64,000 nt of DNA, from contig JAYWIR010000004.1 of NCBI GenBank assembly GCA_036172245.1, forward strand, positions 1,178,001-1,242,000. Reading direction: 5' to 3'. The position numbers were made by a program, and so were the translations under genes. The stretch comes from Raillietiella orientalis (taxonomy: Eukaryota). This document shows positions 1-64,000 of this stretch, piece by piece. Every line of letters begins with the position of its first letter. The stretch's first letter is position 1. The notes under the pieces are model-generated. The model ran no database searches. It was not told the DNA's origin and saw only the letters and a program-made list of their open reading frames with translations.

Positions 1-721
1 CCCTGAGACCATGCTACCTATTGGAGGTGAGATTGTATGTTTAGGAGTTTAACAGAAAAAATAGCTTGTTGTTAAGGGATATCTAAGAGCCACCGCCGAT
101 TTTTATCTAAGGCGTCTACGTTCCCTGCTCCAGCATTAAGGAAACAGCCAAGAGTGAAGCTTCATGATATTGTTGTCATTAATGAAGGTTCAAACCCAAC
201 TAATGATTTTCAAGAAGAATGGAATAGATTGAAGGTTTGGAGAAGTTTATAGAATATCGTGTATCTGTTTATCAGGAGCTGAAGCCTATGCAACCTATCT
301 TGGATCACAATGGCAAGAAAAAAGGCAGAAGACCATGCAGTCTGCAGCCAATTGATGCAAAATCATTGCTATTAATGAGCTCAAGATTCCAAGAATTTGT
401 CCAGGACCATGTGAACGAATCAATCAAGTATCAGCAAATTATCTTCGCAAAAATAAAGCAGGTTGGCTATGGTTATTAAGACAATTTGTGATAGAAAATT
501 AATGTTAGTTGGAAAATCAAGCTTCCAGTATCCTTGAAAATTTTAACAATAATTACAAACTAGCGAGAGATTACATAGATATTGCAGCAAATCTACAGGA
601 GACTATGGATGCCTTGGGTCAGAATCAAAAATTATTTGAAGAAGTGCAAATCAAACTTATTAAACTGAATGAACAACTACCAGAAGAGCATTGTATGAAC
701 ACTTGCTCTACTCTCAATTGA
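1..721 (+). CDS. BORCS5: BLOC-1-related complex subunit 5 (BORCS5/LOH12CR1/myrlysin)-like, 5' end probably outside the window. Exons <1-26, 77-234, 276-461, 509-721
   Basis: GT-AG introns of 50, 41 and 47 nt join an open frame: ...RVKLHDIVVINEGSNPTNDFQEEWNRLKELKPMQPIL...LQPIDAKSLLLMSSRFQEFVQDH...KIKQLENQ...LIKLNEQLPEEH*. This parallels the BORCS5 pattern as recalled (DDIVVV.QG; KLQEIP.F.P.L; RYQDHL; RLNSMLPE). Confidence 0.8.
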
Positions 722-3717
722 ATTGTAACTTCATTCTGTACTTGAAGGCTGAGGATTTGAATGTATGGTGACAAAGATGAATGCAAATTGCTTGTGGTGT
801 TGACCAATGCAGTGAGTAAACTAAATGAAATTTTTAGTAGTATTTATTGTGTTAAGAACTGAGCTCAGTATGTGTGTGGCACCATGTATTGTTTTTGATC
901 ACAAAGTTTTACTTATGTAAACCTCTGTGTTTATTTTATTTAAAGATTCTATGTTTGTAAAGTTTCTAAAGAATGAAATGGAGACTGAATTATCTTTATG
1001 GAAGTTGTTTCAAAATCTTACATAGTATTTACAATATTTTGAAAAAACAAAGAAAATTCAGAATTTACTTCCTTTGTCTGACAAGGGAAATTTGTGTCTG
1101 ATTGTCAGTGATAAACCAGGTATTTAAGGACAACAACTGTTCATGTTCACTGAAAGATCAGTTTTTTTATTATAAATATGATAATTACTAATAGTGTGTT
1201 TATATTTTTATAGCTTCCAAGAATTGCTGCTTTGTGGTTTTTTATTATCTATAAATTTACTTCATTGTAGATTCATTTATTTATGCAAAGAGCACAGATG
1301 GAAATCAGTGCAACTCAGACATAGAAGCTTTGTTTTAACAGTGGATATAGGAAATGCCTGTATCAAGAATGAACTGAAAGAAATGTGATGAAAAGTCTTC
1401 TAACTCAATCTAAAAAAATTAAGTTCTTGTAGACATAAAAAATTCAAAGTATATTGACAATAAATCCAATATAGATTATGTCTGCACCAATTTGTATCTA
1501 CATTTTTATCGAATTTGCTCAAGAGCAGCAAATTCAAATTGGATGAAATTATGAACTTATGTAATCCATTGAAAAACAAAAAGGTAAAAAAAATGAAAGT
1601 GCAGAAGAATTTGTTGAATATAGTGATTGATGAATGAGTTGTTACTGCATAGTGTAGCCAGATACATCAAAACTTCATACATTTTGACTGACTGGGATTT
1701 AGTCAAATGCAAAAGAATAAAATAATTTGATTTCTAGCCCAGTTGAAAGCATACAATGTTTAATAAGCTTTGTAAAGTATATTGGTTTGGAAAAGTTGAA
1801 AAGTTTTAGAAATAATTCTTTGGAAAGCTGGCTTATGATGACATGAAAATATACAGATTGTGTAATGGTTACATATTACAGTGTCGAAGCATTTATATGC
1901 TCAATGAAAACTGACTTCGTGTTTGCAGGTGGCAATGTTACTTATCACTGTACACGATTAGAGTTGCCCTGTGGCAAACCAAGCATGTTTGTCAAAAACA
2001 GCTACATCAGTTTTTGTATTACTATTATTATTATTATGGCTTTTCAAACACTGGATTGTTAAGTCTCAAGAATGTTCACTAGAGGTTTAGTTGAAATTTT
2101 ATCATTGTTCTTTAATTGCCAATTTCACTATTTGCCTGAACACACTGTATAGAAAAGAATTTTCATACAAGGCCTGGATTTGATTTCCGAAATATTATGG
2201 TCGCTGGATTTTTTTTTTTCATTGTACTAATGACAGTTGGGATGAAAAAAGTTTTCGACCTTCAATTGGATGCCAGGATTCGGTGTGTCTTCTGTTATTT
2301 GGGGGACTTTTTAAGCCATAATTCTGTTTTATCGAAATTATCTCTTTTTCCAGGTTATATGATAGTATCATCGACCTTAACTCAGCGATATTTATCACGT
2401 AATTGAATCGTGGCCTAGATCTAGTTTGAATGGAAAAAAATGAACCAAATTCTAATGAGTAATGATTTCATTTTCATCTTCAGTATTCCTCAGCAAAGGT
2501 TATTTGTGTAACATTTATTATGTTACATAAGGCATTTTTATCTTTCATCCAGTGATGTTTGACTTGTGATCCTGTATGTTTTCAGTGTCCAAAAAATACC
2601 GAATGTACGTCGAATCACAAGTGTTTCTGCATCCACATATCTGTGTAAGTTTTGATACAACTAACGAAAGTCAGTCAGTAAGTAAGCAACTACTTGAAAC
2701 AACAACTTATAGTATTTTTCGAAAAGATATGCATGCTTCGATCACTTATATTTTGTACGACGCGGATCTTTTTTCCGGGATCGTGTTGACTTCCTTGCAA
2801 AGTTTGCCTGGCATCCGTAGTTGTAATTGATTCTCCCATTCTGCCTTGTCCTTGATCAGTTATTGATAGTAAATACATTGATATATTTTACTGGCATGAA
2901 AATTTCGTGTTCTTAAGAAAGTAGAGGATTTCGTGAGTTCTTCCGTTTGCTATCAATACTTCACGGTGTCATTTCTTTCACTGTTGGTACTCATTTTTGA
3001 TATTACACTTTCATCGCCTACATTTTTGAAACTAGAAGAATCGTCAGCAATCCAGATTGCAAAAGTGCTCTTTTCAATCAGAATGCAATCTTTGTCCGCG
3101 GTCCGCATTTCTATGGAGTAAGAGCTACACTTCCGTTTCTTCCAGGTTAATTTGAAAGTCAATCTGAAAATATCAGATGTTTTCATCTTGGAAGCCCCCT
3201 CTATTGAATTCCTCTTACTTCAGTGCACGAAACTACCTTAGTATTAGAAGTTAGTCTAATCACACTACAATTCATGTTAGTTCGGCAGTGTATGGTTAGA
3301 AATTTTTAACTTCCATATCTATCTGCTTAATATAAACTGAACACATGTAGAAGGAAGAAAGATTCTGCTTTCATGTCTGCGGAACGTAATCTTGCACCTT
3401 GGTCTTAGACACAAAAGCACAACTTCATGGATAACTGATTGCTACCTAAGTTTTATATTTGTATTTCACGGACTTATTCTCATTACTTTCACCGTGGCAA
3501 TAATGTAACTGATAAGGTTTTACCGAGGTCCGATTATTCCTATTGGGAAAGCTTCAAATAAGCTTGTTATTCTTAGCAGCTATGATTAGTTTACATTTGT
3601 GAGTACATACGACATTTGGAGGTAGTAAACAAAATACGGTTCTCTCTAGCAATGATAATTCTTTATTCGCAACTTGTGTTTCGAATCTTGCATCTGAAAC
3701 CGAATAGGCAATATTAC

Positions 3718-3742
3718 AGATCTAAGTTTTGAACTTAGATCT
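3718..3742. repeat. 11-bp perfect inverted repeat, 3-nt loop
   Basis: AGATCTAAGTT-TTG-AACTTAGATCT read directly. Confidence 0.8.
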
Positions 3743-5211
3743 ACTTGACCAACTTTGCTAGCTGAACTACTAGGCAACTAGCTAACTGCAAGGAAATTCA
3801 AACAAGAATTGCATGAGGTGTCATTAAGCGCTGAAACTTTATGTTGAAAGTTTTCTTCCGTGGCCACTGTATGATGAATACGTTTACATCCGATCTTGAT
3901 TAGTCAAGAAGCATCCCGACTTTCCAATCAATTTGAATTTTTAATCAACATAGATTGTGAAATGCTAATGGTTTCGTAACTGTATCAGAGAAATCACTGT
4001 CAAAGAGAGGAATGATTATTATCAACTCTGTACTGGACATGGAACTTTGATCTGTTTTTCTACATACAGTGTATGAGTTTTTACACTGTTTCTTAATGCC
4101 AAAAAGGAATTAAAACTATGCATTTCGTACATTTTTTTTTAGTGGAATTATCTCGATTCTTCTTAAATGGTCATATTTTTTTGGAACATTCGATACACTG
4201 AGTGTTGATTCAATACTGCGTGGTTATTACTACAAAATAGCCTTTTAAAAGCAGTATTAATGAAATCAAATAATAAAAAAAAACACTCTTGGAAAGACAT
4301 GTACTCATGATTTATGTATTCATTATTTATCTCAACTATAAGTCGGATTTATCAGATTCCAGAAAATTCGCAAATTTAGAATTTCTATAAGTTGACAATT
4401 TATTAAGCAGAAATGTTTACCTTTCTTATTTAATTATCAGCTGCATAATGTTTTTCTGCATTTGTTCCATGGATTTACATAGAATGAATTACAAGAACTC
4501 AAGATGAATTATTATTCCAGAATATGACGTAAATACTTCTTCAGCACACAAGACTGATATTGATCTGGTATCAATTCTGTAGAAGTTGAGAGATTGTTTT
4601 AAACCATCGATCATTACCATTAGAAGCTGTAGGAAGCTATCACAAGCAATGTTGCTCGTTTCGATTCGGAAAATTCTCTGCTTTGAGTGCTTCTGTATGT
4701 CTTAGAAGTCCTAACAAGCAGAAGGTGTTGGTTTCTCTTTGTAATAAATCTGAGTCGTAAGCTTCCACCTGCGTAAAAAGCGAATTTCTCATTATTACTT
4801 TCGCTTTGTCATGGTATGCCTGTTTGCAGAGTAGCCGCATGAGGATATTCTGATAGTTCCCCAAACGAATCTCCTGTGTGCTGCTTTGGCCATTTGAGGA
4901 CGGACAAAAGAAAAACAGCATTCAGTTTTCCCCGTAGCCCTGTGCGTGAGTGTTTAGTGAGTGGAAATACGAGCTACTAATTTGCCGGTAGCTCGTAGTT
5001 GTGTGTTTTCACTAAACAAGAAAAAAAAGGGAAGAATTTTTTCTTTCAGAAGAATGAATTGTTGAAATTATAAGGCCACTGACCAAGCATAAGTAATCGA
5101 TGCCATACTCTTTGAGAAAAGGGTCTTTGGTCATATGTTTGTCATATCATATCGAAGTTAAGGTGCTTATTCGCGAATTACTGTTGCACATGATATCTCA
5201 AAGCATGGAAC

Positions 5212-8200
5212 ATGGATAAGTCAATAAACAGCATTCATTTCAATCATGATAAAAGTATGTACATTTAGTCTGCGTACAGAAATAAGGCACAGGGAACAAG
5301 TACATTGCATTAGTAGCAAAAGCTATATTTTTTTCTCAATAAAGTATCTATAAAAACAAGTGTTGTCGTTTAAAGTTCATGGGAAGGTTTTTTTAACATG
5401 ATGAAATTTTATTTGCAAAACTCGGCAGTGATTATTAGTTTCTAAGTGCCTTTAATGGGTGCACCCTGTATGAAATTTTCAAGTACTTTATTGTGCCTGT
5501 GGCTTATATCGTTTCCAAAAATATATATGTAAGCCTCCAGCAGTTAATTCCAAATTTCGTCAGTGTGTTTCGTCAAAGGTTTCTGATGTTGCCAAAAAAC
5601 TACGTTTCATTACGAATATGGTATAATAGATAACAATGGTGCTCATTAGTTAATTACTACCTAAACATTGCTAAGACAGTCTTCCGTTTTTTTAAAAAAT
5701 TGCAAAATTCGTGACATTTGAAAGTTTGTTGTTTGCCATTGCGAATTTGCTTTTCTTTTCGTTTGTTATCTCGAGATGTGTTTAAATTGTTTCATTAAGT
5801 ACACAAATTAACTGAATAATGTGTGATAATAAGTGTGCATTTCAAATGCGAACTTTTAAGCAAAGGTGTATCCAAATTATTGAAAAGAAACACTTTAGAA
5901 TGGGAAAATGCAAGTTAGCATGCATTACAGTCATAATTTTATATAGGAAAGCTTATTCATCAGTTGAAAATTTTTCATGATTGTTCCCTAAAAAACAAGG
6001 TTAATTAAATTATATTTCTAGGTTTGTTCACTGTCTGTATGCCCACTGGAATTTATTTATTCAATACAGAGCCAGTATGTGAATTGCTCAAAATAGGTAT
6101 GACTTTCATTTTAATCTTCAATTTACTGAAACATCTGAAGATTCCAAAATTGTTGGAAATGTCAAGGATTGTGCAATTTTGCATCGCAGTAATATTTTGG
6201 TCATGGTTGGAGGAGGATTTGGTTCAAAATTTGCCGAGAACACAGTATTGGTGTATGATGCACAAACTCAATTATTTGTAATGGAATTCACATTTACAAA
6301 TATGGTTCTTGCTATTCAAACAAGAAGAGATAGGTATGTGCTCCTCAGTTCTGTTCAAATCCTATTTATTTGTTAGATTAGTTATAGTTTTACAGAATAA
6401 CATATATGTTTATTCATTTCCTGATTCACCAAAAAGATTAATGACTATCTCCACTCATTCCAATCCATTGGGATTATGTGAAATAAGTCCACTGCTAACT
6501 TCCACAAAACACATCATGGTTTTTCCTGGTCTAAAAGCTGGAAGCTTACAAGTTATGGTATGTTTCTTTATGTGCAAATGAAAAGACTGTACTACTCATT
6601 TAATTTACGAACTCTATACAAGAGTTGCTTGGAACATATGTTGAATCTTTATATTGCACTTTAACTTATGATAATTTATTGTTTTTGAATAATATGATTC
6701 CAAGATATAATTGATGTTACTTAATCAAGATAATATGTATGTTGGATGTCTGCTGGAATATTGTTTACAATCTTAAATGTACTCAGGTACTTATTGGTTG
6801 GTGTTTTGAAACTCTCCAGAGTATCAACAGTGCTCAATCCAGGGTATAATCTAAATTCAAAGTACTATTATGGATATCCAGTTTGGACAATCTGTGTTTT
6901 CCCCTTTCTATAATTTCAATATAGCCTTCTACACAAGCAAGGTTAAACTTAGCACTGATTTTCTTTTTACTCAGTCTGGTGGCAGTTTGAGTTTCTGCTG
7001 CAGTCTCCCAGTTTCAGCAGTTTCTCTTTGTGCTAAACAAATTCATGCGATTCTTTTTGACATGAAATGCTGTAATTCGAAATTAGCTTCTAGTTTGATA
7101 GACTTTTTCTTGTGGGTGTTAGATTTGGCAAATGTTTATAATTTAGATTACACCACGTATTTAGATTACATGTTCACTGTTAGAATGATTTGCTTTCATG
7201 TGGAATCCTTATAAATTTGTTAGAAGGTGAAAATGTGACATGACTTTATTGGTATGCTTGAGTATTTGCAATTATGTGATAATAACTTCATTATGGTGGA
7301 ACTGATTTATGTTTTGCAATTAAAATTTAGCTTTAGTTTTGTTGATTGGATTGAATTTATCATAATAAAAATATTCTAATACCATGCACCATTATGTATT
7401 CAGATATTTCACACCACAGAATTGAGATTTGTTTGAGAAAAAGAGGATTTTTTTTTCATTGTCTTTTTTAACAACACTTCAGTTTTAGAAAGTTTCTAAG
7501 TTTTTTTTTTTGATTGTATCTTTAGTCTACTTTTTAGCATAGACATTTTTCATGTTCTCTTAGAATTGTAATGCAAACTTAAGTATTTTAAGTAAATCTC
7601 TTAAGATAAAGTAAATCTCTCTTATTTACTGGATGCATTTTCCACCAATAGTTTTGTGGTCTGTTCTGCAAAACTTATTGTTCTGCAATGCTCTATTGAT
7701 TAAGAAGGGGTGAAGATTCATCAAGGAATTTGTATGCTGTATATCTTATTACAGAGAGTTTTTACCTGCTAAGAAACATATGACATAACTGTTGTCATTA
7801 TAAACCTTTTGCACATCAGACCATTCTGCATTTAATGGTATCGAGTGGTATTCTGTATTCCAAATGGCATTTCTATCTAATCATCTTATGTGGAATTCAC
7901 GTTTGCAACTTTGAATCTGATCCTTCATTTTGAGTTTATACATTAATTGTCATATAAAAATTCATTTGCAGATGGTGGATTGATTCATCCATTATAAATT
8001 GATTGGTGTTTAAAGTATACTGTAGCTGTTGGTGACGAGTTGCAAGTTTCATTAAGAATGAATTTTATAAAGTACTCTTGCATATCGTATTTGTCATTTG
8101 GCATATTTGTGAAATTTGACTACTCATAAAGGTGATTTAGGAATACGGTTTTTTACCATCATAGAATGTTACAGTGACTGGGACCTTACAAAGATTTCTC

Positions 8201-10503
8201 TGAAAATAAGTGCTATAATTGATGTAAATGATATTATTATAGCAAAGGATGGAGTAGCATAAAAACTGAAACTTCGAAAATGAAAAAAGGAATTCTAGAG
8301 AAAAAAGGAATCACTTACTTGCTTAGAGAGTCATTAGCTTGTGATCTCAGTTTTCATAACATAATGCCAATCAAGTATGAAGTCAACTTCAATTCTGCAG
8401 AATTGAAGTTCTGGAAATAATTGAAAAAAAACTGGGGGGTCTAGAAAACTGAAATTTCAAAGGAAGCTATTAAACTCTTTTAAAAAGGTTCCAGAGCCAT
8501 AGAAAATATATGTAAAAGTAATTACATATTTAATGAAAAAATCATGGATAATAAATATAAATGTAAAATGAAATATCTTCTTGAACAAAGCGGATTCTTT
8601 AGTAATTCTTCATGCATGTTGGAAATATCTTCATGGTGATGTTCAGTGTTTCATTGGAAAGCCTTGATATTTTTGTAGATTGGGACCTAAAAGGTTCACA
8701 AAAAAGTTCTTAGGGCATGCTTTTATGATTTGTTTTTTGTGGTTAGATGGTCTGTAAGAAACTTGGGTTTGGAGCAGTTTTAAACTTGGTTTGGGAATTT
8801 GTGGATATTCAGCCCCATTTTCCATGTCCGCCTTCGTGTTTCTTCTATGCATCAAAATCCTTCTTTCCGAGAAAGCAGAAACAGTACTTTCTAATAGTTT
8901 AAGTCGATTTCAGATGTTTTTGTGTTATTTTTTACATCAACTTTTTGATGTGTAAAGTCAGTACAGTTTTAAAAATTGAGGATTTAAGCTCTGTATTAAT
9001 GGGATTATAAGGCATTAATATTCCAAAATAAAATAAAGGTTTTATCACGTAATTGAGTAGTCAAAATACAGAGTCAAGTGTTCATAAAGCATTTGCAATT
9101 TGCTGAAGAGGATCAGGATTTGTAGACTTCAAATTCAAGTGTTTTGAATATGACATGTTTCAATTGATGTGAAAACCACTTAGCAGCAACTGTTTATACC
9201 CATCCATAGTGTACACTGTTAAAACATAATGTATATAGCTGAAGTATCCATGCGTCTCAGTTGTCAAAGCAATTATTATGAGTGCTGATGGGATGTAGCT
9301 TTAGTTTGGAATCCCAGAAATCTTTGCACTTAGCATGATGGGACTTGAAAAATCTTAATCTAATTATCAGAGAGGAAGTTTGCATGTTGAGAAACTTCAT
9401 CTATTTACTCCAACTTTTACTATCAGTAAGTGAATCTCTTTTGATAATGGTCTAGAGTTGCATGTAGTGATGAAGAATTTTTGGCTTTTTGTTTTACGTG
9501 TTTTGTTCCCAAGAAAGAAACTTGGAGAAGAAAATCGGATGTTTATTAATAAAAGATATTAACTGCTGCATGTTTCTGTTATCAACTCTTGGATTCAATG
9601 GAATGTAGAGCATGATCTTTGTGATTCCAGATGCTCACTTAAATATAAAGCCTTTATTTTGAGTTATTGAGATTTGTTTTTTTTATTACTATGTGTGCAA
9701 ATACTATAAACTTAATTATTTAAGTCATTTTTTCTTCATCGTAAGTTTTCTATGATGAACTTGTCATGTCATCTGGAATATATATGATTCCAATAAGATT
9801 TCAGAAAAGCAATGTTTTAGAATTTTTCTTCTCCTGAAGTGAAGTCATCCAGCTCTCCCATGTTTGTCAATGCTCATGAAAATGAACTGGCTTGTCTAGC
9901 TTTAAATGAACAAGGAACTTTGGTAGCAACAGCATCCCGTAAAGGCACTTTACTACGGATTTTTGATACCACTAAGCTTGAAAAGCTGGCTGAATTCAGG
10001 AGAGGTTCCAATGCTGCTAAAGTATACTGGTATTTTTTGCAATTAAGCTAAATCTTATTTTATTGAAAACATTACCCACTAGCATTAATTTCAATGCAAA
10101 TTCAGAATTTATTTCTTGCTCCAGTGACAAAGGCACAGTACATATATTTGCCTTGAAGAATCTAGCTTTGAATCGCACATCAAGGTAATGCCATTTCCTC
10201 CAAGTCAGTGTATTTTCAAGAATTGGTTAGTTTTTCCAAAATGAGTTTGCTGGGCAGTTATGTTGAATCTAAATGGGCATTAGCTAGTTTCACAGTGCCT
10301 CCAGAAAATCCATGTATATGTGCATTTGGATCCAGTTCTACAATATATGGTTTGTTTCCCCCTGATTGTTCTCACTTTTCCTTTTGTATTTAGCAGTTTG
10401 TATGGATGGAAGCTTTTTCAAATATTTTTATACGGAAGATGGCCGCTGCAGCTGCAAAGCATATGATTGTCTCCATGATCTTGCTGATGATGATGAATTC
10501 TAA
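5212..10503 (+). CDS. WDR45: WD repeat phosphoinositide-interacting protein 4 (WIPI4/WDR45, Atg18 family PROPPIN). Exons 5212-5254, 6022-6096, 6141-6333, 6377-6557, 9821-10029, 10083-10184, 10231-10349, 10394-10503
   Basis: The spliced frame contains [59 protein letters not shown], the FRRG lipid-binding motif, [27 protein letters not shown] and the C-terminal DDDEF* typical of WIPI4. All introns are GT-AG. Confidence 0.93.
8385..8410. repeat. 26-bp perfect palindrome in the long WDR45 intron
   Basis: AACTTCAATTCTG|CAGAATTGAAGTT is its own reverse complement. Confidence 0.9.
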
Positions 10504-10694
10504 TTTTATGATTTTTTAAATATATTGTTCTATTTTTCAAATTTGATTAAGATCATTATTTCTCATGGTATATTTCTGTTGGTAGCAGTTGTTTCTCATA
10601 TCACTAAGATGAGTGTATTATTCATGTATATTTTATTGAATTTATTTAATTGAATTGAATCAGTGACATTGTTTATTTTTAAACATCAAAAATT

Positions 10695-12093
10695 ATGAAT
10701 AAAGAAAACACACGAAAAAGAGAAGAAGTAGTTGACTTGGAAAGTCAAGTCATTCTTCGTATGCCTTTAGTAAGTACTTTTGTTGCGTTGTCGTCTAATA
10801 ATTACAGTAGCCAGCTGCAACGGAACTGGAAAAACTGCTGAAATCTGGATCTCCGACTCTTAGAGATCGTTTATTCATTCAGCTTGAAAATGACATGAGG
10901 CATGGTTTTGTGCGCTTTGACAACACTGTGTTCCATCTTAAGGTAAATAACGGCTCACATTCGTTTCTAAGACGACATTTGGTTTGTAGGTTGTAGACTT
11001 GCCCACAATTATCGAATCATACAAGACTATTGATAAACGTACATTGTATAAGACTGCAGACGTTTGTCAAATGCTTCTTTGTCGGGAGGAGGAGGATCCA
11101 CCAACTCCTGATGAAGAGAGTCCAGCCAAAGTTCGTAAGAAAGATCCTAATAAAGTAGATAAGAAATACTTGTGGCCTCATGGCATTACGGCACCTCTAA
11201 AAAATGCTCGCAAACGTCGTTTTCGCAAAACATTAAAAAAGAAGGTAATATAGCATGATGATGGTGAACAAATGTGGCACTCTGCATTAGTTTATTGATG
11301 CTCCAGAGATTGAAAAAGAAGTAAAACGTTTGCTTCGAGTGGATAATGAAGCTGTTAACATACGCTGGGAAGTAATCAGTGAGGAAGATGAGAATAAAGG
11401 CAAGCACACAGCCAATGCTGGACAGGGAAGTGGTGGTAGTACTGGAGTCACAGTATGTGGGACTTTTTGTAATCCTCAGAGTACAGGCATAGGTGAGTCT
11501 TATCATTATTTTTGTGTTCTTTTTAATGTTAAAATGTGGACAGCTGAACATGATCTCTTTGGAGAACCAGTCAGTGATTCTGATGAAGAAGGACTGCCTG
11601 CTAGCTCACTGCTCGATGAAGACAGTCAGACACTTGACAACAAAATGTTTGATATCCAGGTACAGGTGCCAGCATGTTAAGTTACAATTTGTGTAGTCAG
11701 ACATAAAGCAGGAAGAAGAAACGAATGATAGGGATTCCCAAGAAGAAGGCAGTCAGTTTGGTTCACTTGATACAGAAAAGGATGTTCAGTCTCAAGGTTT
11801 CTCATATACATTTAATATTTTCTTGCCATTTTTCATGCATTTTCAAGTTGGTCTCACTGCTGAACTTTTCAGTAACACAGATCCAAAGTGAATTAGCTCA
11901 ACTGCAGAGTAAGCGTAAAAGTCAAGAGGACCAGCTAAATGCCATTGAGAATGTCGCTTTGCAGGCACGATTTCGTAAAGAAATAAGTAAATTACAGAAG
12001 TTAGAACAAGAGAAAGAAAGAAAAGTATGCTAGAGGGAGTTGATTTCATTAAGAATAAGTGTATTCTAGCTGCAAGAATTATTGCATGAATGA
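10695..12093 (+). CDS. TAF7: TFIID subunit 7. Exons 10695-10769, 10811-10942, 10990-11244, 11291-11492, 11544-11659, 11697-11796, 11873-12024, 12070-12093
   Basis: [11 protein letters not shown]...[31 protein letters not shown]...[58 protein letters not shown] and a C-terminal coiled coil [10 protein letters not shown]. The [11 protein letters not shown] segment is arthropod-like. Confidence 0.96.
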
Positions 12094-12165
12094 AAGTCTA
12101 CAAGTGTTGTGCACATTGCAGGCACACTTCAAACTTCAGGGAAACCAATCCAAGCCAAACAGCTC

Positions 12166-12171
12166 AATAAA
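12166..12171 (+). promoter_or_regulatory. Candidate polyadenylation signal for TAF7
   Basis: AATAAA 72 nt after the TAF7 stop codon. Confidence 0.5.
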
Positions 12172-12779
12172 TTCTGTTTGAGTTCTTGGAGGGTGACAGT
12201 GCTATTATTGGCACTATTCGATTGCTAAAAACTGTAATGGTGTAAGTTACTTGAAACACTCCCTCTGTAAGATAATGTATCAAAAACAGGCGTGTTACAA
12301 GTTCATTAAATTCTAGATAATTTATTGTTTCTTAAAAGTGTTTCTCATTGTATACAATCGAATTTTATTACTTGTGTGTGCTTTTGGTAATGCACAATGT
12401 GCAGTATTGCATATCTGAAATAGTTCGCTCTCGTGTACGCTGATCTATAATATTTCCAAACATATGGTTGTCCTTTAAGAATGTTATAAAACAATGTTAC
12501 CTGAGAAATCAAAGGAAACAAATTTGAGCCTTAGAGATGGTGCTTTGTGCTTGGTTTTGATGCATATTCTTGAATTATAGCTAGAGCGTTTGATTAGTTA
12601 AGAGTGGGGGTTGTGACCTGAAATGTTTGTTGAAAAATCTGGAAGAAAGCTCAGCATCTGGTCCTGTGTTCAATCATGATATTTAAAAAGATGCATTCAA
12701 AATTTCGGTTTGCATCATGATCTACCTCCTAGTTACAGTTACTTGGCTTAAGTACAAGATCTATAATTAATAATAGATT

Positions 12780-12819
12780 TGGAACCTTTGCAGATCTTTG
12801 AAGACCTGCAAAGATTCCA
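12780..12819. repeat. Imperfect ~18-bp hairpin
   Basis: TGGAA-C-CTTTGCAG-A-TCTT-TG-AAGA-C-CTGCAAAG-A-TTCCA, directly preceded by a second AT-rich near-palindrome (AGATCTATAATTAATAATAGATTT). Confidence 0.7.
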
Positions 12820-13720
12820 GAATTCATGCAATGTGGCTTTAGTATGCAAACTCTTCATTTCAGCATAATATTTAAAATAATGCTCTAACTCATTATTCTA
12901 ATCAAAGCATTCCCAATAGAATGCTTTTAAGTGACTCAAGAATAAATGAAGAGCATAACTAGAACTGAAAATACTTACGCTCATTACAGAGAAAAAAGCA
13001 AGTTTTCAAATATAAAAACTGAATTCTCACAATAGTCAAACCTCAGCACAAAAACAGTAGCATTACTTGCTAAAAAGCAACCTTAAAATCATCTATTTCC
13101 CATCAACAGCGGCAACTTGAGTAATTCAATATAAGGACTTCTTGGTTTCGGAGAAAAAAACTTTTGTCCACTTTTATCCTACTTAGGTTGTTGCATGGTC
13201 AGTAAAACTATGCATTTGTGGGCAATTGCAAACCTCGCCGATTCTCACATGAGTTATTAAAGTGGACAGTAGTAAGGTCAAAAATTTGCAAATCATAACA
13301 GATACCAAAGAATTACTGTTCAGGATCTAACAGTACAACTTGTGTGGAGTCAAGTAATTAACTGTTTCCATGGTCTTCTGTAAGACTTAAAATTCAGAAA
13401 ACTTGTGCACTCTTATGCAAACTCAATGAGGGATGAACGATAGACCTCAGTAAAGATCAGTATGAAAAGATTAATGGTAAAGTAAAAGTGGAACTGCCAT
13501 GGAAGATACGAAGATCGCCTGTCTGTCGTAAATTCGGATCAGAAGTATTTGCGGATGAGAAGGATCACAGTAAGTTCACAGTTCATAAAACAGGAAAGTC
13601 TGCAAGACGTTTGCCTGGGAATAACGCTTTGTGAAAAAAAATAAACCTATGATACCTATAATTTCTGCATAAAAAGAATACAGATAGAACCTTTCACACA
13701 TTATTTGCATGCTGAGGATG

Positions 13721-13751
13721 CACTTTGATCTTAGCCAAAAGGCCAAGCGAT
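13721..13751 (-). pseudogene. U2: 5' fragment of U2 snRNA (about nt 1-34, with a 3-nt deletion)
   Basis: The minus strand reads ATCGCTT-GGCCTTTTGGCTAAGATCAAAGTG versus canonical U2 ATCGCTTCTCGGCCTTTTGGCTAAGATCAA(A)GTGTAG. Similarity stops before the GTAGTA branch-point recognition sequence is complete. Confidence 0.85.
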
Positions 13752-14714
13752 GGATTAACTCCTGACCTAAAATCACAACCAGGAGGTTGGTGGAAATAGG
13801 AAATCCGATTCCTACTTCCATAAAATTCCTCCAAAAAAGGATGCTGTTTCTGTGAGTTTCCACCTGTTCCCGTGTAAACATGCAGTAACCTGTACGCCTT
13901 TGACTGTCTCTCAGCACCTGCTGTACAAAACCGCCCATTACTAAACGCGAACGTCGACACGACCTCTGGTGAACAAATCATTGGCTATGAATACGTCTCA
14001 ATAAGTCTCAATTTTCTATGAGGCGGCAACTCCCACCTTCTCGTGCCTTTGCACAACGCAACTGCGGTCGTCTTTCTCGCACCCTTTCGTATCGCCAATG
14101 TCCTCCACGACGCGCGGCTCTTCATTCCATCTACGCGGTGATGGTATAAGTGCGCTCGAACTACCATAAGTTGGCCGAGACGGCACTTTTGACGATAGCT
14201 CTGAACGTGAAGGGTAAAGAAGGAACGTTTTTGAAACAAACAGCCGCGTCGTCATGTGGTCCTTCACGGTTACCAACACATCCGAAACCGCTACGCATTT
14301 CAAAATAAGGAACCTTTGTGATCGTCCCCGTCCGAGTGATCATCTAAGTTAAAGAGTGGGAGAGAATGCAGCTCGAAAGCTCAGAGAGTGATATGTTAGG
14401 AGATCCAAACATTTCGGGTGTGATTCTATAAGCCGGCATCGCTAGAAATGCGTTTTGCATTCATTTACATACTGCCTGAGGACAGCCGAAACAAAGTTTG
14501 ACGGGGAAACGATTTATACACTGCACCACTAGAGAAGGAACGCAGTAGATGCTCCAAAAACTGAATCATACTTCTTCCTGAATACATTTATGTACAATCT
14601 GATTCAGTGTTTACCTTTTCACTTTCTATTTTACTTCAGTCAGTCTCAGACAGATGAAATTTTCCACAGGATCCTCACTGTACTTCGAAAACGTGTATTT
14701 CAAGGGCAATACTT

Positions 14715-17700
14715 TCAATAATTGGTGCCTTCCCTTGTCTGGCTTGCCAGCGTTGTTCCACGTAAACTTGAGGAATCCCGTTTGATGCCTGCAAACAACT
14801 CAAGAGTTGAATTCCATTGGTGTTATACATCTCAATGTATTATACCTGGAGGATTCATTACTAAAAACAATCAATTCTGTGGTTCATATTCTCGTTTCAT
14901 CACACTTGGAAGGTAGATTCTTACAGTTTTCATCAAATTCAGCTGCTACGTTACTGTATCCTTTGTTACTTGAGGTTAATGAATCTGTGGAATCCTCCGG
15001 ACTGATTTTGCTCTCTGTAACATGAAACAGCATGCAAGCAATAATGGGCGCATTTACAAATGTAAGAAAGTCAAATAAATACGTGTCAAATATATACATG
15101 TTATATCTTAGATTAAGAACTCTAATATAAAATTAAAATTGAAACCACAACTCTTCAATGGGAGCAGCCGAAGGTTCAAAAAAGGAAAAGGCAGTTTATC
15201 ATCTTATAAATAATCCGAATGCACAAAAGCACGTGTTATTGGACATCTTCCAAGTGTGCTGTTTCTATGGCTGCTCCTGACATTGGTATCCTAACACATC
15301 AAAGTGAATACGAAAACAGACGCCTGGAGACCGATTTTAGGCACCAATCTCACATGCCTTTTCGTAGCACTTACGATTTCCCAAGAGCACTGATGACACT
15401 GCTCTTGGGAAATACCACTGTCATCAATGGCATTTTCTGGAGTCTTCACTTAGTACACGCGCATCAGAAGCTGTCTGTGGGTATCTGACTGAAAGAGATT
15501 TTTGAACCACATTACTGCAATCTGCAGTTAAAAAAGTGTAGGTATTTGCCCGCGGAGGATACAATTACTATGGGAAGTTTGTTTCTGGTTCTATCTTCCG
15601 GCGAGTGATTCGAGGATCCATGTGAACAAGGGAGTGAGCGACCTGCAACTACCTCAGTCTCACTGGATTACATTTATTCCATTTCGTCTCGGCCTAGCTG
15701 CTGTTCTTTCGGTGACATACATCGAAACTCGAGCGGGAAGACTGGCTTCTACACTTACAGACAATTTCATGTGTTTCTATCACAATTTTTTTAAATGACT
15801 CTCGAGGAATTTTGTGGTGGAAAGTTAATATTGATAAGTGAGGCTGATTTTTGAACTCTCCCTTTCAACGCTGAAGAGTTCTCATTTCATTACCTAAATA
15901 ACGATCGTACACTACGAATGCATGTAACCTAATCATAAGCTGCCCTAATAACCTACATTTAGTTCTGAGATTAAATGCAGGTTATTTCTGAGATCCCGGG
16001 AGCAATTGCAAACACATGTCAAAGAAATCACGAGGAATATGCCTTCAATCTTCTGACACTCAAGATCCTAACCGAACTCAAATACAAACACTTCTTGATG
16101 TTAATATGCTAATGATGAAAATGCTCGTGATTTCATTTTCAATATAGTTGGTTAAAGTCTAGGGAGGTTAACATAACAAAGCAAAGCAATGGATGAAAAT
16201 TTTTTTTTTTTACGAAACTTTGCAGGAAACTGAAAATGACTTGGTTACCAGTCTTCTGCTTCTCGTGCACGTGTCTTGCATTTTCCCTTTGACCCAATGT
16301 ACTGTGAAAGCAGGGCTGTCGCAGTACAAAGGAATGTCTTCCTTCCCATCATCTGATGGAAGCATCGGATTCTTGGCTTTGTTATCTTTCCCTGTTCCAA
16401 ATTTACTTTCGTCCAGATTCTACCTGCTTTTCCCCACAAATCTCATCACGACTGGGTCCATTCAGTGCTTTACTGATTTGCTTTCGTCGAATCAATTCCA
16501 ACTTCCGATCTCAGTTCCAGCTGAACTACGTTCCAACGTTGCCTAGCTTGCAGGACAGAGAAATGACACGAGACCAGCAAACGACTCGAAAAATTCCAGT
16601 CGACGATTCTCAAGATGCGGTATTCTTAAGATTCTTAAGAAGTTCGGAAATCTGGGGAGTTTCCCTCTAGAAATAGAATTCCTCAATTTGGCGCACAAGA
16701 CAGCAAAACACAGTGCTGCACAAAGAGGTCGAAAAAATGTCTATTAGTGGGCTCAGTTCGCAGAAGCGGATCCAATACCTCATGTGAGTATAACTGAGCA
16801 CAGATGGAATGCCAAGGAAACTTCGAAAAGCCATCGCAGCATCATTTTCAATCAGCATGGTCACAGACATCGGAAACACGTTGATGCAATGTCCATTTAT
16901 AGATCGCGGTGCATTTCTGCGGACTTTCCAGGTGCATTCCATAGTACCAGGGAGTCGCAGAAACGCATGCTTCATCCTGAGTAAGGAGCAAAAGTGCCAT
17001 AAAAAGAAAGCAGAGGGAGAAAAAGCACACTGGCAAAGAGGAATGGGAAAGAGGTGGAAAGAATAGGAGAGGCTGCCTTTCAGAGATCGCAGAAGAGAAA
17101 GTTTGGTAAGCTGCTTCACAGTTTAAGACCATCAGCAAGTAGGATACGTTGGAAACTACGAACGAAGATGTGCTACATCATGAATGAGGGGACACGAAAA
17201 CTGAGAGTTCAAGATCACACTCTGGTAAAGTGGCAACGAAGAATACTACTACTTACTGAATATGCTTTTCTGACAAGCGGCAAACCTTAAGGAAGAGTTT
17301 TCTTACAACGCCATAAACGAGATTTTCGATCTAGTACATGGAAGACGGCAGAGAGATGTACGAAGAAAAAAAAAGAAGAAACTCAATAAAATCCAACGAA
17401 GAAACTTTTCCCTACTGCTATAGATCTTCCCCGGATCATATTGCACCGATACACGGTTGGCGCGACGACTACCGGGAAGCTTTCGAAGAGCTGCCTCTCA
17501 GAAGCTTTCGGCCAAAGAGTTTCCCGGAATGTGCGCACAATGCAAGAAGCAGAACCTCTGAATCCGGGAACGCCTCTCGAAAAAAAGGTAGACGTGCTGA
17601 TGGCTCCGATGGAATCGGAGTGGAGCCATCAGCAGCAGGGAGACTGCTCCCATGAGAAGCAAAGCAAAGCTAGCTCGCGTCTGAGCTGCATACTTCATGT

Positions 17701-19785
17701 GCTGCTTGTCATAACGCGGGTTTGCTTTCTTTCTACTCCTCCTTATGACATGGCTAAAGCGGGGATTTCTGTTTTTATTTCACTCGCGAGATGGCAGAAT
17801 TGTACCCTCTATTGGTAGCGAAGTTGCCGTGGAAGGAGCACACAAAGAGAAAAGGGAAAGTCGTGCTCACGCAAATTTAGCGGCTACTTCTTGCGGAGGT
17901 TACATCGAAGTGTTTCGCGGATTCTCCGGAGCCTGCTCTGGACTACGGCAAGTTGGTTCTACAAGATTTTTTTTTTCCTTTCTCTGCACTTAAGGTGCTG
18001 TAACGCACACAACAGAACAACAACAAAAAGAAAGCGGAATGCAAGGGTTCTTTAACCGGAAGTACCACAGCGGCGGCAACACGTAGGACTTCCGAGGTAG
18101 CAGCCCTATAGAGATAGGAAGAGAAGAGATAGGAAAGAATCAGCAGCGGTGTTGGCGGATTGCAGAGGAGGTCCAGACCCGCTGTGAACGTGGGCGTATC
18201 TGCCGCAGTGTAACGAAGATGGAGCGGAGGACGGGCAAGGCACAGTGTGGAGGAAGCTGTTTCTAGCGTGCTGAAATCTCAGTCCAGCCAATGGTCGGCG
18301 AGAAGAAGCAAGGCGAAAGGTGGCCTTTCTTCGTGAAGAGACCCCAAGAGGCGCGAGGGGCGATGCTGCGTGCCGAGGTTTCCGTTCCTCATTTCGTCCA
18401 AGTACGACGGGCCAAGGCACGCAGAGACTTGGGGTGCGATCCCTGCTACAACCCTGCTGACCGGCTCTCGAACCGGGAGTGCGCAAGCAGCGGGAGATTC
18501 CCGGGGTGCACAATGGGACGAGTCGGCCGGGTCCATCAGGCCAGGTCTCCCTATACACTTCCAGCCTCCCGGTTCCTGCCGGAAGGCCCTCTTAGGAAAG
18601 TCCGCCGGGTCCCGTGCAAGAAGCGCGACCTCCGGATTCCTCCTCTTTTCCCCCTTGTTCCCGGACGCTGCCAGGCCGCGAGTGCGCGCCCTCGCCCTGC
18701 GGCGAGGTACGTACCTTTCTGCTCCCGTCGCTTTGTCTGCTTCCACCTGAACTTGTATACCGTGCAGAATATGGCGAAGAGGATGGCGAGCCCTCCGGCG
18801 GCGATGCCTCCGCGGATCAGGTTGGGCTGGAACCCCGCCGTCAGAGCGAATGGCTCGCCTGCCCTTCCGGACAAACACCCACCTTGATCTCCAGCTGCCA
18901 CCGGTCCTGGACCGCCCGCGCACGGTACACCATCAGGTGTACCTCGCTCGAGTGCACGTCCCGGATTCGCTTGCTCCGGGACTCCGCAATGCAGACGTAG
19001 GTACCAGAGTCGTTGACCGTGGCGTACTGGAGGAAGAAAGGAAAGACGGAGGGTAACCGAGCAACCGCTCTCTTGGCGGTGGCCGCGGGCAGCTGCGCTG
19101 CCGTCCGAGCAGCCAGCCCGGTCGGGAGCGCGGTGGGATGGGGACACAGGACAAGGAAGGCGCGCGGCTCCTCCCGGCCCACTCGGGATCGGGCAGAGAG
19201 GAGCGGGGAACGGCAGGAACCTGGGAAAAGGGAAGACTTGGCGATCCTGCCGGTTGTTTCTGTCAGCTACCCTTCGGGAAGGCGGGGTCATCCCTGAAGA
19301 CAGGAGGGAGGGAACAGCCGAGATCACGCAAAGGTGTGGAGGGAGTAGGACCCATCACACCGCAAGCGGAGGCCGATTGAAGCAACAGCGGCAGCGCGCC
19401 GGAAGGGGCGTGGTCCAGGAAGGAAGGAAGAGGACGATGGCACCCCCTTTTGCGAGAGAAACTCTCCAGGGTTTGCCTCTGCGCTCCCCGGAAGATGAGG
19501 AAGGGCGGAAGAGGGGAAAGAGCGTTGCCAAACCTTGACGGTAAGCGATCCGTCGTACGACGAGATTTGGTACTTGTACTCGTTGAAGATGCCTCCGGGG
19601 ACGACCACAGTACGGTCCATAAGCAGCCAGAACTGCAGGGGAAACTCCGGGGTGACCACGGAGCACCGCAGCGTCGCGCTCTCCCCTTCATTCGCCTGTA
19701 ACAGTGGCGTCCCTTCTGGCGCTGCCGACGTCTGGAGAAGCAGCAGCAGCAGCAGCAGGTCTCCCGCTGAAGTCGCTCCCGCCAT
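14715..19785 (-). CDS. Single-Ig-domain type I membrane protein, paralog 1. Exons 19785-19534, 19026-18883, 18826-18715, 15014-14925, 14860-14846, 14788-14715
   Basis: Signal peptide (MAGATSAGDLLLLLLLLQTSAA), Ig domain (EGESATLRC..FWLL..GSLTVK|YATVNDSGTYVCIA..VHLMV), TM segment (PNLIRGGIAAGGLAILFAIFCTVYKFRW) and cytoplasmic tail (...GYSNVAAEFDEN LMNPP GIKRDSSSLRGTTLASQTREGTNY*). All junctions are GT-AG and phase-compatible. Joining the three tail exons across a 3.7-kb intron is inferred from phase. Confidence 0.8.
15376..15413. repeat. 14-bp perfect inverted repeat, 10-nt loop (intronic)
   Basis: ATTTCCCAAGAGCA-ctgatgacac-TGCTCTTGGGAAAT. Confidence 0.85.
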
Positions 19786-21699
19786 GCGGGACCGTTGGCG
19801 GGACGCCTCCTGGTGCCGGTGTCTCTCTGGAACACGAAGGGGCTGGGGAACCTCTTGAGATGGCGATGTCTCTCTACCCGCCCCGCCCCGAGTAGCTGGA
19901 GGCGGTCGCGAGCTGGCGGTCGCACACTCTGCGCGCGCGCCACCCGTTTGCCCGGCCGTGTTCGGCGGCCCCTTCCCCCAAGCATTTTCCCCGCCTCCAT
20001 CCCTCCAGGATACTGCAGCGAAGTTCGAGCGAACGCGGCCTCCCTGCTCTGGAGCGGATGCGGTCTCTTCTGTCTTTTCTTCTGTCACATAAGCTGGCGA
20101 TCGTGCCCATTGCTGCTTTCGTCACTCCTACGATCGAGTGTTTCGGCTGGTGCCATTGTTGTTGTGATTGTTACGTCAGGCGCGCTGGCGCAGCCACTGC
20201 GACGATCGTCTCGATCGTTGTTGCGATCGCGCTTTTGGTGCGAATGGCCGCAGTCCCCCCAAGGGACCGGTTTGCGTCTCCCTAGCACCTTTCGGTGTGA
20301 CCACTTGAGGTGAGTCCGAAAGTTGGTCCTGGATGGCCTCAGAATGAGGTCGCAGCCCACCTCGTTTCTGGCGATCGAGCGCGCGTGGGGAAATTCCGTT
20401 CCAGGTAGCCTCCCTTCCCTTCTTAATAATCCTCGGACGAGAAGTAGCACCTTCCGGCAAAGAGTTCCTGGACCAATCGACCGTACGGGAATCCCGCCCT
20501 ACGGAGCTCGCCCCCTGTTGTGAAGGGATCGGATAGCCCTTGGTGCACCCACCTTAGTTCGATTCCACAACGGCTGGATCCGTTGCGACTGGATTTCGGC
20601 GAAGACTGGTCGATGGCGCACCTATCGACGGGCCAGACCACTAACAAAGACCGGCCATGTGGTATTCAAATGCGGATGCTGCGTGGCTGTTGCTCCTTGT
20701 AACATGCAGCAGCTTTCCCGATCATTCTGCTCGTGCAGCACCGGAGATGAGCAGGCAGAATCGGAGCAGAAGTCGGCTGATCGGAGGACCCTCCCCTCTT
20801 CACCCCCCGGGACTCTTAAGGAAACGCAACGCCTTGAGGTGCGATCACTGATCGGCCGAGTGTGGCTGAAGCGCGCGCGCCTCCTCGAACGCATTTTGTC
20901 GTAGGCACAACGGGCAAAGCCAGGATAAGAAGGAAATTGTTTTCTTGGTTCTGAAGCGGCACGACGTAAATCGAGTTCTTTTCCTCTTCGAAACCTCCGG
21001 CGGATTCGCGAGGTGGCATTTTTCGCCCCTCCCTTCCCCCTTCATTCTCTGGGAGCCGACTCGGGAAGTCACTGTTTCCGCGTGGCGAATTCAGTGTCCT
21101 CGAGCGGAAGCTTCTGGATTCGTTAAGCGGAGGCCGGCGTGAGACCGACTACACCTCATCGGGAACGACAGGAGGGAATTCACACCGAAAAGGAGATTTT
21201 CGTCACTCAGTGGCCCTCCCTGTCAAGGGGCACGGGGTGCCGCTCGGTCTGCTCGGGAATTCGAGACCTGGGGCGCATCAAGCGGCTGGAACGGCGATGG
21301 ATTCCACCGAGAGGGATTCGTGGCGACTGCGGCGCACTTTCGTCCCGCCGTTGGGAGCACAGGTGCGCATGCGCGCACGCACTTCGGCTGTCCCACACGG
21401 TGCCCCAATTCGGCAGGAAGGAGTGGAAAATCGAAAACTCGACGACGTCCTCAATGACACACTGACGGAAGAAGAGCCGGAGGGTAACAGGGGGAGCAAT
21501 GAAATGCAGACCGGACGCGCGGGCACTCCGAACGCGTGTGTGCTGTCCGCACACGCGAAGAACTGTGTGTTCTCGCAACCAGGTAACACGCCCACTCGTC
21601 TCCCGTCTCGGCCAGTGGAGTTTTCGTGATCGTCATACTGTATCAAAGATCCTGACGAAGTATGATTTCAGGATCTTCGATGACGAAGCTCATCCAATA

Positions 21700-22650
21700 A
21701 TGGAGATGGAAGATGGGAGGGGGGGGGGAGCACCGTGCCACCTGGTGCCATCTCCACATCACGCGCAACTCCCAAGACCAAAGCATAAAAAGTCCATCTC
21801 GGCACGAATTACTGGACCTGCTGGGATTACCCAACAGCAAACTCCGCACCGTCGCACAAAGGTACACGGGTCTTTCAGCATACGCGGGTTCGAACCTCGC
21901 GTTTACTCTGCTGTTTGGTCAGCTGATAATGCGTGCCCAGGGAATGCCCTCACCTGTGCGTCGGAATATCGACAGAGCACGTTTCGAAGCAAAAGTTGCA
22001 CACCGTCGAGCGCATCCGGACGAGCGGGGGCCGCCTGTTGCTTGACCGTCACTCAGCAATAAATTTGATTCAGTTTGCTAACGGGAGTGTTCCCTGGAAC
22101 GGATACGCCTAGAGCAGGCGTGACGGGACAAACAGAAAAGTGTTTGCACATGCTAAATACATGCTTTTTCACTTTCTTGAAACGCACTTTTGGCGTCCTT
22201 GAGTGTTGCCCTGCCCGGCTTGCCCTCTTAGATTCCGCCGCACAATCGTGTGTGCGTGAGATTCAGGAATCTTCCAGAGGGAGACCGTTAGGATGTTGTT
22301 CTGAGGTCGCGCTGATCCGGAACCTTCGCCTCAGGGGCAGGTCCTCCCTTTCGTCTTCCCGTCTGCAACGGCTTGCGGATGTGGGGCGACACATAACGGT
22401 CTCCCAAGGGTGCCCTTGAGCGGAGGAAAGTAACGCCAGTCGCTGCATGCAAGAAAGACCCCCGACTTGAGTACGCTGCACACTCCGTGTTCGGGGGAGC
22501 CTGATGCAACTTGTGATGGCACGACGTGGTGCCAGACAACCAGCCAAGGTCGCAGAGCGGATTGCGGCACGAGCGAAAGAGGTCGCACATAGCGGGGAAT
22601 CCGCTGACCGTTGCTTGGCAACGCGGGCACCCAGATCAGAGCCCGCAGAA
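21700..22650 (-). mobile_element. Highly decayed C-terminal part (Zn knuckle/RLE region) of an RLE-type non-LTR retrotransposon
   Basis: Frame-shifted pieces SGVFLACSDWRYF (cf. G..RFADWRFIHRAR of NeSL/Utopia), SRCRREDEREDLP (cf. CRRC..ETL.H) and LWSWELRVMWRWH (cf. terminal I.WSR.IW..H) occur in the expected order. Confidence 0.4.
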
Positions 22651-23073
22651 CTGGATCGTTTCATCGATTTCTTAGCGACCGATCCAAAGATTATTCATGA
22701 CAATCCCCATTCCCGCCTAGGCACGTTGGATCTCGTTTCTGGTAGCTACTGAGAGAGCCTCCCTTCCCACTCTCGTCAAGCGCGAGGACGAGGAAACGGA
22801 AAAGAGCAGATTGCAAGATTTTGACGTCCTCCGAAAAGACCTGACGCCCCCCCCCCCCGCTGTCCCTCTCTCCCTCTCTTAAAACCGAAGTTTCATGCCG
22901 AGAACGTCGCTGGGAGAAGGGAGGAGAACGAAAAAAAGCGCGAGAAGCATACAAGCGACGGAGCAGCGCTCGAAGGCCGTCTAGAGGGCGCAAGAAGGGA
23001 GAGGGGGGAAGACATCCGCACGCGCACACGAAAGGACAAACAGACAAGCAAGCAGACGCTCCTGAGGACTCAC

Positions 23074-23180
23074 CTCTCTGTTGCTGGCGCGCGAAAGCTC
23101 GCGCAGCGGCTGCTTCACGCAGGCACGAAGGCTGCCGGTTGACCCACGCTCGCTGTGGAAGGGTGGACGCGACTACTCAG
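23074..23180 (-). promoter_or_regulatory. Putative non-coding first exon / CpG-rich promoter of Ig gene 1
   Basis: Perfect donor AG|GTGAGT at 23074/23073 inside a CpG-rich segment. A matching acceptor CCCCTTCGTGTTCCAG| lies at 19827/19826, 41 nt before the ATG. The exon's 5' boundary is approximate. Confidence 0.4.
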
Positions 23181-23879
23181 CGTTTGTGCTCCCCTTGCGC
23201 ACGCGCGCAGGTGGTGGAGATGCTGCTGCTGCACTTCCTCTCCGCCCACACTCTCTCCTCTCGCTCCCACCTCCCTCCTTGCGCTCTGGGAAGAGAGGCG
23301 GACCTTTGCACAACGGGCGAGAGTGCGCAGGCTGCCACCCATCGGGTCGCCGTCATGTTGTAAGAGACGCCTGCTCGAGCCACGAGGGATCCACGAGACT
23401 CCTTACGATAATGCAAAAAGGACGGGAGGGAGGGATCGAGCCAATCGGACTGCCTGCGAAGCGATGCAACTGTCTGGCCGCAGCGGGATCACTGATCAGC
23501 CTAAGGGAGGAAGGAGAAGACGGGGTGGGTGGGGAAAACCCTGCAGGTGCCCCGGAAGTTTCCATCGTTGCTAAATGAGACCATCAAGCAGGTGAGAGAA
23601 TGAGGAGGACACGAGGGGACAATCAGGGTCTCGAGAGGGAGGATGCAACGCCTGCCCCCGTACCCCACACGAGCGTCACCCACCCATAGATGGCTCCGAA
23701 CACGCATTCTTCCTGCTCGAATCCGTTTTCTGGAGGCAAAACGGGAGGAGAGTCGAAAGGATGGGATCTCATTCCTCGAACCCGAAGCATGTCCGAGCGT
23801 CAGCGGCGGACGGTGGAAGCGAGGGTCATCTGTGACGTGACCTCTGGTCTCCCTGTTTCGCGCCCCCCCAATGCGTATC

Positions 23880-24870
23880 CCGGGGCCACTTCCCGACCCT
23901 GGTTCCTCCCGGGCTCGGGGCAACTCCGTTCGTCGGCTGGGTGTTTGGTCCGATGTCTCCATTGCGCCGGGCAGTTGGCAAGGAAGACACCTCGCCGATG
24001 GATGAGTCGTGGAACCTCACGTGGCCTTGTACGCTCCTAGAATTCGCCTTCTAAAGAAAGCTCTCTGCCCCCGTCGTGTCAGAGGAATGTGGCCAGACAG
24101 AGCTCCTGCGAACGGGACGCCTCACGAGTGAACCTCTAGCTCTCTGGTCCAGTCTCCAGGAACCGCCTCTGGAATCCCTCTTGATCGGTAGCGATTGGCA
24201 AAGTCTCCTTCCCTTCTTCGACTGACCCTCCTGATTCCGAACGTTTCCTCTGAGCAGCATCCCTGAAAGGACAGGAATCGATCGGACCGCCCTCCATTGC
24301 GTGAACCCTCGCAAGGCCATGTCAAGGAGCTGCTGCGTTTCCGGACAGGGAAGACAAAAAACCATATGGGTACTTTTCACTGACCGAAAATGGGGGACGG
24401 AAGGATGGGGTGGTGAAATTCTAGAATGAGGATGCGCACTTAGGTATCCGCCGCCATCGTTCCCGGATGGAACGCAAATACCTGAGTATTGGCACCTGTG
24501 GCTGGGGGGCTCAGGTGTGCGCGCATTCGCTCGATCGGTTCCTTCGCTCGGAAAAATCCGGGAGCTCTCGGCAATAGGAGCGCACAGGTCACTCTGGTGG
24601 TAGTCAGCCACATGACCTGCCATCCTGAGCAACAGCGACCAGAGTTCCAAACCTCTCTCTTGAAGCTAGCAGTGACACGGACCGTATCTTCCGCTGACCG
24701 GATCCCGCAGTTTGGACGTCGAGACTCGCCGACGCATCCTCGCAGAAATGCGCATCTTCACGAGATTTTTTTTGTTGTTTACCGCACCCGTCGAAAAATA
24801 CTGGCGCAAGAATCGCTTTCTCGCGGGAAGACTGATTTGCATCTCGTCGCCCCGCGCCGGCGTAGGTGAT
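23880..24870 (-). mobile_element. Highly decayed reverse transcriptase region of an RLE-type non-LTR retrotransposon
   Basis: Frame-shifted pieces DRFLSFQGCCSEETF..RRREGDF..GIPEAVPGDW (cf. QKGFL.FDGC.EH.F..ARR..AFGSVPH) followed by RRGVFLANCP and GREVAPGYA (cf. RGVKQGCP; V..LAYADD). Confidence 0.4.
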
Positions 24871-27529
24871 TTATGACAACATGGTGAGCAGCTGCAGCAA
24901 CTCGGATTCCAAGAAACGCCCTCGGCACTTTGGATGCGCAGGTGCACCTTCTAGTGCTGCGTTCCCCAAACTGCCGTGTCCCTGCTGCAGGTGGACTCGA
25001 CTCGGCTCCTCGGACGCCGAAGTGGCTGAGTTCCACCCGTTACCATGTGGGTCATCTCTGTGTGAAAGGTATCCACCTACGGATGCGCAGACCCAGATCG
25101 GGCGGGCCCTCATACTGTGATGCAACCTGGAGCGAATTCAAAGAAATGCATGCATTTGTTTGAATCGCTCCAGGTCGAGACAGGAAGTCAAAGGAACGGC
25201 GTGGATGCAAGCAAGGTGACTCTAGTGCTCAGCCAGAGATCTCTGGACCTTCCCGCTCCTCGACGTCACCCAGTCTGTTAGCACGAAGTTTGTCCATCTT
25301 TCGATTTGTTTATGTCGCAGGTTCTCCTCACTGAGCAGCACGAATAGTGGTCGGCGATTTATCGGGTGCGTCCAAGTGGTCGGAGCCTGCTGATTGGAAC
25401 GTTTGGATGACGGTGGAAATTCGAGTACGTTTGTGGAAAGGTTGGCTCCTCGAGACCCAGAGCACTCCCACGAAGGAATAGACAAACACATCTCTGTGTG
25501 TGGGTGCACGTCGCTGATTATGGGTGAGAACTTGAAACATCTAAGAGGGACTTGCTTTCATTTGCATCTCCAAAGTTCTACAGCATCCGAGATCCGTTCT
25601 TCCAGCAAGTCAGTATGAAAATTAAAGATGTGAAGGTTTTTTGCTGATCAAGGCTGCTCTCGGCTGTATCAGTGTAACTGCAGTTAACTGATATTCTACT
25701 ACTGGTCGTTGCTACTTTTTTTGTTTTTTGCTTGCAATATTTCAAGAGTTCTTTGCACAAATGCACTACAAGAGTAGTCCTGTCAAACTCACGGCAAAAG
25801 ATTACCCATCTTGCTCACTTCAGTAACAATCTCTTAAGCTGAACATGTAGCATCTCCTTGACTATTTGTTTCATCTTCAAAATTCTTTCTTTCTTTGTAA
25901 ACATGGCGGATAGCGAAAACAATTCTTGGGGTATGTCTTGAAGTTTTGAACCCACGAGTGGTTGTTTTGAAATCTTTCGTGTATCTTTTTCGTCTCTTCT
26001 TTATCTTTTCTAGGATAATCTTCCAACACTTGTGTTATCAATAAATCCCTCCGAATGTCTGATTCCAGACGCTCATTTTTATTCGTTTCCGAAAACTCGC
26101 GCCGTTTCTGGAATTCAGAGACTGTTGATGTTTACCACAAACACAATACATCCACTACTTTTGGATAAGTCTCAAATTCTAGATCGTTCATCTTCTGATT
26201 TGATTTGCCACTCCTATCAAATCTTCATGTAAATTACATGAAGCGCGTTTGATTTCAGAGACACTTTCGTTTCAAATCAACGATCCCAGGAGCATCAATC
26301 ATTCTCTGAACTACATGCAAAGATAGTTTTTCGTAGTTAAAGAGACTTTGCGTTTTCTCTCACGTAGCATCTCCCAGATCCAACCATTCTTGAATTATCA
26401 CCACTTAATCGACTTGCATTCATGTTTCTTCCACTGACATTTCACGATGGAATCCGTCAATCTGCGCTCGTAAAGCACAGATTGACGTAGTGCCGTATCC
26501 AAGGTATACTTTTCAGTAGAGCAAAATGGTGTTTCGTTTGGAATGGAGAGGATCACTTCTCTCAACGATGAAATTCAATGACCACTTTCTATTTAAGGAT
26601 ATTTAGGAAAATTTCCTTTTAATGCTGTAGTCAGCTTCTGCTGATCTTCTGCATTGAAAAGGAAAATCTCCCCTGGCCCGGTCTGAAAGTACTCTGTGAG
26701 ATACGTGGTGCATGTAGTTTGAATGTATGGGAGCGGATGAAACGAGCGTGGATAAAGACAGGTTAAATGCAGCTGATCGAACACTACCTATCATTTTTCT
26801 TTCCTTTCCTTTCCCACAACCATGCGAGCGCAGCAATCCGTCACGGCGGCTGGTTGCTACTTGCAACGCATCACCAAAAATGTAGCCAACATCTCTCGTA
26901 ATAGCGCCGCTAACCTTTGCCGTGCGTGTGCGTGGTCCACACCGATGCGGTTGGAAACAAGAAAATCTACGTTTGCTGGTATGGGCGCATTGTCATCTAA
27001 AAGAACATGATGTGCAATCAAAAGACACTGACATTAAGATCCCATGAAGCATAAAAACTTGCCTCTTGATAGCATAGCGTACAGCCCGCGCTTCATAAAG
27101 ACAGTCGGATTTTTTTTTTTTAGCCGAAGAGGGTAACTGCAATCGTTATTTGATATGAATGCGTTCTCGCGGGGAAAGCGGGAGGATTTCGACGATCATC
27201 GGGAAGCAAGCAGGAAAAGCTGCGAGAATCCCTGAGGGGAACAGGAAAAAAGTGCAAAGGAAATGTAGCCATGAACCTGGAAGTCACTGCGAGCTCGGGA
27301 CTGATGAGATACTAGAAATTTTTGGCATGACGGGTGCTCTGAACTGAACTCTGCGCAACCGAAACCATCTCTATGAGGAGAAGCATTTCGCAGGTCACGA
27401 AGAGAATTCTGTTGAGCTGAGCGGCATGCAAGCAACCCACTCCAAAATCCAGGCGCTAGAGACTAGCCACCGTTTCAGTTGCCCATGCATACCTATTCTT
27501 TTCTTGTGAGGCCTTCCAAACAAACAGGC

Positions 27530-29330
27530 ATTTGTGCAAATAGATTGTGTAAACAGTGGGGCAGCCAGCTGCTTAAGAGTTAAGAAAAATGGAATTTTCC
27601 TAATTGAAGCACGAGTTGGCATTCGTTGGAAAGCCACGAGAACAATAGAACTCGGGGCTGCTCAAGCAATCTTTCGGTCTGTGCATCTACGATCCGTCCT
27701 TTCACGCTTGTTCCTCACCGATGATGCAGGCGAAGAAAACAAATGTGATGGGAAAAATCGACTGATTTCATCAAGGGAGCTGAAGAGTAAAGTCGTGCAA
27801 TCTGAGCTTGGATTCGTCGATGCCGGTTTCCGATGTCATCCACACGGTTGTACTGGTCAGAGTTGCTGCTTGATCTTTTCGTGGACCGGAACCTACAAGA
27901 ATTCCCAGCTCCTCCTCCGAGAATGGGCATGACCACGCCGGATGTTTCGTAGTCGGAAGTCGTCCAACCAATAGTGTTCAAGACAACAGGTATTCTTCTG
28001 CAGCTTTCCTCCATTCTGCTGCTTTTCCCATCACTAACGGTTCCCTCCAATGTAAGAGGATGTCTTTGTCAGCCGCTTCTTTGATTTGCTGGAAAAAGTA
28101 TTTGAGAAAAATGTGGACAGAACTCCAGCTTCACGTGAACAAACAAGGGAGGAAAGAGAGTTTCCATGGAATCCTGCCGATGCGAATGCAATCTTAACTG
28201 CTCCCCTTTTGTTTAACCCTTTGCTCTATGCATCTGCTTCGCGGAGTAGACGCGCATGTTTCCTATCTTCTCTTCCAGCTATTCTGGAGAACGTCTGCCG
28301 GTAGGTTGGACATTTTCCGGTAAGGAACGCTAGGCAGGGCTACTTTGCCATTGGGCAATCCTGCTCACCCTTTCCAGTGTGAAAGGATCGTGTCTCACGG
28401 TGACCAAGCTTAGGACGAACGGTTTTGTTGAACTGCTGAATGTAGAATGGCCGCATTCCTATCGTACGCCTTCTCTTACTCTCGGGTCGGAACCTCCAGG
28501 AAAGAAGTCTGTACGGAAGGAACATCATGCGATCAAAGGAGAAACGACAAGCAGATTCTCTAAGTGAGAGCAGCTCGATTCCTACCACATGGGTTTTTGT
28601 TTGCCCTTTTTTTTTTTTTTTTTTTTTTCTTGTTGCCTGATGAGACTTCCGTCTTGCTCCGCGACGGCAAACAGCTTCTCAGATCTTCTCTCAAGGCGGT
28701 TGAGAAAGAGTTTCTGCTATGTGATCTGGGTCCTGGGACATCCGAGGCGGATACAGACGAGGACTCAGTCGTCGCGCATATGGCTGGAAAAAACATGTAC
28801 TTCATGCCTGCGTTCACCAGCCTGCAGCTGTGGTAACCAGCGCACCATGCACTGTTGCTTGGTGCGCAGTGCTTTCTGAAGGCAGGAATTTCCATTCTGA
28901 ATAAGACTCGTTCAGCACATTGAGACACATGTTAAGCTTCGTCTGCGACGCACCAGTGGGTGAAATGATACAGGCACGAGGATGTATGTGTTCTTCTTCA
29001 ATCCCATCCCAACAGGGAGGCAGGGAGAGGGGGGACGTTTAATCAGAAGTCGCCCTTGAACTTGGTCTTTAGGTTCAAGCTGCGATGGGAGGACAGTTGA
29101 TCCCGAATCAAATTTTCGTATGGATACTTCCTGCTGCGCAACGATGACCACGCATCTCTTCAGATCATATTCGACCATACTGGTGCTCTGCTGGTCCCTT
29201 ATGCTTTTGGGATTATGAGAATTTCCCGTCCTTTTGGATAGGAAATTCGACAAAGGGAAAAGATCATGTGCTGTTCCCGAAGTTATGTCGCAACGGCAGA
29301 CGTAACATTAACTATATCAGCCCTCCAGAG
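27530..29330 (+). mobile_element. Decayed R2-like non-LTR retrotransposon RT region
   Basis: RWKATRTIEL..FRSVHLRSVLSRLF..QSELGFVDAG (cf. W...RT.LIPK..FRPI.I.SVL.RLF..Q.GF...DG), then TAPLLFNPLL (cf. LSPLLFN) and SSLKAVEKEFLL (cf. PLKP.QK..L), in the correct order. Boundaries are approximate. Confidence 0.5.
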
Positions 29331-32300
29331 GTCACAGAGGTTGCTCCTGTTGTGTTCCTTTCCGCTGTTTCTATCAGCAGCGGGTTAGCATTTTTAAATG
29401 ATAGCTTATCCTGGAGAGCGTCGCACGAACAACCTGCATGAGAGTCTCACAAAAAAAAATTGTAGCGCGAAACTTTCCAGGTGTGCAATTCTCCATGACG
29501 CTATCTTGGGGTTCTTACTGTAACCATTAGAAGGCATTTGCAACTAACTACGGCGATAATGTATCATGAAAACCGTACGGTAGACTACATTAGTTTAACT
29601 AGCTTCCTCACCTCGATTAATGATATGACGGCATCAAAACATCGGGATCATCAAGTGAATGCTTACTAATCAGGAATCCATCCGTTAAGCATACAAAACC
29701 AACTGCTGTTTCCTGTTCATCCCAAATGGCCATCGAGATTGCATAAGCCTACGATGATGCCATGAACCAGCCGCCATCTTTTTCTTAAAAATGTTGCTTT
29801 TTTTTTTCAACAGCTAGAAACCTGTCTTTAGCAATAAATGCTTGCAAAATCAAGCTGGGAAGTCTGGAAGAGTTAGATGAAAATGCATAGGGCACACTAA
29901 GGAATTTCAAAAGTGAGATGGAAATGTTTAGATGGAAACTGCGCTACTTCAGGGAAGCTTTGGAAAAACAGGCCGAAGGTGATGTCTAAAACTTGAACGT
30001 GCAAGTTGCTTCTAAAAAATTTGATCCTAATCGGTATTTTAGGGAGCAAAAAAAGGAAAAAAAGAAAAGACAAGCTGCTTAATAATCTGCTGCCACCACG
30101 GTCTTTGCAAGTGGACGTCTGCAGCCAAATCCTGGAAGCAAAATCTGGATGGCTGTTCTTATCGTCTGCAAATCCGAAGCATTGCCTAAGCGAATTTATC
30201 ATAATCTGAAGAAGAGATAATCACAATCTGAGCTGAAACTTATCAGTGAAGTAAGAGGTTTAGGTGGTGCGCAAGCAAATTTAATCATTTCTATGAATTC
30301 ATGAATTCATTTCTCTATTTAAGCTGCCATCAGAAAAATTTTAAACAGGCAAGAAGTGCATTTTTGATTATGCTAGTGTAGTCCAGAAGGGGCCGCATTC
30401 CGCGTACGTGGCCTTTGATCTTCCTTTCTTGGAATCGGCTCTGCTAACAGCAGCTATCCGGTCTTCAAACTGGACATCACGTTGCAGGGAGGGTCGAGAG
30501 ACCGGCGTGTGTCCGGCCTGTTCTTGCAAACACATGTTGCAATAACGAAAGCCATAAGCATTGCCCTGCTGAAGTGAGATAAGTCAGAAAGTGACAGAGT
30601 GTTTGCAAACAATCTTGTTCACGGAGATGACTGTTTTCTTGCAGGAAGGTTTTCACACGAAGGGGGTTGGAAATTTGAAGAATCTGCTCGGTATCTTTTT
30701 TCCCTTATAGCTGTACCCTGCTTTTACTGATGTGCTCATGGCTCGACACTTTCGAAAGATAGATGGTTAGGTGAAGGATGCTAAAAAGAACAGAAAAAGC
30801 AAAGAGGACTGTAAAAAAGAATTCATACTTTTATTTTAGCTGACTACATTTATTTTCAATCATGCGACACCTACCAGGATGCAAATATAATGTCCCCTTC
30901 TCCATTCAGTGATGCACAGTCAAAACTGTATTATCTGTCTGAGAAAATTGTCCAATTTCACATCATGAGACAGTTGTAGGATTAGGTCTTTGGACCAGGC
31001 CACTGGTGGTCACCGGAACTAAAAATTAATAAAATTCTCTTGATTATTTGTCACTCCCTTTCTACAGCTCGAAGGAAAAAAGAATTTGTTTTAGCCAAAC
31101 GAATTATGACAGGAAAATTCATTAAGGTATGACTCAGGAAAAAAACATTTCGCACAATCTTCATGGAAGATTTTCAACATATTGCTTCATTGAAAACGGA
31201 GACCTATGCATTAAAACTAACCTTCAAGTCCTTTTTCCGTACTTATCATCTACGAATGCACGGAAAATTGATTTTAGGGGAAATCATATAGGATCAGCAT
31301 CAAGTTCATTGGTTCCATTCGGAAAGCCCATGGTGCTACACCTAAAAAACAAATAGCATACTGAGTTATGATAATCATGCCACTCTAAACAATCTGAATC
31401 CCTTCTAATTAGAATATATACATAGTACATGTCTTCGTACTCGAGCAATTTTTATTGGAAACATGTTTTCAAGGGTTTCCATTTCCGTTCCTTAGTAGAA
31501 ATGCAACGTGAGCAGCAGCACTAGAAGTGTGATCATATTTAGGATTTGACAAAGAAAAATTTTTCTTTAGGACGAGAAATATAGCCCTGAATGAGTGTTC
31601 ATGAGAAATGCTGGCTATAAGAAACAAAGATCTCCAGAACTAAATTAGCTCATGGGCGTACTAATTAGATTGCCAATTTTGATTACCGATTCCGTTTTTC
31701 GCAAGAACCACGTAAATAAAGCAAATTTACACAGAAAGTAGATTTTCGTCTTTTCCAAAAAGAGGAAAAAAAATACATATCAGGCAATGAGGCATAAGGT
31801 CATATTCATATGCTCTACACATTTTGAAGAAATTTATTTTCTACATTTCGTTTCTTCACGTGCTGATTGCTGCCAGGTGCAAGCAGCGTTAGCCTAATAA
31901 AATATCAACAAAATTGCGAAAATTTTATATTGAGGAGGTGAACATCTCTTATGTTAAATAAGAACTACCCATATCTCTGTCTCTCTGTTTACTCTATGTT
32001 TTATGACAACCTATATCTTCGAATGCGATGAGTATCTTGCTTAGAAGCGAAAGCTTTCTAATAAATGTTATGACAGCATTGAAGGTGCAAGAGATTGTGT
32101 GCACTAAGCCATCTCAAGAACTAGATGTATTTTTCTCTCAACTAGTGTTTTTTTTTTCTTTTCAAGCTGAATTCCAAGAATCATCAAGGACATCATTCCT
32201 TCCTGTTAGTGCCCTAGAGGTTTTTAACGAAAATGCTCATTTTGGAAATTTGAAAGAAAAAATTAAGATCACAAAATTTCGATTTCTATTGCCATCCTAA

Positions 32301-34849
32301 GCTCCATTCATACGGACTATTTCTCTTACCGAATCCCAAGACGTGACTACAAAAAACATATTTGCTTCCCTTTTACTTTCAAAATAGCAGCAGTTCGGGG
32401 TAATCAGCAGTGATCTAATCACTGGAATTTCTAAATAGCATCGAGCACGGAAGGGAAAAGAAATTAGACCAGTAGGCACCTCGGCATACTGGCTAACTTT
32501 AAAACTACTCTCTTCAAAATCATCTTAATCAACACACATCTCAAAAATCTTCAGAAAGGTGAAACTAAGAGATAGTGAGGGTAAGCACATTAAAACTTAA
32601 CATTCCACATTTACTACAGTTTGGGTTCCCTCAGCTGACAAAACCAAATATAGAAGTCACATAAAGAAGTTTGGGAAATGAGAGATCATCAGCGGATGGA
32701 GAAACGTGCGTTTTTAAGCAAACTATGCAAAAATCAAACCAAGTTCTCTTCATTAGTGATCTGCAATAAAAAATTCAAACGATCGGGTATTTTTGAAAAC
32801 CGGACAGACCGAAATGAATGCAACCTGGGAAACTGCTTTTCCATAGAATGAATCAGCGTCTTTGGTTAATTATGTGGCGACGTGTGTTTTGGTGAGATGG
32901 GGGTGCGCTTTTTTTTCCTCCGATGGTTTGACTACGGCTCTTTGGTTCCAACGCGGCACGTTCGCAGGATGAAGAAAACTGCATTCGCGTATCCCGATCT
33001 TTTGGATAGATAGTAAGACGCCTATAAAACATCCTGAAAGTCATGCTCGTTTGTAGAAAGCCTTGCTGCTTTGGGAACGAGAACGGTTACTGCTTTCGGG
33101 GAAAATTGGTACCGGGATTGAAGTTGCATGGATCAAAGGGTAGTCTTGTATGCAACTTGTTTCCAAAAGCCCCGCTCACTTCACAACCTTAATTGGATTT
33201 CTCCCTTCCGAGTGATGACACCCATTTTCTTTCTCTGACAAAAACAACCACCGCTCGAAAAAAAGAGAAATGTCCATGCTAATCGGCCGACCATCTGAGG
33301 ATACGTTGCTTATTGATGCTTGCTACCATCATCAAGGAGAAAATGTCTCTCTCTCATTGAAGTCATTTTTTTGCTCTTTATGGGAAAAGAATGGGATCGA
33401 ACGATCCCATCTGTTCCTATTTTTGCACCGAAAGTAATCCCTATGGAAAGGCGGAGCATGTAAAGTGTAACCTCGATGTTTACTGGGAAACATGTCCCTA
33501 AAGGGGGAGGTGCACATAGGGAAATAGGACTTTGAAGGTCGCGATCACAGAAAAGGAAAAAAGGGGGGGAGAGGGAATGTTCTCTACGAAAGAAAGTTTT
33601 TGAGAGGTTGCGGAATCGACGCCTCATCGGATGAGAACGTCGCACTGGGAAACCAATATGCAGGCGTCCTGCGGCAGCAGAAAAAGACGACTGCAGTTGT
33701 CAACTCCGGGGCGTTTCACCGACTTGCAAGGGAAATTGGATTCGTACGTAAACTGAGGAGGGGGTTTCCCCTGGAAGCTGATGGCTTTGGGCACCCCCAG
33801 GATCCTTCATTTGGCGTCCACGCCTGCCGACGGCGTATTGAGTGCCCTGAGATATTCCCGGTGCGCGACCGCGAGCGAACCTTCACAAGTGAACGGGGAG
33901 AGAGGATGAGGATGACTGTGCGCTCGGGGAGTAGGGAGGGACGGTTTCTAAGTTTCAGCATTTTGCCGGAAGGATAGCACTTTTTGGTAGGGGGAAAAGG
34001 GCCAGTGAGCCCGCTCATGAATTAGGAAGATTTTTCTTTTCTCTCTACAGCCTCAGCCCCTTGAACAGAGCTTCACTTCCGCGCACGTCGATGCAGCACG
34101 AGGTGCAGCGGGGAGAGGTGAAGGCGTAGCAGCGACGAGGAATGGGGGGGGAGGGGCGTAGAAGCCCTTCCGGCCCTCCTCTTAGAGCAACCCTTCCTCC
34201 TCCTCCTCCTCGCTTCTTTTGCTTCTTTTTCCTGTCCTTCCTTTTGGCTGACGGTGATCCCGCCGGAAACGCTGGCTACAGCGACGTCGGCGACGTCCGG
34301 CTCGCGACCCGCGCCTCGTTTCCATGGAGAGGAACCTCCGTGCTCTTTCCTGGGGCTCCCGAATCCGGAATCGCCCACGCCATTCCTTCCGGGAGAGATT
34401 CCTGCAGCTTCCTGGAAATCCGACGCTTCTGCAACAGTGAACTGAATGCGAGTTCCCATTTTATTGGATGTTTTTTTCTTTCTTTCCGCCTTTCTTTCGG
34501 AACGAATGGGGAAGCGGAGGAGGAGGAGAAGAGGAGCTCCCCTCCTTCTTCTCCTCTCTCTATGCTCTTTCTCTGTCTCTCTCTTTTTTTTTTTTTCTTT
34601 TCTGGTGGCTGCTGCCTGCGGTTTCCAGCGAGCGCCGCTGCGAGAAACCTCTACTCCGGCGAAGACCCAAGCGGAGGGTGGGGCCTGCACTTCCGCCTGG
34701 CCATCCCCGAATCCATTTCCGTACCAAGAGAAAAAGGAGTTGACGTTCCTCCGGGAGGAGCGGACAGAACTGGTGGGAACTCGACCGCGTAACGGGACGG
34801 CTGCAAGGGCTGCTGCCTCCCGATCGTCTTGAGAGTCCCGCGAAGGCAG

Positions 34850-37800
34850 TCACATGTGCAGCACGAGGTCCTTCGCCAGACCCTCCTTCTTGCGTAGCTT
34901 CTGGAGAAACATTTCCCGATCTGGAGGGAAGGGTAGAGGAGGAGGGAGGGCACGTTTATTCCTGGGACTGCAACGGTCCTCTTGGTTACCTTCGGAGGTC
35001 TCCCTCTGCAGCCGGAATAGGAACATCATGGACACCGCGACGGCAACGAGGAGTATTCCTACAAACACCGCCTGCACGGCGCTGCCGGGGCCCTGGAAAC
35101 GGACCAAGGTCATTCTTGTCCCTTCTGCTAGTCTCCCCCTCTTCCTCCTTTCCCCTCCCTGAGATAAGGGTCGCGAGTCCTCCCTCGCGAACCCACCGCT
35201 GCTGTCGGGATCGATCTCGACCTGCTGGAGCGGAAGGGGGGAGGAAAGAGGAGGCCACTCTTGAAAGGAGCAGCCGGGGGCAGCCGAAAGCGGGACCAGG
35301 AGAGCGAGACAGCCCGGGAGCGATGAGTCCTCCTCCTTCTCCTCTCGCGGTCCTTGCTTCGGTCCCAGAAGAAGTTTTTCCCCATGCCTTGCCCTCTAAA
35401 GGCAGAGGGAGGCAGGGGAAATCTTCTCTTGTTTCCACAGGTCCGACCCTCAGGGACGCGGCAGCGCCAGGGCAATGGAGAGGAGAGGGTTCTCTCCATC
35501 GTGCCCAGTCCCCTGGGAACGCAGTGACCTCGACTGTGGTCCCCCTCGCTCCCGCCGGCGCTTAGTTCGGTTTAACTGGGTAGGTGATTTTGGGAGGTGG
35601 GGAGCCCCGGGGGTAGCGTGATGATCGGCATGATCGGTCGGCTCCCTAGAACCTGTGCTGAGGGCGGGCTCTCAGATTGCAAACGGAAGAACCTCCTTCG
35701 CTGCGCGGAGGGAGCGGCGGTCCCTTCCCGCTGCCAACGTGCTGCAAACCGCCTTTCTTCCCTCTGGCGAATCGTTCGACCCAGGGCCCAACTGCTTTCT
35801 CGATACTAAGGAACCCACACCTCTTCTTCTCGGATGCCTCCTGCCTTCCTGCCTACATGCGCCATCGACAAAGCGCGTGCTTCCCTTGCAAATCGGTTGC
35901 TAAGATGCGGATGCTAGAGCGGCGCCACTCGTACAAACGGATTCCGTTCTTCCCTACAGCCCCTTTCATGTGTGTCTCTGTGTGCACGCTTTTGCTGTTT
36001 TCGCTCCCTTCCTGAAGCTCCCTGCTCACGTGGACGCTACTTTACTACCCTTACCACCCTCCGTTCGTCAGAGAGACCGAGGGGACGGGACCCTTAGTAC
36101 TAGGTGGTACTTACAGTCTGCCTCTCACGAGGAGGATCGATCTTCTGAGACGCTACTTTCATTCCTTCTGTCCTGGGGTTCACTCGGAGGTACAGCTTGT
36201 GCTCGGGGAAAGTGGAAGGGCTGCTACCGCCTCTCGCCACGTGCTTCCATCCGGAACACATATAGGTGCCCGTGTCTTCCTTCCGTGCATCCTAAGAGGA
36301 ATACGGGAAGAAAGTTGATCCCAGTTTCGACTTTCTTTCATTTGAAAACAACAACAAGAAGATGGGAAACGTTCGAGTCACTGTACTCCGGAGACAGAAA
36401 AATGGAAGGGGGCCATTACGATAGTCTCTCCCTCCGGCAAACTGATTTGGGGCAAAGGGGAGACCGAAAGCGAATCTGCTGGATAATATGCACTCGAGGT
36501 GCAGCTGAACAAGAGTTTCCTCGTGAAAAAAGAAGAAAAAATGAGCTTTCCAAGCAAAGCTCGGAATCCAGGATTCCCAACAGCACAAGCATGAAGTTTT
36601 AAATGGCGCAGGTCACAGTAGAAAGGCCAAAGTCCCTCCTTGGGAAGTCTTGCAGTGGGAAGGAAGGAAAAAATCGGTTTCTGAAAGCAGTTTCTAATCT
36701 TTGATTCTTCTAATGAGATCTGCTTAAGCTCCATCCGGCCAACGAAAATATCAGCTCTCTTCTGTTGGTTCCGAAACTCTTAAAGCACATTACCAAGTCT
36801 GGTAGGGCATCATTCGAATTAACTGAAATATCCATCAAGCAAATCCTACGCATTTGCGTGTGACCAATCCGCGTGTGCTCGAAGCGTTCAGACTCTGATC
36901 TACCATACCTGAGAAGAGAGAATAATGGCCAGGACCGTTAAAGATTTCGTGACAGATGCAATCGGATACTCAGGAATTACCCCAAATCACAGTTTGATAT
37001 AATGAGTACTTTGGAAAGATTGAGTTCAATCTTGCCGATTTCTGGAGATGCACAAAAAGGTACCTCCACATTCGATCCGCAATACGATTCTGCAAATAAA
37101 CGTGAAAATAAGGAAGTTAGCCTTCAGGAACTCAATTTCTCCATTAGAAGATAAGTACAGGTAAAAAAAACATCATCAAGTTATGGAAATGTATACCTTG
37201 GGGTTATGTCTTGAACTCTTTCAAAACAAACACAAATGTCAAAAAATTCTGGGCTTCTCGAGATATTAGGAAAACCCATATCCAAAAGAATTACGTATAA
37301 CATGTAACAGCTACGATTTTTAGTTTTTGATAGTTTTGACAGTTTGCGATGGAAGAATACAATCGAGAAGTTTATCACGTTGAGATCTCTTCTTACAGAT
37401 TTCTGCGACAATTTCTAATGTACCAGTACTTTCAAGTTCAAAACAATCATTTGGAATACGTAATAGAATCAGTTTTATAACATCGTAGTGCCATTCTTGG
37501 GATATCTGATATTATTTTTGGATGGAGACAATGTAGCTTTACTGTAGCAATGGAATGTTAAGGAGTTTAATGTGGAAAATCGTTTTCGTTGATTTAAAAA
37601 TTGTGATTTTTTTTTTTTTATCTGAAGACATTCCACAATTCTATTCGACATGGAAAGAAGAAAAATCCAGAAAACACATCTTTCTGCGGTCTTACGATTT
37701 ATTTTATCCTTTTCTGGCATGGTCATCTGTAAATAACAAATCAGAATTAAAATGAGAGTTGGCTGAAAAAAACATAGAAGGTGAATCGAGTTAATCTTTT

Positions 37801-39337
37801 CTTTTTTTTATTTTTTTAAAAAAAATGGCTTTATTTCTTTCCAAAAAATAAATGTATCCAACAATTTGGAATTTATTCAAAAATTGCAATCTTCGACAAC
37901 GGAGGCGACTATTTTTGTGGGCATTGATCAGTATCTGGCAAAAGAGCTCACCTGTTGCCATGGCATCTAACGACCCGTCGGTTTATGAACGGCATGAGGG
38001 GGGAAGGGAGAGATTTACTCCGTAACGTGTGTGCCTGACATGAAACGACCTAAAGTTGCTCTCCTTGAAAAAGTGCCTAAAAAGCCTCTAGTGACCACGG
38101 TCCCGCATGCCCCAGTAGCGTGAATTCTGCCCGACCGAAAGGTTCTTGTAAAGTCAGCGTTGGACGGAGGCTGTCCGAACGGAGGCATCGCATAGTCTTT
38201 CGTAGGCACAGTGGGTATTCGATCGTTCTTGTGAGATGGAAAATTCTGGCTTTCTTTTAATGATGGGGCTTTCTGGAGAGCAATTTGCTGTGAACGACTG
38301 TTCAGGAGGTACAGAGTTGTTGATCGAGTGTTCAAGTGCCATCCGCGATAAACGACACAAACCTTGCCACGGGGTCAAAGTTTGGCGCCTCAGCATTCTC
38401 GAAAATTGAAAATTTTGACGATTCTGATGTTTGCTCTATTCAGTAAACACTTCTACTTATTTTGTGAACGTTTTCCTGCCAATATGAAAACGGAATGTTC
38501 ACGTGATGAACATGCAACTCGCGTTTAAATTGTCAACACATTGCTCAACTAGTCAATTTGTGGCAATTAAGCTTGATGGAAAACCGTAGACTACTTGAAA
38601 CAAATTAAAACACCAATCACAGTACATTTGCATGTAAAACACTTTGGATTCGTGCTGAATTCAAATAAATTAATCGTTTACAAAAAGATGATTATACAGA
38701 TGACTGAAAGGCACTGTTTCAATACATTGACGTTTCTCTAAAACTGCATTCCTTTCGGATGCAGCTGTCAAGGAAAACTGAGATTCCTCTAACAAGTCGT
38801 CATGTTGGCATTACTTCCAGTTAGCGAATATTTTCTTATACCTGTGTCAAGGTGCACGGGAAGGAAACGTGGCTAAGATTAGGTATTGGACTCCTTGGGC
38901 ATATCGTCGATCGAAAATGACAAAGAGTTCTGAATACTCAGCATAAATGGGAAAGGTGGGAAATTTGTAGGTGGGAAAGTTGGCCTACTTGCAAATAACA
39001 GGAGGTCTAAGCTAGTCGACTCTCCTGTCATTGTAAACCCGCAAATACAAATCAAAAAGCATTTACATCAAACAGGATGGGAAGATCTCACCTTAATAAT
39101 CAGAGATATGTTGGACGTCACGTAGAATCTGTCATAAGAGGCATTGCTGCTTGTAATGATTGTTCCTGAATCTAAAATCCAAGCACCAGTGTGAGTTCCA
39201 AATTCTTCTTTGCATCCCAGAATTACAGTATCTCCTTCCCAAGCTTCATGCACGTCTTCAGTTGGCTGAGATCCTCGAACATAGTAGTTATGCTCGAGAT
39301 GTGCCATACATGCCACCACAATAAAAAGAAAAAGCAT
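34850..39337 (-). CDS. Single-Ig-domain type I membrane protein, paralog 2. Exons 39337-39092, 36291-36115, 35092-34990, 34920-34850
   Basis: Signal peptide MLFLFIVVACMA; Ig domain (EAWEGDTVILGC..GAWIL..SLIIK|DARKEDTGTYMCSG..KLYLRV); TM AVQAVFVGILLVAVAVSMMFLFRL; short tail DREMFLQKLRKKEGLAKDLVLHM*. Intron positions and phases (0,0,1) match paralog 1. Exon 2 is missing from the ORF track. Confidence 0.82.
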
Positions 39338-39446
39338 TTATAAATGTGGTCAGCTAAGCTTAATCATCTTCTGCTGTCAGACAATTGTAACTGAGCTGCG
39401 ATTTAAAGGAATGTGCTCACTTTTATTTCCTTCTATCCAGAATACC

Positions 39447-39569
39447 AGATAATCTTATCAGCATGCTGATAAGAACACTTAAGATGTAAAGATCAGAAAC
39501 CACTGAATACTCAGCACTCATCCCGTTCCCAGGAGATCACGTGGTACACGATCTTTCCTTATCCTTATC
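39447..39569. promoter_or_regulatory. Cluster of five GATA motifs including a 22-bp perfect palindrome
   Basis: AGATAA (39447-39452), TCTTATCAGCATGCTGATAAGA (39453-39474, self-complementary) and CTTATCCTTATC (39558-39569), 110-230 bp upstream of the Ig gene 2 ATG. Confidence 0.45.
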
Positions 39570-40099
39570 GAATTGTTTTTCCAAATTACACTTGTGATTA
39601 AAAAGAATAACGAAACAAGTAGACGATTGAAACTTATTGTTTGATTAGGAATCGTAGAAATCCTGGTCAAAGTGCACGGAAAGTTGCTTCTTCCTTCCCA
39701 GAGACTGTAATTATAGTGACATAATTACGGTAAATATGGAAAGCAAGTGCCCGGAATGAACACGATTGTTTAAGCACCAAGTCAGCACTTAATAAGAGTT
39801 CAATTTTATATATTACACTCCTAATACCACCATATCAATGCAAGCAAGCAATGAACATGAGCTGCAGATGAAGCATGGACATCAAGAGAATATCGAATCA
39901 ATCATCGAAACCATAAGAGCATGTTGTCACGCTTTCTTGTAATAAAGATTTTATTTTACCTCCACAGGTGAAATGTCCTGCTAGAGTTGAGGGAATGGCA
40001 TGAAGATCCTCTAACAACGTGGACAGGAACTAGACACGAAACACATGAGCGGATGAAGAACGAAATCAAACAAGCAAAGAAACCTTCGGGATAGAGCTC

Positions 40100-40600
40100 T
40101 GCAGGAGGCATGCTCCTCTGGAAATGTGACTACATCCACCCGTGTGGAGTCCCCACTTTAATGACAGGCCAGCTTGATGATCTAACGGAGAGCATGCCCT
40201 CCGATGAGTCCGGGCAAATCACGTCCAAGCTCCTTCATCGCTACCAGCATCTATGCACTCAGAGGACACCAACACCAGGAGTATCACTGAAGACAAGCCT
40301 TCGGTATGTACCGTGATGTGTGTTCTGTTTTTAAGAGCCTCTCATTTGGTGAACGTTCCAATAACTATTGGGTTCTCCATAATTTCAGAGCCAGCGTAAG
40401 AAGGCTTGAAAGATATATGCAGAAGCGCACATGTCCATCGTCGTAGTCCCTGCTTCTCAGATGACCGACTTAAGCGACCACCTCTTCCTCAATGTCCACC
40501 TGCATGTGCAGTTGTGTCGTCGAAGCAGAGTGCAATCAAACCAGAATAGAGCTATCTGTCGATTCTGGTTCGATAAGTGCGCCTTAACTTGTCTCCTTGC
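40100..40600 (-). mobile_element. Possible decayed RLE-domain remnant of a non-LTR retrotransposon
   Basis: Minus-strand pieces LLRRHN (RH motif after the Zn knuckle) and terminal PVIKVGTPHGWM*SHFQRS resemble the end of R2/R4-type ORFs. Heavily mutated. Confidence 0.3.
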
Positions 40601-41249
40601 ATACTTGCACCTATGCTGACCACCTCTTAGTCCTAAAGATCAAACGGAGATGGATCCGGTGAATTCCATTCCTGTGAACTCATATCGATTCAGAATAAAA
40701 GCACAGAGTTCTTAACCAGCTCTCTGGAAGAAAATAAGGAGAATGCTCTGAGGTTGAATTTCCTATTTCGAAGAGTTGCGACACGTAAAGGAACCTACTT
40801 CCAGGACAGAACTACTTGCAAAGTCTACTCCAGAGCTACGGCAACAAATAGTCAGGGCATCCGGCTTTCACAGAAATAAAAGCGCAGAATCGAAACACGC
40901 AAGGGAACCAGGAAGGCATTTGAATGGCTGCGGCACAGCTTGTTTCCATATCGTTGTCTCCTCTTCTGATTGGAAAACTACTGCGACGTAAGAATTCCCT
41001 GCTTTGTAGCACGTTTTGAAGAACTGGAATTTTCTTTTTCTAGGAGGTATCAAATATGAGGCTGATCTGCTGTTGCCACGATTTGGGCTTCAGTCGTGGA
41101 TTTATTTCGACGTTGGAACCTTAGCTTCTGTGCAGCCTTCCACGTCACCTAACTTGTTCTCAGTGTCTCTGCTTTCCCGTTTTTGTCCCACTTGAAAGTT
41201 TCTTGGACCAGCATTCACAGTAGTGACGCTGATTACATCCTTGACTGTT

Positions 41250-41804
41250 GATCCAGGACTCGAGCTGCCCGGAAAACGTGCCGGTTGGTTTCACCGCCAT
41301 GTTCTCCGTGTTAGTAACCGGTTCTGAACGGAAACTTCAAGTCATCAGTTTTCCGGACTGCTTTATCTTCACAGAGAATCGTGCAAGCGCCATCCTACAA
41401 ACGCCAAGCTGGAAGAGCGTACCACTGTACTGTGGTACTGTACTATTAAAGTATAGCAGGCTTCTCGTGTTGACAGGGACGATTTCCCAGAGATCGGAAA
41501 AGTGCATTTGTGAGCTTCTATCTTCAAATCTATCTCGCATGGCAGCCACATTTAGCGCTCTTGAGAAACATCCCAGCCTGTATCTCTGTAAGATAACATC
41601 GGGGTATGATCTGGCACAAAGAGACCGAGCACGCGCTAATGATAAACCAATCATTCGGGAATCTCACTGCTCTCCACAGAGGGGATGCTCTGTACTCTCC
41701 TCTGGTCTCCAAGAACTCTATTTGGCTCTATTTGTCTGATTTTTTTTTTGTGTGCGAGTCCATGCCCGTGCCACCGCGTTTGGTCAGCGACCAATACACA
41801 CGGG
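41250..41804 (+). repeat. Left arm of a ~555-bp inverted repeat
   Basis: Reverse complement of 42520-43074. About 5 mismatches were seen, all near the arm ends. The ORF track shows mirror-image identical ORFs. Confidence 0.97.
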
Positions 41805-42519
41805 GTTAAGAGAGCTACATGACGAAATTGAAAGGTCGTGGTACGATGATACACAGCAAGAAATCTGACGTGCTGCTACAGAACAGTAGAAATGCTATCC
41901 GAGGGTTTCACCATTATTCACGTATTTCTTACGAGTGCATACACTCTCCTTCCCACAGAAAGGCACTACCGGCCCCATAGATGCGACCACCATAAACTCA
42001 ATGGGGATGCCATGTAATTCTGATTTTCATTCTTTGTAGAAAAGTAATGTGTAGAATAACACTCTTTAAGGTTTTGTTCAAATGCAGTCATCAGAAAGTT
42101 CCTTAAGTACATCCCTTTATGTGAGCCGGAGCAAATAAAAAAAACTTTATTTCAAATAAGAAAGACGTGAGTGATGAGCAAATCGACACGGATCCACTCC
42201 AAGGTTCCTTCGACTGAAACAGAAAGATACATTTTTCTTTTAAGATTTCTTGCTTGTTGTTCCCAGGCAACGCACCAAGTCACTCGCATCAGCTGTTTCT
42301 TGAGAAGACAGTTATGTACTTCCCCTTGCATCGGGCAGTGATGGATAACCTCGTTCTGTATGCATCATGAGAGCACAGAAAAGTGTAGCTTAACTCAGCA
42401 ATGATCCATAAAGAAACAAATATACGAGAAGATCTGCAACTTTGCAGATGGGTTCCCAGAATAAAAGCGTGTTTTTCGGAATGGTGTTCAATCAGTCAAA
42501 TCGAATGCAAAGTACGCAA

Positions 42520-43074
42520 CCCGTGTGCATTGGTCGCTGACCAAACGCGGTGGCACGGGCATGGACTCACACACAAAAAAAAAATCAGACAAATAGAGCC
42601 AAATAGAGTTCTTGGAGACCAGAGGAGAGTACAGAGCATCCCCTCTGTGGAGAGCAGTGAGATTCCCGAATGATTGGTTTATCATTAGCGCGTGCTCGGT
42701 CTCTTTGTGCCAGATCATACCCCGATGTTATCTTACAGAGATACAGGCTGGGATGTTTCTCAAGAGCGCTAAATGTGGCTGCCATGCGAGATAGATTTGA
42801 AGATAGAAGCTCACAAATGCACTTTTCCGATCTCTGGGAAATCGTCCCTGTCAACACGAGAAGCCTGCTATACTTTAATAGTACAGTACCACAGTACAGT
42901 GGTACGCTCTTCCAGCTTGGCGTTTGTAGGATGGCGCTTGCACGATTCTCTGTGAAGATAAAGCAGTCCGGAAAACTGATGACTTGAAGTTTCCGTTCAG
43001 AACCGGTTACTAACACGGAGAACATGGCGATGAAACCAACCGGCACGGTTTCGGGGCAGCTCGAGTCCTGGATC
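42520..43074 (-). repeat. Right arm of a ~555-bp inverted repeat (spacer 41805-42519)
   Basis: Reverse complement of 41250-41804. Confidence 0.97.
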
Positions 43075-44299
43075 TGCCGACTTGTGTTTGGGCCCGCAAT
43101 TTGAAGATCTGGAGTCAGGAACGTACGAAAGTTCGACGCAGAACATCGGAGCATAAGAAAGCACGGTTAAATACATAAATATGGAAACCATAAAAAAGGA
43201 ATTAACAGAAAGAATAGGAGGAATCGAACTCCAGGGCGAATGCTTGACATTTATCACTCACCATCATTGCCGCTAGCGCGTTTGAGATCGTTTGAAATTC
43301 AAATTGAAATATCAGACATCAGATACATGAAATCAATCATGACATTTTAACTGGTGCATAGAATAAATGCAGTGTTAAAATACGTATGTGGGAAATGTCG
43401 GATGCAGAATACGCACAAGAAATTCATACTACGACGCCAGTTGTGCAAATGCACGAATTTCGGCATTCACTGTAGACAGATTAGTGTATGAGTGCAGCAG
43501 GCTTCCATCTGACATGAGATTTGCAACTGAGGAGACCTTAACAAACCATACTTGTTGTCACGTGAAAGGTGACCCAAAAGAACGGAGGAATATGAGATCA
43601 AAACCTCCACTGAGAAGAAATTCAATTATTTTGCGAGATTTGGTAAACGCACATTTGGAAAGAATGGAACAGTGTGCAAAGACTATATGACATGAAATTT
43701 CGTGGGCGCCTGGAAGAATTCAGAAACAGCTAGGGCTGTCATCTAATACAGAATGATACCGAGTCTGTGGAAGCAACTCCTGTCCTGCGGGAGACGCTGT
43801 GCTCTCCTAACATTAGCCCAAGGGGAGATGAGCTGAATGTCGTCAACCGTGCGGAACGTGGCTAAGATGAGACAACTATGAATACAGATACCTCTGGCAG
43901 AGTCCTTAATGTAGAAGGCCTGAACATGGTGAACACTGGATATGCACCACATCCGAGAGATCAGGAATATCCACTGAAAGATGAGGAAAGGGAATAACGA
44001 AAAGTGAAACTGATAAGAAAACCAAGGATAATGAAGAAAGAGCGACTGAGGAAAGAGGTGAACCGGTGTAACGGGCCTATGAAACCAGCTGTGAACAGTA
44101 GAATGAGCTTACAGAAATGGAAACATACCGAGGGCTCTTATTAGCGTAGTTTTGAAAACCAACTGTCTCAATTGATGGAAAGTACTATACTTCAGGTCCG
44201 TGTGGTAAAACCAACCACCCAGACGATGCAAGGAAGGAAGCTGACAGATCCCATGAACTGCAGTGAGATACGGAGATTGCACCGGATCAACAGGCAAAC

Positions 44300-46700
44300 T
44301 GCTATGAGAATAGGGTAGAAGAATCACAAGCTTTTCATTGCAGGAATATAGGAATATTCTGTGGATGTCTATGAAGCGGAATCTTCCACAGATATCCCGA
44401 CATCTGTCCATATTAAAATCAGGAGGAGTGATCTTGTCTTCTCAGCCGACCTTACACCCTTCAGGGCAGACGGAGTCGCTTCCGTATCACACAAAACCGA
44501 AAATTTCTCCGAATGAAATTTCCTGCATTGGATAGAAGTCATTGGATTCAGAGCCTGCATTGTGTCATCGTCAGCATCCTCCTAAGGTTACGTACTAAGA
44601 GCATTCGAAAACAATCTTACTTTGGAAACCACCTTCAGCGTTGGTAGAGATGAGAATCGGTTTCCATAGGCAGTTTCACATCGCCTATATGAGACATACC
44701 TCTCTAGAAGATTCGATAGTGGATGAATATCAATTCGGTAATCTGCTCGCGGCAGACGCGATCGTTCTCGTATGACGGAGTTTTCGAGAAAAATTACACT
44801 CCACAAACTAAGTTTCGCCAGGCTGGATGACCATCGCAGGACATATGCATCGCATCTGCCGGGTTAACCAGTGCATTCGGAGCAGTTCTACAGGACATAT
44901 CCCTACGGGAGAGCGTAAAGCGAACCAGGGAGCGAATTTTCCAGCATATCATGAAGGGCTTATACACAAATGCCTAAACTTTGCTGCAGGTGGAGTAGCA
45001 AGCCACAAGAGACATTCGGATTCTCATCGGGAGTGATGTCCCCTGTCTATTCAACTTAGCTATGAAGTCCATCCTTCTTAAGACGAGGGAATCATTTGGA
45101 GGAGACTCTTGTAGCCTACGAAGATGATCTGCTCTTGACAGGGAAATTAGAAATCGGACCTTGTGGAAGCCTGCACTGCCTCGATGATGATCCTGGCTAA
45201 AAAACTGGACTACCTATTGATTGATTTAAATAAATGCACGTGGTTATCCTTCGGAAGGACAACACTAAGGTGAGTAACAAAAACAACTTTCAGTGTCGAC
45301 AAAGGCAGCATCCCGGTACTGGATCACGGGGAAGCATACGAACATCTAGGGGAAACATTTGAGATGTTTGGTAAACTGTGATGTAAATCAGCCTACCAAC
45401 GAGTCAATCATGATGGATTGGAGATTGTCTCTATGGCAAGAACTGGATGTCATAAGAATCTTCCTTCTCGACCTAGTGCACCAGCAGAGGCTGGGAATAT
45501 TCAGGAAATCATGTTGGACTTTCCTTAGCAACATTAGATAAGTCGTCAAAACTGCCTTCAACCTACCAAATAGGGAGGCGAATATCCAACAGACCAGAAG
45601 GATGCCTCGGCTTACCCAATCTATCTTACGAGACTGATGCCTCTCAATAGATAGTTGCTTGAGATACTGAACTCGCTAGATCTAAAGATGCAAGAAGCAT
45701 CTTCCAAAACTTGGCGATCGGCGGAAAGGAGATGACGATGATCATCCCAAATGGATGAAAATTTGAAGAAATTCCTGGCCCAGGCGATCGATGGAAAACG
45801 GAACAGACCCAGCAGAGACGTCGGCAGCATCTGGACCGCAGGCAGTCGAGCGTCCGGCTGAGATAAAATGAAGTGGGCGTTTGAAAATGCAGCACCAAAA
45901 ATTACATTTGGGAGTACCACGTTGGGCACACACGCGAGGAAGAAAGGTCCACTGTTCTGCGGACGTTCGGACGCCAGGTAGCATAGGCAGCCCTTACCAC
46001 AAGTCAGTTCTTGGATCAGGAGAAAATCATTTCCGACATCGGAAGGCCTGGTGCTTACGGGTATTTTCTTCTCTATGCCTAACAGCGGGGATTTGCAAAC
46101 TATGGACTAATTCTACTAAATCTTTTGCACGTGAGGAACATAGTCCACTGGAGATAGCTCCGCTCTCATATGCAGAAGAGGTATCGTGTGGGAAGAATCC
46201 CTAGGACATGTCCTCAATCACTGCTCCAAAAGGGAGACCTTGATCAACGCACGACATGACCAACCAGTAACCCAGACCCAGAGGGTTGCCCCTGATACAC
46301 AGTTGCGAGTTGGCAGCCTCCAATGAGCTTCTTTCGGGAACAGACTCGAAGCTGGATCCAGATCCGGTGCTCCAGGGCGGAGGGAAGGTGATTGTACTGA
46401 ATCTCAGGTGACCCTTTGAGTACTCAGCAAACGACACTTCGAAGGGTAAGATCGAAGGAGTGCGAGTATCAAGGGCTGTCCATCACCTCACCTCTAAAGG
46501 AGTGCCCACACAAGCAGGAGCATTCATCGTAGGTCGCCCGGGATCTTGGGATCCGGAAGTGGATGAAGAGATTGGGAGAATCCAAAATTCTTAAGAAACC
46601 GCAAGAATGCAATCAAAAAAGAAATTGTCTTCGTACACCCTGTATTCCTGGGATTCCTTGGAAACCTCGAAGGAATGGATCATTTCCCTCAGCGAAGGAA
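44300..46700 (+). mobile_element. Decayed NeSL/Utopia-like RLE non-LTR retrotransposon (RT + CCHC + PD-D/ExK endonuclease)
   Basis: In order: SPCLFNLAM (~45040), LVAYEDDLLL (~45108), IPVLDHGEAYEHLG (~45310), LSLWQELDVIRIFL (~45425; cf. LAPWQK.DA.RTF), CRRGIVWEESLGHVLNHCSKRETLINARHD (46171-46260), KLDPDPVLQGGGKVIVLNLR*PFE (~46350-46420), AFIVGRPGSWDP (~46520-46555). Many stops and frameshifts. Confidence 0.85.
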
Positions 46701-46849
46701 ATCTCAAGAATCACAACTCCGCCACGAGGACTTGGACAGATTGGGGAAGACGGGAACGAAGGAAGATGCAGAAGGCGAAGAAGGGAAGGAAAAGAGTGGG
46801 AATCCGAGGATGAGCAGAGGCTGGAGGAAAGCTAACCTCCCATCCCCGC

Positions 46850-48230
46850 CACTGCTGCTACTGTTTGCTTTTTCCCTTTTTCTTCCTGACGAAGAGGGAT
46901 TTTTGGAAATGGACAAAGACTTTGTTCTGAAAAGAGCCGGCGTTCCCGAAGAGCGACGCCCAACACCCTCATATCTGCCGGAACAGGGGTTTGCCCCCCC
47001 CCCCTCCCCCCGAGCGATCCCGACCGAGTCGCGAGCCGCTGGCTACGCCCGCGCAGCATCATCGATGGCTGATATGAGGATGGCTGCTGCACGGGAACGA
47101 ACGAAGCAAACCCCTTCCTTCCCGTGCTACCGGTTTCCTCCCCCTTCCTTATCGCGGGCTTCCCCGGTCGCCCCTGAGGAAACAGCCCGAGACGGGTGGC
47201 TGCGAGGTAACCTGGAAGAACCTGTGCGCGCGTCCGGAGTCTGCGAAGAAATCCCCACCCCTCCCTCTCGTCTCCCTTAAATGCACAAAAGGTTTCGTAC
47301 GAGGCGCCCCCCCCCCTCACCCCACCTCCATCTTCTCTGTGATCTCTCACGCGGGTTTTTCTACCTGCTTCCACATCCGACGACGCTCCCTGAAGATGTG
47401 TGTTCCGTATCGAGAAAAATTTGCGTGCCCGAACGGGTTGAAGAGGGGTTCGAAGGGGGGCTCTTCTTATTTCGTCCCTCTCCAGGAAATGGTTGCCGGG
47501 ACGCAGCCGGATTCTGGAGGAAGCCTCGAAGTCCGTCCTCTGTCCAGAAGCCTCGAGCACCTGGCGGCGCGACTCCTCCCGATAGCCTTCCGTTCCTCCT
47601 GAGAACCATCTGAGGGCAGAGGTCCTCCCCTTCCCTCCTCCCAACCTTTCCTGGGGCTCTCGCCTCTACCCATTGCAGAAGTCTCTGACCTTCAGCTGAC
47701 CACGCCCGCACCGGCGTGCAGAACCCCGAGAGTTCTCCCACAAGCCCGCGGATCCTCCCCTTCGCGGGGCACCCGGCTTTCAGATTCCGGGAGGACTTCC
47801 TCTAAGGACTAGTTTTGCGGGATGGAAAGCAGGAAGCGGGGGAGAGGGGGTGCCAAAGTCAAGCTCCCCTCATCCTCCTCCAGAAACCAACGCATCTTCC
47901 CTCCAAAACCATTTCGCGGTTCCTCCCGGAACCGATCTCAGAGATTCCCCTCCGATTTTCTCCCCCGCTCCGAGGCTCCCGAAGGATGTGCTGCCCTTAA
48001 CTTGAGCGGAATCCTTCTCAAGCCGAGAAGCAGACAGAGAGGGGGGGGGGATTATGGGGGAGTCACGTGACCGCCGAAGTCTGCGGAAGAGACGCGAGGG
48101 AATTGGCCGCCGTCTGCGCTCACCCTTGCGTCGCAACGCGTGCGCTTCCCTCGCAACAGCTGGACGCGCGCGGCGTTGCCGACTGCCTAGTCTTAATCGA
48201 AACATATGTTGTTTCACGGCTGCCAGTCAC
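46850..48230. promoter_or_regulatory. GC/CpG-rich island with a palindromic E-box and a candidate minus-strand non-coding first exon
   Basis: Sharp GC/CpG enrichment against AT-rich flanks, GTCACGTGAC at 48062-48071, and minus-strand donor AAGG|GTGAGC at 48124/48123. No recognisable protein in any frame. Confidence 0.35.
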
Positions 48231-51200
48231 GTCTTTTCATTCCACATTACTTTGATTCTTGTTATTAGCGTAGGTAGTGAAAGAAACAGTTCCTGAGAAA
48301 CAGTGAGAAGTAAGTGGAAAGCTTGCAAGTAGAAGCTTGAGCAAGTTTTATTTGAGGATCCGAGAGCCGGCCGCTTGAATCCTTTGAATCCCTGGTTTGT
48401 TTATCTTCAGAATACGCCTCTGGCATAGAATTTCTGACGAGACCATGCTGCTCACAAGAATCATCGTTTTACGCTTGCTGGAATTTTCCAAGGCTCCAAA
48501 GTGATCCGTTCTTATGACTCAAAGACAAACCTTTTCAATAGCTCTAGACAATGGTTGATAAGCGTACTGCATGTCGGCTTTCAATCTGTCTCAAAAGTGT
48601 TTTCCTATTGCTTCCTTTGGAGGTTTGTGGCTTTCGCGAACATATATAGCCTATCTCCAAGTTACCTGTTCGTATCTTTTCTTTCTTTCCACGATTCTGC
48701 GTTTTTCTTTGGAATTCAGGTTCATTTCGAAAGCATCACATGAATAGTGTTTACCTAAGCAGCAATCTTTATCTTAAGCTCCAAACGAAATAATCTAGTG
48801 AAATTTCATAAATATTATCTGATAAAATTTTTGAGCATTCTCACTTCATTTCTGTTTGCCGTAGAAAGAAACGAACAGATGTCGTAGTTGTCAAGGTGAT
48901 TACTTTTTTTCTCATCTAATGGTCTGGAAAAATAAAAAACGATGCCTTGAGAAATAAACAGATAATATTATTCTGCAAAAGTTGAAATTTTTCTTTGTTT
49001 GCCTCTTATATGGAATAAAACGCAGTCATATACTTCTCATTGCAGAGATTCCAACTATTTCGAAAACAAAGTTCGAAAGAATCGAAGGAAAAGTCTTCAT
49101 ATGGTAAACTACCACGAGAGAATCTTGGAACCAATGCTTTCTATGAATCTCTTCAGATGAGATTCTGTCGTCTTTTGTGTGTGACCGTGAGCTATATACT
49201 GTACACAGCCTAATAGAGTATGAGCAAAAAACAATTAGCAAGAAAAACTAAATTCATCAAACCTCTGATAAGCATCATTAAGGCTCGTTACTACAGATTC
49301 TCCATAATTCCCAGTGAGATTCTCGCTACTGGATAATTCCACTCATGATGAATACGCTTTGTGCTCCATCCCGAGTGCTGTGAGTGCAAATTAGATGTCG
49401 AGTCAATTTCTTGAGATGTTCGAATAATGCCTTCGCAGTATCTCAACTCATTCAAAATTCATAGCCTAAGAAAAGTGCTTCCACAGGAAAAAAAAAAAAA
49501 AAAATGGATCCATCGGATGTTCATGCCCAAATTGTCATTTAAGGCCTTCAATTATAAAATTTTTGTGCCTGGGTTGATTGCTTTCACGTGATATCAGAAG
49601 TACAGTTTAATTATCTAGCCTCTTTGATTAGCATACATAAAATGAAGACATCCTTCATGTCTTTAAAATCAGGTAGTTGAACAGCATACTGAAAATTCTA
49701 TCAATTTAGAAACAAACATTCTAATTTTGTGGGATGAACTGAGGATCGCAATTCATATTTAACTCATACTGTGTATTACAACGTAAGCATTGAACTTATA
49801 TTCTAAAAATTGTAAAATCATTTTCAAAACATAAACTGAATTGCACAAGTTATCTTGAGCAATTCAGTTTTTCCCGAGACATCTTCCTTCAACCGTTTTA
49901 GAAATCTAGAAGCTCTAAAAATTGTTTTTATCGATGTTTTAGAATGCAGTTTAGAAGTGCAATTCCCCGTCATTCTCTGGCAATCACTTTAAGCATTTCT
50001 TTTGCATCCAAATCAAATTTTTTTTTTTTCAGATAAGAAAAAAAAAAAAAAGGCACTTATTTCTAAAGCACTTTGAAAAATTTCTAGTAGAGATTCTTGT
50101 ACTTCCAGATAGAATACAATATTATATATTTCCTTTGTTTTCTATTTTGTCTTTATTATTAAGCACAGACAAAAGAGTTGACACGTTAAAACCAATGAAA
50201 CCGCTAAACTGAGCACAAGTGTTAAACATTTTATGGAGGAGATTTTTTTTATAATTGAATAACTCAAATCCAATCATTTTTACAGCATTCGAATTTCTAT
50301 TCTACTGATGTGGTGATTTATAGCATATTACTCAAGATAAAATTGTCAGTACAATCCAGCCATTCCTTTTGATTCAGAAACCTCCATTAGAAGTTAGAGG
50401 AAACATAGGATTGCCATAGTCTTTCAATCTACAGATTCTTATGAAACTGCATCAATGAGGATCTTCATTCACGTAAATATGGAAACACTTATACGAAAGA
50501 ACTTCTTACTTAATATTTTCACTCCTGTTTACATTGACTGAATGATGACATGGCACTGTTTCTTGATACATGTAATTTTCAGTACTTAGTTGCGACAATT
50601 CATCTATCCTGGACATCGCTATTGAAATTTCAGTTAGCATTACTATTAAACCGTGCCATAGGAATTTAAAAAGGTAATTCCTAATTTTTTCAGTTATATC
50701 GAACAATCAATTTAATTAGTTTTGCAAGAGAATTGAATGATCATTAATCAGTACACCGTTACAAGAAAGTGATTTTTAAGTTGGCAATATAACATACGTA
50801 CAGCATATGTCTTTGTGAGAAATGAGGCAACTACCTTGATTTTTACACCAGCCATCATACCATACATTTAAAGGTTTCATCATACTTTTCAGGAATATCA
50901 CTCTGAATTCTTTCTTTTCTATATTTTTCGTTTCTCCCTACTCAATGGCAACTTGAATCACACGCACAAATTATGATTGCATGGAAAAAAATGATTTTTT
51001 CATGTCTTCACAAAGAAATTGAAGGCTCCACATGCTACTAGAGATAAACATTTACGATTCTACTTTAACTTAGTTTCTTCAAACTAGCATGAATAGAAGT
51101 TTTTTTTTTTTTTTTTTTATCATCATCAAAGCTATATGAGAATTAGTTCTATCATAGCTTTTTTTCCCTTGAAACAAACCTGTTTTATACAAAAATTGTC

Positions 51201-51730
51201 ATAAATCCTCCCGTGTCTGAAACGTTTTGATGCAGATAATAGTAAACCATATTTTGGACTGACTGGACAAATGGATCAATTGAAAACTCATTCCAGACTA
51301 ACTATGAAAATGCATAGAAAGCTTTATGCTAGACCATTTTTCAGCATACATGAGGGTATTTAACGAGAGAAAGATCGTGCTTATCGCATTAAAAGAAAAA
51401 AGCGACAAGTCGTTTGCATCACGTATCAGAATAGACTGTTTTTCCAAAGTGCGAAAGCGAGCAACTCCTAGGGATGAAATTCCGCTTCTTCCTTACTGGA
51501 ATGCCTGCCTCTGGCCTAGTAGTACAATTCTTTCAATTTTTTTCAGCACGCATTTTTCCGCTTGTTGGACCCTGGTATTTCTCATTAGGTTGACGTGTCC
51601 CACTTCGTTTCACCTTTCCGAAACAATCGATCTTGGAGTCCTATTTTCGAAATGGTAGTCAGTGCAGTGCGACTGGTAATTCTGTTGTTGCGTTTGTCGA
51701 CTTTTGCGTGCCCGTGCGAGGTAAGACGCG

Positions 51731-54077
51731 ATGAACGAGTACGGGAGCAACACGTTGCTGCTAACGAACCTTCCTGATTGCATTACAGAAAGAAAGATCA
51801 AAGATGTTTTTCAGGAAATCGTGCCAGTGCTTCGATGCTATCTAACTCCGAAGTATGGTATGTATGGGACTGTTTGCGTGAAAGGCATGCATCGAGTTGG
51901 GAAGTGGGGATTTGTGTCCGAACGTAAGCGTGCATTCGGTATGTGTTTGCGAATGGTGTTGGCGTTCGGCATTGCGCTTTTCTGTTTCGTTTTTGCCACA
52001 GCTAAGTTTGATTTTCCTTCTTTCCTTTTGTTAGAGGGGAGAAAGTTGCGGGTGGCCTACGTAGCATTCCGCTGCAACGAAGATGCGCTGAAAGCCAAGC
52101 AGAATTGCAGTAATCTGCTAATTGATGGGAGAAAGATCATTGCAAAATTTGCTAGAAGACATGGGAAGGAATGCTCCCCGAAGAAGAATTTGAAGATCAG
52201 AGTTCACCCCCCAGCACAGCCACGTAAACCGTTGTTGAAAGCCAAAGTTTGGAATAAGAAAGCGAGGCTGATATTGAGAAATATTTCTTTTAAGGTAGGT
52301 TTTCTTGAAGGTAATTTGCAATCAACGAGTTTGTCAGTGTACAAAGGAAGATGTGCAAAACTTGCTTGCTCCCTTTGGCAAGGTGTTGGAAGTGAATTTG
52401 CTCCACCGGGATGATGGTAGCATGGTAGGCTGTGGCTTTGTGCAAATGTGCAAAGTACCAGAAGCTAGCAGAGCTCTGAAAGCTTTGCATGGTACTGTTT
52501 TCAAAGGCCGTCTGCTGGCTGTGGACTGGGCTGTCCCCCAATCCAGTTTCTTATCGTCAACACAGACGAGTGCAGATGAAACTCTGAAAGTAGACTTGCC
52601 ACAGGCATCAAAGCCAAGTAGTGGAAGGTTGATCTCAAGCAGCGAGGAGCACTCTGAGGCTGAAACTAGTAGCACTCTGAAAGAATGTGCTGAAGATGAA
52701 TCCGATGATTCTGATGATAAAGAGGACACCGGTGGGACACTGCAACCAATGCAGACAAAACCGTGAGTTGCGTTTTTCGTGGTTTTGAATTTCTTATGAA
52801 AGGTGCATATTTAAGTTTAGGAAGTCTGAAGATGTACACAAAGGCTGCACCGTCTTTGTTCGTAATGTACATCCCGATACGAGTGCAGAGCAGTTGTGTG
52901 GTTTGATGGTTCAGTTTGGTGCTGTGAAGTATGCTCTACCAGTTATTGATTCGGTGACGGAACATCCTCGAGGCACTGCCTTTGTTCAGTTCCTGGTGAG
53001 GTTGCCCGACCATGTTTCCTTTGAAGGTGGTCTACATCAGGGTGTCCTGGATGTTTTAGAACAAAGAAGATGCCGAAGTCTGCTTGATGGCAACTGAGGA
53101 TGAACTGATGCTAAATGGCAACGTTCTGGAAGTGTTGCCAGCACTAAGCAGGGAGGAAGTCCAGAGGAAGTTGACGAATTCCTCGAAACCGAAGATTGGC
53201 AAAGACAAGCGCAACCTGTACCTGGTGCGAGAAGGCTGTACGTATCGCTATGTCGGTTGGGTGTGGAAATCTGCTTTTGGCTGCTTCAGTGGTTCGTGCG
53301 AATACGCAAGCTGCGAAAGGAGTATCCGCTCATGATCTCCAGTTGCGTGCTCATCTGGAAATTTGGAAACGCCAGAAATTGCGAAACCTGCACATTTTTA
53401 TTTCCGATTGCAGACTGTGCATTCATAATTTGCCAGCGACGATGACGGACCGCGAACTGAAAGCGTTGTTTTTGCAAAGTGCCCCTTCCGGAGCGAGGAT
53501 CACGGAAGCTCGTGTCATGAGGAGTGGGAGCGGCCCAAGTGGACCGTGTTTGGGTGCATCTCGCGGATACGGCTTCGTTGCATTTGCCCAACACGAGCAT
53601 GCACTGTGCGCCCTTCGCTCTCTGAATAACAACCCGAGCGTGTTCAGTGAGGCTCGGGTAAGCAGCCGTGTGACCGCCGTTTCGTTTGACTTAGCGCTCG
53701 AACCTCAGAGACCGATCGTGGAGTTTTCCCTGGAGAACCGTAGCAAATTACTCGCCCGTCAGCGACGGCTGGAGAAGAGCAGATTGGCGCAGAAGCTGGT
53801 TGGACCGAAGGATGCCAAAATGCCAGAGAAAAGAGGCGGTCCTGCGTCAGGGCAGTTTCGAAAGTTGAAAAGATTCCAGTCGAAGGCCGGGAAGAGTTCG
53901 CTTCCGAGGAAAGCGGACCTAGCAACCGGATCGCATACCGGTTACTTGACCACTGCTGGAGGTCCGAAAACTCTTCCGTCGCACGTAGGTCCGAAAATCC
54001 GTCACCACGCTCGGAAGTCATCGCAGACGAGCCAAGCGAAAAGAAAGCATTCGTTTCGGAAAGGCAATAAAAGATGA
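51731..54077 (+). CDS. RBM28: RNA-binding protein 28 (Nop4 family, 4 RRMs). Exons 51731-51857, 52035-52294, 52338-52762, 52821-52995, 53060-53237, 53290-53657, 53709-54077
   Basis: KKARLILRNISFK, GCGFVQM..GRLLAVDWAVP, TVFVRNV..TEHPRGTAFVQF, DKRNLYLVREG, KLRNLHIFISDCRLCIHNLP, SRGYGFVAFAQHEHALCALRSLNNNP, RPIVEFSLENR, GPKIRH. GT-AG introns. Confidence 0.95.
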
Positions 54078-56592
54078 TGGCATCCGTGTGTTTTTGCGGG
54101 AACGCGGTTCCCGGGTGCGACGGGGGTTATCACCCGGGTACGCCCGGGGCGTTTATTTATAAACTCTACATGCGTGGTACGAGGCCCCACCACGGCCGTA
54201 AACACAGGACCTGTCGGGACACCGGGACGCAGCCCGGGGGTGCGAGCGGGCGTTGCAGTGCTTCCGTTTTGATGCTTGCAGCTGCCGTGCGCGTGGAAAG
54301 TCTCGGGAAGTGGACGAAGGGCACAGTTTCATCACGGATGGGGCATCTTTTTCCCTTTGCGGCGTATTTGTTAAGGTTGCGGATGCTTTGGCTTGAAATC
54401 GCACGGTTCTTGATGCTTGCAGCAGAGGCTGCTTTGCTTTCGTCGACTGTCTTCGACCTATTGCGAAGTTTTTTCACGTTTCGTTCGTGTAAGAGGAGAT
54501 ATCCGAAGGCTGATTTTCCTGTAAAGTCGCGAGATTGGCCATCCATCCAAGAAATGTGGACCGTTTCTTTGCATGCGTGCGTATCTTGGACGAAGACGCC
54601 AGGGATAAATAAATGAATGGACGACTTGAAAGTTGGGTTCCGTGTGCTGCGTCGCGAAGGCGCGGGATTGTGTGTTCCCACCGTTGCTTGGTTTCTCCTT
54701 TGGACTTTTGGAAGTACCACTTGCTTAGAATAATAATTAACGAGTTACACTATTAGAAAGTCACGATGGAATGAGGCTTCGCCAGAGTGGATCCTTCATG
54801 AGGAGTGCTTCCTTCATCCTCCGCGACGCATACAAATCACTTGAAAGGTTTCCGTCTCTAAATAGCCTCCAAATCGAACGGTGTGTCTAAGGAAACCGAG
54901 ATCCCTTGCCTACCTTGAGCACCGCAGCATCTCTTCGTGGTATGGAGTTGGAGCTTATCGTCAACGTGACTTCTCCGCGTGGTTACTGCTAACATGGAAG
55001 TCCAAGCCAATTCTTTGGAAAACGAATCCTGGAATCGGGAGCGGTTTTTGAAAGACTTTGTTCACGGTCGCCGACTTCCCATTAAATGGCGCTGACACCT
55101 GGTGTGAAAGACTGGTATCCCTCGCAAATGGCATTCTCATCTAGGTTTTACCATGAATTCCATACTTGATTGAGAATACTGGAAGTTCTCCTCCATTCTT
55201 CGGGATATGGAGAAAAGTTTGGAAGCAATGTCTCTGAATAGGAAGAATGTGCGACGTGCCGTCGCTAGATGAAATGGTCGAGAAGTTACTTTCAGGATGA
55301 GGAACATTTTGAACATGGAAGGCGAAGACGGCGCTTCCTCCAATGCTTCTGCCAACTCGGCGTTCCAACCACCACCACGTAAGAAAACGTTGCAGCAGAA
55401 GGCAAAAAGCAAAAGCGCTTACGGACTGTGCAACTGTTGAGGTTGATGGCCAGTGGTTGCATGTCTGCTGGCCATGATGCTTGCGAAGATTTGGAGATTT
55501 TGCGTGGCTGTTTGTGGAATGGATAACTTTCACGGAGATCGTGTGATTCGAATTCCACTGTGCGTCACAAAACACAAATTTGCGGATGTGTCATGAATTG
55601 CCAGGAGACGGCATGCATCATCGATAGGTAGCCAACTTTGGGCGAGAGTACTGTACACTTCTTGGTGATGAAATATCTGCTACCCGATGAGTACATTTGC
55701 ATCGTGCACATTTGCGACGTGTGTCCGAAATGAAAGCGTTCCTCCAAGAAACCATTCTCCAGTAGCAAAGTGAAATCAGGGTTAGCAAATTCCCGTGCTA
55801 TTACAAACAGTATAGAACTTGAGTTTATCGGTTGATTAGGAATACGAGCACTTGGTGTGCCGGCATCCTAAAGCAGGGTAACCACACTATCAAGGATTTC
55901 AGTTCTTTGCAATGCACAGCGTTCTGATAGACATCGAGATTTTCCTCTTGTAAAGGAAGATGGGCAAGTTCATGAGCTTGTTTTGTTTCATTGCCTTTCC
56001 AGCGGAAGAGAGCCATTTCTGATGGAACATTCGTTTTCATGCCGTTCGGTCGTGATTTTTGCTGTTGGACGAGCGTGATGCTGGGACTGGATGTTGTCTC
56101 TTTTGGGGGTTGAGCTAATCGTCGGTTTGTTTGTAGGCTGAATGTAATAACAAGTCACACGGGAAGCCATGCAAGGAATCGGATAATTGTTCGTCAATTT
56201 CAAATGTGTGATGTTCCATGCTTACTGCTGCATATGCGAAATTACGATTACGTGGTTGGGGTTCGCATGCATCGCGTGCACTTGGTTGTACGGGTGGGGT
56301 TATACAACACGGTTGCGTTTGCAAGCTCACCGAGAATGTGCCTCTGCGCGCGTGGTTTTGTTCGTACACTGTACAGCATTATTTCGTGAATAATTACAAC
56401 AGTGCTAGTTATCAGGGACAAAGGAAGACCAAAAGTTGCATTTTTTCGTATTCATCTTTTTGCATGTGCAAGCTGGGAGACTTGTTTTGCAAATGCTGCG
56501 TGAAACTATGAATTGACTTGCAATTCCAGATCATCATGTTTCTTAATCTTTGCGTGCTGAAAGGTTGATTTTCAAATCCAAATCGGCATCTA

Positions 56593-57652
56593 ATGGGAGA
56601 TCTATCGGTGCCTGCCAACGTGAGCATCCCTTTGGCGGATGAAGATGTGCAAGGTAATGATTAGTTGCTGATTGTCTAGAAGAGTTTTCTCGATGAGAAG
56701 TGAGTTCCTCCTGGATGCATTCGTGATTTCGGATTCACGTTGACTAATGAGATGCAGCAGTGGGTTTTTTGACCAGACCTCCTATAGTATGTGCTTGCAT
56801 GCTGTACTTCTGATGGAATTTTCCTTTCCTTAACAACAGTTTCTACCACTTTCCACGCAAACCTAGTTTGCTTTTGGAACCATTGCATTAGAACTTAGCA
56901 TTTGTCATCTTAGTATTCCATGAAGCATCAGAAATTTCCAAGCTGTCTCCAGTCGGATGTTTTTTTCCTTTTTTTTTCTTTTCAATTTCTTTTTCCCTTA
57001 TCTGTTAAATCAAATTTGTTGTTACTAGCTGAAATCCATTCAAGGGGAAACAATTTCTGTCGACTCTCTAGAGACAGGAACTTGTGCTTTGACAGTGTCA
57101 ATTTTCTAGAAGACACTGAAAGTGAGCTCATATCCCTCAGTGTGCATCCAGGCGATGGAATGAGCATGGAATCTTTGTCTAGCTCATCCCTGACTGAAAA
57201 CAGCAGCACGTGTCAGTGTGAGTACAATACAGTGCATCTACCTATAATGTGCTTGTTTTTTCTCTTGAAATGAAGTGCCAGTGCATGCTGTATGTTAAAA
57301 CAGAGCTATCCAGAATTTTGCAGAAATCTGGCCTCATCAAAGAATAACCACGTAGATTTGTTGTTTCCTTGTTAGATGCAGATCAAGACATCAGTGCTGA
57401 TGAACATGAAGAAAAGGTGCGCTTCATTTCGCAAGTACTGGAGTTACAGAAAACTTTGGATGGTCTTGTTCAAAAGTATCCATTTCTATCCTGTAAAACT
57501 GTTCTTTTGCAGATTTATCTCAGAGAGTAGATAATGTAAGGGAAGAAAATCTGAAACTCAAGTCAGAGAATCAAATACTTGGACAGTACATTGCCAACTT
57601 GATGTCTGCTTCCTCTGTCTTTCAGTCCACTTCAGTCCATACCAAAAAGTAA
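56593..57652 (+). CDS. SCOC: Short coiled-coil protein (SCOC/UNC-69). Exons 56593-56653, 57029-57217, 57376-57462, 57513-57652
   Basis: [14 protein letters not shown] and [58 protein letters not shown], the conserved SCOC coiled coil. Exon 2 boundaries are less certain. Confidence 0.93.
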
Positions 57653-58594
57653 AAGAGATTTCCGTAATGAATTGCTAACTCATTTCTGTTCACTTATTAG
57701 ACTCTCTTTGAAGCGTTAAGATGCAATTGTATCTCCAAGTTGCTGTCAGTTATGAAGCTAAGCAATGAAGATGAAGTTTCAGCTGTGCAAAATATCCTAC
57801 ATCAAAGATTGTTTTCATTTGAATAAACTGTTGCAGGAAGCTCAGCATTTTGTTGCGATGGCTAGATGTTGTTCCTTTAAGCATTCCTTTTGGTGTTGTA
57901 ATTCTTGCATTATTGTCCTTGAAAATTTTTGAAAGCGAAGGTATTGGGAACAGACAATTGTCTGGTAGTAGCATAATTCAAACTGGGCATTACATTGCCA
58001 TAATTTAAGTTGCCACACAACAACATCGGTACACGAGCATGCGAATAAGAGTTGGTCCTATTTGGTTATTCTTGTTCTTAGGGACCATAAGAGAATATGT
58101 GGGCTAATCAACAGTGCTTCTACAGGTTGCTGAAGTCTTTTATTGCAGGGAACAATGTGATCACACAACAAACAGTTACAAATGAAGATGGTCTCCCTCA
58201 AGTCAAACTACGTTTTTCGATTCCTGCTTCTGCTTTTTGAACATTAATACCCAACTCGACCTCGAAATCGCTGACGGTTATCAAGCTGAAAAAGAAGTTC
58301 CACATCGCGGAATCTTCTCATCTACCAAGGACCGCTTGCATAGATAGAAAGTATTATATAGGGCATAGCATTCTTTGGGAACCGAAGGATGGCGCTCCTT
58401 TAAGCATTGCTTTGGTGTTTTCTTTACCTGGTGACAAAATTATTCATCAAAGCCATGAAAACTCTGGGAAATGCTCGACCTCCTCAAACAAAGTTCCTGC
58501 TTCCAAGTCTTCTCAACTTACGTTAAGATGCAAAAAAAAATTGGTAAAAATTGGGGTTTCTCCATCTTACCACTTGGGCGCAGTCCGTCTTTAG

Positions 58595-58606
58595 CAGACA
58601 CCTTTT
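58595..58606 (+). repeat. Target-site duplication copy (CAGACACCTTTT); second copy at 59713-59724
   Basis: An identical 12-mer flanks both ends of the element. Its four T's merge with the element's poly(A) tail on this side. Confidence 0.85.
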
Positions 58607-58771
58607 TTTTTTTTTTTTTTTTAAAGGCCAGTAGCGACCCCACGAGGAGATCGTTACTATTGGCCTAGGACGATGGTAATCCTTGGGTTCTTCTTTTTCT
58701 TCTGTCTTCGCTGTTTTCCTTCCAGCTTTTTTTTTTAAGAGTTTTCTTTTTTTTGGTTCGCTAAGTACCTC

Positions 58772-59510
58772 AGAGCCGGTCGCGTGCCTCGCGGCGCGCG
58801 TGGCTCTTTTTAAACATTAACACACTGTTTTGTTTCCACGCCTGTCCGCGGCAACCCGCAGGGGGGGGCGTGTAATTCTTCAGTGTAATATTCTTCAGGA
58901 TAGGGGGCACCCCGGGATGGGGTCCGCCCTATTGAATCCAGGAAGGGCTCGGAGTCCGTTCCTCTCACGCTTGGGGAGGGATCCCCCCGGACGGGGGGGA
59001 TCTCACCTCCCACCCTGGTTGTCTCCGAAGGGGAACCCCGAAGGGAATCTCTCCTTCCTCATTCTCTCCGGAGGGACACCCCCCCTTGCGGGGTGGTGGT
59101 CCTCTCCATTTCAACTTCTCCGAAGGGAACCCGGAAAGGATCCGCCTCTAGGAATTTCTTCTCCGGAGGGAACCCGCAAGGGAACCGCTCCTTTATTCAC
59201 TCCTCTGAAGACAACCCCCACAGGGGTGCTTCCGAAACTCAGAAGGGGCGCTGCAGCTTCCCGCAGGGAATCGCTCTCGCTTAGCTTCTTTCCTTTGTAC
59301 ACACTCTGTGAAGAGGCAACGACTCGGAGGGTCCCCCCAACAGGGGGAGGGTCCTTTCCTTTGAACGACTGGAGAGGTGCCCGTGAGGGCTCCTGCTCCA
59401 TCTTGAAACCGGAGGCGGTCCCCCCGGTGACGGGGGTCCACTCTCCTTTGCACACAGGAGGGGGAACTCCCCACTCCTTTATTCCTGGGAGGACCCGAAG
59501 GTCGACTCCC
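58772..59510 (-). repeat. Array of ~16 short GC-rich hairpins, many with a shared basal stem and 5' bulge
   Basis: Examples: GGGAG-TC-GACC-TTCG-GGTC-CTCCC (59510-59487), TGGAG-C-AGGAGCCC-TCAC-GGGCACCT-CTCCA (59400-59370), GGAG-C-GGTTCCC-TTGC-GGGTTCC-CTCC (59191-59165), ATAGGG-C-GGACCCC-ATCCC-GGGGTGCC-CCCTAT (58932-58900). Confidence 0.85.
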
Positions 59511-59646
59511 ATTGTTCCGGCCTTCATCGGGAGGCCGCCGGCTTTATCCACCGCCGGGGCCACGCCCGAATGTCTCGGCCAACCAGCGCCGTTGCAGGAG
59601 AAACTCGGAACCCAAACGACGCAATGGCGTCAAGTTATCTGCCGAA

Positions 59647-59701
59647 GTATTCGAACCCGCGACGCATGGTGCCACGCGCGGAAGCCTTAACCACAAAGCC
59701 T
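59647..59701 (-). promoter_or_regulatory. RNA polymerase III type-2 internal promoter (A-box and B-box)
   Basis: A-box-like AGGCTTTGTGG(TTAAGGC) at 59701-59691 and B-box GGTTCGAATAC at 59657-59647, with tRNA-like spacing. Confidence 0.75.
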
Positions 59702-60249
59702 CCGACGCGGGCCAGACACCTTTTGGTGTCGTATCGTAACCCATCACAAGCCCTTGTTTTAGGGTGCTGAAAGTCTTCATATGACTGGGGCATGCCCACG
59801 CCGAATTGTACAACTATGTACTGAAAATGCTCGTTTGGATATTCTTCTGAACGTTTAAATGCTGGCTCCCGACTGAATTACCGCGGCAGCCCAAGTTCAT
59901 TCTTCATGCCTGCAGGCACATACTGTTCAGACAATGCAAACGTATACGGAAAACCTACAAATTCGAGCTTTCCTGATTTGTCCATATTCTGCACTTTGGA
60001 TCACACTTTCCACAGGGAAGTTTTTCTCCCGTCTTCGGTTACGATTGCAGTACAAGAGAAGAAACGGTTTCCTTCTGGTGCGTTACTCAGGAAAAGACTG
60101 CAGGAAGTTTTCGAGCAGTTGTATCTACCATTCTGAAACTCAAGTGGCTACAGATAAAATGGAGTCTGCGTAGGAATTAATTGTAGAAGAATCCACCTAC
60201 ACCAATGTTGAATAGCTCAGTTTTTTTGGCTGTTTTGGCAATGATTGCT

Positions 60250-61960
60250 GCTTCCATGTAACCATGGGAAACATCATCCAAAGCTCTACAAGGGTGCCAG
60301 CGCTAAAAGTATGCAAAGAGATTTTGACAGCTCTGCCAAGCTCGTATCTGGGCACGCTAGGCGTGTCGGCCTATGCAGACAATCTTCTGCTGCTGCTTCC
60401 CGGGTCCACCCGAGCTTCTGCTCTCGAGTTCTTCGAGCTGCTCAGCCGCGGGACAGACCTGGAGGAGAACAGGGCGAAGTCGTCGATGATGACAATTGGA
60501 TGAACGTGAGCTGGACGGCCTGACTGGATCCGCTTGAGGATCCCCACGGGCAGTACTTTAAGTAACTTGGCGTTCCGTTGGGGGACTTCCGCGTAGCAAT
60601 AGCCTGGTCCGATCATCTCCAAAAGGTGGAGTTGGCGATCGGCCCGTTTCGGGACGACAAGTTTTACTTGCTGGAACGGGCCGCGGTGTGGAACGCTTTC
60701 GTGGCCCTCCTGCTTCGCCCCCTACTTTTTTTTCGCCGCGCCCCACTCCAAATCAAGAAGAGGACAAAGGTCCTCCTGAGAAAAGCCCTGTAGGGCACAC
60801 AGATGTCCCACGTCCGTCTTAAAGACTTGTGCTCTCCACGCAGGGACGGTAGACTAGGCCTCCTGACGTTGGAGCACATGCAGAGACAGCTCCAAATTGG
60901 CAAACTCGACCTTGTGTCGACATACTGGGCAGCGCCATGGTGCGCCCCTACACGCCTCCTCGCCAGTAGGGCAACCAGCTGCAACGGATTGACCTCGATC
61001 CTTGTGGCTAACGACCACAGTCTGAACCATTGTTGTTTTCAGCTGCGTGACTTGGTTGCCCTGGTGAGAGAAAATAAGTGGATCTCCTGTCTCCTCTCGA
61101 ACTGGACAACCTGGCTTCAGGAGTCAGTTTCCGCGCGGACTAAGATCAACGGCTCAAACGATGTGGACTTCTCCTGCCTCCGTAGAGGCAGGTACTATGG
61201 ACACCCCCTGCAGAAGATCGTTTCCAACCAACAGAAACTTCCGTGGGCTTCATTTACTCTCCTTGCCCCAGTGCTGCCCGAGCTAGAGAACCCTAGGGAC
61301 AGCCAGGAATAGGCATCGTGGGAAGTGTACTGCATCATAGGAGGCAGGAAAAAACTCTTGAATGCGTGGACTACTCGGGGGTCAGCGGACGCTACAACCC
61401 CGAGTTCCCGCCTAAAGGACTTGTGCGCTGGGGCGAGCTGCTCGGCATACCCCCAGAGGAAGTGAAGTGGCCCCCAGCGCGTTGCGACAATGGTTGCTCC
61501 TCCTTGGATTGGCAGAAGACGGAGTTGCTAGAGTTACATTGGGGACTCCTTTGCAGAGCATACCTCTCCCACTGAACATTAGGGAGTGCGGATGCCAATT
61601 GTGCAGGCTGCGGTGAAAGGGAAACCTTCCCGCACCTGATCATCGATCCCGCACCCGAAAAACATTTTCCGTCAATTCCTGATGCGGGACGCTTTGCCAG
61701 CAGCTGCGTGTGTAGCAGTTCTCTGCAGCATACGCGGAATCCTGGACAAATGGTATGCGTCGATGAGAGGCTGAAGTAGCCGGAATGCCATTCGCTGGCA
61801 GCCATCTTAATGGAGAAGGCTTCACTATGGCTCCAGCTACGCACACTACGACCGGCACTTGTCCGCATCCAAACTCGGATGCAGAGGACCCCTCGCGGAG
61901 AACTGATTCCTTGCCTGCACTCCCCTCCCTGGGAGACATTGCCCTCCCCTTTATTTTTTT
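60250..61960 (+). mobile_element. 5'-truncated, decayed L1/Tx1-type LINE ORF2 (RT C-terminal half + Zn knuckle)
   Basis: VSAYADNLLLL (YADD motif), FK*LGV (FKYLG, ~60558), LCSPRRDGRLGL (P...GGLG), LHWGLLCRA, and CAGCGERETFPHLIID (C..C....ET..H, ~61600-61650). Multiple stops. Confidence 0.8.
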
Positions 61961-62959
61961 TATTTTTTTCTTTGTGGTGTTTCCTCCCCCTTCGCCAGCG
62001 AAGAGGACCTCACCGCTCACGTACTTCCCTGAGAACAATCGGCATTCTTTGATTTCATGACCGATTCATGTACGCATGTTTTCGATTCCACATGTTCTGC
62101 TTAATGCGTCCTTTTCTTGTTTGTACGTTTTCAAACAACTCTCGAATCTTTGTTGTTTTACCTACTCCGTGATTGACGGGATTCAGTTGTAAGCTGTCGA
62201 GATGGCATCCAGGATTTGCTCCTGCTAGAAGATTTCATTCCGGGTTATCAAGCAGGAAAGCTCTTGATTTTTAACAGTCGACCAGCATCCTGGTTGAAAA
62301 TGGTGTAGTGGGTCAAATGATTGCATCAAATGATGTCTGATAGCGCCTGCTGAAAGCTCCGTCACTTGCTTCAAAGATTGCCTGCGGACCTTACGACTGT
62401 GGACTTTGGAGCGGAGGTTTCCGGCTTCAGGGGAACAGAGTGTCTGAAGCTCCTTCCGTTGCCGTAGCGCAGCTTCATCGGAGGCTCCGAGAGTTGACCA
62501 AGCAATTTATTCATGGAGGGTGAAAAGAGCCTGCTTGCTGCAAGTTATGCCTACCTATTTATCGAATATTTTCCTGCCATCCAGCGATCGACAGCGCCCT
62601 TCCCGAGCATCTTTGAGAAATCTTTGAGAAAACAAGTTTTTTCCTTATTCAAATATACTGTGGCGCTGAAACTTCATTTCGCAGGCGTTTATTATGTTTT
62701 TTTTCTTCTTTGTGCCACCACACATGGATGCATACCGCGGTTTGGAAGCACTCGGGTCGGAGAGTGAAAATGGAGATCCTATGATGAGCACCTAGCGGTT
62801 CTCAACGATGACAAGCAAAACATTCGGAATGGCTAATGGATGTCAGGCAAAAGCTCAAAAACAATTCTCCAAGAAGCGAACAAAAGAAATTTGTCCTAAT
62901 TTTCACAAGTTCCCAATTTATGAACATAAAAGAGGCCAAAATCCAGAGGTAGGGACCAT

Positions 62960-63471
62960 TCATTTCGCATGCACGGGAATTAGCTGAGGTACGAAGCTGA
63001 TGACTGCTTCGACTTTTGATTGGGAGTGTCCAATATTTTTCCATATCACGACCATCTGTTCATCCTGAGAAACAAACTCGCTTCCTGGGGGCAGCTGGTC
63101 AGCGTTGCAGAATCTATGCAAGAAGACAATGCAGATGGTGGAAGCCTGCGGCGGAACGGAACTACTCACGCAGTTCCATTGTGGATGTCTCCCTGCTGCA
63201 CAAAAACCGACTCGTACATGCAGTTTTTACTTTCGAGGTACAAAGTGGTGAAGACGAGTTTCACGCATTTGTTTCTGGGTGCAGTTATTACCCAGATGCA
63301 AGTAAGACTTTTTGGCCACTGAGGTGAAACCAGGGTTACCTCTTGTGTGACGTTGCCTCCGCAAATGCTGGGAGTCATCCCTATGGACACAAGAAATGTG
63401 CATCAACTCTTGTCGCTACCGGTTTCGATCCATGGCAACTGGCGGTGGACATATTGATGGAGGAGTTTCGT
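62960..63471 (-). CDS. 3' end of a CUB-domain protein. Exons (63471-63420, tentative), 63380-63170, 63113-62960; continues upstream
   Basis: ICGGNVTQEVTLVSPQWPKSLTCIWVITAPRNKCVKLVFTTLYLESKNCMYESVFVQQG..GTA|FCNADQLPPGSEFVSQDEQMVVIW fits the CUB pattern across a 56-nt GT-AG intron. SGFQIEF near 63600 may end an upstream CUB domain. Confidence 0.8.
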
Positions 63472-64000
63472 CTAAGTGGTTCTTGCAGATTTCTGAAACG
63501 CTAAAGCAAACGAGCGAGCCTCAAGAAGACCATGCAAACGTAAGAGGCTGGAGGTGGCCGGATGCGACGGGAACAATCAAGAACCGAATCGCAAACTCGA
63601 TCTGGAAGCCGGAAACCCGTTCCTCGTAATTCGATGGAGCGATCTGGCAGGAGGTTGCAGCAAAGCATCGCCCAGTTGAGAACCTCAGCACCTGATCGTA
63701 AATTTCTTGGCTGCTCCTACGGTTGAGTTCTCGAGACCATCAGACGGAAATCGTTCTGTCGATGCTCGTAGGTACGCGGCTGTTCAGAGGGCTGTTCCAA
63801 GATGTCCTCTCAAAGGGCACACGAGCAGCTTGTTTCCTGTCTTCGGAGGTTCCTTCCTGTTTGGTTTTTCCCGTTTTCCACAATTCCCAACGGGAAAAAC
63901 CGAGCGACCCATTTAGGCACGAAGTGATCCGGTAGGAAAGTTCTTCGCAGGTTGGGGAGATCACACTAGTCTGCGAAGAAGCAGCTCATCGGTCGCTGAT

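What the first reader, a model, noticed from the sequence alone, without database searches (positions are those of the whole stretch)
58603..59712. Intact 1.1-kb Pol III retroposon whose body is almost entirely tandem RNA hairpins
Seen: a 12-bp TSD (CAGACACCTTTT at 58595 and 59713), a tRNA-like head with A/B boxes at the very 5' end, a terminal stem-loop followed by A20, and no T4 run on the transcribed strand across 1.1 kb, although the opposite strand has many. Known: tRNA-derived SINEs are usually a few hundred nt long, and Pol III stops at T4 or longer. Inference: this is a young, unusually long Pol III-transcribed non-autonomous retroelement (or a retrocopy of a long structured Pol III ncRNA) with an architecture I do not recognise from described SINE families.
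Basis: partly seen in the sequence, partly recalled or inferred. Interest (0 to 1): 0.88.

Follow-up and report, generated by a model that had tools for sequence, protein, structure and literature searches.

The report
Long hairpin-rich SINE-like retroposon copy
This is a recently inserted, non-coding, about 1.1-kb retroposon in an arthropod genome, belonging to a multi-copy repeat family; it resembles a SINE but is unusually long because its middle is an array of GC-rich hairpin units.

Summary
The element is real. It lies on the minus strand, 59712 to 58607: 1090 nt plus A16-20, between exact 12-bp target-site duplications. It is non-coding. Its first 66 nt carry A-box-like and B-box motifs at tRNA-like spacing. 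It ends in a 42-nt stem-loop followed by poly(A). Contigs of two other public runs hold it. One run gives 109 matching contigs over the element but none over the adjacent flanks. Five of them break exactly at the 5' end into unlike flanks, and others skip 78-178 nt of the body. So it is an interspersed family with a variable number of internal units.

Two claims are overstated. ARAGORN and Rfam do not recognise the head as a tRNA. Only 6 of 13 body units fold clearly better than shuffles, although local folding overall gives z about -6 on both strands. The missing T4 run is weak evidence: 37% of mononucleotide shuffles and 2% of dinucleotide shuffles also lack one.

Best reading: a LINE-mobilised, probably Pol III-driven, SINE-like retroposon with a quasi-oligomeric body, longer than any of the 175 SINEBase families (75-662 nt). 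Pol III transcription, the partner LINE and absence from Dfam/Repbase could not be tested. Interest is moderate.

The parts
59713..59724 (-). 5' target-site duplication. It reads AAAAGGTGTCTG on the sense strand. The empty site would read CC/AAAAGGTGTCTG/C.
   Evidence: Exact 12-mer, identical to 58595-58606.
59641..59712 (-). Head, 72 nt. A 7-bp closing stem encloses two hairpins. It carries an A-box-like motif (59691-59701) and a B-box motif (59647-59657) whose starts are 44 nt apart.
   Evidence: Fold -35 kcal/mol, z -2.76, 1 of 200 shuffles as stable. The B-box motif is unique in the window. Not called a tRNA. Five contigs of run X2 break exactly at 59712.
59511..59640 (-). Unique 5' body with four local hairpins.
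   Evidence: Local fold domains 59609-59636, 59566-59608, 59533-59561 and 59517-59530.
58873..59510 (-). Array of 13 degenerate units of 31-102 nt. The typical unit is GGAG, a GC stem, a tetraloop, the returning stem, CUCC, then an A/U-rich linker.
   Evidence: Alignment of 12 units with 41% mean column identity. Per-unit folds. nhmmer matches the body to its own reverse complement at E 8e-8. CTTCGG occurs 5 times on the sense strand against 0.51 expected, and 0 times on the antisense strand. Contigs of other copies skip 78-178 nt here.
58772..58872 (-). 3' GC-rich block with three hairpins.
   Evidence: -45.5 kcal/mol, z -3.48, 0 of 200 shuffles as stable.
58667..58771 (-). A-rich internal stretch with A8 and A10 runs and purine-rich sequence. 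Its length varies between copies.
   Evidence: Sequence. Joints 58699>58743 and 58702>58772 with replaced letters in run X2.
58625..58666 (-). Terminal 42-nt stem-loop directly before the tail. It is a candidate recognition site for the partner LINE's reverse transcriptase.
   Evidence: z -3.57, 1 of 200 shuffles as stable. The role is inferred.
58607..58622 (-). Poly(A) tail, A16, or A20 if the four A of the duplication are counted.
58595..58606 (-). 3' target-site duplication.

Best explanation
This is a full-length, recently inserted copy of a non-autonomous, LINE-dependent retroposon family that is SINE-like in organisation.

Likely mechanism. Steps marked 'inferred' are not shown.
1. The element is transcribed from its own first base by RNA polymerase III, using the internal A-box-like and B-box motifs of a degenerate tRNA-related head (inferred).
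2. The transcript runs through a 1-kb body that has no T4 terminator and ends in the downstream flank. The first T5 lies 56 nt past the tail (inferred).
3. Its 3' stem-loop plus poly(A) is used by the reverse transcriptase of a poly(A)-type LINE (inferred).
4. Target-primed reverse transcription at a TTTT/GG nick produced the 12-bp duplication. The duplication is shown; the mechanism is inferred from established knowledge of LINE endonucleases.

The body is a quasi-oligomeric array of about 13 degenerate GC-rich hairpin units. Their number differs between copies, and this accounts for the unusual length.
For: - Insertion hallmarks: exact 12-bp duplication, A16-20 tail, and a target that begins AAAA.
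- No AATAAA or ATTAAA in the last 570 nt. The only two lie at element positions 230 and 516.
- No Pfam family for any of 6 open frames at E up to 0.1.
- Head motifs: the B-box motif is unique in the window and lies at +56. GTGG-N25-40-GGTTCGANT matches once against 0.09 expected. The A-box-like motif lies at +12, so the box starts are 44 nt apart, as in tRNA genes (consensus and spacing recalled).
- Family evidence. Run X2 gives 109 contigs at 80% identity or more: 10 at 99% or more, 14 at 95-99%, 37 at 90-95% and 48 below 90%. They cover the element, but neither the bins to its left (58200-58583) nor those just to its right (59736-59863). Five contigs break exactly at 59712 into flanks that agree only 0.48. 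Joints skip 78, 111, 122 and 178 nt within 58975-59155.
- Run X1 holds a 955-nt contig over 58747-59697 with 15 mismatches and 8 gaps.
- Structure: local-fold z -5.8. CUUCGG occurs 5 times on the sense strand only, and 0 of 1000 shuffles reach that count.
Against: - ARAGORN and the Rfam tRNA model do not recognise the head. ARAGORN gives a call only at -ps80, and that call starts inside the duplication.
- There is no transcript evidence of any kind.
- Absence of T4 is only weakly non-random.
- Hairpins fold equally well on both strands. They could therefore be DNA-level palindromes and not a selected RNA structure.
- Three of the five CUUCGG lie in paralogous units, so they are not independent.
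- The length is outside the range of described SINEs.
- No partner LINE was identified. The only LINE remnant in the window shares nothing with the tail.
- Only one copy is in the window, and the genome is not held.
- The organisms behind runs X1 and X2 are coded and unknown.
Confidence: 0.6

Rival explanations
1. A Pol II-transcribed composite retroposon of the SVA type. The tRNA-like head would be a vestige. The GC-rich variable-number repeat array would be the core. Mobilisation would be by a poly(A)-type LINE acting on a polyadenylated transcript.
For: The length is 1.1 kb. The internal units are GC-rich and variable in number. It has a poly(A) tail and a duplication. The head is not recognised as a tRNA.
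Against: There is no AATAAA or ATTAAA within 570 nt of the tail, while two AATAAA lie inside the body at positions 230 and 516 and would favour premature cleavage. The A- and B-box motifs sit at exactly the position and spacing expected for a Pol III start at nucleotide 1. The family's 5' end is discrete.
Confidence: 0.2
2. One of many retropseudogenes of a cellular, functional, long structured non-coding RNA gene (a master gene), and not a self-propagating repeat.
For: Strong local structure and sense-strand-only UUCG motifs.
Against: No Rfam family matches at the gathering threshold or at E up to 10 beyond chance hits. Copies span a wide identity range and differ by whole units, which is typical of a repeat family with many sources. 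The 3' stem-loop plus encoded A tail is a retroposon feature.
Confidence: 0.12
3. A 5'-truncated copy of a LINE (its 3' UTR), or a chance or assembly artefact.
For: A decayed reverse-transcriptase remnant lies 0.6 kb away at 60303-61129.
Against: Five X2 contigs share the same 5' end. There is no coding remnant inside the element. The tail has no match to the neighbouring LINE remnant. Independent runs hold the sequence.
Confidence: 0.04

Closest known systems
tRNA-related SINEs (head-body-tail organisation as defined in SINEBase, PMC3531059; passages read)
   Same: Internal A-box and B-box motifs at the very 5' end, a non-coding body of unknown origin, an A tail, target-site duplications, and many interspersed copies.
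   Different: It is 1090 nt without the tail, against 75-662 nt (mean 253) for 175 families. The head is too degenerate for ARAGORN or Rfam to call a tRNA. The body is a hairpin-unit array.
CHRS/CHR-2 'quasi-oligomeric' SINEs of cetartiodactyls (passage in PMC3531059)
   Same: [quoted passage not shown] Family members differ in the number of repeats.
   Different: The CHRS motif is about 20 nt, while units here are 31-102 nt and many are self-complementary hairpins. The host is unrelated (a mammal against an arthropod). No sequence comparison was possible.
SVA-type composite retroposons of hominids
   Same: Length of 1 kb or more, non-autonomous, a GC-rich variable-number tandem-repeat core, a poly(A) tail, target-site duplications, and mobilisation by a poly(A)-type LINE.
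   Different: SVA is thought to be Pol II-transcribed and has a canonical polyadenylation signal, an Alu-like part and a retrovirus-derived part. The element here has Pol III-type boxes and no terminal polyadenylation signal.
'Stringent' LINE/SINE pairs, in which the reverse transcriptase recognises a 3' stem-loop (abstract of PMC5135761 in the listing; eel UnaL2 recalled)
   Same: A stable stem-loop lies immediately before the 3' tail.
   Different: The tail here is pure poly(A). No partner LINE with the same 3' end was found.

Membership tests
SINE (Pol III-transcribed, LINE-mobilised short retroposon) | Head derived from tRNA, 7SL or 5S with an internal Pol III promoter | tested here: inconclusive
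   B-box GGTTCGAAT at +56 is unique in the window. The combined motif matches once against 0.09 expected. The A-box-like motif at +12 matches 7 of 9 specified positions by eye against a recalled consensus. No tRNA, 7SL or 5S match by ARAGORN or Rfam.
SINE (Pol III-transcribed, LINE-mobilised short retroposon) | Short length (described families are 75-662 nt without tail) | tested here: not met
   1090 nt without the tail, against the range quoted in PMC3531059.
SINE (Pol III-transcribed, LINE-mobilised short retroposon) | Non-coding, non-autonomous | tested here: met
   0 Pfam families for 6 open frames of the element at E up to 0.1.
SINE (Pol III-transcribed, LINE-mobilised short retroposon) | Many interspersed copies with a common 5' end and different flanks | tested here: met
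   109 X2 contigs lie on the element and none on the adjacent flank bins. Five break at 59712 into unlike flanks. Caveats: these are contigs of a coded organism, and the window's own genome is not held.
SINE (Pol III-transcribed, LINE-mobilised short retroposon) | Target-site duplication and A-rich or simple-repeat tail | tested here: met
   Exact 12-bp duplication and A16-20 tail.
SINE (Pol III-transcribed, LINE-mobilised short retroposon) | 3' region shared with, or used by, a partner LINE | not testable with these tools
   The only LINE remnant in the window (60303-61129) has no match to the tail. No genome or repeat library is available.
SINE (Pol III-transcribed, LINE-mobilised short retroposon) | Transcription by RNA polymerase III | not testable with these tools
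   No RNA data could be used.
tRNA gene or tRNA pseudogene | Cloverleaf recognised by tRNA finders or a covariance model | tested here: not met
   ARAGORN finds 0 in the window and 0 in the head at default and -ps settings. Rfam gives no tRNA hit in a 106-nt search at E up to 10.
Quasi-oligomeric SINE (CHRS-like architecture) | Degenerate motif repeated in tandem more than 10 times, with number varying between copies | tested here: met
   13 units, of which 12 were aligned (U6 was left out as composite). Joints skip 78-178 nt in other copies. This is architecture only; homology was not tested.
SVA-type composite retroposon | Canonical polyadenylation signal upstream of the tail (Pol II transcript) | tested here: not met
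   AATAAA or ATTAAA occurs only at element positions 230 and 516 of 1106.
5'-truncated LINE copy | Coding remnants of RT or endonuclease, and variable 5' ends | tested here: not met
   No Pfam hit. The 5' end is shared by 5 contigs.

The most novel reading that the evidence does not exclude
The hairpin array is not a by-product of slippage. It would be an RNA-level, sense-strand feature under selection: a variable-number scaffold of UUCG- and GNRA-capped stems on a roughly 1.1-kb Pol III transcript. Such a scaffold might recruit the partner LINE's proteins multivalently or stabilise the RNA. This would define a new architectural class of long Pol III retroposons in arthropods.
Probability: 0.12. 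Interest if true: 0.65.

Novelty: new variant of a known kind. Interest (0 to 1): 0.4.

Why it matters
If Pol III really transcribes and a LINE really mobilises a 1.1-kb element, it stretches the accepted size range of SINEs. It would also offer a natural case for asking how long a Pol III-driven retroposon can be, and what a tandem hairpin array contributes to RNA stability or to recognition by a reverse transcriptase. Practically, a young insertion with variable internal units is a useful marker for arthropod population and phylogenetic work, and a family that repeat annotation pipelines tuned to short SINEs would probably miss or split. If it is already in Dfam or Repbase, it is an ordinary annotation item.

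Tried and rejected
- Copy search inside the window: blastn and nhmmer find only the element itself.
- Collection scans:
  - The head 23-mer gave 0 metagenome matches.
  - A 19-mer gave 1 metagenome locus and 3 bacterial loci that share only the 19-20-mer.
  - Two viral scans gave 0.
- Run search: no RNA holder is listed. Runs X3 and X4 laid nothing. No run covers the bins next to the element (58200-58583 and 59736-59863), so no empty site could be seen.
- Rfam hits at E up to 10 (NrsZ at 19.1 bits against a gathering score of 76.9, and others) are chance matches to GC hairpins.
- RNAalifold on the sequence alignment of units gave no consensus structure.
- Counting perfect stems of 6 bp or more gave no clear excess.
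- Whole-body global folds give z about -3 on both strands, so there is no strand asymmetry.
- The Atlas was busy once, then gave no taxon information.
- Paper searches found no description of such an element: by words, and by a 17-mer of the head. Only listings were seen, plus passages of PMC3531059. Supplements, including the SINEBase tables, were not opened.
- The search for homologous proteins with 60794-61309 found nothing.
- A telomerase-RNA or rRNA origin was considered. No template-like motif was seen by eye and there is no Rfam match, so it was dropped.

Full report
**What is there**

Read on the minus strand, the element runs from 59712 to 58607. It is flanked by the exact 12-mer AAAAGGTGTCTG (CAGACACCTTTT on the + strand) at 59713-59724 and 58595-58606. 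The T run 58603-58622 is 20 long. Four of these T belong to the duplication, so the tail is A16 to A20. The finding's start (58603) sits inside the duplication. Without the tail the element is 1090 nt and 58% G+C.

Exact 12-mer pairs 300-3000 nt apart are not rare in this window: there are 41 non-low-complexity pairs. The evidence for a true target-site duplication is therefore the placement. One copy follows the A tail directly, and the other directly precedes the head.

The empty site would read CC/AAAAGG..., which is a TTTT/GG nick on the other strand. This is the kind of site used by poly(A)-type LINE endonucleases (established knowledge, recalled).

**The head**

- GGTTCGAAT (59649-59657) is the only match to GGTTCGANT on either strand of the window.
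- Combined with an upstream GTGG at 25-40 nt, it matches once against 0.09 expected, and 8 of 100 shuffles have a match.
- AGGCTTTGTGG at 59691-59701 fits 7 of 9 specified positions of the A-box consensus (consensus recalled; comparison by eye).
- The two boxes start at +12 and +56. That is 44 nt apart, as in tRNA genes, with the A box about 11 nt from the first base, as expected if the first base is a Pol III start (recalled).
- The 72-nt head folds into a 7-bp closing stem around two hairpins: z -2.76, with 1 of 200 shuffles as stable.
- The head is not a recognisable tRNA. ARAGORN finds none in the window and none in the head at default or -ps settings. At -ps80 it forces a tRNA-Leu that starts 9 nt upstream, inside the duplication.
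- Rfam finds nothing at gathering scores. It finds no tRNA, 7SL or 5S even at E up to 10 in 1.5-kb and 106-nt searches.

**The body**

With base pairs limited to a span of 50 nt, the element falls into 32 local domains covering 943 of 1106 nt. Its local folding energy is far below that of dinucleotide-preserving shuffles. The z-score is -5.8 on the sense strand and -6.2 on the antisense strand, and 0 of 40 shuffles reach it on either. nhmmer matches the body to its own reverse complement at E 8e-8.

From 59510 to 58873 I cut 13 units of 31-102 nt. The typical unit is GGAG, a GC stem, a 4-5-nt loop, the returning stem, CUCC, then an A/U-rich linker. Twelve of them (U6 was left out as composite) align with 41% mean column identity.

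Folded singly, 6 of the 13 units (U1-U4, U9, U11) are matched by at most 8 of 200 shuffles. The other seven are matched by 21 to 199 of 200. So 'almost entirely hairpins' is too strong.

Other measures are less striking. Global folds of the body give z about -3 on both strands. A count of perfect stems is unremarkable. RNAalifold on the unit alignment gave no consensus.

There is one strand-specific signal. CTTCGG, the C(UUCG)G tetraloop motif, occurs 5 times on the sense strand against 0.51 expected, and 0 of 1000 shuffles reach 5. Its complement never occurs, against 1.1 expected. Three of the five lie in paralogous units, so they are not independent.

**The 3' part**

After a GC-rich three-hairpin block (58772-58872; z -3.48) comes an A-rich stretch. 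It is followed by a 42-nt stem-loop (58625-58666; z -3.57, 1 of 200 shuffles as stable) directly before the tail.

AATAAA or ATTAAA occurs only at element positions 230 and 516. The tail therefore does not look like the product of a Pol II cleavage signal.

None of the six open frames of the element has a Pfam match at E up to 0.1.

**The T4 argument**

There is no TTTT on the sense strand. The eight runs of T4 or longer on the + strand all lie at 58607-58831 and are the complement of the A-rich 3' part. Absence of TTTT is seen in 745 of 2000 mononucleotide shuffles but in only 21 of 1000 dinucleotide-preserving shuffles. It is compatible with Pol III read-through but is weak evidence for it. 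The first T5 downstream lies 56 nt past the tail.

**Is it a family?**

Only one copy is in the window, and no genome is held. Two of four public runs hold the sequence.

Laid at 80% identity or more, run X2 (DNA) gives 109 contigs: 10 at 99% or more, 14 at 95-99%, 37 at 90-95% and 48 below 90%.
- They cover the element, but neither the bins to its left (58200-58583) nor those just to its right (59736-59863).
- 75 of them lie only partly on it.
- Five contigs break exactly at 59712 into flanks that agree only 0.48.
- Joints skip 78, 111, 122 and 178 nt between 58975 and 59155.
- Other joints replace parts of the A-rich stretch.

Run X1 holds one 955-nt contig over 58747-59697 with 15 mismatches and 8 gaps. 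Runs X3 and X4 laid nothing.

This is what an interspersed family looks like when it has a fixed 5' end, copies of several ages and a variable number of internal units. The organisms are coded, so I cannot say how close they are to the source.

**Host and surroundings**

- A TAF7 exon (10990-11250; PF04658, 5e-34) is 69-78% identical to the best 120 of 800 hits, and all the named ones are insects.
- An RBM28-like gene (51.7-54.6 kb) is 41-51% identical to crayfish, millipede, tick and Daphnia proteins.
- The host is therefore an arthropod, perhaps a hexapod, with no close relative in the protein collection.
- The element lies about 950 nt downstream of, and antisense to, the last exon of a short coiled-coil protein gene (57515-57649; PF10224, 5e-17).
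- About 0.6 kb to its right lies a decayed, 5'-truncated reverse-transcriptase remnant at 60303-61129. It matches one database protein at E 3.6e-9, and that protein carries RVT_1. tblastn gives E 2e-18 and 9e-50.
- That remnant shares nothing with the element's tail.

**Interpretation**

The best reading (0.6) is a LINE-mobilised, probably Pol III-driven, SINE-like retroposon whose body is a quasi-oligomeric hairpin array.
- Shown: the insertion hallmarks, non-coding nature, family status, promoter-like motifs and excess local structure.
- Inferred: Pol III transcription, use of the 3' stem-loop by a reverse transcriptase, and the identity of the partner.

Rivals are an SVA-like Pol II composite (0.2), retropseudogenes of a cellular structured RNA (0.12), and a LINE fragment or artefact (0.04).

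**Comparison with what is known**

SINEBase (passages of PMC3531059) gives 75-662 nt (mean 253) for 175 families, so this element fails the 'short' criterion. The same paper describes CHRS, a quasi-oligomer with a roughly 20-nt motif repeated more than 10 times and variable in number. That is a direct architectural precedent. SVA (recalled) is a precedent for retroposons of 1 kb or more with a GC-rich variable repeat core.

Word searches and a sequence-string search found no description of this element. Dfam, Repbase and the SINEBase tables were not available. I therefore rate it a new variant of a known kind, with moderate interest.

Noticed in passing
window 60303-61129 (+), possibly to about 61650: Decayed, 5'-truncated reverse-transcriptase remnant with stops and frameshifts, 0.6 kb from the element. 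It matches one database protein (62% identity, E 3.6e-9) that carries RVT_1, and tblastn gives E 2e-18 and 9e-50. Pfam itself sees nothing. Its sequence has no match to the element's tail.
   Followed up: yes
window 57515-57649 (+): Last exon of a short coiled-coil protein (SCOC-like) gene, PF10224 at E 5e-17. The retroposon lies about 950 nt downstream of it in antisense orientation.
   Followed up: partly
window 10990-11250 (+): TAF7 (TFIID subunit 7) exon, PF04658 at E 5e-34. It is 69-78% identical to insect proteins, with no closer relative in the collection.
   Followed up: partly
window 51725-54616 (+): Multi-RRM gene resembling RBM28, with four frames matching RRM_1. The best relatives are crayfish, millipede, tick and Daphnia at 41-51% identity.
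   Followed up: partly
window 59715-59730: The insertion target is itself a small palindrome, GACACC-AAAA-GGTGTC on the sense strand, spanning the start of the duplication. This may be coincidence.
   Followed up: no
window 1-14000 against 18000-24000 and 34000-36000: Sharp G+C mosaic: 31-37% against 58-63% in 2-kb windows. The GC-rich blocks carry long stop-free frames on both strands with no Pfam match, apart from one weak Ig hit below cut-off.
   Followed up: no
window 59864-60055: The only flank stretch covered in run X2. One 151-nt contig lies at 59900-60050 with 3 differences. It is either a conserved sequence or another repeat, just left of the RT remnant.
   Followed up: no

Follow-up and report, generated by a model that had tools for sequence, protein, structure and literature searches.

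At positions 58772–59510 of the window (the whole 64,000-nt stretch of DNA analysed here, to which all positions refer), GC content reaches ~60% in a neighbourhood of 37–45% GC, and a preliminary description had recognised in this island an array of bulged hairpins. The locus raises the question of what the array belongs to and whether its hairpins act as RNA. Its surroundings account for the designed-looking RNA array: a poly(A) tail and a duplicated target site, read on the other strand, point to the body of a mobile element. In our assessment it quite probably forms the core of a non-LTR retroposon of ~1.1 kb (minus strand, 58603–59712), an element that is poly(A)-tailed and non-autonomous and has a SINE-like layout. 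We infer more tentatively, as one possibility, that the hairpins function in the retroposon RNA. The window also identifies the host as an animal, based on an RBM28-like gene with short introns (51725–54074), whose best relatives are from crayfish, millipede and ticks (41–51% identity), a TAF7 exon (10990–11250), whose best relatives are from insects (70–78% identity), and a PROPPIN exon (9821–10048). Judging from these sequences, the host is most likely an arthropod to which nothing in the protein collection is very closely related.

Folding, bulges and relatedness of the hairpin units

When pairs were limited to a span of at most 50 nt, positions 58772–59570 folded at −340.3 kcal/mol on the plus strand and −333.6 kcal/mol on the minus strand, compared with means of −271.3 and −268.1 kcal/mol for dinucleotide shuffles (z −5.9 and −5.6), and 0/100 shuffles were as stable on either strand. 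For the span originally described, 58772–59510, the corresponding z-scores were −5.3 (plus) and −6.6 (minus). Unrestricted minimum free energies of the array were −349.2 kcal/mol on the plus strand (z −3.83) and −344.8 kcal/mol on the minus strand (z −4.58; 20 shuffles each), and both strands fold equally well. Since no shuffle in 100 matches the stability of the array at the 50-nt span, the hairpins of the preliminary description can be taken as real. They are also not a general property of GC-rich DNA in the window, considering that the eight GC-richest other 740-nt segments gave z-scores of −1.58 to +2.0 in a comparison where the array scored −4.95; the array thus folds better than GC-rich controls, contrary to one of the outcomes that had been named as refuting.

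The array (58772–59511, minus strand) forms the 740-nt core of the element and comprises ~16–18 local hairpins. A fold limited to a span of 60 nt divided the minus strand from 59511 to 58772 into 18 top-level domains, and 13–15 domains lie at −10 kcal/mol or below. As shuffles also contain ~11 domains of this stability, what is unusual is the stability and architecture of the hairpins rather than their number. Known RNA or protein families gave no match. Rfam 15 returned 0 matches at the gathering threshold across the whole window (the best sub-threshold match, NrsZ, had 19.1 bits compared with a threshold of 76.9), and a 289-aa frame through the array had no protein relatives and no Pfam family.

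The architecture is seen when the array is read on the minus strand, where the loops (UUCG, GCAA, UCAC, UUGC and UGUG), the purine-rich linkers and the 5′ bulge all appear. Approximately 10 hairpins have a purine-rich basal helix of 4–6 bp, a 5′ bulge of 1–3 nt, an upper stem of a C-run against a G-run and a loop of 4–5 nt. Among 15 minus-strand units that we delimited by hand, 12 begin with a 4–6-bp basal helix, after which 1–3 bases are left unpaired, all of them on the 5′ strand, before the stem continues. A count that is independent of how units are delimited found 11 pure 5′ bulges of 1–3 nt after a 4–6-bp helix on the minus strand (two of these helices share one unit) and a single 3′ bulge, in accordance with the "about ten" bulged hairpins reported earlier. 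Dinucleotide shuffles contained a mean of 1.8 such 5′-bulged helices and at most 7, with 0/150 reaching 11. The position of the bulge on the 5′ side of the sense strand, 11 to 1, argues for common descent of the units.

In the MS2 operator and the iron-responsive element, to which the hairpins had been likened, the stem likewise has a bulge on one side, with an upper stem and a small loop above it. The present array has this arrangement in ~10 repeats. There is no sequence or model match to an Rfam family, and both the bulge base and the loop differ between units. The likeness is one of shape only.

Several observations bear on how closely the units are related. As read from the individual unit folds, the basal stem is GGAG/CTCC in 6/11 bulged units, and most upper stems simply pair a C-run with a G-run. 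In three cases, adjacent stretches spaced 43–46 nt apart share 74–87% identity, and a block of two units is repeated ~95 nt away at 74% identity. Periodicity across the array is weak (lag 43, z 2.3), and Tandem Repeats Finder detected no array at 58772–59510, its sole report in this part of the window being the T20 run at 58603–58622. As MAFFT aligned the units in poor agreement with their structure, we used a covariance model seeded with two units (U7 and U8). In a search of 2.5 kb, this model found further minus-strand units at E-values of 0.001 to 0.2. When the whole window was searched, the seven best matches were all in the array, and the five non-seed array matches (14.4–19.2 bits) scored higher than the best match outside the array (13.8 bits). 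As a model of two units retrieves others, the units form a family in sequence and in structure. They had been described as "conserved in structure, not sequence"; the shared structure stands, but the second half of the phrase was overstated, given the recurring GGAG/CTCC stem and the relatives that the model finds.

For changes that affect both sides of a stem, we used the model-fitted alignment and kept 12/35 rows, leaving out every plus-strand row, those that lay beyond the element and five minus-strand rows with partial matches. The long units 59446–59411 and 59011–58974 are absent from these 12 rows, as the model aligned them incompletely. In the 12 rows, 98% of cells are paired and 7/9 model pairs show a double-sided change, with 12 such cells; shuffling the 3′ partners gave 84.6% paired cells and 1.9 double-sided cells, and 0/1000 shuffles reached the observed values. 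All 35 rows together gave 97.5% paired cells and 37 double-sided cells, which 0/500 shuffles reached, and slid controls of this alignment were 52–78% paired. Both double-sided counts lean towards structure, as the alignment was itself fitted to structure.

The array lies in a poly(A)-tailed unit with a target-site duplication

The array is contained in a unit of ~1,110 nt on the minus strand (58603–59712; ~1,090 nt without the tail), which starts at a defined 5′ end, finishes in A20 and is flanked by a target-site duplication of 12 nt. In the sense direction, the unit begins with a 5′ region (59512–59712) of 63% GC, with a CpG observed/expected ratio of 1.31 and longer hairpins, including one of −28.2 kcal/mol at 59712–59671. 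The array follows, and then a 3′ module (58623–58771) made of an A-rich stretch and, directly before the tail, a terminal hairpin of about −19 kcal/mol (58625–58666, minus strand). The 3′ end from 58771 to 58603 is 49% A, with internal A8 and A10 runs. The poly(A) tail (58603–58622) is a T20 run on the plus strand, reads as A16–A20 on the sense strand and was reported by Tandem Repeats Finder with a period of 1, 20 copies and 100% matches.

The left copy of the duplication, CAGACACCTTTT, is located at 58595–58606, where its last four T overlap the T run, and the right copy is a direct repeat of it at 59713–59724. Within the 64-kb window, this 12-mer has just two occurrences, which start at 58595 and 59713, and none on the other strand; the T20 run lies immediately on the inner side of the left one. 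A poly(A)-tailed unit between direct duplications is the hallmark of LINE-mediated retroposition (target-primed reverse transcription), and these features support reading the unit as a retroposon. An early suggestion that the array could load LINE proteins therefore fits in its context, as the array does lie in a unit that has both a poly(A) tail and a 12-nt duplication. Open reading frames across the unit had no Pfam match, and blastn (word size 9) found no second copy in the window. As an aside, the restored empty site would contain the palindrome GACACCTTTTGGTGTC (59715–59730), with perfect 6-bp arms, a TTTT loop and −8.7 kcal/mol, and it was the loop that the element entered.

Copies of the unit are found elsewhere. 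Two public runs, X1 and X2, contain part of the window stretch, and their contigs come from samples other than the genome of the window. Within the region compared (56500–61500), X1 has a single contig of 955 nt, which covers 58747–59697 only, without flanks, and carries 15 mismatches and 8 gap letters; it ends at 58747 within the A-rich 3′ module. X2 has 180 pieces over 56500–61500, with identities of 99% or more (n = 11), 95–99% (n = 16), 90–95% (n = 57) and below 90% (n = 96). Their depth, which is contig depth and not copy number, is concentrated on 58671–59839 and on a second repeat at 60341–60841, while the unique flanks mostly have a depth of 0 to 2. On the 3′ module (58623–58771), X2 depth is 2.4–11.3, lower than on the body. 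An X1 unit without its flanks and many diverged X2 pieces suggest that the element is a dispersed, multi-copy repeat family. Considering that X1 and X2 both lose cover near 59700, the copies share a 5′ end, which argues against a randomly 5′-truncated LINE. Within the array, X2 joints skip 78, 178, 111, 78 and 129 nt, in some cases with 23–29 other letters at the junction; the copies thus seem to differ in which units they contain, although several of the joints are short-sided and can be false or derive from other repeats. Exact 22–23-mers of the element had 0 matches in metagenome, genome and viral contig collections.

We also considered whether the element has a tRNA-derived head, which was suspected from a box-A-like 11-mer (59684–59694) and a box-B-like motif (59647–59657) in the 5′ region. 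This candidate was unsupported. ARAGORN predicted 0 tRNA genes in the window, Rfam gave no tRNA, 5S or 7SL match at E-values up to 10 (for the head alone or for 58000–60500), and the box-B pattern is at chance frequency, with 14 occurrences in the window at one mismatch compared with 10.4 expected. What had been taken for a D-arm is a long perfect hairpin, the first of the 5′ region, and the two-unit model scored it as unit-like (59676–59708, minus strand; model R1, 13.5 bits, with E-values of 0.035 in 2.5 kb and 0.89 in the whole window). On this score, the head may be assembled from modules like the array units. The sense strand contains no TTTT, but an argument for Pol III read-through from this was dropped, as 38% of shuffles also lack it (P about 0.38).

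Relation to known non-autonomous elements

The present element shares with SINEs a layout of head, body and tail, probably interspersed copies and a lack of autonomy, including what would be dependence on a partner LINE. As described for SINEBase, SINEs are shorter than 1 kb (less than 700 bp in the general definition), with consensus lengths of 75–662 nt without the tail (PMC3531059). Unlike these, the element is ~1,090 nt without its tail, and the 740-nt bulged-hairpin core alone exceeds any SINE consensus in that range (PMC3531059). The same description requires of a head that it match tRNA, 5S rRNA or 7SL RNA at 60% identity or more across a stretch of 60 nt or longer, and treats box A/B motifs as an indication only (PMC3531059). 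In another difference from SINEs, no tRNA, 5S or 7SL head was detected here by ARAGORN or Rfam, which is a separate measure from the 60%-identity comparison. A precedent for the body is CHRS, reported there as a quasi-oligomeric SINE with a degenerate ~20-nt motif repeated more than 10 times (PMC3531059), as the body of the present element is also formed from a degenerate repeated motif.

The layout also recalls the GC-rich VNTR core of SVA and LAVA. SVA, LAVA, PVA and FVA are described as hominoid-specific, L1-mobilised composites with central GC-rich units of 30–50 bp, built from Alu-like and SINE-R or L1 modules, and in LAVA it is the central array that sets how efficiently the element is mobilised (abstract of PMC4432496). 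Like them, the present element is non-autonomous and poly(A)-tailed, has target-site duplications and a GC-rich repeat core, and would be mobilised by a LINE. Unit number varies between SVA/LAVA copies; here, the spacings are 43–46 nt at 60% GC, and the joints suggest such variation. The differences are in the parts: the host is arthropod-like, the flanking modules are unrelated (no 7SL/Alu match in Rfam), and the units, unlike the 30–50-bp arrays, are too diverged for Tandem Repeats Finder and only weakly periodic. Furthermore, each unit of the present element is a bulged hairpin, a feature that does not appear in the abstract on SVA and LAVA (PMC4432496). As the layout is shared and the modules are not, the element works like the group without being a member of it.

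The element is of note for combining a length of ~1.1 kb, the lack of a recognisable tRNA, 5S or 7SL head and a 740-nt core of bulged hairpins. Among the results listed by a full-text literature search, we found no description of an arthropod retroposon with a bulged-hairpin body; the family may already be catalogued in Repbase or Dfam.

Possible roles of the hairpins and features of the neighbourhood

If the hairpins are necessary for mobilisation, the element would offer a tractable invertebrate model for the role of structured or repetitive cores in non-autonomous retroposons; if they are unnecessary, it is an ordinary repeat. The preliminary description held that changes in the array are compensated, unlike in a decaying minisatellite. 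Compared with the X1 contig, the window copy has 22 differences in total. The X1 copy folds at −376.6 kcal/mol on the plus strand and −389.2 kcal/mol on the minus strand, and the window copy at −374.1 and −371.2 kcal/mol. Random placement of 22 differences on the window background reached the stability of X1 in 1/200 and 0/200 simulations, but we dropped this as evidence for compensation because it is confounded by direction: in the reverse simulation, random changes on the X1 background gave the stability of the window copy in 51/200 (plus) and 119/200 (minus) cases, so the window copy is an ordinary derivative of X1. On the simplest reading, X1 is near the source sequence of the family, and decay of the window copy after its insertion has been neutral. 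There is thus no evidence of compensation between these two copies. What stands of the earlier claim is the double-sided changes among units, as counted in a structure-fitted alignment, and what falls is its extension to differences from copy to copy, which fit neutral decay.

Of the differences between the window copy and X1, 8/22 are clustered in one array unit at 59326–59359. In the window copy, this unit has the 9-mer GGAGGGTCC on both sides, which is not an inverted pair, and from a hand reading the X1 contig would restore a GGAG...CTCC hairpin at this position. The change looks like unit replacement or mis-registration rather than point mutation.

Wobble pairs did not distinguish the strands. 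All pairs common to the folds of both strands are Watson-Crick (119/119), and strand-specific G-T pairs number 19 on the plus strand and 15 on the minus strand, which shows no strand preference; an assignment of the functional strand from wobble pairs was dropped for this reason. As wobble pairs have no strand preference, the pairing may be maintained at the DNA level. Taken with the structure-fitted covariation counts, the lack of a wobble bias makes a role at the RNA level no more than a possibility.

A tentative proposal, which we regard as possible, would account for the element as follows. Tandem duplication of a bulged-hairpin unit of ~43–46 nt would have produced the body. RNA of the element, in the minus-strand sense, would be copied into new sites by the endonuclease and reverse transcriptase of a LINE, with priming from a T-rich nick (...ACCTTTT) that pairs with the poly(A) tail. 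The lineage of active source copies would keep its pairing, with the hairpins acting in cis on the RNA, in its stability or in its assembly with LINE proteins, and inserted copies such as the one in the window would then decay neutrally. A stronger version is unlikely: ten or more bulged GGAG/CTCC hairpins would have evolved independently of SVA and LAVA in an arthropod retroposon family, with compensatory change in the active source lineage, and would serve as a multivalent loading platform for the RNA-binding proteins of the partner LINE, in effect a natural tandem "aptamer array" on which the efficiency of mobilisation depends.

The main competing explanation accepts the same mobile element and denies its hairpins a role in RNA. 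They would have arisen incidentally when a palindromic GC-rich unit was duplicated in tandem, and template switching in quasi-palindromes, or conversion between units, would keep or restore the pairing in the DNA itself. We consider this nearly as likely as the tentative proposal above, and several of the results are consistent with it: the equal folding of both strands, the 119 shared pairs that are all Watson-Crick, the balance of strand-specific wobbles (19 and 15), the fit of copy differences to neutral decay and the upper stems that are mostly plain C-runs against G-runs. A symmetric palindrome process leaves the one-sided bulge (11 to 1) unexplained, although inheritance from one ancestor does explain it. 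The X1 copy is also 12.6 kcal/mol more stable on its sense strand than on the other, which points away from a DNA-level process, but this difference is within the spread of shuffles.

The remaining explanations concern the identity of the unit. If it belonged to a family of processed retro-pseudogenes from a structured host non-coding RNA, with copies dead on arrival, the target-site duplication and poly(A) tail would fit equally well, as would the defined 5′ end common to the copies and the highly structured nature of the whole unit. This is improbable, considering that no Rfam family was found at the gathering threshold (with chance-level matches only at E-values up to 10), that the X2 pieces vary both in identity (from 99% to less than 90%) and in their number of units, a pattern expected more of a family that propagates itself, and that an internal A-rich module and a 3′ module make up a composite layout. 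It is more improbable still that the unit is a 5′-truncated copy of an autonomous LINE, with the array in its 3′ untranslated region. LINE insertions also bear a target-site duplication and poly(A), and a second dispersed repeat is only 600 nt away, but the X1 contig and X2 cover both stop near the same 5′ boundary (59697–59712) with no run-on into coding sequence, the open reading frames of the unit have neither a Pfam match nor protein relatives, and the neighbouring repeat has no similarity to the unit. The least probable is a host RNA gene in place, acting as a multivalent protein scaffold, a decoy or a small-RNA precursor as in the preliminary description. The excess of hairpins and their recurrent bulged architecture are real and would suit such a gene. 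It is disfavoured by the insertion hallmarks and dispersed copies, by the resemblance of the window copy to a decayed copy and by the lack of a match to a known RNA family, and we rule against a free-standing RNA gene, as the array is probably the body of a dispersed repeat on the opposite strand.

For the retroposon that we favour, no candidate partner LINE was found, the neighbouring repeat at 60.3–61.9 kb being without a Pfam or PDB match. This second dispersed repeat (60341–60841, perhaps 60300–61950) has an X2 depth of 16–33 with many variants. On the plus strand, ...AYADNLLLL... can be read by eye near 60369, as can a Cys/His-rich stretch near 61580–61650. Based on the YADN motif and the Cys/His residues it may be a LINE ORF2 remnant, a lead for which Pfam and PDB sequence searches were negative.

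Other features of the window are of minor interest. Three tracts (18000–24700, 34000–36600 and 46500–47700) have 58–66% GC and long overlapping open frames on both strands, with no Pfam match and no hairpin excess. At 56960–56994, a low-complexity sequence is followed by T runs, and X2 depth there is 251.9; X1 has three tiny low-complexity pieces at the same position in addition to its 955-nt contig. This stretch is probably one of the simple repeats that many genomes share.
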